Positions 1 through 64,000 of a stretch of 64,000 nt of DNA are shown here, piece by piece (positions within the stretch are counted from its first letter, which is position 1; each line of letters opens with the position of its first letter). The position numbers were made by a program, and so were the translations under genes. The stretch covers positions 2,816,001 through 2,880,000 of the forward strand of contig OZ253442.1 of assembly GCA_965261085.1 (NCBI GenBank). Direction: 5' to 3'. The notes under the pieces were generated by a model. The model worked only from the letters and a program-made list of their open reading frames with translations, had not been told where the DNA came from and did not search any database. The stretch is from a bacterium (GTDB taxonomy: Bacteria; UBA8248).

Positions 1-206
1 AGAACCGCGCTTATAAAGGCTTGGAACAACCATGGAAGCTCACTGGCTAAAGTAATAACTCCCGTTGTTGACGCGGCAAGCAAGGCAAACCTGATTCTGG
101 TTTGTTTTTTCTCGAAAGAACGCGATTTCTCATTGCAGTAACGCATCTCACGATCAATATCCAAAAGCGCGTACCAAATATCGTTTCTTGTATGTTCCGA
201 AGTCAT
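1..206 (-). CDS. Hypothetical membrane protein, N-terminal part (runs off the window edge); possibly SLATT-like
   Basis: Not in the ORF track. ATG at 206 follows RBS GAAGGAGG. Translates MTSEHTRNDIWYALLDIDREMRYCNEKSRSFEKKQTRIRFALLAASTTGVITLASELPWLFQAFISAV, with hydrophobic segments and no stop before the edge. Confidence 0.6.
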   Translation of the reverse strand, partial: MTSEHTRNDIWYALLDIDREMRYCNEKSRSFEKKQTRIRFALLAASTTGVITLASELPWLFQAFISAV

Positions 207-445
207 TGTATGCCTCCTTCAGTTAAATGAGAAATACTCTGAAGGTAACAATAAACATAAATCTAGCCGAAAAAACTTTCAGGACACTTGCAAACGTCCT
301 CATCTCATAAATATACGTTCACGAACAATCCATTGCAAATACTTCTGCCGGACAGTTAAAGACAAAGCATGAAATCAGCGACTAACAATTGAATGAAAGA
401 AACGCTTTTCGAATCCATGTCCAACCTATTACCTGTTTCAACGCC

Positions 446-1036
446 CTAGCCCGAGACCTGCGCCACCTCGTCCCATTCCTTCCAGCCGATGATGTCATCA
501 GGCGGCTCCACCGGGTTGTGGAGACCATCCTGCAAACGATTCCAGGCGTTGAACAGGCAGGTGAACAGGGTGAGTTCCACGATATCCTTTTCGGTAAAAA
601 ACTCTTTGAGCGGTGCGAAACAGGCGTCATCGGCGGCGGCCGTGTTTCTCGTCAGGGCGGTCGCCCAGCGGATTACCGCCTTTTCCCGCTCATCGAAAAG
701 CTCACTGTCTTCCCATCCATCGACTATCAGCGCGACATGTTCATCATTCAAACCGGCAGCTTGACCAAGCTTAACGTTGTGGTTCGTTCATATCTCGCAA
801 TCGTTGATAAGCGAAGGCGTAAGAATCGCCAATTGCATCAGGCGCATTCTGGCCGGCTCGGCCCGCCACTGGCTTCTGAGAGCCACCGTGAGGCTCATGA
901 TGTGGCGCAAGGCTTCCGGAGAATGGGCCAAAGCGCGGTAGAAGCTTGGCACCGTGCCCCATCTTTCCCTCGATTCTTCGAACAACGGCTCATGATCGCC
1001 CTTGGCGTCATCGGGCATCGGCGTGATTCTCGGCAT
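446..1036 (-). CDS. AhpD/carboxymuconolactone decarboxylase-family selenoprotein (Sec UGA at 788-790)
   Basis: ORFs 788..1066 and 446..751 are in frame and separated by a single TGA: ...SLINDCEI-TGA-TNHNVKLGQAAGLNDEH..., the AhpD CxxC-xxH motif with U at the second Cys. The C-terminal half is CMD-like (EREKAVIRWATALT, IVELTLFTCLFNAWNRL). RBS GGAGGAG precedes ATG 1036. Confidence 0.85.
750..787 (-). promoter_or_regulatory. Putative bacterial SECIS element
   Basis: AGCUU-GGUC-AAGCU hairpin (758-771). The apical loop starts with G about 21 nt after the UGA, fitting the bacterial SECIS spacing and loop rule. Confidence 0.6.
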
Positions 1037-1197
1037 CTCGGGCTCCTCCTCCTTCGGAATTCGCAATGAAGCTCTTGTAAGTGTTTTTATTATTTTTAGC
1101 AGATTTTCGGTGTTACGACCAAGGGTAGAGTAAAGCAGTGGAATCTTCCTGGCAGAGGCGGGAGCCGCCCACCAACAAAATACGAAGTACGAAAATT

Positions 1198-1371
1198 ACT
1201 CCCCCCTTGAGGGGGAGTTGCAGAAGCCGAGCGCCTTTGGCGAAGGCTGATGCGGTGGGGGGTATATAGTTCTAAAATAAAAGCTCCCCCCACCGGCTCG
1301 ACTTCGGGCTTTGCCCTTGTCTTGCGACATTCCCTCCCTCCCCGCTCGGAAATGACCCTCAAGGGGGGAGT
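1198..1371. repeat. MITE/REP-like palindromic element with 16-bp terminal inverted repeats
   Basis: ACTCCCCCCTTGAGGG (1198-1213) pairs with CCCTCAAGGGGGGAGT (1356-1371). Internal inverted repeat CGGTGGGGGG/CCCCCCACCG. Non-coding. Confidence 0.75.
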
Positions 1372-1473
1372 GTTTCTATCTAGTACCTAACTCGAAACCC
1401 CGTCTCACCTTTGCGATGCGCACCACCCCCTGCTATAAGTCGCCTTGCCGCATGGCCATATAAGGAAACCCCG

Positions 1474-2181
1474 ATGGAACACGAAAATATTCTCATCATC
1501 GCAGCCCACCCCGACGACATCGAGTTCCGCTCGGCGGGATCGGTCGCCAAATGGGTGAGCGAGGGCCGGCGCGTGGAGTATTGCCTCGCAACGAGCGGGG
1601 ACAAGGGCGTGAACGGCCCCGAATCGCGCACCATGACCATTGAGCAAAAAAGAGCGATTCGCGAAGCCGAGCAACAAGCGGCGGCGGCCGTCGTGGGCGT
1701 GGAGAGGGTTCATTTCCTGCGCCACACGGACGGGGAACTCAGAAACACCACCGAACTCAGGCGCAACCTCGTGCGCGTAATGAGAGAGTGCAAGCCCGAC
1801 CTCGTGATCGCCGACGATCCGGCGCGGGATGATTTCGACAGTTTCTACGGCTACCACCGGGATCATCGCGCCATCGCGAAAGCGGCTTTCGACGCGCTCT
1901 ATCCCGCCGTGGGGAATGCGAATTTCTTTCCCGAACTTCTCGCCGAAGGCCTGGAGCCGCACAAGCCCAAGGAAGCGTATTTCAAAACGATTCCCTGCGC
2001 CGACACCTGGGTGGACATCGCCGATACGTTCGACCTCAAAATTAAAGCGCTTAAGTGCCACAAGAGCCAAGTCGATGATTTTGAAGAGCTGAGTACCCAT
2101 CTTCGCAACTGGGCGAAGCGCTCGGGCGAAGAGGGCGGCCTCGAGTGCGCCGAATCCTATCGGCGCATGGAAGTGCCGTAG
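1474..2181 (+). CDS. PIG-L/LmbE family deacetylase
   Basis: AAHPDD, TSGDKG, R-x-x-E, HRDHR and ALKCHKSQ motifs; RBS AAGGA. Confidence 0.9.
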   Translation: MEHENILIIAAHPDDIEFRSAGSVAKWVSEGRRVEYCLATSGDKGVNGPESRTMTIEQKRAIREAEQQAAAAVVGVERVHFLRHTDGELRNTTELRRNLVRVMRECKPDLVIADDPARDDFDSFYGYHRDHRAIAKAAFDALYPAVGNANFFPELLAEGLEPHKPKEAYFKTIPCADTWVDIADTFDLKIKALKCHKSQVDDFEELSTHLRNWAKRSGEEGGLECAESYRRMEVP

Positions 2182-2405
2182 TAATTCACACGCCAGCAGG
2201 CAATTCCTCTCTACCCGGTCGGAAGAATTCCTCCTTCCTCAGTCGGAATTCACCACACGCGAAAATCAAGCTTGCTCCTCGGGAACGATTCGCATAACCT
2301 GCCCATACTGATTTCATACAGGGGACCCACATCCAGACGCTCGAATGGGCTGAAGTCCAGGGAGACGAACCCCCGCTATCGCCCACAGCCTGAAGGAATT
2401 GGGAT

Positions 2406-2951
2406 TTGGGAACCAGGGAAAAGAATGACACCGCTCCATTGGCGCCGGTGGAACGCATTGCACAGACCATCCTTTTCATCCGCGATCAAAAAGTCATGCT
2501 GGATGCCGATCTGGCCGCTCTATATGGCGTCGATACCAAGGTCTTCGTGCAGGCCGTCAGGAGGAACGTGGACCGTTTCCCGGCGGATTTCATGTTTCAA
2601 CTCACGAAGCAGGAATTCGACAACTTGAGGTCACAATTTGTGACCTCAAGTTGGGGCGGCAGACGCTATCCGCCTTATGCGTTCACCGAGCAGGGCGTCG
2701 CCATGCTTTCCAGCGTGCTGCGCAGCAAGCGGGCGATCCGGGTCAACGTCGAAATTATGCGCGCTTTCGTTCAGTTGCGGCGGATGCTGGCGAGCCATGC
2801 GGACCTCGCTCGCAAGCTCTCCGCCCTGGAGAAGAAATACGACGAGCAGTTCAAGGTCGTGTTCGACGCTATCCGGGAACTCATGGTGCCACCGGAACCG
2901 AAGAAAAAGGGAGAAATCGGATTTTCACCGTCGAGAGACAAGCGTAAATGA
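2406..2951 (+). CDS. ORF6N domain-containing protein (KilA-N-like DNA-binding)
   Basis: [53 protein letters not shown]. Confidence 0.9.
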
Positions 2952-3093
2952 ATCGACTCATCAAGAAATCACGCGAAAAGCAGAGGCTCGCGCTTTGCCG
3001 GAATGACGATCAAAGGAGAAGAGAAATCCCGACCAATGCGGGAGGGATTGATACTCTATTTTCTCACCTCGCAAAAGTTTTTCTCACTCCTCG

Positions 3094-3207
3094 GAGCGGG
3101 GCGACCGAGCCGGTCTGTACAGTATCCGGATCAACGCGCAGTGGCGCATCTGTTTCCGTTGGGATAACGATGGGCCGTGTGATGTAGAGATCGTGGATTA
3201 TCACTGA
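3094..3207 (+). pseudogene. higB: HigB (RelE-like) toxin, C-terminal remnant
   Basis: Frame reads [35 protein letters not shown], a classic HigB C-terminus. In-frame TGA at 3049 and no start codon, so the N-terminal half is lost. Confidence 0.8.
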
Positions 3208-3219
3208 AGGAGTGCGGAG

Positions 3220-3525
3220 GTGAACGTCAAGAATGCAATGAGGCCTGTGCATCCGGGCGAGATATTGCGCGAGGAACTCGACGCGCTGGGGCTATCGGCC
3301 AACGCGTCGGCGAAGGAGTTGGGCGTGCCGGTGAACCGGATCACGATGATCCTGAACGGCCAGAGGGGTGTGAGCGCGGACACGGCGCTGCGGCTGGCGC
3401 GTTATTTCGGGACAACGCCTGAACTCTGGATGAACCTGCAGAAGACCTGGGAGCTTCGCCGGGCCGAGATATCTCAGGGCCCCCGGATCGCCGAGCGGGT
3501 GAGGCCCCGGCAATCGGCAGCGTAG
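3220..3525 (+). CDS. higA: HigA family antitoxin (addiction module antidote)
   Basis: PVHPGEILREEL, HTH, SADTALRLARYFGTTPELWMNLQ. Confidence 0.93.
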   Translation: MNVKNAMRPVHPGEILREELDALGLSANASAKELGVPVNRITMILNGQRGVSADTALRLARYFGTTPELWMNLQKTWELRRAEISQGPRIAERVRPRQSAA

Positions 3526-3586
3526 AATCCGGCGGCGGACACGACGCTCCACCCCCACAAAAGCCTCAGTGAATCGAAATGATCGC

Positions 3587-3618
3587 GTAGGGGACAGACC
3601 TATAATGTCTGACCCTAC
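3587..3618. repeat. GTAG-type REP-like palindrome
   Basis: GTAGGGGACAGAC...GTCTGACCCTAC. Confidence 0.55.
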
Positions 3619-3640
3619 ACGAAGACGCCAAAAAATGAAC

Positions 3641-3686
3641 ATCACTCCCGCATTGGTCGGAATCGACCCTCAAGGGGGGAGTAATT
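3641..3686. repeat. Partial copy (one end) of the 1198-1371 element
   Basis: 3667-3686 is a perfect 20-bp reverse complement of 1194-1213, and 3645-3660 is the reverse complement of 3029-3044. Confidence 0.7.
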
Positions 3687-3845
3687 CTGGAAACCGCCCT
3701 TTTTTCGGGATCCGTTGCGGAATCATGAACAAGGAGGCGGAATAACACCGATACATACGCCCTCGCCTTGCACAAAATACGCAAATGCTTACACTAGGGC
3801 TTCCAACGCACTTTACCGATCTTTTCGTTATATCGAGGACCGCAC

Positions 3846-5720
3846 ATGCTCGGATATCAAGGAAAAATACTGCACATCGACCTAAGCAACCGCACGTCCC
3901 GCATCGAGGAATTCGGCGAGGACATGGGCCGCAAATTCCTGGGCGGAAACGGCTTCGGGGCCAAGATTCTCTGGGATCACTTAAAAGCAGGCACCGACGC
4001 GCTATCGCCGGAAAACATCATCGTCTTCGCCGTGGGGCCGTATACGGATTCCGCCGTACCCAGCGCGAGCCGGGCGTGCGCCGCCTCCATCAGCCCGCTT
4101 ACGGGGCTTTTCTTTGACAGCACCTTCGGGGGCGCGTGGCCCATCACCTTGAAACGCACCGGCCACGACGCCGTCGTTCTGCACGGCAAGGCCGATTCCC
4201 TCGTTTATCTCATGCTTACGGAAAGCGGCGTGGCGTTCAAGGACGCAAGCCACCTCAAGGGAAAATGGATTCGCGAGACTTGTGATTCGATTACCGATAG
4301 CGAAGGCGGCACCGACGTCCTGGCCATCGGCCCCGCGGGCGAGAACCAGGTGCGTTTTGCGGCCATGGCCCATACGTGGCGAAAAAGCCGCGACGGCATC
4401 AGCGGACGCGGCGGCATGGCGGCCGTTCTGGGGAGCAAGAACGTCAAGGCCATCGCCGTGCGCGGAAAGGCGAAAACAGCCTTCGCAGACGCCAAGGCGC
4501 TAAGAACATACGTGAACGAAACGGCCGAGGACGTGCGCACGGGCACGGCGGCGCTCCACAAGTACGGCACGCCGATCCTCGTCAACATGATCAACAAGAT
4601 GGGAGCGCTCGGCACACACAACCTCAAGAGCGAGATATTTGAGAACTGCGAACCCATCAGCGGCGAGTACATGCACGATAATTTCCTGGACAAGCACACC
4701 ACCTGCCTCAAATGCGCCGTGGCGTGCGGCAAGAATTTCAAGATGAAAGGCGGTGATTTCGACGGTCTCGTCTGGAAACTGCCCGAATACGAAACCATCT
4801 TCGCGCTCGGAACCATGCTGGGCATCGGCGATCCGGGCGTCATGCTCCAGGCCAACATGCTTTGCGACGAACTGGGACTCGACACCATATCCGCAGGCGT
4901 CACGCTCTCGCTCGCCGTCGAGTGCATGGAAAAAGGATTGTTGAGCGAAGCGGAAGTGGGCGAACCGCTCAACTGGGGCGATTCCGCCACGATGCTCAGA
5001 CTTTTAGAAGAAATGTCCCGCCGCCAGGGGTTTGGCGACAGGCTGGCGGAAGGCGGCAAGCGCCTGGCCGCTGAAATAGGCGGCGAGGCTCCCAATCTCC
5101 TGTACGCCTCCCGGGGGCTCGAGCTTCCGGCGCACAGCGCGCGCGCGCTCAAGGGCATGTCCATCGGCTACGCCACGGGCACAAGAGGCGGCAGCCACCA
5201 CGACACCCGCCCCACCCTGCAATACGCCTCGGACCACGACAACACCTCGACCGAGGGGAAACCCGAGTTCGCCGTGCGCACGCAGAACTTCACCGCGTTG
5301 GGCGATTCCATCACCCAGTGCCGCTTCACGGCGGAGCGCGGCTATGGCGCGATGATCAACGAGAAATACGCAGAGATGCTCAACCTCGTGACCGGGTGGG
5401 ATACGACGGCGGATGAGTTGGAAGAAACCGGCGAGCGCATTTGCAACCTGGAGCGCGCCCTCCACGTGCGCGAAGGAGTGAGCCGCGCAGACGACATGCT
5501 CCCCTACAAGGTGATGCACGAGCCGATTCCCGACGGCCCTCACAAGGGGATGCACTGCCCGCCTGATGAGCTCGAAGGCATGAAAAACGAGTTTTACGGC
5601 ATCAGGGGCTGGGATGAGAACGGTTTTCCCACACCAGCGACGCTTCAAAGGCTCAAGCTCGACGACGTGGCTGAAGCACTCGCCACCACGGGCAACGGCG
5701 GGAGCAACGGCGCGGGTTGA
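3846..5720 (+). CDS. Aldehyde ferredoxin oxidoreductase family (tungstopterin) enzyme
   Basis: SPLTG, AIGPAGEN, GRGGMAAVLGSKNVKAIAV, CxxCxxxC (CLKCAVAC), PEYET, DELGLDT and RGGSH motifs. Confidence 0.92.
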   Translation: MLGYQGKILHIDLSNRTSRIEEFGEDMGRKFLGGNGFGAKILWDHLKAGTDALSPENIIVFAVGPYTDSAVPSASRACAASISPLTGLFFDSTFGGAWPITLKRTGHDAVVLHGKADSLVYLMLTESGVAFKDASHLKGKWIRETCDSITDSEGGTDVLAIGPAGENQVRFAAMAHTWRKSRDGISGRGGMAAVLGSKNVKAIAVRGKAKTAFADAKALRTYVNETAEDVRTGTAALHKYGTPILVNMINKMGALGTHNLKSEIFENCEPISGEYMHDNFLDKHTTCLKCAVACGKNFKMKGGDFDGLVWKLPEYETIFALGTMLGIGDPGVMLQANMLCDELGLDTISAGVTLSLAVECMEKGLLSEAEVGEPLNWGDSATMLRLLEEMSRRQGFGDRLAEGGKRLAAEIGGEAPNLLYASRGLELPAHSARALKGMSIGYATGTRGGSHHDTRPTLQYASDHDNTSTEGKPEFAVRTQNFTALGDSITQCRFTAERGYGAMINEKYAEMLNLVTGWDTTADELEETGERICNLERALHVREGVSRADDMLPYKVMHEPIPDGPHKGMHCPPDELEGMKNEFYGIRGWDENGFPTPATLQRLKLDDVAEALATTGNGGSNGAG

Positions 5721-5867
5721 GAGCGGAGATTATCGAAGCGCGTCAACCGGGGTAATCGTCCGGCAGGCCCGAAGGGACCTGAGTGGTTGCACGGACACCA
5801 TTGAGCAGGACACGAGCCCGACTCAATCTTCGAATGTGACTCCAGGACCAAGTCAATGAATGGATTT

Positions 5868-5895
5868 GTAGGGGCATTTCGAGAACGGCCCCTAC
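5868..5895. repeat. GTAG-type REP-like palindrome
   Basis: GTAGGGGC...GCCCCTAC. Confidence 0.55.
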
Positions 5896-6020
5896 CATAC
5901 GAACCACTCGCCAGGCTCCTGGCGCGTCATCAAAACAAACGCGCGAAAACACCCTCACCCTCTTTCCAGAGCAAATCTCTCGCTTTCAGCCGGTGGTTTT
6001 CCTGCCGTCAATCGAGATGG

Positions 6021-6363
6021 AGCGGCATTTGCCCGCATTTGCCGTTAAAACGTTTTCGGTGGGATGCGCGAGAATCCCCGCTCGGATTAGTCGATCCGTC
6101 TCCCAAAAGTCGATTCGAAAAAAATGAACAATACGATAAAATACGATAAATTCACGATGTTTTTCGATAAATTTCTGATCAGTTATCTATATGATTATTA
6201 AGGGGTTGCGGGGTATTTCTCCACCAGACGCCTTGCGATGAGCAGCCGCTGAATGTCGTTGGCGCCCTCGCCCACCTGCAAGAGAATGGAGTCTCGGTAG
6301 TACCTCTCGATCGGCAACTCCTTGATATAGCCGCATCCCCCGTGAATGTGCACGACCGCCCCA
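6021..6363. repeat. Direct repeat copy 1 (att-like) of 35894-36329
   Basis: Shared AGCGGCATTTGCCCGCATTTGCCG...GCGAGAATCCCCG...CGATAAATTTCTGATCAGTTATCTATATGATT, followed by the 3' end of the acyl-CoA dehydrogenase gene. Confidence 0.9.
6198..6363 (-). pseudogene. Duplicated 3' fragment of the acyl-CoA dehydrogenase gene
   Basis: AVVHIHGGCGYIKELPIERYYRDSILLQVGEGANDIQRLLIARRLVEKYPA is nearly identical to the C-terminus of 36169..37323. Confidence 0.9.
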
Positions 6364-6388
6364 GTGGAGGGTGAGGCCGCTGCAGGCG

Positions 6389-7570
6389 TCAGCAGGCCGC
6401 CCATGGTGCCTCGGGTTTCCAATCCGGCGCTTTTCCAAAGGCGGTTGTGACCAGGGAGCGGGGGCGAATTCCGGGGGGCATTCCCTCGGGCTGGTAGTTG
6501 GTGCAGAAGCCAAAAGCCATGTTCCTTTCCCTGTCACAGAACGTAAGAGCCCCGCCGGAGCCGGCGTGACCGAAGGCCTTGATGTTGCTTCCCATCGGTG
6601 TTCTGGGCGGGGTGTTGTGCATGAATCCGAGGCCCATCCGCCAAGCCGAGCCGGTCATAGCGCAGATGCCCTCCCACTGAAGTTTGGAAAGTCGTTCCAC
6701 CGTTTCGGGCTGAAGCAGGCGGACGCCGTCAATTTCTCCATTGTTGGCCAGCATCGCGTACACGCGAGCGATGCCGCGCGCATTTCCGTGGCCGCCCGAG
6801 GAAAGGTTCTCGCCCTCCCGGTTTTCACGGCAATTCAACAGATCGACGCCCGCCGGCTGGCTCCGCCACGCCCTGTTCAGCAGCGTCCCGGGCTTTGCTC
6901 CCATCTCCCAGAATTTGTTTTTTGGATTTGGGTGCATGGGCGCGACCCGCGCGAGTTCCTCTTTGTTGAGCCCGACGTTGTAATCCGCGCCGAGTGGACC
7001 CGTGATCTCCTCCCGGATGAAGTCGCGGAGTCGCTTGCCACTGACCCGGCGGACAATCTCGCCGTGGATGAACCCAAAGTTAATGGAGTTATATGCTCCC
7101 TTTGAGCCCGCGGGCCAGGCGGGTTCCTGCGCTGCGATCGCGGCTACCTGAGCCGGGTAATTGAAAAAATCTCCGGGCTTAGCGGCGTCGCTGAAGATAA
7201 CGCCGCATTGATGACTGATGGTGTGGCGGACAAGAATGTTTTCCTTGCCGTTCTGGGCGAATTCCGGCCAATACCGCGCCACCGGTTCGTCCAGCGAAAC
7301 CTGACCCCGATCCACAAGAATGTGGATAGAGAGCGCGGCCATGCTCTTGGCGATGGAACTCATGAGCGTGATGGTATCTTCCGTCCAGGGCCGGGTGCGG
7401 GACTCGTCCCGGTGGCCTCCCCAGAGGTCCACGACTTTCTCGCCGTCCCTGTACACACAGACTGCGGCTCCGATCTCGCCCCGGCCGGCGAAATTTTCCC
7501 GAAACGTTTCTTCCACCAATGAAAAATCGGTATGGCAACGTCCTTCCACCTTGATATCGACAATACCCAT
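6389..7570 (-). CDS. Serine hydrolase, beta-lactamase-like (family VIII esterase type)
   Basis: GEIGAAVCVY..DLWGG, SxxK (SIAKS), YWPEFAQNGKE, AYNS, FGHAGSGG. Start codon uncertain. Confidence 0.88.
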   Translation of the reverse strand: MGIVDIKVEGRCHTDFSLVEETFRENFAGRGEIGAAVCVYRDGEKVVDLWGGHRDESRTRPWTEDTITLMSSIAKSMAALSIHILVDRGQVSLDEPVARYWPEFAQNGKENILVRHTISHQCGVIFSDAAKPGDFFNYPAQVAAIAAQEPAWPAGSKGAYNSINFGFIHGEIVRRVSGKRLRDFIREEITGPLGADYNVGLNKEELARVAPMHPNPKNKFWEMGAKPGTLLNRAWRSQPAGVDLLNCRENREGENLSSGGHGNARGIARVYAMLANNGEIDGVRLLQPETVERLSKLQWEGICAMTGSAWRMGLGFMHNTPPRTPMGSNIKAFGHAGSGGALTFCDRERNMAFGFCTNYQPEGMPPGIRPRSLVTTAFGKAPDWKPEAPWAAC

Positions 7571-7890
7571 ATTTTTCCCGCAATCTGATGAAATCGAATT
7601 TCCCACGTGTGCTTGATGTTGGAATTACCCGACATTTCTTATCCGGTTCGCTGGATGAATCCATTGCCGTTTGGAACCAGAGCCGATCGCACATATCTTC
7701 TTTGTGGTCTGATATTGCAGATTAAGACTATAATGAAGTCATCCAAAAAAACAAATGGGGAATGCAGGTATAAGAAAAGGGAGGAGTATGGTGGTTCCCA
7801 TCGATTGAAATGGAAATAGCCGATTTTCCGAGAACGTAAATATTTAACGAGACCCCCCTTAGGCGCCAACCTTCCACTGCCGAAGGACAA

Positions 7891-8766
7891 TTACATATCC
7901 TTCCCTTCGTACACCTCGATGACGCGGCTGGCGTCGTCTTTGCCCCAGCCGGCGGCCTCGGCCCGCTCAAACATCTTGCGCGCCGCGGGAACCACGGCGA
8001 GTTCGACCCCGAGTTCCTCGGCAAGTTTGATCGCGAGGCCCATGTCCTTCACAAATATTTCCACCGCCCCGCGCGGGACGAAATCTCTCTCGAACATTCT
8101 AGGGGCAGTCTGTGAAAGCATGGAACCTTGCACAGAGCCCTTCGAGAGGCAATGCTTCATGATCTCATGTGAGAGCCCCGCGCGCTCGCCCACCACGATC
8201 AACTCGGCAAACAGCGCCGTGCACGAGTTTACGAAAAGATTGGTCACGACTTTCATGGTGGCCCCGGTTCCGCTCGGGCCGGTGTGGGCCGCATCCGCTG
8301 CCAGCGGATCAAGAATCGGCCTTACCCGCTCGAAGACTTCTTTTTTTCCGCCCACCATGAAGGAAATGGTTCGTGTATCGACCCTGTTGTGGGAACCCGA
8401 TATCGGCGCATCTAACATCTCAATGCCCTCGGCGGCGAGCCGCGCAGCCAGATCGGCCTGAAAGGAGGGCTCCATGGTACTCATTTCGACGTGAACGAGG
8501 CCCTTCTTTCCGGCAGCGACAATGCCTTTCGGGCCGAACGCGTTTTCCTCGATGTGCTCGGGTTTCAAGAGAATGCTGAAAGTGATGTCGCTTTGCTCGG
8601 CCACTTCCTTCGCCGAAGCGGCGGGGCGTCCGCCTTCATCCTCTAGCATCTTCATCCGCACGGGGTCGATGTCGTAGCCGACGATCTCGTGGCCGTCCGC
8701 CATCATCTGCCGCGAGAGCGGGAGTCCCATCTTTCCCAGTCCGATCATTCCCAGCTTTTCACTCAT
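7891..8766 (-). CDS. NAD(P)-dependent beta-hydroxyacid dehydrogenase (3-hydroxyisobutyrate/GarR family)
   Basis: IGLGKMG, DAPISG, FMVGG, catalytic K in MKVVTN, KDMGLA. Confidence 0.9.
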   Translation of the reverse strand: MSEKLGMIGLGKMGLPLSRQMMADGHEIVGYDIDPVRMKMLEDEGGRPAASAKEVAEQSDITFSILLKPEHIEENAFGPKGIVAAGKKGLVHVEMSTMEPSFQADLAARLAAEGIEMLDAPISGSHNRVDTRTISFMVGGKKEVFERVRPILDPLAADAAHTGPSGTGATMKVVTNLFVNSCTALFAELIVVGERAGLSHEIMKHCLSKGSVQGSMLSQTAPRMFERDFVPRGAVEIFVKDMGLAIKLAEELGVELAVVPAARKMFERAEAAGWGKDDASRVIEVYEGKDM

Positions 8767-9130
8767 GATTCTCCCCTGTGGTCAAAAAAAAATTAGAGCC
8801 CTCTGATTACCGAAAATTTGCGCGGCAACCGAGGGCGTGTCAGCCAAGAATCGGAGAACGAATTGAATCCACCATCAGCTTGCCTGGAGCCTCAAGCACG
8901 GGTTCAGAGGTGGCGGGTATGCGGGTGATGCGGGCGCCAACGGCCTGGCCGACGTCGTGGCTCGCCCGGCAGATGCAGATCATCACCGTAAATGGTGTCC
9001 CCTACCGCCTTGGCGAGGGCGTCTTCTTTAGGCTGAGAGCGACCGACAATTACCATTTCAGGTATGAATTCGCCACCCATTTATTTAAAGATGGAAACGA
9101 AGGTGATGAAATATCCCCAAACGATGTATC

Positions 9131-10129
9131 TTAACTTCGAAACTTGGAAACTTCGACCGCCTGGCCTGTGTCCGCACTCTCGACGACGGCCTCCAGGACA
9201 GCCACAACCTCAATGCCCTCCGGGCCGCTTACCTCGGGCTTGGCCCCTTCGCGGATGCATTTGGCGAATTCCGCCATCTGCTCGGCCATGCAATCGCCCG
9301 GCTCGCAGGGGAGTTCCTCGCGCGCCTGCTGGTCCACCTTCTGGAAGTAGAGTTTCGAACCTTCCTCCTCGCTCCAGGCGTTGGCCTGGGTGCCGAAGAC
9401 GGCATTCGAGCAGATCTTCGGTATGACGAAGGTCGAATTGATGTAGCCGAGCGGGCCGCTCTCGAATTCGAGAATGATAGACGTTACATCGTTGATATTT
9501 CCCTTTCCAAGGAGCTTTTTGCTGAACGCGCAAAGCCGCTTCACGGGACCTGCCAGGTAGTGCAGGTTATCCACCATGTGGACGCCCAGAGCCGTCATGG
9601 CGCCGGCCGGGCATTCGGCGGTGTCGTTCCGCCAGCCTTGGCGAGGGTTCTGCCCCCCGGCCAGAGAGAGGTTTCCCTCCACCTGATGGATCATCCCCAT
9701 CTCACCGTTGTCGATCATCTCGCGGAGGCGGCGGTTACCCCCCTGCTTGCGGCGATTATGGCCGATCTGGAGGGTGACGCCCGCCTTCTGTGTCGCCTCG
9801 TAGGCCTTGCGCCCGTCGGCGGCGGTCAGCGTGAGAGGTTTCTCGACAAACACGTGTTTTCCTGCGGAAGCCGCCTGGCGAATGATATCCACGTGGGTAG
9901 AGTGTGGGGTGGCTAGCAGGATCCCTTCCACCTCGGAATCGCTCAGCAATTCGTCCAAACTTGCCGCCTGGCGGCAACCGACCTTTTCTGCGAACGACTT
10001 GCGCCCTTCCTCGCTTCGCGCGAAACAGCTAACAACCTCGGCCGCTCCGCTGCGGTCCACTGAACCCGCCAGCATAGCCCCCCACCCACCAAGACCTACC
10101 GACGCCAGACGCACCTTATCTTCAGCCAC
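9131..10129 (-). CDS. Gfo/Idh/MocA family oxidoreductase
   Basis: VGLGGWG, ATPHSTH, AGKHVFVEKP, GVHMVD; GTG start after AAAGGAG. Confidence 0.9.
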   Translation of the reverse strand: MAEDKVRLASVGLGGWGAMLAGSVDRSGAAEVVSCFARSEEGRKSFAEKVGCRQAASLDELLSDSEVEGILLATPHSTHVDIIRQAASAGKHVFVEKPLTLTAADGRKAYEATQKAGVTLQIGHNRRKQGGNRRLREMIDNGEMGMIHQVEGNLSLAGGQNPRQGWRNDTAECPAGAMTALGVHMVDNLHYLAGPVKRLCAFSKKLLGKGNINDVTSIILEFESGPLGYINSTFVIPKICSNAVFGTQANAWSEEEGSKLYFQKVDQQAREELPCEPGDCMAEQMAEFAKCIREGAKPEVSGPEGIEVVAVLEAVVESADTGQAVEVSKFRS

Positions 10130-10203
10130 GGTTTCTCCTTTTTTTAAAAAATTTATAACGATTGCCCTCTGCCGAATTCCACCTCCGGCAGGCTGCAAAT
10201 AAC

Positions 10204-10237
10204 AGAAAAGGCGCGGGGGGTTCGCGCCCCCCGCGCC
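10204..10237 (-). terminator. Rho-independent terminator downstream of the solute-binding protein gene
   Basis: GGCGCGGGGGG/CCCCCCGCGCC stem followed by TTTT on the minus strand. Confidence 0.7.
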
Positions 10238-10272
10238 GTGATCCCGTGTTGCGAGCTGCCTCCGTTACTTCA

Positions 10273-11826
10273 TCATGAACCAGGAGTCTTCATCACGAAG
10301 CTCCAAGGCAGTGTCATCTCATCGTAGCGCATCTTGTAGTCAAGAACCTTCGTGTTTACGCCGTACACATCATGGCTCTTGGCGATAGGCTTGTGAGTGG
10401 CATTATTGTGCATGAACCAGTTTGCCTCCTCGAGCCGCTTCTGCTGAAGGGCCGAGTCGGCGGTCCTTAGAGCCTTGTCGATCATCGTTTCATATTCCTT
10501 GTAACAATGAGGGCTCCATTTTCCGCCGCAGGACATGACACCGCGGAAGCTGTTGCCCGGTATGCCGCCCTGGTTGCCATAACTGGAAATAAACATCATG
10601 TTTCCTTTTAACGTACCCTTCGCGTATTTCTTGAAATTGCCTCTCCAGACCCGTTTCGAGGAGGCTTGGCATTTTGCGTCAACACCAATTTTTTGCACCA
10701 TATTGACGATCGCCTCACACATTTCAACATCAGCCGGGATCGTGTTTCGTGGGGAGATCATGGTCAATTTGAAACCCTTGCCAAAGCCCGATTCCTTCAA
10801 GAGCTTCTTCGCCTTGGCCAAGTCATAGGGATACCACGATTTCATCTTGGGGTTGTAGCCGGCCGCCATCCCCTGGTGGATCAACTGGAACCAGGGATCG
10901 GCGCGGTTCTGCAAGAGGGTCTTGATGATGAGCGGCGTGTTAATGGCGTGGCTTACCGCCTGGCGAACCTTGACGTTCGCCATGGGCCCACCATGCTTGG
11001 TCAGGTAGCCGACGTAATAGATACGGATGCTGGGGGTGGTAAGCACCTTCAGGCCCGGTTTGGCGTTGATTTGCTTAATGAACTGGGGCGCCACCCTCAT
11101 CGCGAAGTCAATTTCGCCGGTCGTCAGGGCCTTCACGCGGGTCGTGGGCTCCCGGATAATGCGAATGATGAGGGTCTTGGGCCGGTTGGGATATTTTTCA
11201 TTGCCCCACCACAGGGGATTCGCTTCCATCACGAACCTCTGGCCCTTTTTCCATTCTTTGAGGACGTAGGCGCCCGAGCCATAGCTCCCGGTTGCGATTT
11301 GGGCGTATGTCAGACCCTTGACAGCCTTGCGGTTGATGACGTGACCCCAGGTTCGCATCAGGGCCGGCAGGTCATTCATCGGGCCTTTTGCGTGGATGTA
11401 GAAGTTTCGATCGTCGATGATCTCCACCCCTTTGATGTCCTTGTAATAGGACTTCACCGAACTCTGCAGGCCTTCGTCCTCCCAGACGCGGTGGAGGGAA
11501 AACTTAACATCCGCGGAGGTGACAGGTGTTCCGTCGGCGAATACCGCGCCCTTGCGCAGGGTGAATTTGAATTTCGAGGCGCTAACGCGCTCGAATTTTT
11601 CGGCCAGCCAGCCGTAGAGTTTGCCCGTTTTCAAGTCCGCCTGAACGAGGGTATCGTAGGTCCACGGCCACAGCATGGTGCCCATGAAACCGGGGGTTTT
11701 TCCCGGGTCCCAGGTTGCCGGTTGTCCATGGACAGCGAGCCTGAGCGTTCCCTTAAAGGCCTCGGCGCGATGCGCGGCGAAGCCTAGAAGGGTCATAATG
11801 AGAAGAGCGACCAACCACTTTCGCAT
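10273..11826 (-). CDS. ABC transporter solute-binding protein, family 5 (DppA/OppA-like)
   Basis: Signal peptide (AEA), F.LRKGAVFADGTPVTSADVKFS, GSGAY, VRQAVSHAIN, YDLAKAKKLLKESG. Confidence 0.9.
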   Translation of the reverse strand: MRKWLVALLIMTLLGFAAHRAEAFKGTLRLAVHGQPATWDPGKTPGFMGTMLWPWTYDTLVQADLKTGKLYGWLAEKFERVSASKFKFTLRKGAVFADGTPVTSADVKFSLHRVWEDEGLQSSVKSYYKDIKGVEIIDDRNFYIHAKGPMNDLPALMRTWGHVINRKAVKGLTYAQIATGSYGSGAYVLKEWKKGQRFVMEANPLWWGNEKYPNRPKTLIIRIIREPTTRVKALTTGEIDFAMRVAPQFIKQINAKPGLKVLTTPSIRIYYVGYLTKHGGPMANVKVRQAVSHAINTPLIIKTLLQNRADPWFQLIHQGMAAGYNPKMKSWYPYDLAKAKKLLKESGFGKGFKLTMISPRNTIPADVEMCEAIVNMVQKIGVDAKCQASSKRVWRGNFKKYAKGTLKGNMMFISSYGNQGGIPGNSFRGVMSCGGKWSPHCYKEYETMIDKALRTADSALQQKRLEEANWFMHNNATHKPIAKSHDVYGVNTKVLDYKMRYDEMTLPWSFVMKTPGS

Positions 11827-12080
11827 AGTACCTTCCTCCTTTGAGCAATAGAGTGATAATTTCTTCATTACAAATGAAACCTGTTGCGCTGTTTCTTGGA
11901 GCGGTGACGCAAATGCACGCTGAAACATAATATTCTGCGTCGTTAAAAGTATTTAGCAAAACATAATGTATCATAATATAGAAGAGGTCAAGCAAGTAGA
12001 TAGCCACTATTTGGCATTCAGTCGCGACCAATTCAGGAAAACTTCACGGGAGCAGCAACTGGAAATCAAGGAGAAATTTC

Positions 12081-12400
12081 ATGTCCGAAGGTATCTCCCC
12101 CGCCCCCGTGGACGGGGATTATGTCGTCAAACTGGCGTAAGAACTGATACAGATTCCGGCGGAGAACCCGCCGGGAGATTACCCGGAGGTTGCCGAGCGA
12201 ATCATGGGCGAGCTTAAAGCGCCTGGTGTGGATCGCATCGAAACCCACGAGTTCGTTTCGGGCCGGCCGAACTTCATCATCCAGGCCGGCGAGGGGGCGC
12301 GGGCGGTTCGTGCGGCCACTTCGTTATCGGCGGCCACTTGGACACGGATGGTGTGTAACGGCGAGCCCTTCCAGGTCGTTCTGGTCGGCAGGTTCGGAGG
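12081..12400 (+). pseudogene. M20/ArgE-DapE family metallopeptidase, N-terminal remnant
   Basis: RBS AAGGAG and ATG 12081: MSEGISPAPVDGDYVVKLA*ELIQIPAENPPGDY...GRPNFII, with an internal TAA; the rest is degraded. Confidence 0.65.
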
Positions 12401-12546
12401 AAGGCTTGCTCAGAGTTGTCTTGACCGCAGCGGAAAAGATGTACATCATTCATTCTATTCATGCGCAAAACACTTTTGAACAGGTACAGTATCCAGGCAA
12501 CTTTTGAATCGTAGAATCTATTTTATTTTCGAGGGTAGTATTTTTT

Positions 12547-13482
12547 ATGCGCGCCTATATCATCCGCGGCCTACTGCAGAGTTTGATTGTCCTGTGGATG
12601 GTCCTCCTCATCGTCTTCTTGATGCTCCACATGACAGGGGACCCGGCCGACGTCCTGATGCCCGATGAAGCCACCTTAGAAGAAGTTGCCGCGTTCAACA
12701 AAGAAAGGGGCTTCGATAAGCCGATCTACGTCCAATACTTTAACTTCCTGTTCGGCCACAAAAAGAACAAGGGCGTTTTGAGGGGCGATTTCGGTGATTC
12801 GTTCTACCACAATGTCCCCGCCATGGGCCTTGTCACCGAGCGCATTCCCGCCACGGTAATTCTCGCCGTTTTCGCCCTTTTTGTGGGGCTTGTGATCGCC
12901 ATCCCAACCGGGATATTCTCGGCCGTTTTCCGTAAAACCTGGATCGACTATTTCAGTTCGGTTTTGTCGATGGCGGGCCAGTCCATCCCCAACTTCTGGC
13001 TGGGCCTAATGCTTATTATCCTATTCTCTGAAATTCTCGGGTGGCTGCCGACATCGGGCTACCGGGAGGCGAAGAGCATCATCCTGCCGGGACTGGCTGC
13101 CGGTCTCTACGCCACGGCCCGCATCATGCGGATTACGCGCTCGACACTGCTTGAGGTAATGTCCCAGGACTTCGTGAATACGGCGCGCTCGAAGGGAATC
13201 ACCGAGGCCTTGGTCATCGGCCGCCATGCCCTCAAAAACGCATCAATCCCCATTGTCACCATCATCGGCCTAGAACTTGGCGGCTTGCTCAGCGGGACGG
13301 TGGTCATCGAAGTCATCTTTGCCTGGCCAGGGGTGGGTTGGCTGGTGGTGGAATCTATCAATGTCAACGACTATCCGGTTGTCCAGGCGGCGGTGGCCCT
13401 GCTTTCGTTCATGTTCGTGGGCGTCAATCTCGCCGTGGACATCATTTATGCGTGGCTCGATCCGCGCGTTTCATACAATTAG
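12547..13482 (+). CDS. ABC transporter permease (DppB/OppB-like)
   Basis: GDFGDSF, SIPNFWLGL, EAA loop DFVNTARSKG, RHALKNA, LDPRV. Confidence 0.92.
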   Translation: MRAYIIRGLLQSLIVLWMVLLIVFLMLHMTGDPADVLMPDEATLEEVAAFNKERGFDKPIYVQYFNFLFGHKKNKGVLRGDFGDSFYHNVPAMGLVTERIPATVILAVFALFVGLVIAIPTGIFSAVFRKTWIDYFSSVLSMAGQSIPNFWLGLMLIILFSEILGWLPTSGYREAKSIILPGLAAGLYATARIMRITRSTLLEVMSQDFVNTARSKGITEALVIGRHALKNASIPIVTIIGLELGGLLSGTVVIEVIFAWPGVGWLVVESINVNDYPVVQAAVALLSFMFVGVNLAVDIIYAWLDPRVSYN

Positions 13483-13502
13483 CGCAGGCGGAGGCAAGAA
13501 AC

Positions 13503-14438
13503 ATGGCGATGGACAACCCCCTAGACGCCGGCGACGCCTCCCGCTTCGATCAGGATTTGGACGAGCGCGGCCCCTCAGATTTACAACTGGCGCTGCGCGA
13601 TCTTTTAAAGCGGCCTCCGGCGCTCTTTGGAGTTTTCTGCATTATCATCACAATCCTTTGGGCTATCGTCCCCGGTCTTTTCTCGCCCCATGACCCCTTG
13701 TCTCAGGACCTGTTGCGTCACCTGAAGCCCCCGGGTTTCGTGGACGAAGCGGGCAACACTTATTGGCTCGGCACGGACCGGCTCGGGCGCGACATCTTGA
13801 GCCGAATCATCTGGGGCTCGCGTGTCTCACTCGCTGTGGGCTTTGCCGCCGTCTTTATAAGCGGTTTTATCGGGGTAGCAACGGGACTCGTTGCGGGCTA
13901 CTACGGGGGCAAAATTGACGCCGTGATCAGCAGGGTTGTAGACACCGCCCTCGCGATTCCGTTCGTCCTGCTCGCGATATCCATCATTGCGATCCTGGGA
14001 GCAAGCCTCCAGAACATCGTTCTCGCCATCTCCCTAAGGACGTGGACCGTCTACACGAGGGTGGTACGCGGAGGGGTCTTCGCATTAAAAGATACCGACA
14101 TGGTCACGGGAGCAAAATCCGCCGGCTGCAGCACCGCCCGGATCATGATCATTTATCTCCTTCCCAACGTATTTTCTTCCTGCATCGTGGTGGCCACCAT
14201 TTATCTGGGCCGTATGATCATCATCGAATCCTCTTTTTCCTTCCTGGGCATGGGCGTGCCCCCCCCGACCCCGACCTGGGGCGGGATGCTCGCCGAGGGC
14301 CGCGGATTCCTCGACACCGCCTGGTGGCTCACCCTCTTTCCCGGCGTGACGCTCACGCTGACCGTATTAGGAGTCAATCTCCTGGGGGATTGGCTTCGGG
14401 ATGTGCTCGACCCCAGGATGAAGCGCCTGGACGACTAG
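13503..14438 (+). CDS. ABC transporter permease (DppC/OppC-like)
   Basis: LGTDRLGRDILSRIIWGSRVSL, ESSFSFLGMGV, WGGML, GDWLRDVLDPR. Confidence 0.92.
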   Translation: MAMDNPLDAGDASRFDQDLDERGPSDLQLALRDLLKRPPALFGVFCIIITILWAIVPGLFSPHDPLSQDLLRHLKPPGFVDEAGNTYWLGTDRLGRDILSRIIWGSRVSLAVGFAAVFISGFIGVATGLVAGYYGGKIDAVISRVVDTALAIPFVLLAISIIAILGASLQNIVLAISLRTWTVYTRVVRGGVFALKDTDMVTGAKSAGCSTARIMIIYLLPNVFSSCIVVATIYLGRMIIIESSFSFLGMGVPPPTPTWGGMLAEGRGFLDTAWWLTLFPGVTLTLTVLGVNLLGDWLRDVLDPRMKRLDD

Positions 14439-14498
14439 CGCACCCGCAGATGTAGCTGATCTGTCTCCTATATTTGAACTTTTTTCGGCTCCCAAATA

Positions 14499-15536
14499 AT
14501 GGAAAGGGAAATCATGACAAGAATTTTTGTGCCTCAACCGATTCCGGAGGTCGCAGCCGCTGAACTCGATAAACTGGGCGAGGTGACCACATATCCACAT
14601 GTTGACCGCATGATTCCAGAATCAGAGCTGCTGGAAGCCGTGCGCGACAAACACATACTGTTCGGCATAGGGGAGATCCCCTTTAACGAGCAGGTGTTCG
14701 ACGCGGCGAAAGAGTTGCAGTTTGTCTCCGTTATGCATGGGTCAGCGAAGTTCATTGATTTCGCAGCGGCGACGCGCCGCAACATTCCGGTCTCGGGGCA
14801 AAAAAGCATGACCCAAAAAACAACAGCGGAATTCACATTCGCTCTTTTGATGGCGACGGCGTGGCGATTGCCGGAGGCGGATACATTCCTCCGAGAGGAT
14901 CGCTGGCGGCAGAATCAGTCGATGGCTTTCATGGGTACGCGCCTCTTCGGCAAGACACTCGGAATCGTCGGGATGGGCCGAATCGGGCAACTGGTGGCGC
15001 GCAAAGCCGCCGCTTGCGATATGCGCATTACCTACAACAAGCGCACCCCCCTGAGCCCGGCGGAGGAATTTGTTCTCGGTTCAGCCGAATTTCGCACCCT
15101 TGACGATTTGTTTACCGAAGCGGATTTCATCGCATTAACCCCGGCGCTCACCAAAGACACGGTGGGTCTCATCGATGAACACCTTATCTCTCTCATGAAG
15201 CCGAGCGCCATTCTGATTAACACTTCGCGCGGACTAGTTTTGGACGAGGCGGCCCTGGAGAAAGCCCTGAGAGAAAAGCGAATTCGGGGCGCCGGGCTGG
15301 ACGTCTATCATACCGAGGTTCCCGAGCCCAATCCGGGGCCGATAGCGGGGCTCAAGAGCCTTCCGAATGTCGTTCTTACGCCGCACATAGGCAGCGCGGG
15401 CCGCGAGACGCGCGAGGAGATGGCCTTGCGTACGGTGATGAATATCGATCGCTTCATCGCCGGAAAGCGGCCGTATGATGTCTTTAACCCCGAAATTTAT
15501 GGCGAGGCGGCCATTACGGACGAGGTCATCGGATAG
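14499..15536 (+). CDS. D-isomer-specific 2-hydroxyacid dehydrogenase (glyoxylate reductase-like)
   Basis: GIVGMGRIG, INTSRG, GAGLDVY, TPHIGSA. Confidence 0.9.
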   Translation: MEREIMTRIFVPQPIPEVAAAELDKLGEVTTYPHVDRMIPESELLEAVRDKHILFGIGEIPFNEQVFDAAKELQFVSVMHGSAKFIDFAAATRRNIPVSGQKSMTQKTTAEFTFALLMATAWRLPEADTFLREDRWRQNQSMAFMGTRLFGKTLGIVGMGRIGQLVARKAAACDMRITYNKRTPLSPAEEFVLGSAEFRTLDDLFTEADFIALTPALTKDTVGLIDEHLISLMKPSAILINTSRGLVLDEAALEKALREKRIRGAGLDVYHTEVPEPNPGPIAGLKSLPNVVLTPHIGSAGRETREEMALRTVMNIDRFIAGKRPYDVFNPEIYGEAAITDEVIG

Positions 15537-16056
15537 CCGAGGAGACGATTGTTTTACTTCCGGGAACCCTTGCGTCTTGAAATAATTGGATCTCCGCCAT
15601 GTCTACAACCTGTGGGTGGCGAATTAGTAATTCCACATAAAATCAATCACTTCTTCGTCTCTCCAAAGAAGGCTCGATGTTCACTCACTATTATGCACAA
15701 CAGAGTTGCACTGCCGGTCGAGCGTCCTTTGTTCATCATTGAATAAAAAGGCGCGCCGATTAATAAAGAGGGAATGATCCAACGATATCGTTCCAGGATG
15801 AGTGCTACATCAAAGGGACATCACCCTACTTGAATTTCTATCGTTACTTTGCAAAGTTTCTTTGTCGCCATTTGGCTGAGGTAGATGCACCACGTCCCGT
15901 CCATATGTCACGTTTTGCGATCGGCAAGCCCAACACAAACTGTGTTTGGATTCGGATTGACAAAGATTGGACATATCGGAAATTGGCCCCGTTAATTGGC
16001 GAACATCAATACGCCGCACACGGTGGCCTCTCGTTGTATATGGTGACCGAAAGGAA

Positions 16057-16325
16057 CTACCTCTCCACGCTCACGCCAACCGAGGGCGAGATCTGCGCCC
16101 GTGGCAGGCCGAAACCGTGACAGCGCCGAAGAATGTCACGTATAGCCATCATGTCGGTTCTCTTCATCGAGCCTTGTCTCCTCTCTTCAATCGACGGATC
16201 GATGAGGCAGAGCCGTGAGAGGTTCGGCGCGCCCAGGAACGTGGATTCCGTTGCGGCCTGACAGCCGGCTGGCCCGTGCCGGAAACCCGGCCCCGGATGG
16301 CCAAATCCGTCCGGATTTCGCACTT
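16057..16325 (-). mobile_element. IS21-family (IS408-like) remnant: left end plus the first codons of istA
   Basis: MKRTDMMAIRDILRRCHGFGLPRAQISPSVGVS resembles the IstA N-terminal HTH. Upstream TGCGAAATCCGGACGGATTTGGCCA resembles an IS21-type terminal repeat. Confidence 0.6.
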
Positions 16326-16354
16326 TGACACATCAAATATGCGCCTGATAACAT
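16325..16354 (+). promoter_or_regulatory. Putative sigma70 promoter for the Liv-like operon
   Basis: TTGACA-18 nt-TAACAT. Confidence 0.4.
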
Positions 16355-16429
16355 AAAGGCATTAACTGCCAGTTGATGAAATATGGAAGTTTCAATGCGC
16401 TAGTCAATCTCTAAAATAGGGGGTTCAAG

Positions 16430-17614
16430 ATGCGCGACTCAATCTCTATCAGGCGGCGGCTTCAAATTACCGTAACCGCTGTAGTATTCGGTTTGGCAGC
16501 CGTAGTTATTGCGCCCTTTGGCGATCGCGCCGAGGCAGCGAAAGTATTGCGGCTGGGCGTACTCGGCCCGCTTACCGGCGATCTTGCGTTCGGTGGTCAA
16601 TTCCAGCTCAAGGGGGCCCAACTGCAGGCCGAATTGCTGAACAAGATGCAGAACAAGATCAAGATCGAGATCATCGCCGAGGATGATGAATCCAAATGTG
16701 ATGTCTCGGTCTCGGCTGCACGCAAGCTGATCGCGCGTGACAAGGTTCATGCGCTCCTCGGCGCATGGCAGAGCACTTGTACGCTCGCTATCGTTCCGAT
16801 CACTGCAGCGGCGAAAATTCCGCAATATACAACGAGTGTTGCGGGGCCGATTACCCAACAGGGTTCCAAGTGGATCTTCCGGGTTGCCGTTCCGACCAAG
16901 GGCCTGAATATAGCAACCATCACTTACGCCGTTAAGAAACTTGGTCTGAAAAAGGTTGCCATCCTTTCGTCCAATGAGGAGGTCGGAAAATCCTTTTCCG
17001 CCAGTACCGTCGCTGCATTGAAAACGCATGGGCTCAAGCCCGTAACAAGACAGGAATATGCGCGTGGCGACAAGGACTTCACGGGCCAACTCGGCCGTAT
17101 CAAGGCCACGGGCGCAGATGCCATCATTATGGCGACGGGTTTCCAGGAGCAGGCTATCATTGCCCGCCAGGTGAAAGAACTCGGCATGAAGGTTCGGCTT
17201 CTCGGTGGCGATACCATTGGCGGGAATCCGAAGTTCGTTGACCTCGGCGGCAAGCACGTAGAGGGATTGGTGTTCGCCACGACCTTTATCCCCGTAAGTT
17301 CCGACAAGCGTCTGGCGCCCTTCATGAAGGCCTACATTGCGAAATTCAATGAACGTCCCGACCCTTGGGCCGGCGAGTTCTATGATGCGGTGGGTCTGAT
17401 ATTCGAAGCGGTCAAAGCCAACGGCTACGTCCCCGACAGCAAACAGATAGGCGCGTTTACGCGCAATCTCACCAGCGCGAAAAACAGCTACAGCGGTATC
17501 TTGGGCAACGTCTATTTTGATAAAACCGGAGACGGCGCCTGGGAGCCGATAATCGGGGAAATTGTCGATACCAAGAATGCCAACGGAGAATTTTGGCGGT
17601 CTCTCGGTCGATAG
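16430..17614 (+). CDS. Branched-chain amino acid (Liv/HAAT) ABC solute-binding protein
   Basis: Signal peptide, LGVLGPLTG, IAEDDES, ARKLI, DFTGQL..IK, YDAV. Confidence 0.9.
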   Translation: MRDSISIRRRLQITVTAVVFGLAAVVIAPFGDRAEAAKVLRLGVLGPLTGDLAFGGQFQLKGAQLQAELLNKMQNKIKIEIIAEDDESKCDVSVSAARKLIARDKVHALLGAWQSTCTLAIVPITAAAKIPQYTTSVAGPITQQGSKWIFRVAVPTKGLNIATITYAVKKLGLKKVAILSSNEEVGKSFSASTVAALKTHGLKPVTRQEYARGDKDFTGQLGRIKATGADAIIMATGFQEQAIIARQVKELGMKVRLLGGDTIGGNPKFVDLGGKHVEGLVFATTFIPVSSDKRLAPFMKAYIAKFNERPDPWAGEFYDAVGLIFEAVKANGYVPDSKQIGAFTRNLTSAKNSYSGILGNVYFDKTGDGAWEPIIGEIVDTKNANGEFWRSLGR

Positions 17615-17627
17615 CGTTTACTTGCAG

Positions 17628-17674
17628 CTCACGGCAGTCCGGTTGCTTGCAACGGGACTGCCGTGGGTGGTTTT
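17628..17674 (+). terminator. Stem-loop/terminator after the solute-binding protein gene
   Basis: CACGGCAGTCC...GGACTGCCGTG stem followed by a short T run. Confidence 0.55.
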
Positions 17675-17709
17675 CGGTCCGGCGACTTGAGGGTTGATGG
17701 CCTCATCGC

Positions 17710-18043
17710 TTGAAGATCGGCGCGACAACTGTCAATCACGGGTGGTGCGTTACGTTCCAATTGCCCGAGGTCACCATGCCGAGCAACCTGTTCCAGAAAA
17801 TTTCCGCCTTGATTGATAACCTGCGACTAAAACCCGCCCCGGCGTAGGCCGAGGAAATCCGCGGCGAGGCAAAACGACGGAAGAGGTGTCTGGATGACGA
17901 GAAAACTGGCCGAATAGGCTTCGTAACACGCCCAGATCACCAAAATCAGACCGCCGGATGCCGGCGGTGGAGACCCCATCCCAGCGGTAGTGAAATTCGG
18001 GTATGATCACCACGGAATTGAAGGTTACCCGAGGAATGCAGGA
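17710..18043 (+). mobile_element. IS1380-family remnant (transposase C-terminus plus probable right end)
   Basis: 17710-17847 reads LKIGATTVNHGWCVTFQLPEVTMPSNLFQKISALIDNLRLKPAPA*, like the IS1380 C-terminus (KIGAKVVRHGRYVTFQLAEV...PAPA). Confidence 0.65.
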
Positions 18044-18070
18044 TCAATACAAACGACGCGGAACGGTGAA

Positions 18071-20029
18071 ATGGGGATAGATTTACATATCGTCACGCAG
18101 CAGGTTGTCGGCGGGCTGGCGGTCGGCTGCGTTTATGCCCTGATCGCTCTTGGCTTCACGATGATGTTGCGGGCCACCGAGCTCGTCAACTTTGCACAGG
18201 GCGAACTGGTGATGTCAGGCGCCTTCATCGGATATACCCTCTTGGTAGCAACACCGCTGCCGTATTTAGCCGTATTCATCTTAGCGAGCATCTTGACGGG
18301 CATTCTGGGCATGCTGATCGAGCGCGTAGCCCTGCGCCCGATACGACTGCGACAATCGCCGCTCTTGAATTTGATTATCGCAACAATTGGGATTGGGATA
18401 TGCCTTCGACTGGTCTCGCAGCTAATATGGGGGGCCGCGCCGCTGCGTTATCCGGTATCCGTTGGCCAAGTAGGCCATCTTGTCGTGGCCGGGCTGCCAA
18501 TGAGCATTCAGCATATTTGGATTATCGCCCTTGCCATCCTTGCCATGCTCGGCCTGCATTTCTTCTTTGAGCGAACACTTTCCGGCATCGCGTGGCGGGC
18601 GTCGGCATATGACTCATACACGGCGGAAATTCTAGGTGTAAGTTTTGATCGCGTCGTCACGATGACTTTTGGCATCAGTTCCATGTTGGCAGGCGCCGCC
18701 GGCGTCCTCGTCGCACCATTGTTTTTTGTCGCGCAGGACCTTTGGCTGCAGGGACCCCGCTCATTCGCCGCTGCGGCACTGGGGCAGTTTCACATACTCG
18801 GTACGATGATTGGCGGTCCCATACTAGGCCTCCTGGAGACTTTCGCTGCGGGTTACATTTCATCCGCGTACAAGAACGGGATTGCCTTTGGCATCACCAT
18901 CATTGTGCTGATGCTCGTAGCGATTCCTCGAATGCCGCGTGGCGGGAGCTTGGTGTTCAGATACGGACGGCAATCAATAGCGGACTTGTTTGAGTTGAAC
19001 GATAAGCAAGCCGCCCATCTCAGGTACGGCATAATCGCCGCGCTCGGTGTCATCGCCTTTCTGCTGCCGTTGCTATTCGATACATATGAGATCTACCTCG
19101 TCACGCTCATCCTGATCTATGCCACGGCCGCCCTCGGACTGCAGCTCGTAATCGGATACGCCGGCGCCATCATCGTCGGTCATGCGGCGTTCCTGGGAAT
19201 TGGCGCCTACACTTCGGCGATCTTGACCGTACACTTTGGCGTTCCATTCCTCCCCGCAATCATTGCGGCGGCGATTGTCGCCGCAGTGTTCGGATTGCTA
19301 TTCGGGCCGATATTGAGACTACCGACCCACTTCTGCGCCATCGCAACCCTGGGTTTTGGCGAGATCATGCATCTCGTGTTCATCAACTGGAAAGACGTAA
19401 CAAACGGGATGTCGGGCATTAGCGGTATTCGAAAACCGTCCATCGGTTCCTATGTGTTCGAGGAAGGAGCACCCTTCTATTTTCTGACGATAGCCGTACT
19501 GGTGATCGTCTTCGTGGCGTTACAGCGCCTGATAACGTCACGTTATGGCCGTGGATTGATCGCGGCCCGAGAGAACGAGCTGGCTGCGATCTCCATGGGA
19601 GTGAATGTTGCATGGTACCGGACACTCTCCATCTGCATCGGCGCCGGTTGCGCCGGGATTGCAGGTTCTCTGTATGCCCACTTCTTCTCCTACATCAGTC
19701 CGGATTCCTTCACGATCCTGCAGTCGATCGCATTTCTTACGATGGTCGTGCTTGGCGGTCTTGGTAGCTTTGCCGGTGCCATTATCGGGGCGTTCTTCGT
19801 CCTTGGCGTTCCGGAAATACTGCGTAATCTTGCGGAGTATCGAATCCTGATCTTCGGGCTGCTTCTGATCGTGTTCATGATGTTCTTGCCGGGGGGACTG
19901 GCGGACCTCGGCCACCGATTGCTATCCACATTTAGACGGAAGGAAGGAACCCCTGAAGTCTCGGTTGCCAGTTCGGAAACAAACGAAATCTTGGCCGCCA
20001 ATCCGGTGAAAAACAATGTCAATTCTTAA
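18071..20029 (+). CDS. Fused LivH-LivM ABC permease
   Basis: N-half YALIALGF..VNFAQGE; C-half GHAAFLGIGAY, AIATLGFGE, RENELAA, VVLGGLGS. Confidence 0.9.
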   Translation: MGIDLHIVTQQVVGGLAVGCVYALIALGFTMMLRATELVNFAQGELVMSGAFIGYTLLVATPLPYLAVFILASILTGILGMLIERVALRPIRLRQSPLLNLIIATIGIGICLRLVSQLIWGAAPLRYPVSVGQVGHLVVAGLPMSIQHIWIIALAILAMLGLHFFFERTLSGIAWRASAYDSYTAEILGVSFDRVVTMTFGISSMLAGAAGVLVAPLFFVAQDLWLQGPRSFAAAALGQFHILGTMIGGPILGLLETFAAGYISSAYKNGIAFGITIIVLMLVAIPRMPRGGSLVFRYGRQSIADLFELNDKQAAHLRYGIIAALGVIAFLLPLLFDTYEIYLVTLILIYATAALGLQLVIGYAGAIIVGHAAFLGIGAYTSAILTVHFGVPFLPAIIAAAIVAAVFGLLFGPILRLPTHFCAIATLGFGEIMHLVFINWKDVTNGMSGISGIRKPSIGSYVFEEGAPFYFLTIAVLVIVFVALQRLITSRYGRGLIAARENELAAISMGVNVAWYRTLSICIGAGCAGIAGSLYAHFFSYISPDSFTILQSIAFLTMVVLGGLGSFAGAIIGAFFVLGVPEILRNLAEYRILIFGLLLIVFMMFLPGGLADLGHRLLSTFRRKEGTPEVSVASSETNEILAANPVKNNVNS

Positions 20030-20795
20030 GGTAGATGATCTGACCGTGAATTATGGTGCGCTTACGGCTCTCTCAAGTGTATCGCTCGAAATTGACAATG
20101 GTGAGATACATGGTCTGATTGGTCCCAACGGATCGGGAAAGACGACTCTTTGCAACGCGATTACGGGGTTTCTGCGCCAAAAATCGGGAGAGGTCGTCTT
20201 TAACGGCCAGAACATTAGCTCGACCAAGGCATACAATATGGCCGGCCTGGGTATTTCGCGCACCTTTCAAGACCTTCAAGTGTTTTCGGAGATGACGGGG
20301 CTCGAGAACGTCATGATCGGTTATCATGGCAAGAGCCGAAGCGGTGTTATCGGCGGGGTCTTTCGCCCGCCCCGGGTCGTGCGGGAAGATTCGGAAATCA
20401 GAGACAGGGCGTATGAGGCGCTTGAATCCGTGCGCCTCGCTCATCTTGCTAACCGGCCGGCAAACCGGATGTCGTTTGGACAACAACGCATGTTGGAGCT
20501 TGCGCGCGCTCTGGTTTCCGATCCGCTGCTCGTCCTGTTGGACGAGCCGGCAGCGGGTTTAAGTCCGGTGATGTACGAGCGTCTCACCGAAATCCTGGGT
20601 AACCTGCGATCTCGCGGGAAGACGAGCATATTGCTGATTGAGCATGTCATCCGCCTGGTGATGAGCATTTCCGACCGGATCACGGTTCTTGATCACGGCG
20701 AGAAGATCGCCGAGGGGACGCCCGAGGTCGTTCGCAAGGATCCGAATGTAATCGAGGCCTATCTGGGCAAGGCGATGAAGTATGTTGACGCTTGA
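20016..20795 (+). CDS. ABC ATP-binding protein (LivG-like)
   Basis: GPNGSGKTT, RTFQ, LLDEPAAG, VIEAYLG. Confidence 0.92.
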   Translation: MSILKVDDLTVNYGALTALSSVSLEIDNGEIHGLIGPNGSGKTTLCNAITGFLRQKSGEVVFNGQNISSTKAYNMAGLGISRTFQDLQVFSEMTGLENVMIGYHGKSRSGVIGGVFRPPRVVREDSEIRDRAYEALESVRLAHLANRPANRMSFGQQRMLELARALVSDPLLVLLDEPAAGLSPVMYERLTEILGNLRSRGKTSILLIEHVIRLVMSISDRITVLDHGEKIAEGTPEVVRKDPNVIEAYLGKAMKYVDA

Positions 20796-21486
20796 GAATA
20801 TCTGGGCCTCGTATGGCCCCGTACAGGTACTGAGCGGGGTCTCGCTCGATGTTCCCGCCGGCAAGGTCATTACCCTGCTTGGCGGTAATGGCTCGGGAAA
20901 ATCGACAACATTGAAAACGATCGTTGGCGCCGTTAAGGCGAGCGCCGGCAGCATTCGATTCGAGGATAAGGAAATTTGCGGTATGGAACCTCGTGAAATC
21001 GTTCCAATGGGCATTTCTCTCGTGCCACAGGGGCGCCGCATCTTCGCGCCACTGACGGTTATGGAGAACCTGAGGCTCGGCGCTTACGCGCGGCGCCGCC
21101 AAAAGAAATCGAAAGATGATTTCGAGTCAATCTACGAACGGTTTCCGGAGGTTCGCCAATGGCTGAGGCGCAAGGGCAATACGCTCAGTGTCGGACAACA
21201 GCAGCTCGTCGCATTTGGACGCGGTCTGATTTCGCAGCCGAAGCTTCTCTTGCTTGATGAACCTTCGTCGGGACTTGCGCCGATCCTTGTCGAGCGCCTG
21301 GGTGAAATCATCATGAAACTGAAGGAGGCCGGAATGACGATTCTTCTGGTCGAGCAAAATGTCCATCTGGCGCTCTCGGTCGCTGACTTCGGGTACATTT
21401 TGCGCGACGGCAAGATCTCCATGGCCGGGCCCACCGCCAATCTTATCGGTGACGGTGACCTGATACGCCACTACCTCGGGGGATAA
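20782..21486 (+). CDS. ABC ATP-binding protein (LivF-like)
   Basis: GGNGSGKST, LTVMENL, LLLDEPSSGLAP, LLVEQN. Confidence 0.92.
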   Translation: MLTLENIWASYGPVQVLSGVSLDVPAGKVITLLGGNGSGKSTTLKTIVGAVKASAGSIRFEDKEICGMEPREIVPMGISLVPQGRRIFAPLTVMENLRLGAYARRRQKKSKDDFESIYERFPEVRQWLRRKGNTLSVGQQQLVAFGRGLISQPKLLLLDEPSSGLAPILVERLGEIIMKLKEAGMTILLVEQNVHLALSVADFGYILRDGKISMAGPTANLIGDGDLIRHYLGG

Positions 21487-21605
21487 AATTTCCGGAACCG
21501 CGTGTTGCGACCGATGCGAGACGACAACGGCGCCATCCGAAAGCGAAATGCGAGTGATCCTGTGACAAGCGGTTGTCACGAGTCTCAAGATAGGAGAATC
21601 CGAGT

Positions 21606-22847
21606 ATGCCCAGAACAATACAAGATCCGAGACTGCCTCCGCCATCAGGACCTTACTGTTACGCGTTTCGGGCGGGGAATTACATCTTTCTTGGCGGGAT
21701 GCCGGGCATCACGACGGAAGCGTTGATGGTCGATGGCATCCCGAATGGCCGAATGGCCGGAGAAACGCCCGGTCGGGCAGATATGGAAGCCCAGACACGC
21801 CAGGCCATAGAGGCCCTGAAACTCGCCGTTGAGATCGCCGGTGGTCAATGGAGTGACGTTCTTCGGCTAAATCATTTCCTCGACAGTTGGAGAGAGGTCG
21901 GGCCATTTGTCAAAGCGTACGAGAAATACCGTACCCCCGCCGTACCGGCTGACACGCTCGTCGGCTACGGCCTCTATATGCCGTCGATGATCATGGAAAT
22001 CGAAGGGCTGGCCGGCGCCGTAGAAACCAAACCACTCTTGCCTGTCGGGGAGCAGGCGCATGAGTATGCGCCGTCCAGTACCGGCAGGAGGATGGGCGAC
22101 TTGTTGTGCCTGAGTGCGCGGCTACCGATCGACGCCAAGGGTGAGGTCGTCTCGCCGGGGAACTCGAAGGCGCAGACCGAGGCTATTCTCGAGGGGCTTG
22201 GAGAAGTATTGTCGGAAAACGGCGGATCCTTAGGGGACATCATTCGCCTGCGGGTTTTTGTTCGTGACACGAGAGACGTGGAGGCGGTCGAAGCGGCAAT
22301 CGCCAACGCTTTTGCGGATCCGGGACCGGTCACGACGATCGTGACGGCGCCTTTGCCGATTCTCAAAACCGACGTAATGATAGAGCCGACCGCATACCTT
22401 GGTGAGAAGGAATATCGGACGGGACCGGGAAACGCCCGAGGCGTTTTGGCCGGTGAGTTGATGATCTCCAACGGAATCCTCAGCGTGGATGGCGAAGGTG
22501 GCGTGCGCGATCCCGGTGACATCCAGAAGCAGACGCGAAACGTCCTCGCCAACGTGGAACATCTTCTGAAGGAGTTCGACATGGAGGTGCCGGACGTCAC
22601 GCAATCCCAGGTGACGCTGACCGATTTCCGCGACTATGACGCCTACAACGCCCTTTACAGGAACTTCTTCGCCTTTCCGTTCCCCGCCAGGAACTCGGTC
22701 GAAGCCGCATTGGGGAAAATTTCGCATTACGGCTTGAAGTATCAGATCGAGGTTTCGGCAATCCGCAATGCCTCGAAAGAGGGGCTGGTCGTGACAGCCG
22801 CGGACAGTTACTACTTCAGGCGCATCGAAATGGAAGGCGGAGCGTAA
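21606..22847 (+). CDS. RidA/YjgF family protein with three tandem Rid domains
   Basis: Three repeats of ..QT..(L)..L..D(V/I)....F/T..D..; the third carries FPARNSV...IEV. Confidence 0.8.
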   Translation: MPRTIQDPRLPPPSGPYCYAFRAGNYIFLGGMPGITTEALMVDGIPNGRMAGETPGRADMEAQTRQAIEALKLAVEIAGGQWSDVLRLNHFLDSWREVGPFVKAYEKYRTPAVPADTLVGYGLYMPSMIMEIEGLAGAVETKPLLPVGEQAHEYAPSSTGRRMGDLLCLSARLPIDAKGEVVSPGNSKAQTEAILEGLGEVLSENGGSLGDIIRLRVFVRDTRDVEAVEAAIANAFADPGPVTTIVTAPLPILKTDVMIEPTAYLGEKEYRTGPGNARGVLAGELMISNGILSVDGEGGVRDPGDIQKQTRNVLANVEHLLKEFDMEVPDVTQSQVTLTDFRDYDAYNALYRNFFAFPFPARNSVEAALGKISHYGLKYQIEVSAIRNASKEGLVVTAADSYYFRRIEMEGGA

Positions 22848-22876
22848 ACCGAGGGTCTGGTCTACGAGCAACTGAT

Positions 22877-23098
22877 GTGGGCGACGGCGGGGGCGGACTA
22901 CAGGGCCGCGAGCGGCAGTTGTCCTTCGCGGCGGGCGAAACCGAGAAGACAGTGGCGGCCCACGGCGATGGGGCGGGCGAGGAGGAACCACCACGGCTCA
23001 GGCTCATCTCCACCAACCCGGACTCCGCCCCATGCTCATGCTTCGCACGGGACGTCCGCAACCTCGGCAAGGTGTTGTGGGTCGTGCGGTGGGTGTGA
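22877..23098 (+). pseudogene. S24 (LexA/cI-type) peptidase domain, C-terminal remnant
   Basis: PRLRLISTNPDSAPCSCFARDVRNLGKVLWVVRWV* resembles the S24 C-terminus (L.S.NP.Y......I.GKV.W). Confidence 0.5.
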
Positions 23099-23538
23099 AT
23101 ACCAGACACCGATACAGCAAGGGCCCGGAGCCGTCGCCATGATGGTGTGAGCGCCCACGGATTTTCCCCTTTCCCATGGATCGTACATATGCCTTTTTCG
23201 CCCGGTAGACGCGGAGAGGCGTTTTTCGCGGAGATAAGATCCTTCTATCCCTTTGATACTGTTGGGCTACATGCATTATCCCCATTCTCGTTTGGAATCC
23301 AGCTTCCGCAATATGTAATCAAAACGAAAGCGGATTCATTAAAACTTCAGCGCATTCCGGCGAATCCATGTCGGTTCATTACGTGGCCCTCATCCAATGT
23401 CCGGCCCGCAACGGCCTGCTTGCGGTCATGCTCCGGCGCCCGGCAACGTATATTCAGGAAGCACCGGTTCGCGCCACATGACGGCGTTTGATTCGCTCAC
23501 GCGGCCAGGAATCGTTGTTGGGACAAGTCAATTTTCGG

Positions 23539-23598
23539 TTGACAAGAACGGGAACGAGACCTATATTTATTAAAATATAAGAAATAATTTCTCTATAT
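23539..23598 (+). promoter_or_regulatory. Sigma70 promoter plus palindromic operator candidate for the IclR operon
   Basis: TTGACA (23539)-17 nt-TATATT, followed by the palindrome AGAAAT-A-ATTTCT. Confidence 0.6.
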
Positions 23599-23610
23599 GT
23601 GAGAAGTTAA

Positions 23611-24390
23611 ATGTCTACTTCTTCCCTGAAGACGATAGACAAAGCAATAGATCTCCTCTGGGCTATAGCCCATGGATCCGGCTCTTCTTCGGTGGAAGAG
23701 CTCTCCTCCGAGATCCAACTGCCCAAAAGTACGACATACCGATTCCTCAAGACCCTCCAAACCAGGGGCTTCGTGGACGCTTCCGCCGAATACGGAAAAT
23801 ACCGATTGGGGTCTTCCCTCTCCCTCCTCTCGAAAAATATTTCTCAGAACGGACAAAATGGAACCCTTTGCGAGCTTGCGCTTCCCGTCATGAGAAGGCT
23901 TACATTGGAAACGGGGGAAACAATTTTCTTGTGCATCAAATCGGGTCGGGAAACCATTTGCATCGAGTGCATAGAAAGTCGCCAATCGATCATCGCTCGT
24001 TTTTTTGTAGGAGAAGTGCGGCCTTTGCACGTTGGGGCGGCGTCGAAAGCCCTACTCGCCTTTTTGCCGGATCAGGACATCGAGACGATCATGCAGCAGA
24101 AACTATCGAGGGCGACAAAAAATACGATCACTGAGCCCGTCAAATTAAAAAAAGAGCTCAAAGAGATTCGTGAAAAGGGCCACGCGTACAGCGACCAAGA
24201 GTTCATTGTTGGGGCCAGGGCGATTTCCGCACCGGTGTTTGGTGAACGGGGTACCGTCGCGGCTTCCTTGACGCTCTCGGCTCCAGTTCACCGGATCGAA
24301 AAATCGAACCGGAAAATCCTTGCCGCCCATGTCGTCAGAGCCGCTCGAGAGGTTTCGGCGTCCCTGGGTTGGAAGGAAGCTGAAGCATAG
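23611..24390 (+). CDS. IclR family transcriptional regulator
   Basis: LPKSTTYRFLKTL, YRLG, TGETIFL, GAASKALLAF, AISAPVF. Confidence 0.93.
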   Translation: MSTSSLKTIDKAIDLLWAIAHGSGSSSVEELSSEIQLPKSTTYRFLKTLQTRGFVDASAEYGKYRLGSSLSLLSKNISQNGQNGTLCELALPVMRRLTLETGETIFLCIKSGRETICIECIESRQSIIARFFVGEVRPLHVGAASKALLAFLPDQDIETIMQQKLSRATKNTITEPVKLKKELKEIREKGHAYSDQEFIVGARAISAPVFGERGTVAASLTLSAPVHRIEKSNRKILAAHVVRAAREVSASLGWKEAEA

Positions 24391-24508
24391 AAATCCTGTT
24401 TTCAGGAAATCTGTGCGAATCCTCGTGATATGGAGTCTTGTCGTTGCTTCATCATCCATCCGGGAGTTCATGAAGGTACTTTGTCTACCCAACCAAGGAG
24501 GACAGAAA

Positions 24509-25477
24509 ATGATGCGCGCAATGAAGACGTTCATCAGGTTCGCAGTGCTGGTCATCGCCATTTGGGCGATGACGATTTCATCCGCCCAGGCTGCCAAGAA
24601 ATTCGTTACCATCGCCGGCGGCGCTTCGGGCGGAACGTACATCGTGGTCGCAACTGGAATGGCCAAGCTCTTGTCCAAATACGTTCCGGGGATGCGGGCG
24701 AACGCCGAGGTCACGGGAGGTGGTTTCGGCAATACGCGCCTCATCGGAACCAAGAGAGCCGATTTTGGTCTGACGACCCCGGACGCTGCCTTCTTTGCGG
24801 TGGAGGGAGGCGGGCGATTCAAGCCAGGAGAAAAATACAAGCTCCGCGCACTGATGAGCGGCCACGCCAGCATCCAGCATTTCGTGACGCTCAGGAAGTC
24901 GGGAATCAAGAGTTTGTATGACTATCGAGGAAAGCGTATCTCCATCGGCCAGCCGGGAAGCTCCACGGCGGCGATGGGTGTGGCAATGCTGGAGGTCCTG
25001 GGGATCAGCACCAAAAAGTTCGCCCGAACGGATCATTTGACCCAAACTGAAGCTGTTGCGGCGCTGAAGGACGGAACGGTAGACGCAACCATTCAGCTCG
25101 CCGGAATTCCGGGCGGTGCGGTAAAAGATATCACTTCGACGCATGACGTGAGATTGGTCTCCGTCTCCATGGAAGACATGAAGAAAATCAACAAGGCGCA
25201 TCCATACTGGGCGCCTTCCCGCATACCCAAGGGCACTTACGGCGGCATGAAGGGAGACGTCGGGGCGATGGCGTCGGCGACCATCGTCATCACCCACGCG
25301 GACACGGACAACGCGACGGTCTACGCAGTGACAAAAACGGTACTTGAGCACACCGATGAGCTCGGAGCCATTCACCGCGCCGGGTTGAAGTACAAACTTC
25401 CCGGCTCCGCCGGGAACATTCCCATTCCCATGCATCCCGGCGCCGCGCGTTACTTCAAGGAAAAGGGCATTCAGTAA
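24509..25477 (+). CDS. TAXI-family TRAP transporter solute receptor
   Basis: Signal peptide (AQA), GASGGTY, GKRISIGQPGS, IPMHPGAARYFKEKG; RBS AAGGAGG. Confidence 0.92.
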   Translation: MMRAMKTFIRFAVLVIAIWAMTISSAQAAKKFVTIAGGASGGTYIVVATGMAKLLSKYVPGMRANAEVTGGGFGNTRLIGTKRADFGLTTPDAAFFAVEGGGRFKPGEKYKLRALMSGHASIQHFVTLRKSGIKSLYDYRGKRISIGQPGSSTAAMGVAMLEVLGISTKKFARTDHLTQTEAVAALKDGTVDATIQLAGIPGGAVKDITSTHDVRLVSVSMEDMKKINKAHPYWAPSRIPKGTYGGMKGDVGAMASATIVITHADTDNATVYAVTKTVLEHTDELGAIHRAGLKYKLPGSAGNIPIPMHPGAARYFKEKGIQ

Positions 25478-25495
25478 ATTGTCGTATGAGCACAT

Positions 25496-25527
25496 CGGCG
25501 CCCCCGCCTGAGGGCGGGGGCGCCGAC
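25496..25527 (+). terminator. GC-rich stem-loop between the TAXI receptor and the permease (mRNA stabiliser/attenuator)
   Basis: TCGGCGCCCCCGCC-TGAG-GGCGGGGGCGCCGA; no U tract. Confidence 0.5.
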
Positions 25528-25547
25528 CACCTCAAGGGAGTCGTGCA

Positions 25548-27554
25548 GTGGACGCGAATGGTGATCCGAAGCAATCGCCGGATCCGGAAGAGGCGGGGGC
25601 GATCGTTCACGGCCGGGCCCGCCCGGACAACGCCTTCGAGCGTTTTCTCAACCCGATCATCACCTGGTTGGCCATTGCGCTGGCGGTTTTCCACCTGTAC
25701 ACGGGTTTCGCCGGTGCGTACGGAGCGCTCATTCAACGTTCGATTCATTTAAGTCCGATCCTGGTTCTCACATACCTTCTTTACCCAACTGCAACGAACA
25801 AACGGTTCTATATTTTCGGTCGACTTCTCGATGCCATTTTCATTATCGGAAGTGTCACCATAGGCCTTTACATTATCGATCAATACCATGTTCTCACCTT
25901 TCGAGACGGGAATCCGAATCTGCCGGATATGCTCCTCGGAATCCTCGCAATCATCTTGGTTCTCGAAGCAACCCGGAGGGTCATCGGCTGGACGTTGCCG
26001 TTGGTTGCCGTAGCATTCGTGATCTACGCCTATTGGGGCCCGAACATGCCGGGCGTCTTCGGGCACCGCGGTTACGACTGGGGACGGATATTGCAGCACA
26101 CCTACACCAGCACGGAAGGTATTTATGGGCTGCCGATCGGAGTTTCAGCGACATTCGTCATTCTGTTCATCATCTTCGGGGCTATTCTTCAAGAGACCGG
26201 AGCGGGTCGATTTTTCATTGATCTCGCCTTCGCGCTTTTCGGTCGAGTGCGAGGCGGGCCGGCAAAAGTCGCGGTTGTGGGGAGCACTCTTTTCGGCACG
26301 ATCTCAGGCAGCGCCACGGCCAACGTTGTGGGCACAGGGACATTTACCATACCGATGATGAAGCGTCTCGGGTACCAACCCACCTTTGCCGCTGCGGTCG
26401 AGGCGGTGGCGTCGACCGGCGGCCAGTTCATGCCCCCCATCATGGGTGCGGCTGTTTTCGTCATGATTGAGATGATCCATGTCACATATAGAGAGATTAT
26501 CGTCATGGCGCTGCTGCCCGCTATCCTCTTTTACGTCGCGGTGTTCATCGCCGTAGACCTCGAAGCCGTGCGCCTGGGGCTTCGCGGGATGGATCGATCG
26601 GAGCTCCCCAAGGCGACGCGACTCCTCGCGGAAGGCTGGCCCTTTCTCGCCCCCCCGATCATTCTCGTATTCATGTTGATGTACATGTATTGGTCCCCGA
26701 CAAAAGCGGGTTTTTGGGCGATTGTGTCTACTGTTGCCGTCAGCTCCTTAAAAGCCAGCAGTCGGTTGACGCCCCGGCAGATTCTCGGCGCGCTTCGTGC
26801 GGGAACAATGGCCACGTTGCAAGTCGCGCTCGCCTGCGCGTGTGCGGGAGTCGTGGTGAGCGTCTTCACGCTGACGGGCCTGGGGGCGAAGGTTTCTTTC
26901 GCTCTCCTTGAACTGGCCAATGAAGCTTTGCTTCCGATGCTGGTGATCGGCATGGTGACCAGCATTCTGCTCGGGATGGGGATGCCCACAACGCCGGCCT
27001 ACATTATTCTGGCGGTACTGATTGCTCCTTCCCTGGTCAAGGCCGGAGTGCCCCAGATATCGGCGCACCTCTTCGTCTTCTATTCCGGCATTATTTCGGC
27101 GATCACGCCACCGGTCGCATTAGCCGCGTACGCAGGCGCCGCCATAGCCAAAGCGCCTCCGCTGCGGACGGGATTCCTGGCAATGCGCATCGGGCTGGCG
27201 GCGTTCATCGTCCCGTTCATGTTCGTATACAGCCCCGGCCTCGTTTTTCACGGAACCCCTTGGGAAGTGGTTTACTCGATTGGGACTTCCCTCCTGGGGA
27301 TATTGGCCATCACTTACGGTGTACAGGGAAGAATGTTGCGGGAGCTCTACATCGTGGAGCGCATGATTTTGGTGGTCTCCGGGCTTTTGTTTATCCCTTA
27401 CTCGATTTCAGCGAACGGAATCGGCCTCTTCCTGTTCCTGGCCTTGGTCGCATGGCAACGCTGGAGATCCGTAGACGTTTCCTTACGTCTTCGGCGCGGA
27501 GCGGGAGCGGAGGAGGTTACGTCTTCTTACCCATCACGAGAGGAACAGCGATGA
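25548..27554 (+). CDS. TRAP transporter fused 4TM/12TM permease
   Basis: LEATRR, RGGPAKVAV, EAVASTGGQFMPPIMGA, LGMGMPTT, ITPPVALAAY. Confidence 0.93.
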   Translation: MDANGDPKQSPDPEEAGAIVHGRARPDNAFERFLNPIITWLAIALAVFHLYTGFAGAYGALIQRSIHLSPILVLTYLLYPTATNKRFYIFGRLLDAIFIIGSVTIGLYIIDQYHVLTFRDGNPNLPDMLLGILAIILVLEATRRVIGWTLPLVAVAFVIYAYWGPNMPGVFGHRGYDWGRILQHTYTSTEGIYGLPIGVSATFVILFIIFGAILQETGAGRFFIDLAFALFGRVRGGPAKVAVVGSTLFGTISGSATANVVGTGTFTIPMMKRLGYQPTFAAAVEAVASTGGQFMPPIMGAAVFVMIEMIHVTYREIIVMALLPAILFYVAVFIAVDLEAVRLGLRGMDRSELPKATRLLAEGWPFLAPPIILVFMLMYMYWSPTKAGFWAIVSTVAVSSLKASSRLTPRQILGALRAGTMATLQVALACACAGVVVSVFTLTGLGAKVSFALLELANEALLPMLVIGMVTSILLGMGMPTTPAYIILAVLIAPSLVKAGVPQISAHLFVFYSGIISAITPPVALAAYAGAAIAKAPPLRTGFLAMRIGLAAFIVPFMFVYSPGLVFHGTPWEVVYSIGTSLLGILAITYGVQGRMLRELYIVERMILVVSGLLFIPYSISANGIGLFLFLALVAWQRWRSVDVSLRLRRGAGAEEVTSSYPSREEQR

Positions 27555-28936
27555 CGCCCCAAGACGTAAACCGCGATTACAACTTGATGAACGCAAAAGT
27601 CGTGACGCCCGAAGAGATTCGCCACGCCAACGTGGCTCTGCGCGACGGGCAGATTGCTTCAGTCGAAGATGGCCCTCTTCCCGGGAGAAGCGCGAAGGAG
27701 ATCGATCTCGGGGGGAAATTCCTTCTGCCGGGAGTCATCGACCCCCACGTACACCTGCGCGACATGGGGGAATCCGAAAAGGAAGACTTCACCACCGCAA
27801 CCGCCTGCGCCGCCGTCGGCGGAGTGACGACGGTGATGCAAATGCCCAACGGCATACCTGATATTCTCACGGTCGAGGATTTTCGCGAACGAAAGTCGCT
27901 CATCGAAAATCGCACGTACGCAGATATCGCCCTCTATGCCTGGGCTTGCGAGCAGAACCGAAAAGAGCTCCATCACTTCCGAGAGTTGGGCGCCATCGGA
28001 TACAAGATATTCACCGCTGTAACGGGGGCCTTCAAAGAAGATTTCGAGGATTACATTACAGTCGACATAGACAAGCTCTTCCTCCTGTTCGAAGAAATCG
28101 CGGGCTTCGATGGACAGATTGGAATCCACGCCGAATCAAATCCGATTCTCGAGCTCTTCACCGAGCGATGCAAGGAAAATATGAAACCGGACATCGACGC
28201 TTGGCGTCTGAGTCGGCCGAATTTCGCCGAGGACCTCGCGGTCTTCGATGCCCTCACCCTATCCACGGCTACGGGGGCCCGTTTGCATATTTGTCACGTC
28301 ATCGGCGCCGAGGCGGTTCAACTCATCCGCAACGCGAAGAAAAAAAATCCGAAGATCACCTCCGAAGTGGCGCCGTGCAATCTGCTCTTGTGCGACGAGG
28401 ACCTTCACGCGGTGGGTTCATGGGGAAAATTCAGCCCGCCCGTCAAGACGGCCGCCGATCGCGATGCCCTCCGTGAAGGGTTCTTGGACGGGACCATCGA
28501 CACCATGGGAACCGACCACGCCCCCCAGATAAACGAGCTGAAGAATAACGAAAATATATGGATCGCCCCTCCCGGCGGACCCGGCCTCGAAATTTTTCTG
28601 CCTTCGATGCTGAACGAAGTGAATCAAGGTCTCCTGACGCTCCCGACGCTTGTTTCACGTTTGTGCGAGGCGCCGGCGAGGATTTTCCGCCTTTTCCCGA
28701 GAAAGGGGACGATCCGTGCGGGAGCGGACGCCGATCTTGTGGTGGTCGATATGGAGCGGACCGTACTCGTCGATCCGGCGAAGGGAAAAAGCAAAGGAAA
28801 GTACACGGCCTTTGCCAACAGAACTTTTGTGGGAGCGCCGGTGATGACCTTTCTGCGCGGGGAGCTGATCGCCAAGGACGGAGATTTGGTGGTCCCACCG
28901 GGCAGCGGCCGTTTTGCTCAACCATCGCTGGATTAA
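27551..28936 (+). CDS. Cyclic amidohydrolase (dihydroorotase/allantoinase-like)
   Basis: PGVIDPHVH, GGVTTVMQMPN, YKIF, HAE, HICHV, TDHAP, KGTI..GADADL. Confidence 0.88.
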   Translation: MTPQDVNRDYNLMNAKVVTPEEIRHANVALRDGQIASVEDGPLPGRSAKEIDLGGKFLLPGVIDPHVHLRDMGESEKEDFTTATACAAVGGVTTVMQMPNGIPDILTVEDFRERKSLIENRTYADIALYAWACEQNRKELHHFRELGAIGYKIFTAVTGAFKEDFEDYITVDIDKLFLLFEEIAGFDGQIGIHAESNPILELFTERCKENMKPDIDAWRLSRPNFAEDLAVFDALTLSTATGARLHICHVIGAEAVQLIRNAKKKNPKITSEVAPCNLLLCDEDLHAVGSWGKFSPPVKTAADRDALREGFLDGTIDTMGTDHAPQINELKNNENIWIAPPGGPGLEIFLPSMLNEVNQGLLTLPTLVSRLCEAPARIFRLFPRKGTIRAGADADLVVVDMERTVLVDPAKGKSKGKYTAFANRTFVGAPVMTFLRGELIAKDGDLVVPPGSGRFAQPSLD

Positions 28937-28986
28937 GGTTGTGATTCCATTCATTCCTCCAAACAACGGAAAACCGCGGAGAAGAA

Positions 28987-30387
28987 ATGAAAGATCAGTG
29001 CCTGTTGCTTCGTGATTATTACGCCACGCCCGAGATGCGGACTATCTGGACCGAAGAGAACATGGTCCAAAAATGGCTCGACGTAGAGGCGGCCATCGCC
29101 TGGGCGCAAGGGGAAGTGAAGATGATTCCGAAATGGGCGTCCAAGGCCATCGTGCGCAGTTGCGACGTGAAGAAGGTCACTCCCCTTCTCGTCTTCCGCG
29201 AGTTCGAGAAGGCGCGCCACTGGATCGTCTCGCTGGTTCATGCTTTCACGAAGGTGGCGGGACCGGAAGGGGAATATTTCCATCTCGGAACGACGACCCA
29301 GGACATCCTGGACGGCGGTCTGACGCTGCAGATCCGCGAGTCTTACGTCCTCCTTCTCACCGAGCTTCGAGAGCTCGAATCCATCCTCGTCCGTCTGGCC
29401 CGACGTCATCGCACCACCGTCATGGCTGGTCGAACGGAGGGTCAGCAGGCCTCTCCCGTCACATACGGCCAGAAGATCGCGATTCTTTGCAGCGAGCTCC
29501 GGGATCACATCGAGCGACTCAAGGAGTGCAGCAAGCGGCTTTTTTACGCGAACGTCTCTTCTGGAACCGGCGCTCAGTCCACTTTCGTCTACCTAAGCGA
29601 CCTTCACACCACCCGGCGGCTGGAAACGTTGGTGGCCAAGCGGCTGGCGCTCCAAGTTCCCTACATCAGCATGCACCATCGGACGGACCGCTTTGCGGAA
29701 TTGCTCAACATTCTCGCGCTGATCAATTCAACACTGGGGGAAGCGGGGATGGATCTTCGCGACCTCCAGCGGACCGAAGTGGCCGAAGTGGCGGAGCCCT
29801 GGGACATCGAACACCAGCACAGCAGCAGCACCTTCCCCCACAAACGCAATCCTGAGACAAGTGAATGGCAGGAAGGACTCGCCAAGCTCTCACGGACAAA
29901 CGCACTTGCCATGATGGACGTCCAGCAACAGCACGAGCGTGACGCGAGCCGCTACGCCGTGGAATTCTCGCGAATCGCCGAGAGCTTCGGTTTGGCATCA
30001 TCCGCGGTCGCGGCGGCCAAGCGGATTTACGGCGGCCTTGTCGTCGACAAAAAAGCGATGCGGCGCAATCTCGAGCTTCAACGAGAGCTCACCATGACCG
30101 AAGCGGTTATGCTGCGCCTGTATCAGAAGACGAAGCGAAAGGCCGAAGCGCATACCATCTGCCATGACGCCGCCCAGCAGGCGAGGGAAGAGGGACGCTC
30201 GGTGAAGGAATGCCTCCTCGCGTATCCGGTCGCGCGAAAGCACCTCACCGCCGAGGAAATCGACGAAGTCACAAAACCGGAAAACTACATCGGCACCTGC
30301 CCGCAGCAAGTAGACCGGGCGCTGAGGCGAATCGCTCAACTCAGGCGCTCGGACGGGCGGTACCTGCGGATGGGAAAGAAGGGATGA
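28987..30387 (+). CDS. Adenylosuccinate lyase-like protein (fumarase/aspartase superfamily) with an atypical active site
   Basis: HLGTTTQDI, GRTEGQQA, SSSTFPHKRNP, HERD. Confidence 0.85.
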   Translation: MKDQCLLLRDYYATPEMRTIWTEENMVQKWLDVEAAIAWAQGEVKMIPKWASKAIVRSCDVKKVTPLLVFREFEKARHWIVSLVHAFTKVAGPEGEYFHLGTTTQDILDGGLTLQIRESYVLLLTELRELESILVRLARRHRTTVMAGRTEGQQASPVTYGQKIAILCSELRDHIERLKECSKRLFYANVSSGTGAQSTFVYLSDLHTTRRLETLVAKRLALQVPYISMHHRTDRFAELLNILALINSTLGEAGMDLRDLQRTEVAEVAEPWDIEHQHSSSTFPHKRNPETSEWQEGLAKLSRTNALAMMDVQQQHERDASRYAVEFSRIAESFGLASSAVAAAKRIYGGLVVDKKAMRRNLELQRELTMTEAVMLRLYQKTKRKAEAHTICHDAAQQAREEGRSVKECLLAYPVARKHLTAEEIDEVTKPENYIGTCPQQVDRALRRIAQLRRSDGRYLRMGKKG

Positions 30388-31457
30388 GCACAGCCGATAC
30401 GATCACCTTGGCCGTCGTGGGAGACTTTTGGGTTAACCGCCCGCTCCCTCGAGATGAACCCCGCCTCGAAATGGTCCTCGATCAGCTTCGAGCGGCGGAT
30501 CTTTCGGTGTGTGTTTTAGAGATGCCGCTTTCGCAGCGGGGCGCGCCGGCCGAAAAGATCGTCCGTATGCGAGCGCCTCCGGAGCGCGCGGAAGATCTGC
30601 ATCACCTGGGGGTCGATTGCGTCACGATAGCGAACAACCACATGCTCGACTACGGTCCCGACGCCCTCCTGGACACCTTGGACATTTTGCGAAGCGAAGG
30701 AATCCCCTTCGTGGGGGCGGGCCGGGACATCGAAGAAGCGTCCCATCCGTTGGTTCTTGAGGCAAAGGGCATCCACGTGACTTTTCTTGCGTGTGCGGCC
30801 ACACTTCCTCTGGGAAGCTCGGCGGGAGAAGACAGGCCGGGCGTGAATCCACTGCACGTCTTCACGGCCTGGGTGGTCGAGTCGAGCGCACGGACCCAAG
30901 AGCAACCGGGCACTCCACCTCCCGTTATGACTTTCTCCTCCCCCGAGGACATCCAGACCCTCCAGAACGCGGTGCGCAAAGCGAAAAGTTCCTCCGATCT
31001 CGTGGTCGTCCTGCCCCACTGGGGGTTGCCGAACGTGAGCGCCCTCATGGATTACCAACGCGACGCCGGACACGCTCTCGCCGCAGCGGGCGCAGACCTC
31101 ATCGTCGGCCACCACGCGCATTGCATCCAACCGGTGGAGATGGTCGAGAGCACGCCGATTATCTACGGTGTGAGCAATTTCCTGTTTCACGAGCTTCCCG
31201 AAGGCATGTCCAGGAACGTGTACGATTTCATGTCGAAAGACGAACTCCTGGTGGAAGCCCGTCTCGGGGTGGAGGGAGTGCGCGAGCTGGCGCTCGCGCC
31301 GCTCGTTTTGAACTCGTCCGGACACCCTCGCCTCGCCGGACCGGAGGAAACGAAGCGGATCGTGGGAGAAGTTTCCGACTTGTCGGTGAAATACGGAACG
31401 GTGATCGAGTTCGCCGGCAGCCGTGGCTTGGTCAGGCTCAGGGAAAAGGCGGCCTGA
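30384..31457 (+). CDS. CapA/PgsA-family metallophosphatase-fold protein 1
   Basis: VGD, ANNHMLDYG, GAG, HWG, GHHAH, YGVSNF. Confidence 0.88.
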   Translation: MSTADTITLAVVGDFWVNRPLPRDEPRLEMVLDQLRAADLSVCVLEMPLSQRGAPAEKIVRMRAPPERAEDLHHLGVDCVTIANNHMLDYGPDALLDTLDILRSEGIPFVGAGRDIEEASHPLVLEAKGIHVTFLACAATLPLGSSAGEDRPGVNPLHVFTAWVVESSARTQEQPGTPPPVMTFSSPEDIQTLQNAVRKAKSSSDLVVVLPHWGLPNVSALMDYQRDAGHALAAAGADLIVGHHAHCIQPVEMVESTPIIYGVSNFLFHELPEGMSRNVYDFMSKDELLVEARLGVEGVRELALAPLVLNSSGHPRLAGPEETKRIVGEVSDLSVKYGTVIEFAGSRGLVRLREKAA

Positions 31458-31481
31458 TTGTTACAATAGGAGTGAGACAGG

Positions 31482-32588
31482 ATGTCCAACGAAGGGATGG
31501 TTTCCATAGCGTTGGCCGGGGACGCGTTCATCGGCAAGAAGCTTCCTCGTCCGGGAGAGCCGGGAGCGGAACCCGTGCGCGCCCTTTTCGAGCGCATGGC
31601 GGGGGCCGACGTGACGTTCATCAACCTGGAGAGCCCGTATTCCGAAAGGGGCTATCCGGCCGAGAAATACACGTTTCTGCGGTCCCATCCTTCCCTAATC
31701 GATGAGTTGGACGAGATGGGGGTGGACGTTGTCACCCTTGCTAACAATCACATGCTCGACTACGGCTACGACGCGCTTTTCGACACCCTGTCTCTTCTCG
31801 ACGCGAAGGGGGTCCGGCGCGTGGGAGCAGGCCGGAATTTGCAGGAGGCGTACGCGCCGGCCATCATTCAGAAGGCCGGGGTACGCGTGGCTTTCCTGGG
31901 CTTCGCCTCCACCCTTCCGCTCGGCTGCTCCGCGGGCGACGAGCGTCCCGGCCTCGCACCCATCCATATCTTTTCCGCTTTCGTCCTCGAGCCGAGCCCG
32001 AGAACACAGGAACAACCCGGGACGCCCCCTCCGGTGAAAACTTTTCCGCTTCAGGCCGATCTCACGCGCATGCAAAAAGTCGTGGCTGCGACGAAGCGAG
32101 AGGCGGACGTTGTGATTATCGCCGGTCATTGGGGGCTGGCAAGCCGCTACGACCTGGCGGAATACCAGACGTGTGTCGGCCGCGCGCTCGTGGATGCGGG
32201 CGCGGATGTGGTTCTGGGGCATCACTCCCACACGCTTCAGGCGGTCGAGATCTACAAAGGAAAGCCGATCCTCTACGGAGTAGGGAATTTCATCTTCCAC
32301 GAACTGCCCGATGTCGGAAACTCCGAACTGTCCTACGGTGGCGTGATGACGCCGGAACTCATTAAAACGCGCATGCCACGGGAGACGGCTCTCTTTGAAC
32401 TCACGGTCGAAAAGGATGGGGTAGCGGACTTAGGCTTCGTTCCGGTTTCGATTGACGATTCAGGCAATCCCGGCTTAGTCGAAGGCGAAAGAGCCGAAGG
32501 GGTGATCGACCTCGTGGAGAGGCTCTCGTCGGAGTTCACTACCCGAATCACTCGGAAGGATGGCATGGGGAAATTCGTTCTGGGATAG
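31482..32588 (+). CDS. CapA/PgsA-family metallophosphatase-fold protein 2
   Basis: AGD, NLE, ANNHMLDYG, HWG, GHHSH, YGVGNF. Confidence 0.9.
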   Translation: MSNEGMVSIALAGDAFIGKKLPRPGEPGAEPVRALFERMAGADVTFINLESPYSERGYPAEKYTFLRSHPSLIDELDEMGVDVVTLANNHMLDYGYDALFDTLSLLDAKGVRRVGAGRNLQEAYAPAIIQKAGVRVAFLGFASTLPLGCSAGDERPGLAPIHIFSAFVLEPSPRTQEQPGTPPPVKTFPLQADLTRMQKVVAATKREADVVIIAGHWGLASRYDLAEYQTCVGRALVDAGADVVLGHHSHTLQAVEIYKGKPILYGVGNFIFHELPDVGNSELSYGGVMTPELIKTRMPRETALFELTVEKDGVADLGFVPVSIDDSGNPGLVEGERAEGVIDLVERLSSEFTTRITRKDGMGKFVLG

Positions 32589-32747
32589 AAGGCTTTCCGG
32601 GGTCTTCGCCGCATTGACCCCCACCCGGGGGAACGCACTCCAGGGGGCCGGCGGCGCATCGTCGACCCGGGCGCTTTCATCAAGAGTCGCCCTGCATCTT
32701 CCATCAGAAGAAAACGATAGTTCATTCATGAGCGATGAGGATTGGCA

Positions 32748-33536
32748 ATGGACATGGACCTGGAGGGGAAGGTTGCTCTCGTCACCGGAGGGACAAGCGG
32801 GATTGGAAAGGCGACGGTATTGGCCTTGGCGGACCAAGGCGCGAAGGTCGCCTTCTGCGGTCGGGATCAAGCCCGCCTGGACACCACCCTGAAGCTGGTC
32901 GAGGAGCGGGGCGGTGTGGGTCTCCCTCTTCGCGCGGACATCAGCGTGGAGGAGCAAGCGTCGGAGCTCGCGTCTCGTGTGGTCGAGTCTTTTGGGCGGC
33001 TAGACATCCTCGTGAACAACGCCGGACGCGCGGCGCCGAGTTCGCTTCCCTCGCTGACGCCGGCGCAGATTCGAAAGACCGTGGACACGAAGATCGTCGG
33101 TTATCTCGTGATCACGCGCGAGGCGGCGCATTTCATGAAAAAGCAACATGGCGGACGGATCATCAACATGGTCGGAGGAACCGGAAAAGAACCCCTGCCC
33201 GGCGTTCTGGGAGGAAGCACAACGAACGCAGCGCTTTTGGGCCTGAGCAAAGGACTCTCCCAAGCCCTGGCCAAAGACCATATCCTGGTGAACACGATCT
33301 GTTTGGGACAGATCGATACGCCCATGCAGGACTGGATGACAGAGCAACTCGCCAAAGAACGAGGGATATCGATCGACGAAATGCGGCGGGCCCGTGAATC
33401 ACAAATTCCCCTCGGACGATTCGGCTCTGCCGAAGAAGTGGCGGGGCTGGCGGTGTTTCTGGCGTCGGTTCACGGGAGCTACATCACGGGAGCAACGATC
33501 AACGTCGACGGCGGAAAATTCCATTCGATCTTCTGA
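32748..33536 (+). CDS. SDR family oxidoreductase
   Basis: TGGTSGIG, LVNNAG, IPLGRFG, YITG..INVDGG; no canonical YxxxK. Confidence 0.88.
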   Translation: MDMDLEGKVALVTGGTSGIGKATVLALADQGAKVAFCGRDQARLDTTLKLVEERGGVGLPLRADISVEEQASELASRVVESFGRLDILVNNAGRAAPSSLPSLTPAQIRKTVDTKIVGYLVITREAAHFMKKQHGGRIINMVGGTGKEPLPGVLGGSTTNAALLGLSKGLSQALAKDHILVNTICLGQIDTPMQDWMTEQLAKERGISIDEMRRARESQIPLGRFGSAEEVAGLAVFLASVHGSYITGATINVDGGKFHSIF

Positions 33537-33944
33537 ACATTTGCGCGCTGTAGCCGGACAATAACTATTGCCGATAGCCTGGATAATCCCTCGAGTTTCC
33601 AGCCGTTTTTTGGCCGGAATATTTCGCCCGCATAGAGGTGGTGAGGTGTTTTTGCTAACCGTGGAATCTCGATATCCCGTTGATATCGTTGGGAAACATT
33701 CATTATTCTCATTCCCGGTCGGGGTTCGCTTTCCACAAAATGAAATTAAAACGAAAGCGGAGGGATTCAAACTCCCGCGTATCCCGGTGATCCCCTGTCG
33801 CACTGTCCTTTAAAGTCCGGCCCGCAACAGCTTGCTTCAGGCTATGCTCCGGAGCCCCGCAACATCATTCAGGAACTATCGGTCCATACCTCATGACTGC
33901 GCCCGGTTCGCGCTTACGGCGCAGTCGACCACAGCGACGATGAT

Positions 33945-34010
33945 CTGCTGAGCTTGGCTTGCGGCCCGTGATCACCCAGGCATTGTCCTTGTTCGGCGAT
34001 AGAAGTAGCG
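33945..34010 (-). pseudogene. Possible tyrosine integrase micro-remnant
   Basis: Minus frame reads PNKDNAWVITGRKPSS, similar to the DNPWVI.GRKPG segment of some phage-type integrases. Very short match. Confidence 0.3.
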
Positions 34011-34112
34011 TTCGTAATTTATTCCGCTGGAAGATAGCCGCCGGAGCCTACGTCACCCCGGCCCGCCGCACAGTAAGAAACGCCGGCCGGTATGGGGGAT
34101 AACGGCGCCGCT

Positions 34113-35474
34113 TCAGGCCGCCGGCTGCCGTGCTCCTCCGCCTCTCGCGGATCGACTGCGATGACGGTATTTACCGGGCCGGCCGGTCCTGGGTTCGGGC
34201 CTGTTACGGGGCTTCCGAGTTCCGCCATCGGGTCTGCGCCTGCCGGGCTGATCCGGTGAGGCCAGCTTGGGATCGGCCGGACCGGGTTCGTCACCAATCA
34301 CCGTCAGCCGGCACTTGATCAGCTTTTCGATATCGCTCAGATAGGCCCGCTCGCTCGGATCGCAAAAGGCAATCGCCGCACCGCCCGCACCGGCACGCGC
34401 TGTCCGCCCGATTCGATGGACATAATTTTCCGGCTCGTTGGGGAGTTCGTAATTGATGACATGGCTGACGGAATCCACATCGATGCCTCGGGCCACGATA
34501 TCGGTCGCCACCAGGACCCGCGCCTGGCCGTCGCGGAATCGTTTGAGGGCGCGCTGGCGGGCGCCCTGGGATTTGTTGCCGTGGATCGCCTCGGCTGCGA
34601 CGCCGCCCTTGCCGAGCTGTTCTGCGACACGGTTGGCATGGTGCTTGGTGCGCGCAAAGACAAGCACTCGCGACATGGCGGGATCCTTGAGGATGGTGTC
34701 GAGCAAAACCCGCTTTCCGGCGGTGGCGACGTGATAAATGCTCTGCTCGACACAATCGATCGGCGTTGCCTGGGGCGTCACCTCCACCCGCACCGGATCG
34801 GTCAGGATATCAGCCGACAGCCGGGAAATTTCGCTGGGCATGGTAGCGGAAAAAAGCAACGACTGGCGAGACTTGGGCATCGCCGCCATGATCTTGCGGA
34901 CATCGTGCACAAAACCCATATCGAGCATCCGGTCGGCTTCATCGAGGACCAGGAATTCGATCGCATCGAGCCGGACATGCCGCTGCTCCATGAGATCGAG
35001 CAGCCGCCCGGGCGTCGCAATCAGAATGTCGAGCCCACGAACCAGCGCAGTGACCTGCGGCTTCTGGCTGACACCACCGAAGATCACGGTCTGACGCAGC
35101 GCGAGGTGCTTGCCGTAGGCGCGGAATTCCTCACTGATTTGGATAGCAAGCTCACGGGTCGGCGCCAGGACCAGGGCGCGCGGTTTGCGGGCTGCCTTGT
35201 TGGCGCCGTTGTGATAGCGGTTTTTGACATTGTTGCGGTTGTTACGGGTGGCGCCCTCGTCGCCGCGTGGCCGCGACAACTGCTGAAGAATGGGCAGCGC
35301 AAAAGCCGCGGTTTTGCCGGTGCCTGTCTGGGCGATACCCAGCATATCACGCCCGGCGAGAAGCTCCGGGATGGCTCGCGCCTGGATTGGCGTTGGGGTT
35401 ACGTGGTCTCTGCCGGTCAACGCACGCAGTATCGGATCGGTCAAATCGAGTTCAGAGAATTTACGAATAGTCAC
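34113..35474 (-). CDS. DEAD-box RNA helicase (RhlE-like)
   Basis: Q motif PTPIQ, AQTGTGKT, PTRELA, DEAD, SAT, ARGID, HRIGRTAR. Confidence 0.95.
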   Translation of the reverse strand: MTIRKFSELDLTDPILRALTGRDHVTPTPIQARAIPELLAGRDMLGIAQTGTGKTAAFALPILQQLSRPRGDEGATRNNRNNVKNRYHNGANKAARKPRALVLAPTRELAIQISEEFRAYGKHLALRQTVIFGGVSQKPQVTALVRGLDILIATPGRLLDLMEQRHVRLDAIEFLVLDEADRMLDMGFVHDVRKIMAAMPKSRQSLLFSATMPSEISRLSADILTDPVRVEVTPQATPIDCVEQSIYHVATAGKRVLLDTILKDPAMSRVLVFARTKHHANRVAEQLGKGGVAAEAIHGNKSQGARQRALKRFRDGQARVLVATDIVARGIDVDSVSHVINYELPNEPENYVHRIGRTARAGAGGAAIAFCDPSERAYLSDIEKLIKCRLTVIGDEPGPADPKLASPDQPGRRRPDGGTRKPRNRPEPRTGRPGKYRHRSRSARGGGARQPAA

Positions 35475-35649
35475 TCAGGTATCCTTAATATGCCATATGG
35501 CGCGGCATACGTCATAGACGCTGCCGATGCCTGGCATGTCGCCCTTACCGGGCGCGGCCAGTAGGAGAAGATTTTTTGATTATTGTTCCCGGGACGTGAT
35601 GCCGCCCGTGGGCGGCGCTTCGCGCGATCGCGAGACAATCTGCGGAGAG

Positions 35650-35678
35650 AATATGAACCCTGGGGCCGGAAAAGTCAA
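35650..35678 (-). promoter_or_regulatory. Sigma70 promoter of the DEAD-box helicase
   Basis: TTGACT-17 nt-CATATT on the minus strand. Confidence 0.5.
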
Positions 35679-35893
35679 GCAAATCAATTGTTCAGGGTCC
35701 CGCAATGCGGCTAATCGCCGCGCGCCGACGAATTCTTTCAGCTGCGTGATTGCCTCCGCCGCGCAGCGGAGAGACGGGACGAATTGTGGGACCGTTTGCG
35801 ATCTGATCATTGCCTCGGACCCAACGGTATCCTGGCCGAGATAGCTGCAGAGGGAACAGACGAGCCTATCATTGCTATCGAGTCAACCGCACC

Positions 35894-36329
35894 AGCGGCA
35901 TTTGCCCGCATTTGCCGCTAACGCGTTTTCGGCGGGATGCGCGAGAATCCCCGCGCGGATCGGTGGTCCCGTCCTTGAGCGGATTGGTCGATCCGTCCCC
36001 GCTCCAGGGGATTCGGAATAAGTGAAAATGCCATAAAATACGATAAATTCACGAGGTTTTTCGATAAATTTCTGATCAGTTATCTATATGATTTTTAATA
36101 GGTTATGGATTTCAAGGGCCGATTTTCAGCATATTTCGGCGCATGGCCGAGCATGAGTTATGTGAAATCTAGGCGGGGTATTTCTCCACCAGCCGCCTCG
36201 CGATGACCATGCGCTGAATGTCGTTGGTGCCCTCGCCCACCTGTAAGAGAATGGAGTCTCGGTAGTACCTCTCGATAGGCAACTCCTTGATATAGCCGTA
36301 TCCCCCGTGAATGTGCACGGCCGCCTCAG
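35894..36329. repeat. Direct repeat copy 2 (att-like) of 6021-6363
   Basis: Same blocks as copy 1 with two extra internal segments; includes the intact gene's 3' end. Confidence 0.9.
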
Positions 36330-37323
36330 ACGCTCTCTGGCAGGCGTCCGTGGCGAAGAGCTTCGCCATACCGGCTTCGAGGTCGCACCGCACGCCCTCG
36401 TCTTTCATGCGCGCCGCGCGGTAAGTGAGTTGGCGGGCCGCCTCCAGGGTGGTCGCCATGTCGGCAAGCTTTATCTGGATAGCCTGATGCTCGACGATGG
36501 GCTTGCCCATGCTCTTTCTCTGCTGCGCGTATTTGAGCGAATCCTCAAAACAAGCGGCATGAAGCCCCGCAGCCCTAGCAGCCACCTGAATGCGCCCCAA
36601 TTCCAGAGCCGCCATGAGCTGATGAAATCCCCTATTCTCTTCTCCTATCAAACAAGAGGTCGGAACCGGGCAGTCATCAAAAACCAGTTCTCCCGTTCGA
36701 AGGCCCTTATAGCCCATCTTGTCCAGATGTCGGCTTGCGCTGAAGCCGGGCAGATTCCTGTCCATGAGGATACAGCTAATCCCTCGGGTGGGTTTTTCCG
36801 CTTTGGGATTTGTGCGAACCATGATCGCAAAATGCGTCGCATTCTCACTGTTGGTGATGAACATTTTGGAACCGTTGATGATGTATTCCTGCCCTTCCCG
36901 GCGGGCGGAAGTCCTCAAAGCCGCGACGTCGGAGCCGCCATCCGCCTCTGTGATGCCGATGCCGAAACGCATTTCCCCTTCAGCCACCTGGGGGAGCCAC
37001 TCCTGGCGCTGCTCGTCGTTGCCGAATTCGTTGATCATCCATCCCACCATCGAATGACTACCAAGCACGCCCGTCAAGCTCATCCAGCCCCGCGCCAATT
37101 CTTCGGTCAAAACCGTAAAACTCATCGCATCCATCTCGCTGCCGCCATAGCACTCCGGCACAAGCGCGCCGAAATACCCCAGTTCTTTCATCCGATCGAC
37201 CAGGGGATGGGGGTATTCGTCTTTATGCTCATACTCGCTGGCGACGGGAATGACTTCCTGGTTCACAAATTGACGGACACTGCTTTGCAGCGCGGATTGA
37301 AACTCACTCAACTGAACATCCAT
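36169..37323 (-). CDS. Acyl-CoA dehydrogenase
   Basis: ITEADGGSD, INGSKMFITN, KMG, R..MGKPI..HQAIQ, HGGYGY..E..ERYYRD, EGT..IQ. Confidence 0.95.
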   Translation of the reverse strand: MDVQLSEFQSALQSSVRQFVNQEVIPVASEYEHKDEYPHPLVDRMKELGYFGALVPECYGGSEMDAMSFTVLTEELARGWMSLTGVLGSHSMVGWMINEFGNDEQRQEWLPQVAEGEMRFGIGITEADGGSDVAALRTSARREGQEYIINGSKMFITNSENATHFAIMVRTNPKAEKPTRGISCILMDRNLPGFSASRHLDKMGYKGLRTGELVFDDCPVPTSCLIGEENRGFHQLMAALELGRIQVAARAAGLHAACFEDSLKYAQQRKSMGKPIVEHQAIQIKLADMATTLEAARQLTYRAARMKDEGVRCDLEAGMAKLFATDACQRASEAAVHIHGGYGYIKELPIERYYRDSILLQVGEGTNDIQRMVIARRLVEKYPA

Positions 37324-37367
37324 TGCTTACTCCTAGAATCGCGTACGGTAATGATTCACATCCGTTA

Positions 37368-37709
37368 TCAACCAAACAACGAAAGCCCGCTCAGTCCCTC
37401 TGGTATCAAAAGCCGCTCCACGGGCTCGCCATTTTCCAAATGTTTTTCCACGATATCTTCAGCGTCCTCCGGCCTCACGCCACCATACCAGACATTATCG
37501 GGCATCACGCAAACAACCGCTCCGTTCTCGCAAACATCCATGCAACTTGTCGCGAGTATGCGCGCACGCCCTTTGAGGTTTTTCTCTTCCAAAAGGGATT
37601 TCATCCGCTCCCGGACCTCCAGGGAACCGCAGTTGGTGCAACTTCCCTTGGGGTGATCCGGCGCGCGCTCATTCGTGCATACCAATACATAGCGCTTTTG
37701 CCTGAACAT
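37368..37709 (-). CDS. Thioredoxin-like [2Fe-2S] ferredoxin
   Basis: VCTNER....KGSC, SCMDVC, PDNVWY. Confidence 0.88.
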   Translation of the reverse strand: MFRQKRYVLVCTNERAPDHPKGSCTNCGSLEVRERMKSLLEEKNLKGRARILATSCMDVCENGAVVCVMPDNVWYGGVRPEDAEDIVEKHLENGEPVERLLIPEGLSGLSLFG

Positions 37710-37927
37710 TTTCTCTACCCCGGGGACTGATGATGAAACGGATATCCAGCATTTCCCATAACGGTACGGGAGTTATCCGTTACTTTCTTTCGAACATCGT
37801 ATGGAAGCTAACATTTATGAAGCATCCCTTCAATCAGAATCTCCTTTTTCTTTGCTTGTATTGAAGCTGTGAAACAGCATAATATATTGTTGTTGGGCTA
37901 TACGTTCTCTTTAATGGGAAAGCGAAT

Positions 37928-38704
37928 ATGTCTCTCGAATCACCTGAAGATCGACCCAAGCGCGTCTTGTTCTTCGCCACGTGCCTGGTGGATCAGTTTT
38001 TCCCTGAAGCTGGCGAGGCGACCGTTCATTTACTCGAAAGCGCGGATATCGAGGTGATTTATCCTGAAGGGCTCACCTGTTGTGGACTTCCTCACTTCAA
38101 CAACGGCTTCAGGGCGGAAGCGAGAAAAACTCTCGAAACCCAATTGCATCTACTGGAGGGCGACATTCCGATTATCGCCCCCTCGGGCTCTTGCGGCTGG
38201 ATGCTCAAATGCGTTTTGCCCACATTGTTTACGGACGACCCGTGGGCGCGGGAAAAAGCCGCGCAAATCGCCGGGCGGGTAATCGAGTTATCCCAATTCC
38301 TGTGCAAGATAAAGATGAGTGATTTCGGTACTACGCTTCCCGGGAAGACTGTGTATCACGACTCGTGTCACCTTCTCCGCGGAATGGGAGAAAATCAAAC
38401 CCCCCGCCAATGTCTCGATCTCGTAGCGGAAAACCGGGAAGAATTGCCAAATTCCGATCGTTGCTGTGGGTTTGGCGGCTCGTTTTGCGTCAAATTTCCA
38501 GAAGTCTCGTGCGCGATGCTTGAAGACAAGATCAAGTCCGCCGAAACAATCGACGCGAATTGGCTCGTGGCAGCCGATGCCGGGTGCATGCTCCAAATAG
38601 CGGGCGGATTGTCCAGGCGCGACAGCAAAATCAAACTCCTTCATCTTGCCCAGGCCCTCGCCGGACCAAACAACCCGGGCTGGCCCGAGGAATATCGGCT
38701 TTGA
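37928..38704 (+). CDS. lutA: LutA/LldE/YkgE cysteine-rich (CCG) lactate utilization protein
   Basis: FATCLVD, TCCG.P, PSGSC, YHDSCH, CCGFGGSF, DAGC. Confidence 0.88.
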   Translation: MSLESPEDRPKRVLFFATCLVDQFFPEAGEATVHLLESADIEVIYPEGLTCCGLPHFNNGFRAEARKTLETQLHLLEGDIPIIAPSGSCGWMLKCVLPTLFTDDPWAREKAAQIAGRVIELSQFLCKIKMSDFGTTLPGKTVYHDSCHLLRGMGENQTPRQCLDLVAENREELPNSDRCCGFGGSFCVKFPEVSCAMLEDKIKSAETIDANWLVAADAGCMLQIAGGLSRRDSKIKLLHLAQALAGPNNPGWPEEYRL

Positions 38705-40821
38705 ATACAACCTTTAATCAGCGCGCAAATTCCGCCTTGGTGAATATCCCTCTGCAGGAAGCTCTTCAAGCGGCTACGGGCAAATTCGCCAACCTGCGCG
38801 CTCAGGCATTCGAGTCGACCGCCGCTCCTCTCGCCTTGCGGGCGAAGGCGAGAGAAATTCGAAGGAAAACATTTGATGAGATCGATATACACCTGGAAAC
38901 CTTGTTCAAAAACCTGAAAAACCTCGGTGTGCACATCCATCCGGCAGACGATGCAGAATCCGCAAAGCGAATCGTTCTGGACATCGCCCGCAAACACGGA
39001 GTCAAGACAGTCGTCAAGAGCAAATCCATGGCGTCCGAGGAGATTCACCTGAATCAGGCGTTGGAGGCCGCCGGCATCACCCCATACGAGACGGACTTGG
39101 GCGAATGGATACTTCAACTGGCCAACGAAACGCCAAGCCACCTCGTAGCCCCGGCCATTCACAAGACATTAAAACAAGTCCAAGACCTTTTTCGCGAAAA
39201 AGTAGATCCCAACTCCGGCTCAGACCCACAGGAACTCACATCAATCGCCCGAGAGAAGCTCAGAACGGAATTCATGCGCGCGGGCATGGGAATCAGCGGC
39301 GTGAATTTCGCCGTGGCGGAAACCGGAACGCTTTGTCTCGTCACGAACGAGGGAAACGGGCGACTCGTCACCACCCTACCCAAAGTCCACGTCGCCATAA
39401 TGGGGTTCGAAAAAGTGGTGCCCACGCTACGAGACACGCTTACGCTCCTCTCCGTACTCCCCCGCAGCGCAACGGGTCAAAAACTCACCAGCTATTTCAC
39501 CATGCTCACCGGGCCGAGGAGAGAAAACGAGGCGGACGGACCCGATGAGGTTCACCTCGTGCTCCTTGATGGAGGACGCTCCAGGCATCTCGGCACGCCA
39601 TTTCAGGAAGCATTTCATTGTATCCGCTGCGGGGCTTGTCAAAACGCCTGCCCAGTCTTCCAGACGGTCGGCGGCCATACATACGACTCTGTATACGGCG
39701 GACCAATCGGCTCGATCTTGAGTCCCATGCTCCGCGGCCTCGAAGTCTCCGGAGAGCTCCCCGCGGCATCGAGTCTATGCGGCGCCTGTATGGACGCCTG
39801 TCCCGTTTTTGTTGACATTCCTCGCATGTTGCTGGAGATGAGAGAGGCGAGAACGGCCAAGAAAAATAACGCTTTTTTCGAGAGGTTCTCGTTTCGCTTG
39901 CTTGGCATGGCGATGCGCAAACCCTTCATCTGGGAGATGGGTTTCAAGACAGCCTCTATTTTTTCAAGATTCATGAATACACAAACAGCCGCTTGGCTGC
40001 CGGGACCTCTCGGCGCCTGGGCGCAGGGGCGCGAACTTCCCAAAATTGCGAAAAAAAGTTTCCGAGCGCGCTGGCGGGAGCAAAAACGAGGGGTCACCGG
40101 TTCGTCTGCAACGCTGTCTGACATTTCGCGAACGGACAGCCCGGATGCGATTGTCGAAAAAACACATCATGCCCTGGAGTCGGCCCACGGATTATCGCAC
40201 GGGAGCTTCGAAGCCCCCGAGGGCCCATTGCCGGAAATCACCGTCCCTGACACCGCCGCTCGTTTCTCCACGGAGTTTGAGGCAATAGCGAATCCCGTTC
40301 ATCACCCGAATTCCATGGAAGACGTTCGAGAATATGTCCTCAACCTGGCGGCCAAGTGGAAAAAATTTCCTGTCGCTGTCAGTGATGGCCTGCCGATTGA
40401 AGTAGCCGGCTGGCTTATGGATGAAGGTTTTGACGTGATTTCGCCAGCGAATGACGGGGATAACCGAGACGCCATCGCCCGGTGTGGAATCGGAATCACG
40501 GGCTGCGACTGGGCCATTGCAGAAACGGGCAGTATTGTCTTACGGAGCGGGCCGGGCCATCCGCGTCTTCATTCCCTGTTGCCGGAAACACACTTAGCCC
40601 TCATTCCCGAAAAGAGTATATTGCCTCATATTTCCTCGCTGGGGCCTGAACTCGAAAGAGTCCTTACGCCAGAAGAAGGCGCCTCTCCCAGTTGCGTCAA
40701 TATCATCACAGGGCCCAGTCGATCGGCCGACATCGCCCTGACGCTCATCAAAGGTGTGCATGGCCCGCGCGATGTTTTCGCCATTATCATTCCCGCTACT
40801 CTCAACGCAGAGAATCCCTAG
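38701..40821 (+). CDS. Fused LutB-LutC (LldF-LldG) lactate utilization protein
   Basis: KSKSM..EEI, ETDLGE, CIRCGACQNACP, SSLCGACMDACP, then a LUD domain IAETGSI...ITGPSRSADI...GVHGP. Confidence 0.88.
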   Translation: MNTTFNQRANSALVNIPLQEALQAATGKFANLRAQAFESTAAPLALRAKAREIRRKTFDEIDIHLETLFKNLKNLGVHIHPADDAESAKRIVLDIARKHGVKTVVKSKSMASEEIHLNQALEAAGITPYETDLGEWILQLANETPSHLVAPAIHKTLKQVQDLFREKVDPNSGSDPQELTSIAREKLRTEFMRAGMGISGVNFAVAETGTLCLVTNEGNGRLVTTLPKVHVAIMGFEKVVPTLRDTLTLLSVLPRSATGQKLTSYFTMLTGPRRENEADGPDEVHLVLLDGGRSRHLGTPFQEAFHCIRCGACQNACPVFQTVGGHTYDSVYGGPIGSILSPMLRGLEVSGELPAASSLCGACMDACPVFVDIPRMLLEMREARTAKKNNAFFERFSFRLLGMAMRKPFIWEMGFKTASIFSRFMNTQTAAWLPGPLGAWAQGRELPKIAKKSFRARWREQKRGVTGSSATLSDISRTDSPDAIVEKTHHALESAHGLSHGSFEAPEGPLPEITVPDTAARFSTEFEAIANPVHHPNSMEDVREYVLNLAAKWKKFPVAVSDGLPIEVAGWLMDEGFDVISPANDGDNRDAIARCGIGITGCDWAIAETGSIVLRSGPGHPRLHSLLPETHLALIPEKSILPHISSLGPELERVLTPEEGASPSCVNIITGPSRSADIALTLIKGVHGPRDVFAIIIPATLNAENP

Positions 40822-40926
40822 GGCGCATTTGTTCGAAGAGAAGGAACAATTGCGTTCCCCGGAAAATAAATTATTCATCTTCATACGAGCAAGAAACCGG
40901 TTTGTCAGATTCCGTACTACTCGAAT

Positions 40927-42339
40927 CTAGATGTCGTAATAGAGGGTAAATTCATGTGGGTGCGGACGCAGGCGAATCGCATCCACCTCCTCTATACGCT
41001 TGTATTCAATCCAGTTGTCGATGACATCCTTCGTAAACACATCGCCTTTCAACAAGAACTCGTTGTCCGCTTCAAGCGCATCCAATGCCTCGGGCAGGCT
41101 TCCGGGTGTTTGCGCCACACCACTTCGCTCCTCGGGTCCGAGATCGTAGAGGTTCTTGTCGATAGGTTCGGGCGGCATAATTTTATTTTGGATGCCGTCC
41201 AGGCCGGCCATCAACATCGCGGAGAAGGCCATATAGGGGTTGCATGAAGGATCCGGGCAGCGGAACTCGACTCTCTTGGCCTTCTCGCTCGAAGAATACA
41301 TCGGAATACGCACACATGCGCTTCTGTTGCGGCAGCTATACATCAGGTTGATGGGTGCCTCATAGCCCGGCACAAGACGACGATAGCTGTTCGTTGTCGG
41401 GTTGGTGAAAGCCAGTAATGCAGGCGCATGCTTCAACAAGCCACCGATGTAGTAAAGAGCATCCGGGCTCAGGTCGCCATAGGTTCCCGCTCTATACATG
41501 ATATTCGTATCGCCCTTCCAGATGCTCTGATGGACATGCATCCCGGTGCCGTTGTCAAGAAATACAGGTTTCGGCATGAAAGTCGCCGTTTTGCCATGTT
41601 TTCTGGCGACGTTCTTGACGATGTACTTATACTTCATCAGTTTATCCGCCGTGGTCAGCAAGGTATCGAATCTAATATCGATTTCACACTGCCCGGCGGA
41701 GGCCACTTCATGATGGTGCACTTCACACTCGACCCCACATGCCAGCATTTCCAGCATCATTTCCGAACGAACGTCCTGGAGCGTATCGTTGGGCGGCAAG
41801 GGGAAATAACCTTCTTTGTAGCGGTTCTTATGGCCGAGGTTGGGATCTTCATTGGCGCCCGTATTCCAGGCCGCCTCACATGAATCTACCTCGTAGAAGG
41901 CGTGATTTTCCGAGCCCGAGTAACGCACGTCGTCGAACACAAAAAACTCGGCTTCGGGGCCAAAATAGGCGACATCCCCGATGCCCGTAGATTTCATGTA
42001 TTGTTCCGCTTTAAGAGCGATGTAACGTGGGTCGCGTTCGTAGAGTTCGAGCGTAATAGGATCCTTGATGTCACAGATGAGAACCAGGGTCGGAATTTTC
42101 ATGAATGGATCCATGAACGCGGTCGTCGGATCCGGAATGAGAAGCATATCGCTCTGATCGATACTTTTAAATCCCCGGATGCTCGAACCGTCGAAACCGA
42201 CGCCTTCCTCGAAGGTATCCTCATCGAGCGTACTGATGTGTGCTGAGAAATGCTGCCACATACCAGGCATATCTATGAAACGATAGTCAACTATTTTAGC
42301 GCCACTTTCCTTAGCCAGCTTTATGACATCTGCAACCAT
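40927..42339 (-). CDS. glnA: Glutamine synthetase type I
   Basis: [43 protein letters not shown], adenylylation site NLYDL. Confidence 0.97.
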
Positions 42340-42421
42340 CTGTTACACCTCCATGCGGAATTGCGGTTTTGCGGGAAATGTTCGACACAAAACCAGGATT
42401 TGTTCAGCCCATTAGGCTTTG

Positions 42422-45163
42422 TTATGACACGATGGCACCTATCGGGCGCCCTTCTTCAAGAATTTCGCTCAGATGTGCGCACAACTCCTTAAGTCTCCTT
42501 GTATCCTCGATTTTTTCACCACTATCTTCCGTGATATAAAAAGCGTCTACTGCGCATTGGCCCTCCGTGGTGATTTTGGCCCGTGAGATAGATATCCCCT
42601 CATGCACAAAGAATTGCGCAATTTGAGCCAGCAGGCCGTGCCGGTCCGGTGCAACAACTTCTAGAACCGTCGCATCCTCACTCGCAGTCTGGTCGAATTC
42701 TACAAGTATCGGCAAATCGAACGACATCCGTTTTTTCAGCCGTAGATATTTTTTGCTCCTGCCGAGAAATTCCAATAATTCCAGTTCGCCTGATAGCAAC
42801 TGCTCCAAGGATTTTCGGAATTTTTTCCAAAGACCTTCATCGACGACGGCCTTTCCCTCGGAATCTACTACCTCGAACGTATCTATTACCAAACCATCTT
42901 CGCGTGTATATACTTTCGCGTCCAAAATGTTGAGTTCGTACACCGCAAACGCGCCGGCTACAAGTGCGAACAAACCCAGTTGATCCTTGCACAACAGCGT
43001 CAAGAGTGTATTTCCCCGTTTTCTGCGATGCGTGATATCGATCTCGCATATTGTTTCATCTGAAAGACGGACTCCAAGCTCGATATGACGCAGGATATCT
43101 TGTGGTGGAGTTCCCATACGATATCTATCCGGCATGGACTCCATATGTCTGGCGATTTCCTCGCGCCCTATACGGCTTCCTCCCGCCCTCGCTTCCAAAC
43201 TTACCTGCTCTACAATGTCTTCCCTGCGCTTTTTCCTGTACAAATCCTCTCCCGTTTCCATTACCCTGAGCACCCGCTTGTACAATTCGTATATCAAAGC
43301 GCTTCGCCATTCATTCCAGATGCCGGGAGCAACGGCGGATATATCTGCATATGTCAAGAGATAAAGCATTTGGAGTCTTTCCACCGTCCCCATTTTATCG
43401 GCGAAATTGCTGATCAAGACAGGATCGTCGATATCACGTCTTTCAGCCGTGATGCTCATTTCAATATGGCAAGCCACTAAAAATTCGATGATGCTCCCCT
43501 GATCCGCCGGCAGACCCATGCGCATAATGATATCGGGAAGCGCAGATGAACTCTTATGCACATGCCTCGGTCCTCTCGCTTTTCCAATATCGTGAAACAA
43601 AAGCGCAAGCCTCAATATATTCGTACGTTCCATCTCTCTATGGATATAGGCCACATGCTGCAAGGATACATCTTTCGTATATGTAAGCTCATCCAATGCA
43701 GCTAACGTCAACAAAGTATGCTCATCCGCTGTATACCGATGATAGTGATCGTACTGAACAAAACATGTCAGAGGTTCAAACTCGGGGATATAACACCCCA
43801 GCAAACCTAGGCCGTGCATTTCGTGCATAGTGGTCGTCACACCGGCTTTGCCATTCAATATCCGCAAGAAGCTGTCCCTTACGTCAGGCGAAGCGCGAAA
43901 ATTGTCATCGACAGTATCCAGGTGGGCTCGAACAAAGTTTCTCACATTCGGCGATAAGCGACACCCGAAACGATACTGACACTCGAATATTTTCATTAAG
44001 CCTGTAGGGGTTTCAAGTATTGCTCGAGAATTAGACTCATCCAGCACAAGCGTATGATAGTCCTGCAAAGCCAATCCATTTTTCAGGGGCTGGAGCTTCG
44101 GTTTTCTATTGACCCATCTTCTGCTCTTCAGATGGTCTTCAAGGGTTTCAAAAAAATCACGGCAAAAAATATGCAGGTCCCTGGCATGTAAGAAGTAGTC
44201 ACGCATCAAACATTCACTAGCCAATGCGCTTTCCTCATCTTCATAACCTAATGCAGGAGCGATCTCCGCTTGGGCTGGGAAGTTTAGCGTATCGTTTTTA
44301 GCTTTTGCGCGTACATGCAGTTGAGCACGTATCCGAAGAAGAAAATCATACGCTTTCATTGCTTTTTGGAACTCTGCTTGTGGCACCCAACCCTTACGCC
44401 ATATCTCATCCATTTCTTTAAGGCCGAAAGCCTTAGCCAACCAGCAAACAGCATGGAAATCCCGCAAGCCCCCGGCACTTTCTTTCACGTTGGGCTCAAG
44501 GACATAAACCGACGGATCCCATGAGCGATATCGCCTCATTCGTTCTTCAAGTCGATTTCGAAGGTGCGAACTTTTCGCAACACGCTGCAGGTAACCATCG
44601 AATTTCTTATTGAATTCTCGAAAAACTTCATCGCTGCCCGCCAATAATCGATTTTCCAACATGGCGGTTTCGCTTTGGTAATCTTCCTTGGCAATTTTCA
44701 GACAATTGGAAATGGTTCTGGCACTATGACCTATTGTAAGACCTGCATCCCACATGAGATACAAGACAGAGCGTATCAATTCGCTGATTTGCCCCTCATG
44801 CCCAGAAAACAAAAACAGTAGATCGATATCCGAACCAGGAGACAATTCCCCCCGTCCATATCCACCAATGGCAACTAAAGCACATGGAAACGCCTGATCG
44901 GTATTGCCGGACTTTCTTCTTTCTCCCTCTAAAGCGTAAGTATAGACCTGAAAAATATACACATCTATAAAATTTGCATGCGCTTCACATAACTCATATC
45001 CACCCGCACCCTCATGCTGCGCATTGCATATATACTCTCCGGCCTGCGCGTAAGCCTCTTTGATATAGCGGAGAAAAACGCTTCGCCCCCAGCCACCAGC
45101 AGCAAAAGTTGTTTCCCGAATATCGTTTTGAAGTTTTAATAGATTATTGAGAGATGGTGTCAT
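42422..45163 (-). CDS. glnD: [Protein-PII] uridylyltransferase
   Basis: GGYGRGELSPGSDIDL, EPNVKESAGGLRD, YHRYTADEH, HDIGK, two ACT domains. Confidence 0.95.
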   Translation of the reverse strand: MTPSLNNLLKLQNDIRETTFAAGGWGRSVFLRYIKEAYAQAGEYICNAQHEGAGGYELCEAHANFIDVYIFQVYTYALEGERRKSGNTDQAFPCALVAIGGYGRGELSPGSDIDLLFLFSGHEGQISELIRSVLYLMWDAGLTIGHSARTISNCLKIAKEDYQSETAMLENRLLAGSDEVFREFNKKFDGYLQRVAKSSHLRNRLEERMRRYRSWDPSVYVLEPNVKESAGGLRDFHAVCWLAKAFGLKEMDEIWRKGWVPQAEFQKAMKAYDFLLRIRAQLHVRAKAKNDTLNFPAQAEIAPALGYEDEESALASECLMRDYFLHARDLHIFCRDFFETLEDHLKSRRWVNRKPKLQPLKNGLALQDYHTLVLDESNSRAILETPTGLMKIFECQYRFGCRLSPNVRNFVRAHLDTVDDNFRASPDVRDSFLRILNGKAGVTTTMHEMHGLGLLGCYIPEFEPLTCFVQYDHYHRYTADEHTLLTLAALDELTYTKDVSLQHVAYIHREMERTNILRLALLFHDIGKARGPRHVHKSSSALPDIIMRMGLPADQGSIIEFLVACHIEMSITAERRDIDDPVLISNFADKMGTVERLQMLYLLTYADISAVAPGIWNEWRSALIYELYKRVLRVMETGEDLYRKKRREDIVEQVSLEARAGGSRIGREEIARHMESMPDRYRMGTPPQDILRHIELGVRLSDETICEIDITHRRKRGNTLLTLLCKDQLGLFALVAGAFAVYELNILDAKVYTREDGLVIDTFEVVDSEGKAVVDEGLWKKFRKSLEQLLSGELELLEFLGRSKKYLRLKKRMSFDLPILVEFDQTASEDATVLEVVAPDRHGLLAQIAQFFVHEGISISRAKITTEGQCAVDAFYITEDSGEKIEDTRRLKELCAHLSEILEEGRPIGAIVS

Positions 45164-45175
45164 CGGAAGATATCG

Positions 45176-45532
<357 letters not shown>

Positions 45533-45851
45533 TCAAGTGAAAGTTCTAATGGGATGATTTCCACCGACTATAACACGCCGCGTTTGGTCGTCAATCAATA
45601 AACCGCATGAATGACAGCTCCCTACTCTCTAAAACGCTGTTTTTACACCAACTATGTTTCCGTGGTGTTACATAGAGAGCATGAACGATTTCAGATGTTT
45701 GGCAAATCTCCGGAATTTCCTCGGTCCGCAACACAGAGCGGTTGCATCGTGCATGGCTTTTCCATACAATTCTTTTGCTTTTTTGAGAACTGACTATATG
45801 CGAGTTGATTTAAAGACCTTTTATTCGTTTTCAATGAGGATAGGCTAAGTA

Positions 45852-46172
45852 ATGGAATGTACTCTTTTAGAAGCAACTATAGAATGTCATTTTGCATCGA
45901 AAGGCCCCAATGGCCAAAATAAATGCTCATATAATGGGAGTTCCTGCTTACCCATCGTGGAGGAATGCCTTTCGGGTGATGATGAGAAAGCATGCGAGCA
46001 TATCTTGGAACTTCCAAAAGGAAAATTTTGCGCTAAATTCCCTAATCCGGAAAATCGCTGGGAGCGTGGCAGATGCCCCCTGGCAACGCATATCAAATTA
46101 GACTTTGAAGCCCCTCTAGAGAAGAAACTTAACCCACTGAAAGCTTCGAAACGAGCTGCAAGAGGTAATTAA
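45852..46172 (+). CDS. PxxKW-family cysteine-rich protein
   Basis: C.....C.PIVEEC...C...PENRW...CPLATH...KKLNPLKASKR. Confidence 0.8.
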   Translation: MECTLLEATIECHFASKGPNGQNKCSYNGSSCLPIVEECLSGDDEKACEHILELPKGKFCAKFPNPENRWERGRCPLATHIKLDFEAPLEKKLNPLKASKRAARGN

Positions 46173-46210
46173 CGAACAAATATCAAGAAATCGGCTCTGC
46201 TCCCCCTGTT

Positions 46211-46261
46211 CCTCAAAAAAACCACGCGCGCTCAAAGAGAGCGCGCGTGGTTTTTTTGAGG
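46211..46261. terminator. Bidirectional rho-independent terminator
   Basis: A-tract, CCACGCGCGCTC/GAGCGCGCGTGG stem, T-tract, between convergent genes. Confidence 0.9.
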
Positions 46262-46273
46262 AGCGCACGAACG

Positions 46274-47992
46274 CTACGCAACCAAAAGAGCTAAAACCCC
46301 AGCAATTATAAATATCTGATCAGTCACCGCTTCCATGAGTCCACTATGTCCCAAGATCTTTTGTGTATACCAGTATAGACATGCACCTGCATAAATAACC
46401 GGAATGAGCATGGAATAACCAAACAATGGAGCCACCCATTCATTAATGGAAGCACTTATAAGAACGACGGCTAATGCTGCACAAATCACTCCTAAAAGCG
46501 CTTCTGTCTGTCCCTTTCCTAGAACAATCGGTAAGGTCCTTTTACCCACGATTCGATCGCCTTGAATATCTCTCAATTCCATCAGGCCGGTTCGGAAAAA
46601 AATCAAACCGAAGGCGACAAATATGGATATTACCCAACCAGCGGAAATCAACTGAGAATTCGCTAATGCAGGCAAAATCGCCATGCTAAAGGCCCAGCCC
46701 GATGTAAGAACCAAGATTTTCAAGGCCGGAAAATTCATTACCCTTCCCACAAGTGCCCGGGGTTCGAGCTTTAGACTACAGAAAATGGCCCAAATTAATC
46801 CCGCGACCATAATGCCCCCAGTCAAATAAGAGACACTGATACCGAACAAGATAGAGACAAAAGCAGCGATGCCACCCAAGGACAATAATTTGCTTTTGTG
46901 TTTTTCGTAAAATTGAGCTCGATTAGGCTCGTTGTACCTATCCGCCTCATAGCTAACACAACGATTGATAGTATGAGCGGCGAAAAGGTAAAGACCTGCC
47001 GTTATGGCAAGTTTTATCGAGAGGGGAAACCCACCTAATATCGTGATGGCGATACTACCTAATAATGCCGACAAGAAAAGAAGCACATTTGCTCTCGACA
47101 AAACTTTGATGATATCAAAAATCTTATCTCCAATATTTGGATTTGGATCGGGAATCGCCTCAATTCGATTCACGACACGCCTGATCATCCAATCGGGTGT
47201 GGAGGCACCCGCTGTAACAGCAATGTTTTTATATTTCTGTAAAAATTTCTCATCAATCTCATCTTCAGTTTCAATGAGAATAGAATCCGCGCCCCCTTCC
47301 TTCGCCACTTCCACCAAGCGGTTTGTGTTGCCGCTGTTGCGACCTCCGACGACGACCATCAGGTCAATATCGGGCGCGAGTTTCTTTACCTCTTCCTGAC
47401 GAACCTCCGTTGCATCACAAATCGTATTAAACATTTGGGCTTGGGGGTATTTCCGTAAAATCGCTTCTTCCACATCTTTCCATTCACGCATGTTAATAGT
47501 CGTCTGCGCGACCACCACGACGGGGCGATCACCAATGTCCGGAAACCCGGACACATCTTCCATGCAGGTTATCAAGTGGCTGCCGGCCTCCGCATAGCCT
47601 CTATGACCCTCCACCTCCGGGTGGCTTTCTTCGCCGATGATCACCGTGAATGCGCCCATGCGAGAATGTTTTCTGATGACCCCGTGCACCTTGGCGACCA
47701 GAGGACATGTTGCGTCCCTAATCCCGGCGCCCGAACTTCTTAAACGATCACGAACTTGCGGCGAGATGCCATGCGCCCTAATGACGACCAGGCTCGTACT
47801 ACTTGGCGTCTCCTGAGGATCAGACACAAAAACACTTTTCTCTTCCAACAATTCCACAGTTTGCGGGTTATGAATTAGCGGCCCATGCGTGAGAACTTCG
47901 CGGGATGTGTCATTGGCCGTATCCAAGACGATATCGAGCGCTCTTTCCACTCCCCAGCAGAAACCAGCCGTCTTAGCTAGCTTGACTCTCAA
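46274..47992 (-). CDS. ispH: IspH (HMBPP reductase) fused to a C-terminal UbiA-like membrane domain
   Basis: AGFCWGV, DATCPLV, HPEV, NTICDAT..RQ, TAGASTP, then TM helices and RDIQGDRIVGKRTLP. Confidence 0.9.
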   Translation of the reverse strand: MRVKLAKTAGFCWGVERALDIVLDTANDTSREVLTHGPLIHNPQTVELLEEKSVFVSDPQETPSSTSLVVIRAHGISPQVRDRLRSSGAGIRDATCPLVAKVHGVIRKHSRMGAFTVIIGEESHPEVEGHRGYAEAGSHLITCMEDVSGFPDIGDRPVVVVAQTTINMREWKDVEEAILRKYPQAQMFNTICDATEVRQEEVKKLAPDIDLMVVVGGRNSGNTNRLVEVAKEGGADSILIETEDEIDEKFLQKYKNIAVTAGASTPDWMIRRVVNRIEAIPDPNPNIGDKIFDIIKVLSRANVLLFLSALLGSIAITILGGFPLSIKLAITAGLYLFAAHTINRCVSYEADRYNEPNRAQFYEKHKSKLLSLGGIAAFVSILFGISVSYLTGGIMVAGLIWAIFCSLKLEPRALVGRVMNFPALKILVLTSGWAFSMAILPALANSQLISAGWVISIFVAFGLIFFRTGLMELRDIQGDRIVGKRTLPIVLGKGQTEALLGVICAALAVVLISASINEWVAPLFGYSMLIPVIYAGACLYWYTQKILGHSGLMEAVTDQIFIIAGVLALLVA

Positions 47993-48095
47993 TTACACTC
48001 CTCCTGAGCGAAATGTAAAATCTAATATGCCTATTCCCAAATTCACGCTCACACACTATAGTCCTACTTTCGAATGATATGCAATAAATATTAAA

Positions 48096-48641
48096 TCAGC
48101 TTTCATCCGGAAAGTGAGGTCGTTCAAACCGAAATTCAATGATCGGCGGCGCATTTTTTATGCGGGCTAACTCGGAGATTCGAAACCAACCTCCGGAATT
48201 ATCCAGAATCACCTCTCCAACAGTCCTAGGGAGATCAAATCTCCTCGGACCGCAGCTACCGGGGTTAAAAAATACGGTCTTATCTATCATTCGGCAAAGC
48301 GGCTGATGAGTATGACCGAAAACCACCAAATCCATCGCTTCATGTTTAAGAAGCACTTGTATTTCTCGAGATGGGCCTCCCCTGTGCCAAACAATATGCT
48401 GAATCATAATGCGCCAACCTGCTATAACGGTTTTCGAATTCATTGGTGCCAAACCAGATCCATCCATGTTCCCCGAAACACAGATGACTGGTGCGATGCT
48501 CTCGAGTTCCGGCAAGATAAAATCAGAACACACATCGCCAGCATGAAGGATATGGTCTACATCCTGACAATATTCGAGCACTTCTTGTGGAAGTCGACCA
48601 TGTGTATCCGACAACACGCATAATCTGACACTCGAAGTCAT
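48096..48641 (-). CDS. YfcE/MJ0936-type metallophosphoesterase
   Basis: SDTH, HAGD, GNMD, GHTH, NPGS. Confidence 0.9.
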   Translation of the reverse strand: MTSSVRLCVLSDTHGRLPQEVLEYCQDVDHILHAGDVCSDFILPELESIAPVICVSGNMDGSGLAPMNSKTVIAGWRIMIQHIVWHRGGPSREIQVLLKHEAMDLVVFGHTHQPLCRMIDKTVFFNPGSCGPRRFDLPRTVGEVILDNSGGWFRISELARIKNAPPIIEFRFERPHFPDES

Positions 48642-48838
48642 TGCCTATCGCCCCGCATGCCTCTTCAACGCAAGATGTTAAATAGAACTCTTGCTTCCTC
48701 AAGATGAATTAAAGGTGTATATCCCTCAAGCAGAAGAATCACAATTTGCATGTTTACGCACAAAGCCCTCGAAAATTAAATATCCTACCCCACTATTTGG
48801 GAAGGCAACCAAGACATTTCCAAAACACAAAAAAAAAG

Positions 48839-49699
48839 TTAACTCTTCGATCTTCCTCCCAATACGATACCCATCAATATGATAGAACAAGCGAAAAGCC
48901 GACTGGATGCAGGAATTTCATGAAGCAACCACCAAGCCAATCCTGTAGCTACTAATGGCTCTCCCACAACTGCAAGCGCCACTTTTCCCGGGTGTAAATG
49001 TCCCAACGCATAGTTGATAGAGGTATGCCCGATCAATGTCGGGCCAAGTATCATGGCGAATAAGAGAAACCAAGTATTGCTGGAATATCCGCTGAGAGGT
49101 TGTTCCAGAATTAAGGCAGCACCGAAAAGCAAAATCCCACTGAATCCATAACACCCCGTCACATATGTCGCCACGGGAATTTTTATTCTCAGTTTTCGGC
49201 CACATAGCATATAGGCAGAAGCCATCACGGCCGCAGACAACGCGAGAGAATTTCCCCAGAAGCTACCTCCCCAGCCTACAAAGTCAGAATATGCCAGAGT
49301 TGCACTGCCCCCAATCACCATCACTACGCCGAGCCAAAAATTCCGCCCCTCCTTTTCTCCTAAAAGAACGATTCCGCCAATGCCTGCAAATATGGGGTTG
49401 GTCGTAGCAAGCACAACGGAACTTGCCACAGACGTATGTGAAAGCGACTCGATCCAAAACGCAAAATGAAACGCCAAAAAAATACCGGATCCCACCCAAA
49501 TGATCTTCTCTTTACGAGACAAAGTGCCCCATAAATTCATGACGTTCTTTATTGTAAACGGCAACAACAATAATGCTCCGCCTCCCATGCGATATGCCGC
49601 TATCGCCAAAGGTTCGGCATCCGCCAATCTTATTAGAATAGCGGAAAAGCCAAGGGCGATGACCCCGACGAACAAATAGAAATACACGGGAATTTTCAT
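48839..49699 (-). CDS. EamA/DMT family transporter
   Basis: About 10 TM helices; AFHFAFWIESL..TSVASS, GHT..N.AL, GEP. Confidence 0.9.
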   Translation of the reverse strand: MKIPVYFYLFVGVIALGFSAILIRLADAEPLAIAAYRMGGGALLLLPFTIKNVMNLWGTLSRKEKIIWVGSGIFLAFHFAFWIESLSHTSVASSVVLATTNPIFAGIGGIVLLGEKEGRNFWLGVVMVIGGSATLAYSDFVGWGGSFWGNSLALSAAVMASAYMLCGRKLRIKIPVATYVTGCYGFSGILLFGAALILEQPLSGYSSNTWFLLFAMILGPTLIGHTSINYALGHLHPGKVALAVVGEPLVATGLAWWLLHEIPASSRLFACSIILMGIVLGGRSKS

Positions 49700-49750
49700 G
49701 CTTCTAAAAACCAGATATCGATAAAGTGATACTTTGGATTTGGAAGATTC

Positions 49751-50533
49751 CTAAAAATCATTCATGAACTGCGAGATCAAATCCCCGACTATCCCTGGTT
49801 GCTCCAGCATCACCATGTGTCCAGATTGCGGCACAATGGATAATTTCGCATTTGGAATCCTATCAGACATAAACTGCGAATATTTCGGAGGGGTTAAAAG
49901 ATCATCTTCTCCACATAAGATCAAAGTGGGCGTAGTAATAGATTCCAATTCGGAGAGAACGTCAAACCGATCGCACGCAATAAAATCACCGTGGAGTGTA
50001 CCCGCGTGACATTTTGACAAACTTCGAGTGCTCTCCCGGATAAGAGATGGGTCAGCTGTCGGGGAAAAAGCATAGCCAATAATTTCATCCACAGTTGCAT
50101 CAAAATCACTTTTGACACCCCCTAAAATTGAATCCTTCACTCTAAGTTTCGCGCCTGAGCCAATAAGAATGACACCTCTCAATAATTCAGCTTTCGACAT
50201 AACACTTGCCAGAACTACTGCACCACCCATGGAATGGCCAGCTAGATAAACTGACTTCAATTTCTTAGCTTCCAGGAATTCAAGAACAACTCGACTGTAT
50301 TCTTTGACATCCGAGATTTGGGCTACATCAGACTCGCCATGACCGGGCAATTCTAGGGCAAAGCAACCCACACCCCGTCCTGCTAAATTGTGCATTAAGC
50401 GAATCCAGCTATCCCGATCCCCCCCCGCACCATGAATGCACACGACAACACTGCCTGAATCCTGGGGACCAGCCTCGCAATAAGCAATTCTATAATCGGA
50501 TAAACTTAGAGTACCAGGACGTAACCAAGACAA
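49751..50533 (-). CDS. Alpha/beta hydrolase
   Basis: IHGAGG, LPGHG, GHSMGG, D, GHMVMLE. Confidence 0.9.
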   Translation of the reverse strand: MSWLRPGTLSLSDYRIAYCEAGPQDSGSVVVCIHGAGGDRDSWIRLMHNLAGRGVGCFALELPGHGESDVAQISDVKEYSRVVLEFLEAKKLKSVYLAGHSMGGAVVLASVMSKAELLRGVILIGSGAKLRVKDSILGGVKSDFDATVDEIIGYAFSPTADPSLIRESTRSLSKCHAGTLHGDFIACDRFDVLSELESITTPTLILCGEDDLLTPPKYSQFMSDRIPNAKLSIVPQSGHMVMLEQPGIVGDLISQFMNDF

Positions 50534-50562
50534 GAAGAGAGTTTCCCTAAGTTGTCGGCTAG

Positions 50563-50904
50563 CTATAGGTGAGAGACCTGAAGGGCACGATCAATGGCGG
50601 CCTTCAAATCGGCTTTGGATTTCACTCCTACGACCTGCTCTACAACCTCACCCCCCTTAAACAACATCAAGGTTGGAATGCCGCGGATTCCGAATCTCGT
50701 CGGAACAGATGGATTTTCATCAATATTCAACTTCCCGATGCGAACTTTTCCTGCGTATTCTTGGGCAAGCGCTTCAACCGTAGGCGCAATCATTTTGCAA
50801 GGAGCACACCATTCCGCCCAAAAATCGACTAATGTGGGCGTATCTGATCCGATCACGTCCGTCTCGAAATTCTGGTCCGTAAACTCGAAAACACCTTCCG
50901 CCAT
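50563..50904 (-). CDS. trxA: Thioredoxin
   Basis: VDFWAEWCAPCK, IRGIPTL; RBS AGGA. Confidence 0.95.
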   Translation of the reverse strand: MAEGVFEFTDQNFETDVIGSDTPTLVDFWAEWCAPCKMIAPTVEALAQEYAGKVRIGKLNIDENPSVPTRFGIRGIPTLMLFKGGEVVEQVVGVKSKADLKAAIDRALQVSHL

Positions 50905-51173
50905 TTCATTTCCTCCAGGATCAGAATCTACCGGGCCAAAAAAATCACTCAAGCAATCAATAAGTTTCTAGAAAAACCATGTCAACAATCTTAATCACAG
51001 ATAAACTTGACATCTTTTCAACCAGTGAACGTGGAGCATCATTCCTCATAGACTGATAGGCGTCAACTCCACTTTTCCAACTGCATAACCGGATTTTCTC
51101 TGATTCCAAAACCTACATCACTTACCATGTCTTTAAGGAAAAGATAACGAACAAAAAAGGGTATATCAAAAAT

Positions 51174-54158
51174 TCAAGACGTCTCTACCGACCCTTCATC
51201 TGGAATTTCACTCACTAAGACTTGTCTTCTCTTCACCCCATCCGCCGGGCCGATGATCCCCTCTTGCTCCATACGTTCAATCATGCGCGCCGCCCTATTA
51301 TACCCAATCCTCAAATGTCTCTGAATAAGAGAAATAGATGCTTCACGTGTCCTAGATACGAGTGCAATCGCATCATCATACCTCTCATCATATTCTTCAT
51401 CGCTATTTGATTCATTTTGAGATGTACTCTCATCTTCTACGAACCAATCCTCCCTGAATATTGCTTCTCCTTGGGATTTCCAGTGTGCAACTAATTGAGA
51501 AATCTCACTATCTGAAACATACGCCCCATGAATACGAACCGGAATACTAGACCCGGGCGGCACGAAGAGCATATCCCCTTTCCCCAATAAGCGTTCCGCC
51601 CCATTCGAATCCAAGATCGTTCGTGAGTCTGTACGCGTAGCGACTCGTAGAGCCATTCTGGACGGGAAATTCGCTTTGATGAGACCCGTGAGAACATCCA
51701 CAGAAGGACGTTGGGTCGCTACTAGCAAATGGATTCCAGAAGCGCGAGCCATCTGGGCCAAGCGCGTCATCGATTCTTCCACCTCACGTGGCGCGACCAT
51801 CATCAGATCCGCCAATTCATCAATCACCACAACGATATAAGGAAGAAAACCAAGGGAGGAATCGTTTTCGGACAGAGGTTCCTTACACCTTCTATTCGCC
51901 TCTCTCTCACCCAATTGCTGCACTACGGAGTCATTGTAGCTCTGGATGTTCCTCACCCCTGCCTCACTCATTATCTTATAGCGTCGTTCCATCTCCGCCA
52001 GAACACCCCTTAGGCCTGCCGAGGCTTTCTTGGGATCTGTCACCACAGGCACGAGTTGATGAGGGATGCCTTCATATATCGACAACTCCAGCATTTTGGG
52101 GTCGACCATCAAAAAACGAACCTCTCTTGGCGTACACCTAGTCAAAAGACTACAAATCATCATGTTCAGAGCAACGCTTTTCCCTGCGCCGGTCGTACCC
52201 GCAATTAATAGATGTGGAATTTTAGCCAAATCGGTAAACGCCGTTCTTCCTAAAATGTCTTTACCCAAGCCCATCGTGAGTTTATCTTCGGCCTGTCTGA
52301 ATTCCCTTGAGGAGAGCACTTCCTTCGCAAATACGGCGTCACGCTTGATGTTGGGAACCTCGATGCCTACAACCGATTTTCCAGGTATCGGGGCGACGAT
52401 GCGGACACTCAACGCGGACAAGGCCCGGGCGAGATCATCTGCAAGACCGGCTATTTTAGAAACCTTGATTCCCGGCGCAGGGTCATACTCGAAACTCGTA
52501 ATGACCGGACCTGTTTTTACCTCCCTGACTTTTCCGACGACGCCGAATTCTTTCAGCGTTTGTTCAAGGAGCAAGGATTTTTCGCGTATGTCCGCTTCGT
52601 CCACGATCAGTCCGCCGGAGGACGGTTCCGCAAAAATATCCAACGAGGGAAGAACGTACTCTCTCTTCGTTTCGGAGCTTCGTTGCTCCTTCCGCCGATT
52701 TTCCGTCTGCGCATTGGAGCGGACCAGAGAATGGTCCTGAATTTGGACGGCATCCGACTCACCGACAGTTCCGGCGTATCGGACTTTTACATCCGCTTGC
52801 GATTCTCCGCTTTCTGGTGAGTCTTCAACATTAGTTGAAGGTACATCGGGAAGCGCTTCAGGTAATTCCCCGCAATCGAGTACCTCTCCCAACGTTGCGG
52901 GCGATATGTCGCTATCGCCGTCAAGATTTTTTCTCCGCTTAATCCGCAGACCGCCGGTCACTGATTTTCTCTCAGCTTTCACCTGTTTTACTTCATCATC
53001 GATTTCCTCACCTGCCTTTGGCGGCTGCTCGTCCGTCACATTCGGAAGCAAGCCATTACGCGCTCCATCGCCAGCCGCTGGGAGGAAATCATCATCACTG
53101 TGGAGAAGTGTTTCCGCTAGCGAACCGGGCATTGTTTCATGAAAAAAACTCTTCGTATTTTCAGTGAGTTCCAATTCCTCCTCGCTGGCCGCCGGGCCGC
53201 GTAGCGCAGGCAACTCCAACTCTGGAAATTTCTCTCCTCCAAACAGCGAAGGGCCATTTTGCGGCGATAATCGAAAAACACGCCTGCCATTTTTTTGATT
53301 TGACGAGTAAGGCCTATTCGGTTCCAAAATCAATTCGCCCATATCTTTTTTCGAAGGGTTTAGCCGCGGTTCCTTGCCATCTGAGCTATCCTGCTCGAAA
53401 TATCTCGTCTCTGCGCCCTCACCATCGGCTATCGGCTCGGCATATCCGGCATATGATTCATTGGCATGTAGAGATGCAGGGAAACCTAAGACTGCAGAAA
53501 ACAGTTTTCGGGTCGCGAATACAGCACCCACGGCCGTTGCGAGCACCACCCTTTTGAAAACCGTAAAAATGCGCGATAAAAACCACCAATGCGCAATCGC
53601 CAATCCTGAAATCATTTTTTTGAAGGAAAAACCAGTCATGCCGACAAACGAGGCCAGAAATACGGAACCAAGCAAAACCCAACTGCCCGCACTGCCTAAA
53701 TAGGCGTCCAACAACATCACGACACTATAGCCGACAATTCCACCGGCTAACGTCGTCGCTCCAAAAAGAGGATCAACTTCAAATGCCTTGAAAAATAACC
53801 CCGAGGCGCTCAAAAGAAAGAACAAACCAACCAGTTCACGCCAGCCCGGCCGCCATGATCGCAAACCTGCAAATGCGGTTACCCCCCAAACAATGAATCC
53901 GATGGGCATAAAAATAGAGAATGCGCCGACCACTTGGACCATTACGCCGGTGACATATGCGCCTACGGCTCCCCCATAATTATGAATCCGCCATTTTTGA
54001 TTGACATGTGAACCCCAAGACGGATCGCCAGAATCAAAAGTCCACAGCGATATCGCCAGAAAAACCGCGAAACCAACCAAGGACAAACCTACGATCTCAT
54101 TGGTTCTTTGGGAAAACGGGGATGGCTTGGCCTGGATACCCGAGCGACGAGTAGGCAT
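51174..54158 (-). CDS. ftsK: DNA translocase FtsK
   Basis: N-terminal TM domain, long acidic linker, HLLIAGTTGAGKS, IDELADLM, ATQRPSVDV, gamma domain IGYNRAAR. Start codon uncertain. Confidence 0.95.
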   Translation of the reverse strand: MPTRRSGIQAKPSPFSQRTNEIVGLSLVGFAVFLAISLWTFDSGDPSWGSHVNQKWRIHNYGGAVGAYVTGVMVQVVGAFSIFMPIGFIVWGVTAFAGLRSWRPGWRELVGLFFLLSASGLFFKAFEVDPLFGATTLAGGIVGYSVVMLLDAYLGSAGSWVLLGSVFLASFVGMTGFSFKKMISGLAIAHWWFLSRIFTVFKRVVLATAVGAVFATRKLFSAVLGFPASLHANESYAGYAEPIADGEGAETRYFEQDSSDGKEPRLNPSKKDMGELILEPNRPYSSNQKNGRRVFRLSPQNGPSLFGGEKFPELELPALRGPAASEEELELTENTKSFFHETMPGSLAETLLHSDDDFLPAAGDGARNGLLPNVTDEQPPKAGEEIDDEVKQVKAERKSVTGGLRIKRRKNLDGDSDISPATLGEVLDCGELPEALPDVPSTNVEDSPESGESQADVKVRYAGTVGESDAVQIQDHSLVRSNAQTENRRKEQRSSETKREYVLPSLDIFAEPSSGGLIVDEADIREKSLLLEQTLKEFGVVGKVREVKTGPVITSFEYDPAPGIKVSKIAGLADDLARALSALSVRIVAPIPGKSVVGIEVPNIKRDAVFAKEVLSSREFRQAEDKLTMGLGKDILGRTAFTDLAKIPHLLIAGTTGAGKSVALNMMICSLLTRCTPREVRFLMVDPKMLELSIYEGIPHQLVPVVTDPKKASAGLRGVLAEMERRYKIMSEAGVRNIQSYNDSVVQQLGEREANRRCKEPLSENDSSLGFLPYIVVVIDELADLMMVAPREVEESMTRLAQMARASGIHLLVATQRPSVDVLTGLIKANFPSRMALRVATRTDSRTILDSNGAERLLGKGDMLFVPPGSSIPVRIHGAYVSDSEISQLVAHWKSQGEAIFREDWFVEDESTSQNESNSDEEYDERYDDAIALVSRTREASISLIQRHLRIGYNRAARMIERMEQEGIIGPADGVKRRQVLVSEIPDEGSVETS

Positions 54159-54319
54159 ACATGGAATCCTATGATCCCACCCACACATAGAATGGGATAT
54201 GCGTCCTCGGGCAGAGGAAAACCTCGAAACGTTATCAAATTTAAGTGGGAAATGCAAGAAAAGTCTTAAGTTAATGAGTCGAGGTGCAGAAATTAGTAAC
54301 CGAATTCTTTGTCTATCAC

Positions 54320-55165
54320 ATTTTTCAGCGGAAGTCCGTTGATGCGATTTTCATAATTTTCGACAAAAATACGACATACCCTTGGGATATAGTCTCGAAT
54401 CAAGCCTGCAATGTGAGGAGTGGTATTGATGTTTTTCGCCTGTCATAACCGACTGTCATCAGGCAAAGGTTATTGCGAAAAAACATCCAACGCAGCCCCT
54501 GCCAAATGACCGTTGCTTAATGCGCGAATCAAATCGTCCTCGACTATAACCTCACCCCGCGCCACGTTGACAAAATAAGCGCCTGGCTTCATAGCAGCTA
54601 TTACATTCTCATCTATCAAGTATTTCGTTTCTGCGGTATATGGGATGGTGACAACAATGTAATCAGCATATCGAAGAGCATCCTTCAGTCTATCTATAGT
54701 GAAGTGGGAATCCAAATCAACAACACTTACCTTGTTTGAACGGCTCACACCCAGCACACGCATTCCAGAGCGTTTGGACCGGCGCTTTACTTCGACCCCA
54801 ATTGCCCCCATCCCAATTTGACATAGCGTTTTTCCCTCCAAATCTCGCCAGCCCCATTGCTTCCATCTTTTTTCCCTTTGATTGACAATCATATGATTCA
54901 AACCCATCGACAAAGCGGTCATCATCATCATGACATAGCTGGCAATGGGATTAGCGTAGATACCATTTGTATCCACTTGAGTGTATGCCAACGCTCCAAA
55001 AACGCATTGTCCATCTTCCAGCTAAGGACAGTATCAAATGGCGATAAATCCGAAGGCGCACATTCCATACCACCGCACCCAACAACGAAAATACATGGTA
55101 CTTGCCGATTCAATTCTTCAGTGTATTTCTGATGGTAGGGACTTACTATCAGGACACCCTGTGTA
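54320..55165 (-). pseudogene. D-2-hydroxyacid dehydrogenase pseudogene
   Basis: Frameshift near 54975 between KWIQ and TNGIYA; IGMGAIG, VNVARG, LDVFSQ*PLPDDSRL*...TPHIAG with two internal stops. Confidence 0.8.
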
Positions 55166-55189
55166 AAAGGGAGGTTCTCCTCATCTAGA

Positions 55190-58100
55190 TTACTTGACGC
55201 CAAACAAACCACGGAGTCCTTTTTGTAAAGTTTTTTCGAGTTTTTTCCCTAACTGCTCAAGTTGGTTTCCTTTTCCATCAGGTTCTTTCCTAGTACCTTC
55301 GACAGGTGGCGCTCCACTGCTCTTCGGCGCCGGCACTATTTTTTGCACCCCCTCAATGGCGGTGCCGAGAATACCTGTTACGATATCCTTCAAATTGCCT
55401 CCCAAGTTCTGCGCCTGCTCAAACAAGCCTACAAACATCGGTTCCACAATAGCATCCAGAAAATGAAACTCAGGGTCATCCAAACGCCCCGTTACACGAA
55501 GGTTCAGTGAAATGGTATCGTCCGGTCTCTCGAAAAGACGGAACACTGACGCCCGGAGCAATTTCATCACAAGATCGGCCAGAGGAAACGTCTCGTCCGG
55601 CTCCAAGCGCAATCCGGCGATCTTCGCCTTCCCCTCCAATTCCAACTGGCTCTTTCTCAATGAATAAGTGGATTTGAAATCCAGCATACCCTTTTTGATC
55701 TCGGTTCCTCGCATTAACAAAGCGCTTGCACTCTCTCCCTGGATATCGCGGACATAAGGAGATATTTTGCGCAGGTCAAAACGCGAGAGATTGAAAAACC
55801 CATCTACATCCGGAGGCGCCAAGCCGGGGTTCAAGTTCGCCTTTGCCAGGAGCGAGGGAGATTCTCCGAGCGTCCTGAACTCCAAGCGCGTTTCCCGTAG
55901 GTTTGGAGCCATAAGCGTATCTAAATTCGTTATCGAAAGCCTGGCGTCCGGAACCTTCAAAACAACCGGAGGTTTATTTGCCGCAATAAAATCTTGAAAA
56001 TGAAATCCCAATCTAGCCACTTCGAATTTCGCGATTTTGATCGCCGGGAAAAGATGTCCATTATCCTTTTTTCCGGCCATTCGAGGTTTCCTGGATGTTG
56101 TCCTTGTATCTGTCGGCGCCGTTTTATCTCGGCTTCTCATTCGCCAGGTCTGTTTCTCCTCTGCCTTCGCCGCCTTGAACAAAGATCCAAAATTCGTTTT
56201 TCCCTTTTCATGACGCACATATCGAACGTTCAACTTATTAATCCGAACGCTCGGCGAGCGTATCTCTCCCCGCAAGATTGACGAGCGATTCAGCGATGCG
56301 CTTAAATCTCGAAGAATAACGTCAGGCTCTGAATTCGGTTTGCTAAAATTGATTGTCTTCAGCGTCGGAATCCTAATGTTAATCGCATCGTCATCCCCTT
56401 GCCCCAAAACACTTCCCGTTAAATTCAAATTCGGGTAAGCAACATGAGCGAGCGCTGACAGATTCGCCGCGAACGACCATTTGGTGGAAATCGAATGCGT
56501 TTTCTTTCTGCTTCTCGAAATTTCCACCAAACCATCGGCGCCGCCAGCCACTAAGAACTTCGATGCCGGGTCTCCCAAAATACTTCTAGCCAATCGAGCC
56601 GCATCTTCAAGACTCGATACCGTCCATTGGAATCTGATCGAATCCATTCCGTTCACATTCCAATCAACAGACCTCGGTATTAGAATATGCCCAAATGCCA
56701 TGTTTAGCTTCAGACTTCGCAACCTTCCAGATTGATTTTGCAAGTCATACGAACCCACGGTTTCAATGCGGAACTTGCCCGTACGCATCGGCCTCCATTT
56801 TTGACTCATCAGAGCAAGGAATTCTCCGCCCAAATCTTCACTCGTGAGATTGAGAACCCAGCCTATCTTTTTCCCCGGCATGTATAGGAACTCTATTTTC
56901 CCGGCGATCTCTCCGGCTAAATTACGAAAAGCAGGAGAAATATTCAGAAATTTCACCCAAGGAGATATATGCACAGGATCAAAGACCGCAGACCCCTTAT
57001 AAGTAAAACCAAGTTCATCTCTTCTATTTCTCGTCCCGGAGAGTAAAATTTTTAGTTTTTTCTTCTTTGGTCCCCACTTAATAGAATGCTCCATCAATCT
57101 ACCTAGCCAGACTTCGGCAACACTCAAGTCCATTACCTCAAGCGTCAACGAAAATTCATCCTTACCTATTTGATTCCATAAAGCCGTGCGATTCAGATAT
57201 GCCCTCGCAAAAGGAAGCCTCAAGTTTAATGTTTGTATTTCCGAAGAACCTTTCGAGGCGAGATAGAAACCGTTCGATTGAAGTCCCATAGATTCCAAGG
57301 AAATTTCACGCCACTTTTCATTTGAAATGGCCTTGACCCCTAGATTGACTTTCTTTCCCGCAATATCCGCATTCCACCTAACAACCCCATTCGGGGCTGA
57401 AGACACCTGCAATTTGCCGCTTACCCGGCCAGTGACTGTTTGCACATAACCAGGCAAGGGGAGCAAATCCACAATTGGCGCAATCGGCAAAGAGTCGAAA
57501 TGCGCTTTCGTATCTATCCTGAAGGCCGGGGAGGTTTTCCGGTTTCGCGACACTGTGGCATTAAAAAGGATTTTCGCATTCATGGAAACGTCTCCGTGCG
57601 ATACGAACCCGAGCCGCTCCAGCAAATCAGTTGCAGAAGAAAAATCATTCACATCAAGAGAAAATGCGGCTTCATCATTGCCATTTACATTCCATTTCGC
57701 GGGCCTTTCGAGTTTCGCCGTGGCAAATGGCAACTTGATTTTCAGGGCGTTTATACGCGCGGATTCATTCTTCATGTCGAAGTTTCCTCTCGAATGAAGA
57801 ATAGCTCTCCCTAATTCGAGGACTTCCCATCGTTTTTTCTGCTCCATCCTCACGCTCGCGCCAAAATCTTGGGCTTCCAGAGCCACATCCCACTCCACTC
57901 GATCGCCGGAAATAAAAACCACGCGCGCTTTTCCACTTACGTTTCCTTTGATTTTCGAAAGATTATCAACGGGAGGAATGAACGCGCTGAATCGAGCCAA
58001 GTCCACTGGATCGAAACGAGATTTGATTTCTACATGAACAAAATCATCTTGTATTTTGCGAATTCGTTTGGCCGATACAAGAATTTGGGCCGTCGCGCCC

Positions 58101-59347
58101 TCTTTTAGCTCTGGAAGAGGAATATCTGTGATTCGAGAAACCCAGCTACCCATCTCACCCATATCGCGGATATTCGCTTCCACATGCACTTCATCTTTCG
58201 CCGAGGCATTCCAGAATATAGGTTTGGTCAATTTTGCATTCAGAAAAGGGGTTTCGACGAAGAAGGTTTCTATGCGGGCGGAACTTTCGAGAAGATCGAA
58301 TTGGCCTTTCGTCTTCAGTTTCAAGCCAGGTAATATCAATCTCTGCCATACTGCCTTTCTATTCATTTGAAAATCCGCGTGAATGGTTTGTCCATTCAAA
58401 TCAAGATCCCAAGTAACCGGTTTTCCAGCCACATAACTAAATCCCAATTTACCCGCGAAAATTCCTTTCCTTAAACGATAACCTCCCACTATCGGTGCTA
58501 CTGTAGCCAGGACAGATGAATCAAACAGAGGTATTGCGAACGATGCACGATAGTTCCGCCCTTTCGTATTGATGTGCGCATCACCCATTAGCTGGATGAG
58601 TTGTTGCCCACCAGAGTTCTGACATTTCCCATCGAGAAAAACATCCAATGGCTCATCCGACTTTATTTCGTCGACTTCAATGTGAGCAAAAGAACATAAG
58701 CTCTCGAAAGCCGGCGTGGTATCACTGGCATCAAATCGTAACTCGGTTTTTACGTTATGGAGGTCGAGCTCATGAATCGTGAGATTAAACCCTGATTCGA
58801 CGCTTTGCTTGCTGCTCTCTGCCGCTTCGGCGGCTCTTATGAATGGAAAAAGCATTCTGGTATTTTTTGCACCGGCCGAAGCCGTTTTTTTTGTCCATCG
58901 GTTCAAATTGTCGATGATGTCCTGGAAACTGAACCTGCCGTCTGCATCCCGATGCACGCGGGCGGAGGCGCTTTTGATTGTGAGTTGGAGAATGCTGATA
59001 CGCTTGTAAATCAGGGTCGATGGATTCAGCAGTATTTCAACATCGTCGAATCGAACAAAGGGTGTATTGCTCTGTGCCTCGCCTTTTTCTGTTTGCCCGT
59101 CGATGACGATTCCACTCGCCTCGATCTTGAATAGTCCCAGTTCCAGCCGCTTGATGGATACTTTACGGCCCAGGATTTTTTGCCCTTCTCTCTCCGCGAT
59201 TCTGATTATTTCATCGGGGGAAAGAAAAATTTGTACGGCGACGATCGCAACAATGATGAAAACGAAAAATATACCGGCAATCCAAACTAACCATCTCAGG
59301 AATCGATACATAGGGGACTCATATCGGAACACTGGAAAGCGGCTCAC
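55190..59347 (-). CDS. Large AsmA-like/DUF748 protein
   Basis: N-terminal TM anchor plus AsmA-like start (ILGRKVSI...G.FSFQDI), beta-rich internal repeats, C-terminal V.G.LDDPEF. Confidence 0.7.
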   Translation of the reverse strand: MSRFPVFRYESPMYRFLRWLVWIAGIFFVFIIVAIVAVQIFLSPDEIIRIAEREGQKILGRKVSIKRLELGLFKIEASGIVIDGQTEKGEAQSNTPFVRFDDVEILLNPSTLIYKRISILQLTIKSASARVHRDADGRFSFQDIIDNLNRWTKKTASAGAKNTRMLFPFIRAAEAAESSKQSVESGFNLTIHELDLHNVKTELRFDASDTTPAFESLCSFAHIEVDEIKSDEPLDVFLDGKCQNSGGQQLIQLMGDAHINTKGRNYRASFAIPLFDSSVLATVAPIVGGYRLRKGIFAGKLGFSYVAGKPVTWDLDLNGQTIHADFQMNRKAVWQRLILPGLKLKTKGQFDLLESSARIETFFVETPFLNAKLTKPIFWNASAKDEVHVEANIRDMGEMGSWVSRITDIPLPELKEGATAQILVSAKRIRKIQDDFVHVEIKSRFDPVDLARFSAFIPPVDNLSKIKGNVSGKARVVFISGDRVEWDVALEAQDFGASVRMEQKKRWEVLELGRAILHSRGNFDMKNESARINALKIKLPFATAKLERPAKWNVNGNDEAAFSLDVNDFSSATDLLERLGFVSHGDVSMNAKILFNATVSRNRKTSPAFRIDTKAHFDSLPIAPIVDLLPLPGYVQTVTGRVSGKLQVSSAPNGVVRWNADIAGKKVNLGVKAISNEKWREISLESMGLQSNGFYLASKGSSEIQTLNLRLPFARAYLNRTALWNQIGKDEFSLTLEVMDLSVAEVWLGRLMEHSIKWGPKKKKLKILLSGTRNRRDELGFTYKGSAVFDPVHISPWVKFLNISPAFRNLAGEIAGKIEFLYMPGKKIGWVLNLTSEDLGGEFLALMSQKWRPMRTGKFRIETVGSYDLQNQSGRLRSLKLNMAFGHILIPRSVDWNVNGMDSIRFQWTVSSLEDAARLARSILGDPASKFLVAGGADGLVEISRSRKKTHSISTKWSFAANLSALAHVAYPNLNLTGSVLGQGDDDAINIRIPTLKTINFSKPNSEPDVILRDLSASLNRSSILRGEIRSPSVRINKLNVRYVRHEKGKTNFGSLFKAAKAEEKQTWRMRSRDKTAPTDTRTTSRKPRMAGKKDNGHLFPAIKIAKFEVARLGFHFQDFIAANKPPVVLKVPDARLSITNLDTLMAPNLRETRLEFRTLGESPSLLAKANLNPGLAPPDVDGFFNLSRFDLRKISPYVRDIQGESASALLMRGTEIKKGMLDFKSTYSLRKSQLELEGKAKIAGLRLEPDETFPLADLVMKLLRASVFRLFERPDDTISLNLRVTGRLDDPEFHFLDAIVEPMFVGLFEQAQNLGGNLKDIVTGILGTAIEGVQKIVPAPKSSGAPPVEGTRKEPDGKGNQLEQLGKKLEKTLQKGLRGLFGVK

Positions 59348-59469
59348 GGATCATAAAATAACTCAGATTTCACACCACTACCTGATATTATATAGTAGCA
59401 AGATACAGAAATTTTTGCTTCTTCTGATGTTTGCTGCAGATTCATTCTCCATTCGAATAAAGTGCCTAT

Positions 59470-60765
59470 ATGAAGAAAAATCACGATCACCCTAATGTAA
59501 ATTCTAACCGTCTGAAACCAAATCAAGGCCGAGAAGTTTTCTCCTGGTGCATGTACGACTTCGCAAACTCCGCTTTTCCAACACTAATCGTTACAGTTGC
59601 GTATAGCGTCTATTTCAAGAAAATCGTAGCCGGCGGCGGTGGGAATGGAGACTTCCTATGGGGGTTATCACTCTCTATAGCCATGATTTTAAGCGTGACC
59701 ATCACTCTGCCTTTAAGCGCTATTGCCGACAGGCGAAGCGCCCGCAAACATTTCTTAATCCTTTACGCCTATATTTGCGTATTGGCCACCGCCCTGCTCG
59801 CAAATGTAACCACTGGCATGATCTTCGCCGGTATGGCCCTTTTCATAATCGCCACCGCTGCATTCGAAAGCTCTCTCATCTTTTACAACTCTTTTCTGCC
59901 CGACGTCTCTACACCGAAAACTGTCGGGAAAATTAGTGGCTGGGGCTGGGGACTTGGTTATGTCGGCGGATTGCTTTGTCTTTTTTTAGTCAAACCTTTG
60001 TTGGCTGGAGGGTTCTCGCCAGATAATCTTCCCTTGTTCCGAATGAGTTTCGTTGCGGTCGCCGGGTTTTATGGCCTGTTCACGCTTCCGTTAATTTTTT
60101 GGCTTCGCGAGACCAAAACCAAACCCATAAAGACTAATCAAAATGGCGCTTTCGCCGAATTATGGATAACACTGCAGGAAACGAGAAAAACTCCGGGCGC
60201 ACTCAGATTCTTGTTGGCCTTTTTCCTCTATAACGACGGGATTGTCACCGTCATCTCCTTCAGTTCGATCTATGCAGTCTCTACACTGAACTTCACCATG
60301 GGCGAAGTATTAAGCCTATTTATAACGGTGCAAGTCTCGGCCGGTGTCGGTGCGTTTGCATTTGGGTATCTGACAGACGCATGGGGACCACGAAAAACGA
60401 TTCTGCTAACCCTAGCGAATTGGTGCTTGGTCGTCATTGTGGCTTATTTCACCGACACGAAATATGTCTTCCTGGGTGTCTCACTGTTGGCGGGGCTTTC
60501 CCTTGGTTCCAGCCAATCAGCAAGCCGAGCTCTGATGGCAAGCTATATTCCTAAAAAAAGAGCTGCACAATCATTTTCGTTTTATGGTATTTGCGGCAAA
60601 ATGAGTTCGGTTCTCGGCCCACTTGTTTTCGGGGGCGTCTCTGCGATTACGGGAGAACAAAGGTCGGCGATCTTATCCATACTCGTTTTTTTTCTGGCAG
60701 GAGGCGTCTTGCTATGGCGAACAGTTGAACCCGGAAAATCAGACTCATCAAGTCAGAAGACATGA
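59470..60765 (+). CDS. MFS transporter, UMF1/ATG22-like
   Basis: WCMYDFANSAF, FYNSFLP, SGWGWGLGY, YNDG, QSASRA. Confidence 0.9.
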   Translation: MKKNHDHPNVNSNRLKPNQGREVFSWCMYDFANSAFPTLIVTVAYSVYFKKIVAGGGGNGDFLWGLSLSIAMILSVTITLPLSAIADRRSARKHFLILYAYICVLATALLANVTTGMIFAGMALFIIATAAFESSLIFYNSFLPDVSTPKTVGKISGWGWGLGYVGGLLCLFLVKPLLAGGFSPDNLPLFRMSFVAVAGFYGLFTLPLIFWLRETKTKPIKTNQNGAFAELWITLQETRKTPGALRFLLAFFLYNDGIVTVISFSSIYAVSTLNFTMGEVLSLFITVQVSAGVGAFAFGYLTDAWGPRKTILLTLANWCLVVIVAYFTDTKYVFLGVSLLAGLSLGSSQSASRALMASYIPKKRAAQSFSFYGICGKMSSVLGPLVFGGVSAITGEQRSAILSILVFFLAGGVLLWRTVEPGKSDSSSQKT

Positions 60766-60838
60766 TACATTCGCTCGCTCTAAGCGAAAGTATCACTTGT
60801 TGATTCTACGCTTGTCATAGCCTTCTCGCGGAGTTGAC

Positions 60839-61204
60839 ATGGATTTTCGTGAACAGATTTACCAAAGACTAATGTTTCATCTTGGTGAAATTGATGTTTC
60901 GAGAGAAACCATTGACGCCTTCACGTCAGACATCGTTCACATTCTAGACAGGATTACGCAAGACAGAATATACGAGGCGAGTTTGCGCCAAATTCTTCAG
61001 CGTTACGCTGATGAGTGGGCGGAGCAATCTTCTCGTAGAATTCTAGACTCCCAAAATGATGAGGCAACGGAAATTGTCTACGAAATGATTGACCGCCAAG
61101 CCAGAAACCGCGCGATACGCGCACTCAGGAAAATTTTGCTCGACACGCTGCAAAATCAGAAAAAACCATTGGATGATCTAGATTTTTTTAATGAAATCGA
61201 ATAA
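60839..61204 (+). CDS. Hypothetical protein
   Basis: 121-aa helical-looking ORF co-oriented with its neighbours. Confidence 0.6.
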   Translation: MDFREQIYQRLMFHLGEIDVSRETIDAFTSDIVHILDRITQDRIYEASLRQILQRYADEWAEQSSRRILDSQNDEATEIVYEMIDRQARNRAIRALRKILLDTLQNQKKPLDDLDFFNEIE

Positions 61205-61225
61205 TTCTGAAGATAGAGGTTCACG

Positions 61226-61621
61226 ATGCCAGAAAAAAATTTAGCAGAAGAAATCGCAAAACGCAGAGGGCGTAGATACCCAGCCCATGAATTTATTGCC
61301 GAAAAATTTCCCGATTACATGGAAGCGCTTTTACATCTCGATGAGATCATTCGTGCGAAAGAAAGAAGATTCGATGAAGCTATGCATGAACTCTTTCATA
61401 TTATAGCCCTCGCCGTTGAGGGTTCGAACCCCCATAACCAACCACACCTTAAACAGCATCTGAAAAAAGGTCTCAAACTAGGTTTACACCCTGAGGAAAT
61501 CGCAGAGGCACTTATGGTCTGCGTAAATCCGGCGGGCTCCAAGGTGCTCACTTATGGCGTAACCTGCATGCTCGAAGCAATGGATGAACTCAAAGCCGAG
61601 GGTTGGACCTGTCCCGACTGA
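61226..61621 (+). CDS. Carboxymuconolactone decarboxylase (CMD)-like protein
   Basis: P.Y..AL, EL..I.AL, HLK.GLKLG..PEEIAEAL; no CxxC. Confidence 0.75.
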   Translation: MPEKNLAEEIAKRRGRRYPAHEFIAEKFPDYMEALLHLDEIIRAKERRFDEAMHELFHIIALAVEGSNPHNQPHLKQHLKKGLKLGLHPEEIAEALMVCVNPAGSKVLTYGVTCMLEAMDELKAEGWTCPD

Positions 61622-61655
61622 GAAAAGACTCGCCAAGACTTTACGCTAGCAGTAC

Positions 61656-61985
61656 TTACGCTTCTGCTCGAATCGCCTCCTCACGCAAAGGAGAATATAT
61701 TCCGATATACGTGATGGGTGTTGGCGCATCCAGCCGATGCGGCACTCCCTTGGGTATATGGACCACCTGACCTGCTTTGACTTTGCGCGTTTCACCAGCA
61801 ACTGTGAATGTAGCTTCGCCTTTCATGAGATATACGAGTTGCTCTACATCATGACTATGGTCCTGTTCCGTTCCTCCTTCTCTTTCGATATACAACATCA
61901 TGACTTTCTCACCGACAACGAGTCTGCGCTCTCTTCCCGGCATCTTTTGCGGTTCAATTTCCGCCAGATCGTAAAAATACTGCAT
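61656..61985 (-). CDS. Cupin domain protein
   Basis: HSHDVEQ..Y..KG, G....IP.GVPH, SPLRE; RBS AAGGAG. Confidence 0.88.
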   Translation of the reverse strand: MQYFYDLAEIEPQKMPGRERRLVVGEKVMMLYIEREGGTEQDHSHDVEQLVYLMKGEATFTVAGETRKVKAGQVVHIPKGVPHRLDAPTPITYIGIYSPLREEAIRAEA

Positions 61986-62151
61986 CTGTCTGCTCCTTTT
62001 GGTTTTCGTTTCAAATTGATTTTCCGATTGTTGACTTTTCAAGTATCGATCGCAAGGTCATCACAAGATCTGTCTTGCAATCACACACCCATGATCCCTA
62101 GAATCCTCCCCTATTGTGTCCAACCATCCATAGTTTGATAAGGATAAACTC

Positions 62152-63567
62152 TTGATGAACGCTGACATCCGAGTTCGCTTTGCTCCATCCAACACAGGCC
62201 ACCTCCATATCGGCGGTGCGCGCACCGCGTTATTTAATTGGTTCTTTGCGAAACATCACGCAGGCACAGCTATTTTGAGAATCGAAGATACCGACCAACA
62301 ACGCTCTACAGAAGAATATTACGACGCAATCCTGGAAGCCTTCGATTGGCTGGGTCTCGAATGGGACGAAGGCCCATATCGTCAATCTCAGCGGATGGAT
62401 TTGTACCAAGAAGCAGCTAACAAACTCCTGTCTTCCGGCGCCGCCTATCGGTGTACGTGCACGCCCGATGAAGTTAACGCCATGCGTGAACAGGCTCGCG
62501 CGGAGGGGAAAACACCGAAATACGACGGCACCTGTCGCGGTCGGTATGACAAAGACCCGAATGCTCCATTTTGTCTCCGTCTCCGAGTTCCTGATATGGC
62601 AGAGACGACTGTCGCCGACCTTCTTGCCGGAGATGTCGTTTTTGACAATTCGCAGTTGGACGACATGGTCATTGTTCGCACCGACGGGACACCCACATAT
62701 AATTTTTGCGTGACTATCGATGACATCGACATGAAGATTAGCCATGTTATACGAGGCAACGACCACCTATCCAACACCCCCAGACAAGTTCTCGTCTATC
62801 AAGCTCTAAATGAAGAGACACCAAAATTTGCACACATATCGATGATATTAGGACCCGATAAAAAAAGACTATCAAAGCGCCATGGCGCAGATTCGGTACT
62901 TGAATATAATAATCAAGGTTATCTTCCTGAAGCGTTGATCAACTATCTCGTTCGGCTCGGGTGGAGCCATGGCGATCAAGAGATTTTCTCCAGAGAGGAA
63001 ATTATCGCAAATTTTTCTTTGGAAAATTTGAACAGGTCCGCCGCGATCTTCAATCCGGAAAAATTATTATGGCTGAATCAGGAGTATATCAAATCGGCTG
63101 ATAGTGATTTCCTCGTCGAATCGCTCGATACAGGCCTTCAAGAACGAGGCTTATCACCAGATCTACTGACACACCAAACACGCAAAGGCATTGTGGATGA
63201 ACTCAGAACGCGCTCGAGAACTTTAACGGACATAACTGAGGGCGCTCGTTTTTTCTTTGAAAATGAAGTCGAGTTGGACGAGAAGGCCGCTTCGAAATTC
63301 TTGAATCCAGAGAACTTGGGTTTAATACTGAAAATGCGGGATGAATTAACGAAAATCGATACGTTTTCAACCGAGAACGTCAAATCAGCTTTTCATCACG
63401 TTATGGAAGAAGAGGTTGTAAAGCTCGGCAAACTGGCTCAACCGGTGCGCGTCGCTATTACGGGCGGAACCATCAGCCCTGGTATTTTTGAAACGCTCAG
63501 TCTTCTCGGAAAAGAGAGAACCATTCATCGACTAAATGCTGCATTAGCCAAAATCAATGAAAAATGA
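62152..63567 (+). CDS. gltX: Glutamate--tRNA ligase
   Basis: RFAPSNTGHLHIGGARTAL, LRIEDTD, HVIRG.DH, RLSKR. Confidence 0.96.
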   Translation: MMNADIRVRFAPSNTGHLHIGGARTALFNWFFAKHHAGTAILRIEDTDQQRSTEEYYDAILEAFDWLGLEWDEGPYRQSQRMDLYQEAANKLLSSGAAYRCTCTPDEVNAMREQARAEGKTPKYDGTCRGRYDKDPNAPFCLRLRVPDMAETTVADLLAGDVVFDNSQLDDMVIVRTDGTPTYNFCVTIDDIDMKISHVIRGNDHLSNTPRQVLVYQALNEETPKFAHISMILGPDKKRLSKRHGADSVLEYNNQGYLPEALINYLVRLGWSHGDQEIFSREEIIANFSLENLNRSAAIFNPEKLLWLNQEYIKSADSDFLVESLDTGLQERGLSPDLLTHQTRKGIVDELRTRSRTLTDITEGARFFFENEVELDEKAASKFLNPENLGLILKMRDELTKIDTFSTENVKSAFHHVMEEEVVKLGKLAQPVRVAITGGTISPGIFETLSLLGKERTIHRLNAALAKINEK

Positions 63568-63581
63568 TTTCTCTATCGTCC

Positions 63582-63610
63582 TTGACGAAAAAAGATCTCA
63601 TACATATAAA
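63582..63610 (+). promoter_or_regulatory. Sigma70 promoter of the tRNA
   Basis: TTGACG-17 nt-TATAAA. Confidence 0.65.
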
Positions 63611-63624
63611 CATCTAGGTCTTTT

Positions 63625-63698
63625 TGGGGGATCGTCTAGCGGCAGGACACCAGACTCTGGATCTGGGTACGGAGGTTCGAATCCTCCTCCCCCAGCCA
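63625..63698 (+). tRNA. tRNA-Gln (CUG)
   Basis: TGGGGGA/TCCCCCA acceptor stem, anticodon arm CCAGA-CTCTGGA-TCTGG, GGTTCGAATCC T-arm, encoded CCA. Confidence 0.96.
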
Positions 63699-63773
63699 CT
63701 TCATTATTACGAGTTCACATCCAGCACACGGGAATTCGTAGTTTTCTCTAATTCTTTATGCAGGGAGATGAGA

Positions 63774-64000
63774 ATGGCTTTAAGAATCAATGATGAAGCT
63801 CCGGATTTTTCTGCGGACACAACCCAAGGCCCCGTCAATTTTCATGAATGGATTGGCGAGGGTTGGGCTATCATGTTTTCACACCCGAAGGACTTTACAC
63901 CAGTCTGCACCACTGAACTCGGGACCATGGCCGGACTCAAGTCAGAATTCGACAAAAGAAATTGCAAGGTGATCGGCATCAGCGTCGATGGTGTTTCCGA
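63774..64000 (+). CDS. 1-Cys peroxiredoxin (Prx6), partial at the window edge
   Basis: Not in the ORF track; reads [12 protein letters not shown]...[16 protein letters not shown]. Confidence 0.92.

Follow-up and report, generated by a model that had tools for sequence, protein, structure and literature searches.

An eight-gene operon in one Nitrospinota genus that most likely imports and degrades an acidic nitrogen-containing ring compound

The window, by which we mean the whole 64,000-nucleotide stretch of DNA analysed, carries eight genes in a fixed order on its + strand between positions 23611 and 33536. Open reading frame calls, with starts refined by reading the sequence, and searches against Pfam and NCBIfam identify them in turn as encoding an IclR-family regulator, a TAXI-family solute-binding protein, a fused TRAP permease, a cyclic amidohydrolase, a lyase, two PGA_cap proteins and an SDR. 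Four-nucleotide overlaps (ATGA) join the permease to the amidohydrolase gene (27551–27554) and the lyase to the first PGA_cap gene (30384–30387), and the remaining intergenic gaps are, in order, 118, 70, 50, 24 and approximately 159 nt. The gene content and architecture given in a preliminary description, of eight co-oriented genes with some 4-nt overlaps, are therefore confirmed. None of the eight genes reaches a curated NCBIfam equivalog cut-off, and the Pfam and NCBIfam searches revealed no exporter, ligase or synthetase in the operon and no classical carbamoylase or amidase in the cluster.

A sigma-70-type promoter (TTGACA-17-TATATT) is found at 23539–23567 on the + strand. Agreeing with the consensus at 11 of 12 positions, it is the top match between 22800 and 34200, a region where the number of promoter-like sites (four, against a shuffle mean of 3.4) is not above chance. 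Across all nine aligned loci the -35 hexamer is unchanged and the -10 is mostly kept. Just 3′ of the -10 lies a candidate IclR operator (23579–23593, strand unassigned), the core of which, AGAAAT-A-ATTTCT, presumably resembles the E. coli IclR box. The half-sites AGAA (23580–23583) and TCT (23590–23592) are invariant in the nine loci, and the centre and flanks vary. The promoter and palindrome noted previously are thus both conserved, but the span originally assigned to the palindrome (23575–23598) is imperfect, and the perfect 6-1-6 repeat is confined to 23580–23592.

The first gene (23611–24390, +) encodes a 259 aa regulator with HTH_IclR and IclR_C domains. Its best NCBIfam models, BhcR (173 bits, cut-off 350), IclR (137, cut-off 380) and AllR (123, cut-off 406), all score below their cut-offs, and the effector domains of AllR and IclR are among its best solved relatives. 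The TAXI protein (322 aa; 24509–25477, +) is assigned by TIGR02122 (269.6 bits, cut-off 84.35) and NMT1_3 (237 bits) and scores approximately 150 bits against solved TAXI proteins; its gene has a GGAGG-like site ahead of an ATG-ATG start and its N-terminus is signal-peptide-like. The 668 aa fused TRAP permease (25548–27554, +) scores 676 bits against TIGR02123 (cut-off 320.65) and 332 bits against DctM.

The amidohydrolase (461 aa; 27551–28936, +) belongs to the dihydroorotase/allantoinase/hydantoinase group, and its metal-site motifs (HxH, Lys, His, His, Asp) are legible in the sequence. It scores 316 bits with the allantoinase model TIGR03178, under the cut-off of 357.85, and 309.5 bits with the subfamily-domain model pyrC_multi, over the cut-off of 279. 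The top solved relative is the L-selective hydantoinase 1GKR (279 bits), and a better pyrC (420 bits) is located elsewhere in the genome.

The following gene (28987–30387, +) encodes a 466 aa member of the aspartase/fumarase superfamily with Lyase_1 and ADSL_C domains. It scores under the NCBIfam cut-offs for XcbD (its top match, 315 bits, cut-off 600), purB and CMLE, and the true purB (511.7 bits) is again found elsewhere in the genome. Among solved structures, 3c8t, Tad1 and CMLE 1re5 are its best relatives. The lyase retains the SS loop and the HERD arginine, but the conserved histidine of ADSL is replaced by glutamate: Glu151, in a GRTEGQ motif, aligns to His in 3c8t and Asn in Tad1. All 22 Glu-type sequences, including that of the window, lie on one side of a single tree branch (SH-aLRT 97). 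Close homologues are rare in the genomes sampled: among 401 from a class centred on a Hyphomicrobiales MAG only two have one, each of the His type and lacking the amidohydrolase, and among 400 from a class centred on a Gammaproteobacteria MAG there is none. The superfamily assignment of the preliminary description is upheld, but the lyase sits in a clade with CMLE, Tad1, ADSL-like and CreD-like enzymes, whose members include one that lactonises, one that eliminates nitrite and one that decarboxylates. The C-N elimination with release of fumarate that had been proposed is therefore one option rather than implied by the family.

Two PGA_cap proteins follow, of 357 aa (30384–31457, +; 209.8 bits) and 368 aa (31482–32588, +; 223.5 bits). 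They share 43% identity and fall in different clades, the first with P0022 and P0014 and the second with P0001–P0003. MslH, an epimerase, is the sole solved relative of the first (E 2e-29) and also matches the second (E 1.3e-23). Seven of the eight metal and acid/base residues of MslH are kept in both proteins, including both His/Asp dyads serving the acid/base chemistry, whereas His261 is glycine in both. The ‘CapA-like’ enzymes described earlier are thus indeed two PGA_cap proteins, but cytoplasmic and MslH-like ones, and PgsB was looked for and not found in the genome. According to PMC10406935, PGA_cap lies in the metallophosphoesterase fold and proteins of that fold are hydrolases, so on this ground a role in hydrolysis is just as possible.

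The last gene (32748–33536, +), with GAGGA 6 nt ahead of its ATG, encodes a 262 aa protein with adh_short and adh_short_C2 domains. Its best solved relatives, 6jh7 (164 bits) and YwfH 3u49 (134 bits), stem from antibiotic biosynthesis. Alignment to FabG 2uvd places Gly, Gly and Asn at the catalytic Ser, Tyr and Lys positions, and an upstream Lys-x3-Tyr motif is common to the protein, 6jh7 and YwfH. What had been listed as an SDR is therefore of that family, but of an atypical, BacG/YwfH-like form that lacks the classical Ser-Tyr-Lys. A BacG-like SDR could carry out conjugate reduction, and for this protein reduction of a C=C bond is a likelier role than that of an alcohol dehydrogenase.

The full set of eight genes, in the same order, was found in 10 of 23 species of the window's own Nitrospinota genus and in none of 28 other Nitrospinota genomes; co-occurrence of the full set is thus seen within one genus, and elsewhere there are sub-modules only. 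Two of the ten related loci are cut by contig ends, and the order is identical in the eight uncut loci even where the chromosomal context differs. Copies of a dispersed repeat family, present at 44 places in the genome, bracket the cassette on the + strand at 23196–23447 and 33622–33901, direct repeats D1 and D3 of the left copy pairing with 33673–33863. Four other species of the genus (L007, L010, L011 and L012) are homologous from 23496 onwards, and in genus loci with another context the homology stops at about 33613–33629. Contigs on the operon were recovered from all four metatranscriptome runs examined (two studies), the TAXI gene being covered in each by contigs of 1.1–1.2 kb. Together the operon's contigs span four junctions (IclR-TAXI, TRAP-amidohydrolase, amidohydrolase-lyase and lyase-PGA_cap-1); RNA libraries may contain DNA, however, and such contigs cannot prove a single transcript. 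We conclude that the eight genes are a real, conserved operon, best explained as a cassette that belongs to the accessory genome of one Nitrospinota genus.

We also considered which parts of the operon recur in other organisms. A Glu-type lyase is encoded in two of 80 metagenome loci (L084 and L086), and in both a window-like amidohydrolase (47–48% identity) lies upstream of it; for both proteins the best matches in the window's genome are the operon's own copies. The two loci are 64–67% identical to each other and so represent little more than one independent lineage. Three more amidohydrolase homologues share with Glu-type lyases the exact size of the longest contig (18724, 25340 and 17083), which is indirect evidence. 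Since the closest relatives adjoin in both Glu-type loci, the amidohydrolase and lyase are probably functionally linked. In these loci an MmgE/PrpD gene directly follows the lyase gene, its L086 product being closer to IDS-epimerase (its best solved relative, 115 bits) than to IRG1 (84 bits); such clusters also carry TctC uptake receptors and, in L086, an aldehyde dehydrogenase. By contrast, none of 68 PGA_cap loci outside the genus lies within 5 kb of an amidohydrolase or lyase resembling those of the window, and the link of these proteins to the pathway thus rests on one lineage and on analogy. Their relatives elsewhere adjoin other ring-opening amidases and carboxylate transporters, with HyuA/B, TAXI-TRAP, opine dehydrogenase and OCD as neighbours in a SAR324 locus (L017) and HyuA and TctC/A in locus L018. 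A CapA-family gene on a Sagittula plasmid, where a TRAP system is also encoded, adjoins an asparaginase-domain gene and a PuuE allantoinase, and in the window's own genome other PGA_cap paralogues have as neighbours an M24 peptidase/creatinase-like gene as well as ABC transporters, of the peptide type and others.

Judged from sequence, the operon most likely imports and degrades an acidic nitrogen-containing ring compound. More specifically, we give a probability of about 0.55 to a cassette that breaks down a carboxylated cyclic amide or ureide by opening the ring, inverting a stereocentre, carrying out a beta-elimination and reducing a C=C bond. The TAXI protein and permease would take up a cyclic amide, ureide or lactam in anionic (carboxylated) form, and the binuclear-metal amidohydrolase would open its ring to give an N-carbamoyl or N-substituted amino-dicarboxylate. 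The PGA_cap pair, possibly as a heteromer, could then invert the alpha-carbon beside the free carboxylate, which would funnel all stereoisomers to the lyase for beta-elimination of the nitrogen (or oxygen) substituent, yielding a fumarate-type unsaturated dicarboxylate. The SDR may reduce a conjugated C=C, either of this product or of an unsaturated ring before hydrolysis. IclR, acting on the palindrome 3′ of the -10, would repress its own operon until substrate or product is present.

It is conceivable, though rather unlikely, that within the same operon the PGA_cap pair are hydrolases, for example an N-carbamoyl- or N-acyl-amino-acid amidohydrolase (‘carbamoylase’) of a new type, in a route like that of hydantoinase and carbamoylase with the lyase acting on the freed amino-dicarboxylate or another intermediate. 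The carbamoylase/amidase step is vacant in the cluster, and the fold, the Sagittula neighbourhood and the peptidase- and transporter-linked paralogues fit such a role; however, the sole relative characterised is an epimerase whose two dyads are both retained, the family listing contains no amide hydrolase and we know of none in the family. A reductive route from orotate, dihydroorotate or 5-carboxymethylhydantoin appears improbable. Here reduction of the ring C=C would fall to the SDR, N-carbamoyl-aspartate would be formed by the amidohydrolase in the role of dihydroorotase or carboxymethylhydantoinase, and the lyase would split this product into fumarate and urea. The pyrC_multi score, the hydantoinase as nearest solved relative, the anionic substrates that suit a TRAP system and the possible conjugate reduction by a BacG-like SDR argue for it, as does the fact that ADSL-like lyases act on N-substituted aspartates, of which N-carbamoyl-aspartate is one. 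Against this, the allantoinase model scores above the dihydroorotase model, two PGA_cap proteins are left without a role, as are the IDS-epimerase-like protein of L084/L086 and the L086 aldehyde dehydrogenase, and a carbamoyl-aspartate lyase is not known to us. Furthermore, a urease alpha subunit was looked for and not found in the genome (96% complete), so that the urea released would be lost as a source of nitrogen.

Aspartase/fumarase-superfamily members catalyse reversible additions, and EDDS lyase and XcbD run in the addition direction. With a synthase as the lyase's best NCBIfam match and SDR relatives from antibiotic biosynthesis, the operon might instead build an aminopolycarboxylate or opine-like metallophore or an osmolyte, the other enzymes tailoring the product and the TRAP system importing a precursor. 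We consider this quite improbable, as the XcbD match is far under its cut-off, a high-affinity importer and an IclR gene heading the operon are a typical catabolic layout, the exporter, ligase and synthetase are all absent, and the sister clusters carry uptake receptors and an aldehyde dehydrogenase. Finally, rather than forming one pathway, the genes could be linked loosely or by chance: a spare pyrC, a spare purB, CapA genes of the capsule type and a generic SDR, all paralogues next to a transporter. The full combination is restricted to one genus, and homologues bear the public names adenylosuccinate lyase, allantoinase/dihydroorotase and poly-gamma-glutamate synthesis protein, as routine annotation would probably name these genes. 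Nevertheless, the two overlaps behind one conserved promoter, the invariant order in differing contexts, the recurrence of the amidohydrolase-lyase pair in distant organisms, the housekeeping purB and pyrC elsewhere, the missing PgsB and the missing ADSL histidine make this very hard to credit.

We therefore favour the catabolic cassette, and the uptake-plus-degradation scheme for an N-heterocyclic or N-substituted carboxylate put forward in the preliminary description is supported except for its commitment to C-N elimination. A full-text literature search for hydantoinase, adenylosuccinate lyase and TRAP transporter together found nothing, and we know of no characterised pathway of this composition, which, with no equivalog cut-off reached, bears out the earlier statement that none matches. 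Among known systems, the breakdown of IDS reportedly needs both an epimerase and a stereoselective C-N lyase (Cokesa 2004, cited in PMC7347537), which fits the epimerase role proposed for the PGA_cap pair. Three enzymes of the operon are little-studied variants, and the operon could help to work out their functions.

All eight plus-strand genes listed in the preliminary description are present in the order it gave, as judged from open reading frames and Pfam matches, and their coordinates could be refined. The operon spans 23539-33536 on the + strand, with likely starts, taken from the translations, at 23611, 24509, 25548, 27551, 28987, 30384, 31482 and 32748. In gene order, the Pfam matches are HTH_IclR with IclR_C, NMT1_3 (the TAXI binding protein), DctM, Amidohydro_1, Lyase_1 with ADSL_C, two PGA_cap domains (the proteins PGA_cap-1 and PGA_cap-2) and adh_short (the SDR). 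ATGA overlaps are found at two junctions (27551-27554 and 30384-30387), and the remaining intergenic gaps measure 118, 70, 50, 24 and about 159 nt. Between PGA_cap-2 and the SDR gene the spacer is variable, since about 127 nt of it (32600-32726) are absent from one locus of the genus (L015) and it is approximately 45 nt shorter in two others (L009 and L011); it shows no special fold, folding no better than shuffled sequences (z -0.16). No Rfam match was found in 22800-34200 at E ≤ 0.1.

The operon is preceded by a promoter, TTGACA-17-TATATT (23539-23567), that matches at 11 of 12 positions and is the top match within 22800-34200, an interval in which the number of promoter-like sites (four, against a shuffle mean of 3.4) is not above chance. 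An upstream alignment of nine loci of the genus shows that the -35 hexamer is invariant, as are AGAA (23580-23583) and TCT (23590-23592) on the 3' side of the -10 hexamer, while the bases between these half-sites vary. In the window the half-sites make the perfect palindrome AGAAAT-A-ATTTCT, the core of which we take to resemble the E. coli IclR box, and the IclR protein would repress from this position just 3' of the -10. A 19-nt stretch overlapping the right half of the operator candidate (23584-23602) has an inverted copy, complementary at 18 of 19 positions, 2.9 kb downstream within the TRAP permease gene (26482-26500). By a rough estimate about 0.01 such inverted pairs would be expected by chance in 11.6 kb, and the internal copy is kept in eight of eight related loci with one or two differences; coding constraint may explain its retention, and it could be an auxiliary operator candidate.

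None of the eight genes reaches a curated equivalog cut-off (NCBIfam), and those NCBIfam models that are passed, for TAXI, fused TRAP and pyrC_multi, are at the subfamily level only. The regulator carries HTH_IclR (PF09339, 45.8 bits) and IclR effector (PF01614, 137 bits) domains, and falls below the cut-off of each of the glyoxylate-responsive equivalogs, scoring 173 against 350 bits for BhcR, 137 against 380 for IclR and 123 against 406 for AllR. The transporter genes are recognised clearly: the binding protein scores 269.6 bits with TIGR02122 (cut-off 84.35), and the 668-aa permease, in which the small and large TRAP subunits are fused, scores 676.1 bits with TIGR02123 (cut-off 320.65). Thirteen TAXI binding-protein genes of this genome lie clearly above the Pfam cut-off, and a fourteenth, a partial match at 30.5 bits, is also over it. 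With 13 TAXI genes and five PGA_cap matches, the genome has a transporter-rich profile for a member of the Nitrospinota.

Recurrence of these genes elsewhere, a check proposed in the preliminary description, holds for the full set within a single genus, and beyond that genus for sub-modules only. A search with PGA_cap-2 returned 10 loci at 88-98% identity, from MAGs titled Nitrospinota, Nitrospinaceae or 'bacterium', and eight of the 10 related loci have all eight genes in unchanged order; the other two end at contig ends. Across a phylum set of 51 genomes, the lyase occurs in 10 of the 23 species of the window's genus, G000 (the genome of the window) included, and in none of the 28 genomes of other genera. 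In one genome (G438) a single contig carries two full eight-gene copies, L007 and L009, approximately 140 kb apart and in opposite orientation. In another locus (L006, 8728-10000) PGA_cap-1 is matched in two pieces of 76% and 97% identity, which may reflect a frameshift or a MAG assembly error.

In four species the stretch homologous to the window, from 23496 to about 33613-33629, has other chromosomal surroundings, so that the cluster behaves like an accessory cassette. In the window the operon is bracketed, at 23196-23447 and 33622-33901, by copies of a dispersed repeat in the same orientation, which pair with each other at 74-83% identity over 128 and 52 nt. The repeat, some 200-300 nt in length, occurs at 44 places in the genome with 69-88% identity and in both orientations, including G000:C1:790200, 1163365, 3370441, 3714995 and 4085317 and densely spaced copies at 2442-2486 kb. 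Rfam has no match to it, nor did RNAalifold give a convincing conserved structure (-5.06 kcal/mol, with a covariation term of -0.37), and it may be a MITE-like element, a protein-binding repeat or something else. Of the related loci, only those with the same chromosomal context (L006, L008 and L009) have the left copy. Directly upstream of the operon, and 3' of a branched-chain-type ABC transporter, lies a gene (21606-22847) for a 413-aa protein with three tandem RidA/L-PSP domains; it is kept upstream of the cluster in the same three loci only, and so does not belong to the cassette.

Four metatranscriptome runs from two studies contained 11-20% of the sampled words of the operon. Contigs from these RNA libraries, most of them 90-99% alike, lie on seven of the eight genes; all four runs have contigs of 1.1-1.2 kb on the TAXI gene, and the IclR-TAXI, TRAP-amidohydrolase, amidohydrolase-lyase and lyase-PGA_cap-1 junctions are bridged. 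This fits natural co-expression of the operon of a close relative, with the provisos that such contigs cannot prove a single transcript, that RNA libraries may contain DNA and that uncovered stretches are uninformative. The SDR gene has foreign 33-nt matches only: a peak of depth at 32784-33167 was discounted as SDR expression, as it is due to a 33-nt motif (32994-33026) in foreign, loose-ended contigs.

The first enzyme of the operon matches Amidohydro_1 (PF01979), and the motifs DPHVH, GYKIF, IHAES, ICHV and GTDHAP are intact in its translation; from what is familiar of the family, we take these to supply the HxH, carboxylated-Lys, His, His and Asp metal ligands. Its top-scoring model is allantoinase, though below the cut-off, with 316.2 against 357.85 bits for TIGR03178 and 287.6 against 631 for NF004839 (the AllB equivalogs), and the cut-offs of the D-hydantoinase and ErtD equivalogs are likewise not attained. 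It does pass pyrC_multi, a subfamily-domain model (309.5 against a cut-off of 279.05); a gene at another locus of the genome scores 420 bits as pyrC, and two further paralogues exist. Of solved relatives, the L-selective hydantoinase 1GKR comes nearest, at 279 bits, with dihydroorotases following at about 200 bits. As a substrate for the operon, allantoin itself is unlikely, on the reasoning that it lacks a carboxylate that a TRAP receptor could bind and that allantoate lacks a beta-carbon from which to eliminate.

The lyase belongs to the aspartase/fumarase superfamily (Lyase_1, PF00206, 125.7 bits) and has the SS loop SSSTFPHKRNP, in which all of 50 sequences compared agree at S280, S281, K286 and N288; this loop, of GSSxxPxKxN type, is described in PMC11880804. 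Also conserved is the arginine of the HERD motif, equivalent to Arg360 of Tad1, in which it is catalytic (PMC11880804). The protein does not reach the purB equivalog TIGR00928 (304.7 against 326.2 bits), the true purB of the genome lying elsewhere at 511.7 bits, nor the CMLE equivalogs NF006554 (279 against 595) and TIGR02426 (186 against 355.75), and is below the cut-offs for nitrosuccinate lyase and XcbD; no pca genes occur in the cluster. Its nearest solved relatives are 3c8t, Tad1 and CMLE (199-230 bits). The conserved His of the GRTHGQ motif of adenylosuccinate lyase is replaced in the window by Glu151 (GRTEGQ), the same position being His in 3c8t and Asn in Tad1. The His at this position has a role in adenylosuccinate lyase (ADSL), and in CMLE the position is held by Trp. 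Among the best 120 lyase homologues the position is Glu in 54, His in 50, Gln in 15 and Ser in one. In a quick tree of 56 lyase rows, all 22 Glu-type sequences, including that of the window, fall on one side of a branch with a support of 97 by SH-aLRT, the sole support measure used for our trees. As far as we can tell, the Glu-type sequences form a branch of ADSL/CMLE-like lyases to which no function has been assigned.

At the end of the operon, the SDR (adh_short, 156 bits) retains the cofactor motifs TGGTSGIG (TGxxxGxG) and VNNAG (NNAG) in its translation, and lacks the classical Ser-Tyr-Lys triad, the three positions being Gly, Gly and Asn when it is aligned to FabG (2uvd). Its closest solved relatives are 6jh7 (164 bits) and YwfH (3u49, 134 bits), and loss of the triad together with an upstream Lys-x3-Tyr is common to all three; membership of a BacG/YwfH-like group is by likeness, there being no curated model for this group. 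BacG is presumably a C=C reductase. Three other SDRs that we aligned, two beside PGA_cap paralogues of the same genome and one in locus L018, have the classical Tyr-x3-Lys.

The two remaining enzymes carry PGA_cap domains well above the cut-off of 27 bits (209.8 for PGA_cap-1 and 223.5 for PGA_cap-2) and are 43% identical to each other. CapA has an N-terminal membrane anchor. In both window proteins a conserved GD motif stands at residue 13-14 and is preceded by no hydrophobic stretch. PgsB/CapB (TIGR04012) has no match in the 96%-complete, single-contig genome, the B. subtilis positive control being matched, and the three PGA_cap genes outside the window adjoin ABC transporters, GntR regulators, dehydrogenases and an M24 peptidase-like gene. 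Judged by these matches, the operon genes are not housekeeping or capsule genes, since the true purB and a better pyrC are found elsewhere and a PgsB match is absent. Cytoplasmic proteins of this family are numerous (1852 matches at E ≤ 0.001 among 8000 candidates scored), and PGA_cap genes are found in nutrient-uptake clusters both in this genome and on plasmids.

The sole solved relative of both PGA_cap proteins is MslH, an epimerase of the C-terminal Trp of a lasso peptide, and this is the only biochemically characterised relative of the cytoplasmic PGA_cap proteins that we found. They do not reach the MslH equivalog NF038314 (110.6 and 112.5 against 700 bits). The MslH study gives as key residues Glu44, Asn87, His259, His261 and the dyads His88/Asp91 and His295/Asp11, and describes inversion of the alpha-carbon of the residue whose free carboxylate binds the metal (PMC10406935). 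Seven of the eight metal-binding and acid/base residues are kept in both window proteins; His261 aligns to Gly (HWG motif) in each. Prediction of a complex of PGA_cap-1 with PGA_cap-2 gave a median score of 0.58 (runs of 0.60, 0.58 and 0.58), against 0.00 for the best of three controls, with the runs agreeing in at least 87% of contacts and a pLDDT of at least 90 for the partner protein. The mark applied to this score is attained by 116 of 157 solved complexes and two of 215 mismatched pairs, and scores of 0.60 or less are where just 18 of the 157 solved complexes lie, together with both of the mismatched pairs that passed. The prediction lends weak support to such a complex, and the paralogues may simply be copying a homodimer interface.

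Outside the genus, at least two of the 80 metagenome lyase loci listed (L084 and L086) are of Glu type, and both have an Amidohydro_1 gene upstream of the lyase that is 47-48% identical to that of the window. The best matches in G000 of their amidohydrolase and lyase are the window copies. Directly 3' of the lyase, both have an MmgE/PrpD gene, the product of which in L086 has iminodisuccinate (IDS) epimerase as its best solved relative (115 bits, against 84 for IRG1); L086 also has a GntR regulator, two TctC receptors and an aldehyde dehydrogenase. Identity between these two sister clusters is 64-67%, which makes them almost one lineage. An indirect indication comes from three amidohydrolase homologues (46%, 46% and 37% identity), each of which matches a Glu-type lyase in the exact size of the longest contig (18724, 25340 and 17083). 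His- and Gln-type relatives of the lyase adjoin TctABC, MmgE/PrpD, fumarase, UbiD or molybdenum-hydroxylase genes and lack an amidohydrolase. Among 401 genomes of the class of G001 (centred on a Hyphomicrobiales MAG) the lyase query gave two matches, both His-type and without amidohydrolase; a Glu-type homologue (P0145) gave none among 400 genomes of the class of G003 (centred on a Gammaproteobacteria MAG), one genome being unscored, and nothing above 39% identity to the lyase was found among plasmids.

The PGA_cap genes outside the genus keep other company. In none of 68 such loci was a window-like amidohydrolase or lyase found within 5 kb (tblastn with a 22-protein panel); seven of the 68 have a peptide/opine-type SBP_bac_5 gene and eight an ABC ATPase. 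Two of the three closest (L016-L018) have ATP-dependent hydantoinase/oxoprolinase genes and a carboxylate transporter: L018 has TctC, TctA and HyuA, and L017, a SAR324 MAG contig, has on one strand (1946-12212) HyuA, HyuB, TAXI, fused TRAP, opine dehydrogenase, PGA_cap and ornithine cyclodeaminase genes, the PGA_cap protein being 44% identical to PGA_cap-2. From its gene content, L017 is a candidate for a second, differently built pathway that would comprise ring opening, a PGA_cap step and C-N cleavage. A CapA-family gene stands beside a PuuE allantoinase, TRAP genes and an asparaginase-domain gene on a Sagittula plasmid, and among TctC, MmgE/PrpD and SDR genes on a Cupriavidus plasmid.

We consider it somewhat more likely than not (roughly 0.55) that the operon is a catabolic cassette for an anionic cyclic amide or ureide, a reading in which all steps are inferred. 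The placing of importer and regulator first, with the enzymes after them, points to catabolism of an anionic compound, and leaves little room for a biosynthetic operon, which we regard as improbable. Because the recurring core is an amidohydrolase with a Glu-type lyase, ring opening followed by beta-elimination is suggested: the amidohydrolase would open the cyclic amide or ureide to give an N-substituted amino-dicarboxylate, on which the lyase would act. Reduction of a conjugated C=C, in either the elimination product or an unsaturated ring ahead of hydrolysis, would be the task of the BacG-type SDR. A stereo-inverting step would fall to the PGA_cap pair, as it stands where the sister clusters have an IDS-epimerase-like gene and as an N-carbamoyl or N-acyl amino acid offers the local chemistry of the MslH substrate. 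This epimerase role, argued by analogy, is tentative. A more specific proposal is frankly speculative, namely that the pair is a heteromeric, metal-dependent epimerase for small N-substituted amino-dicarboxylates that replaces the IDS-epimerase-type MmgE/PrpD of the sister clusters and that, with a Glu-type C-N lyase, the amidohydrolase that opens the ring and a BacG-type ene-reductase, makes up an undescribed pathway whose substrate would be a natural cyclic ureide or an aminopolycarboxylate/opine lactam. If true, the MslH/CapA fold would gain its first small-molecule role.

It is about as conceivable as that specific proposal that the two PGA_cap proteins act as an amidase or carbamoylase of a new kind, a reading that would give them a hydrolytic place in the same operon and sets aside the active-site likeness to MslH. 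A route from orotate, dihydroorotate or carboxymethylhydantoin that ends in fumarate and urea would draw on the dihydroorotase- and hydantoinase-like scores of the amidohydrolase, but a urease alpha match is absent from the genome and the route offers no role for the PGA_cap pair, and we think it rather unlikely. Least probable of all, set beside the gene order kept in the related loci, is that these are unrelated neighbouring genes. For the catabolic cassette, the parts come from known superfamilies and the type of operon, with a TRAP importer, an IclR regulator and enzymes, is familiar; three of its enzymes are uncharacterised variants. The preliminary description recognised no characterised pathway of this composition, and that stands: to our knowledge the gene combination maps onto none, and a search of the full-text literature for hydantoinase, adenylosuccinate lyase and TRAP transporter found no paper combining the three. 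The operon sets cytoplasmic PGA_cap proteins and a Glu-type lyase beside a dedicated binding protein and regulator, so that ligand screening of the latter two should name the substrate and make the enzymes assayable. The operon is also an example of the accessory heterotrophic cassettes that members of a Nitrospinota genus carry. Should the reading be wrong, the cluster is an ordinary orphan catabolic operon and little is lost.

Comparison with known systems places each part of the operon near, and apart from, an established relative. Like known TAXI-TRAP systems with IclR-type control (glutamate/keto-acid TAXI; AllR, IclR and BhcR), it combines the two IclR domains with a palindrome close to the promoter, whereas its binding protein matches solved TAXI proteins at only about 150 bits and its regulator lies below every equivalog cut-off of that group. 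Hydantoin utilisation and reductive pyrimidine catabolism also open a ring with a cyclic amidohydrolase of the same superfamily, and their stereo-inverting enzyme and C=C reduction step have plausible counterparts here; unlike those routes, the window has a fumarase-superfamily lyase, and Pfam and NCBIfam models detect in it no nitrilase-type or M20-type carbamoylase, Asp/Glu-type racemase or dihydropyrimidine dehydrogenase. The lyase shares the SS loop and HERD arginine with the CMLE/Tad1/CreD/3c8t branch, its best solved relatives, and differs in Glu151 and in a context without protocatechuate or itaconate genes. The SDR is of moderate identity to BacG/YwfH of the bacilysin pathway and to PDB 6jh7, and its context is catabolic rather than one of antibiotic biosynthesis. 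MslH resembles the PGA_cap pair in family, in its calcineurin-like fold, in being cytoplasmic and in using no organic cofactor, but it has 440 aa against 357 and 368 aa, and the window differs in having two paralogues in a transporter-led operon with no lasso-peptide genes near. Breakdown of IDS needs, to judge by the title of Cokesa 2004 as cited in PMC7347537, an epimerase and a stereoselective C-N lyase. In the IDS system of Agrobacterium tumefaciens BY6, an MmgE/PrpD-type epimerase and a stereoselective C-N lyase are combined such that, as in our proposal, the epimerase feeds the lyase on an N-substituted aspartate, and the sister clusters L084 and L086 share with it an MmgE/PrpD gene beside a (Glu-type) lyase. 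The window cluster, in contrast, has two MslH-like PGA_cap genes and no MmgE/PrpD, and adds a ring-opening amidohydrolase, a BacG-type SDR and a TAXI-TRAP importer.
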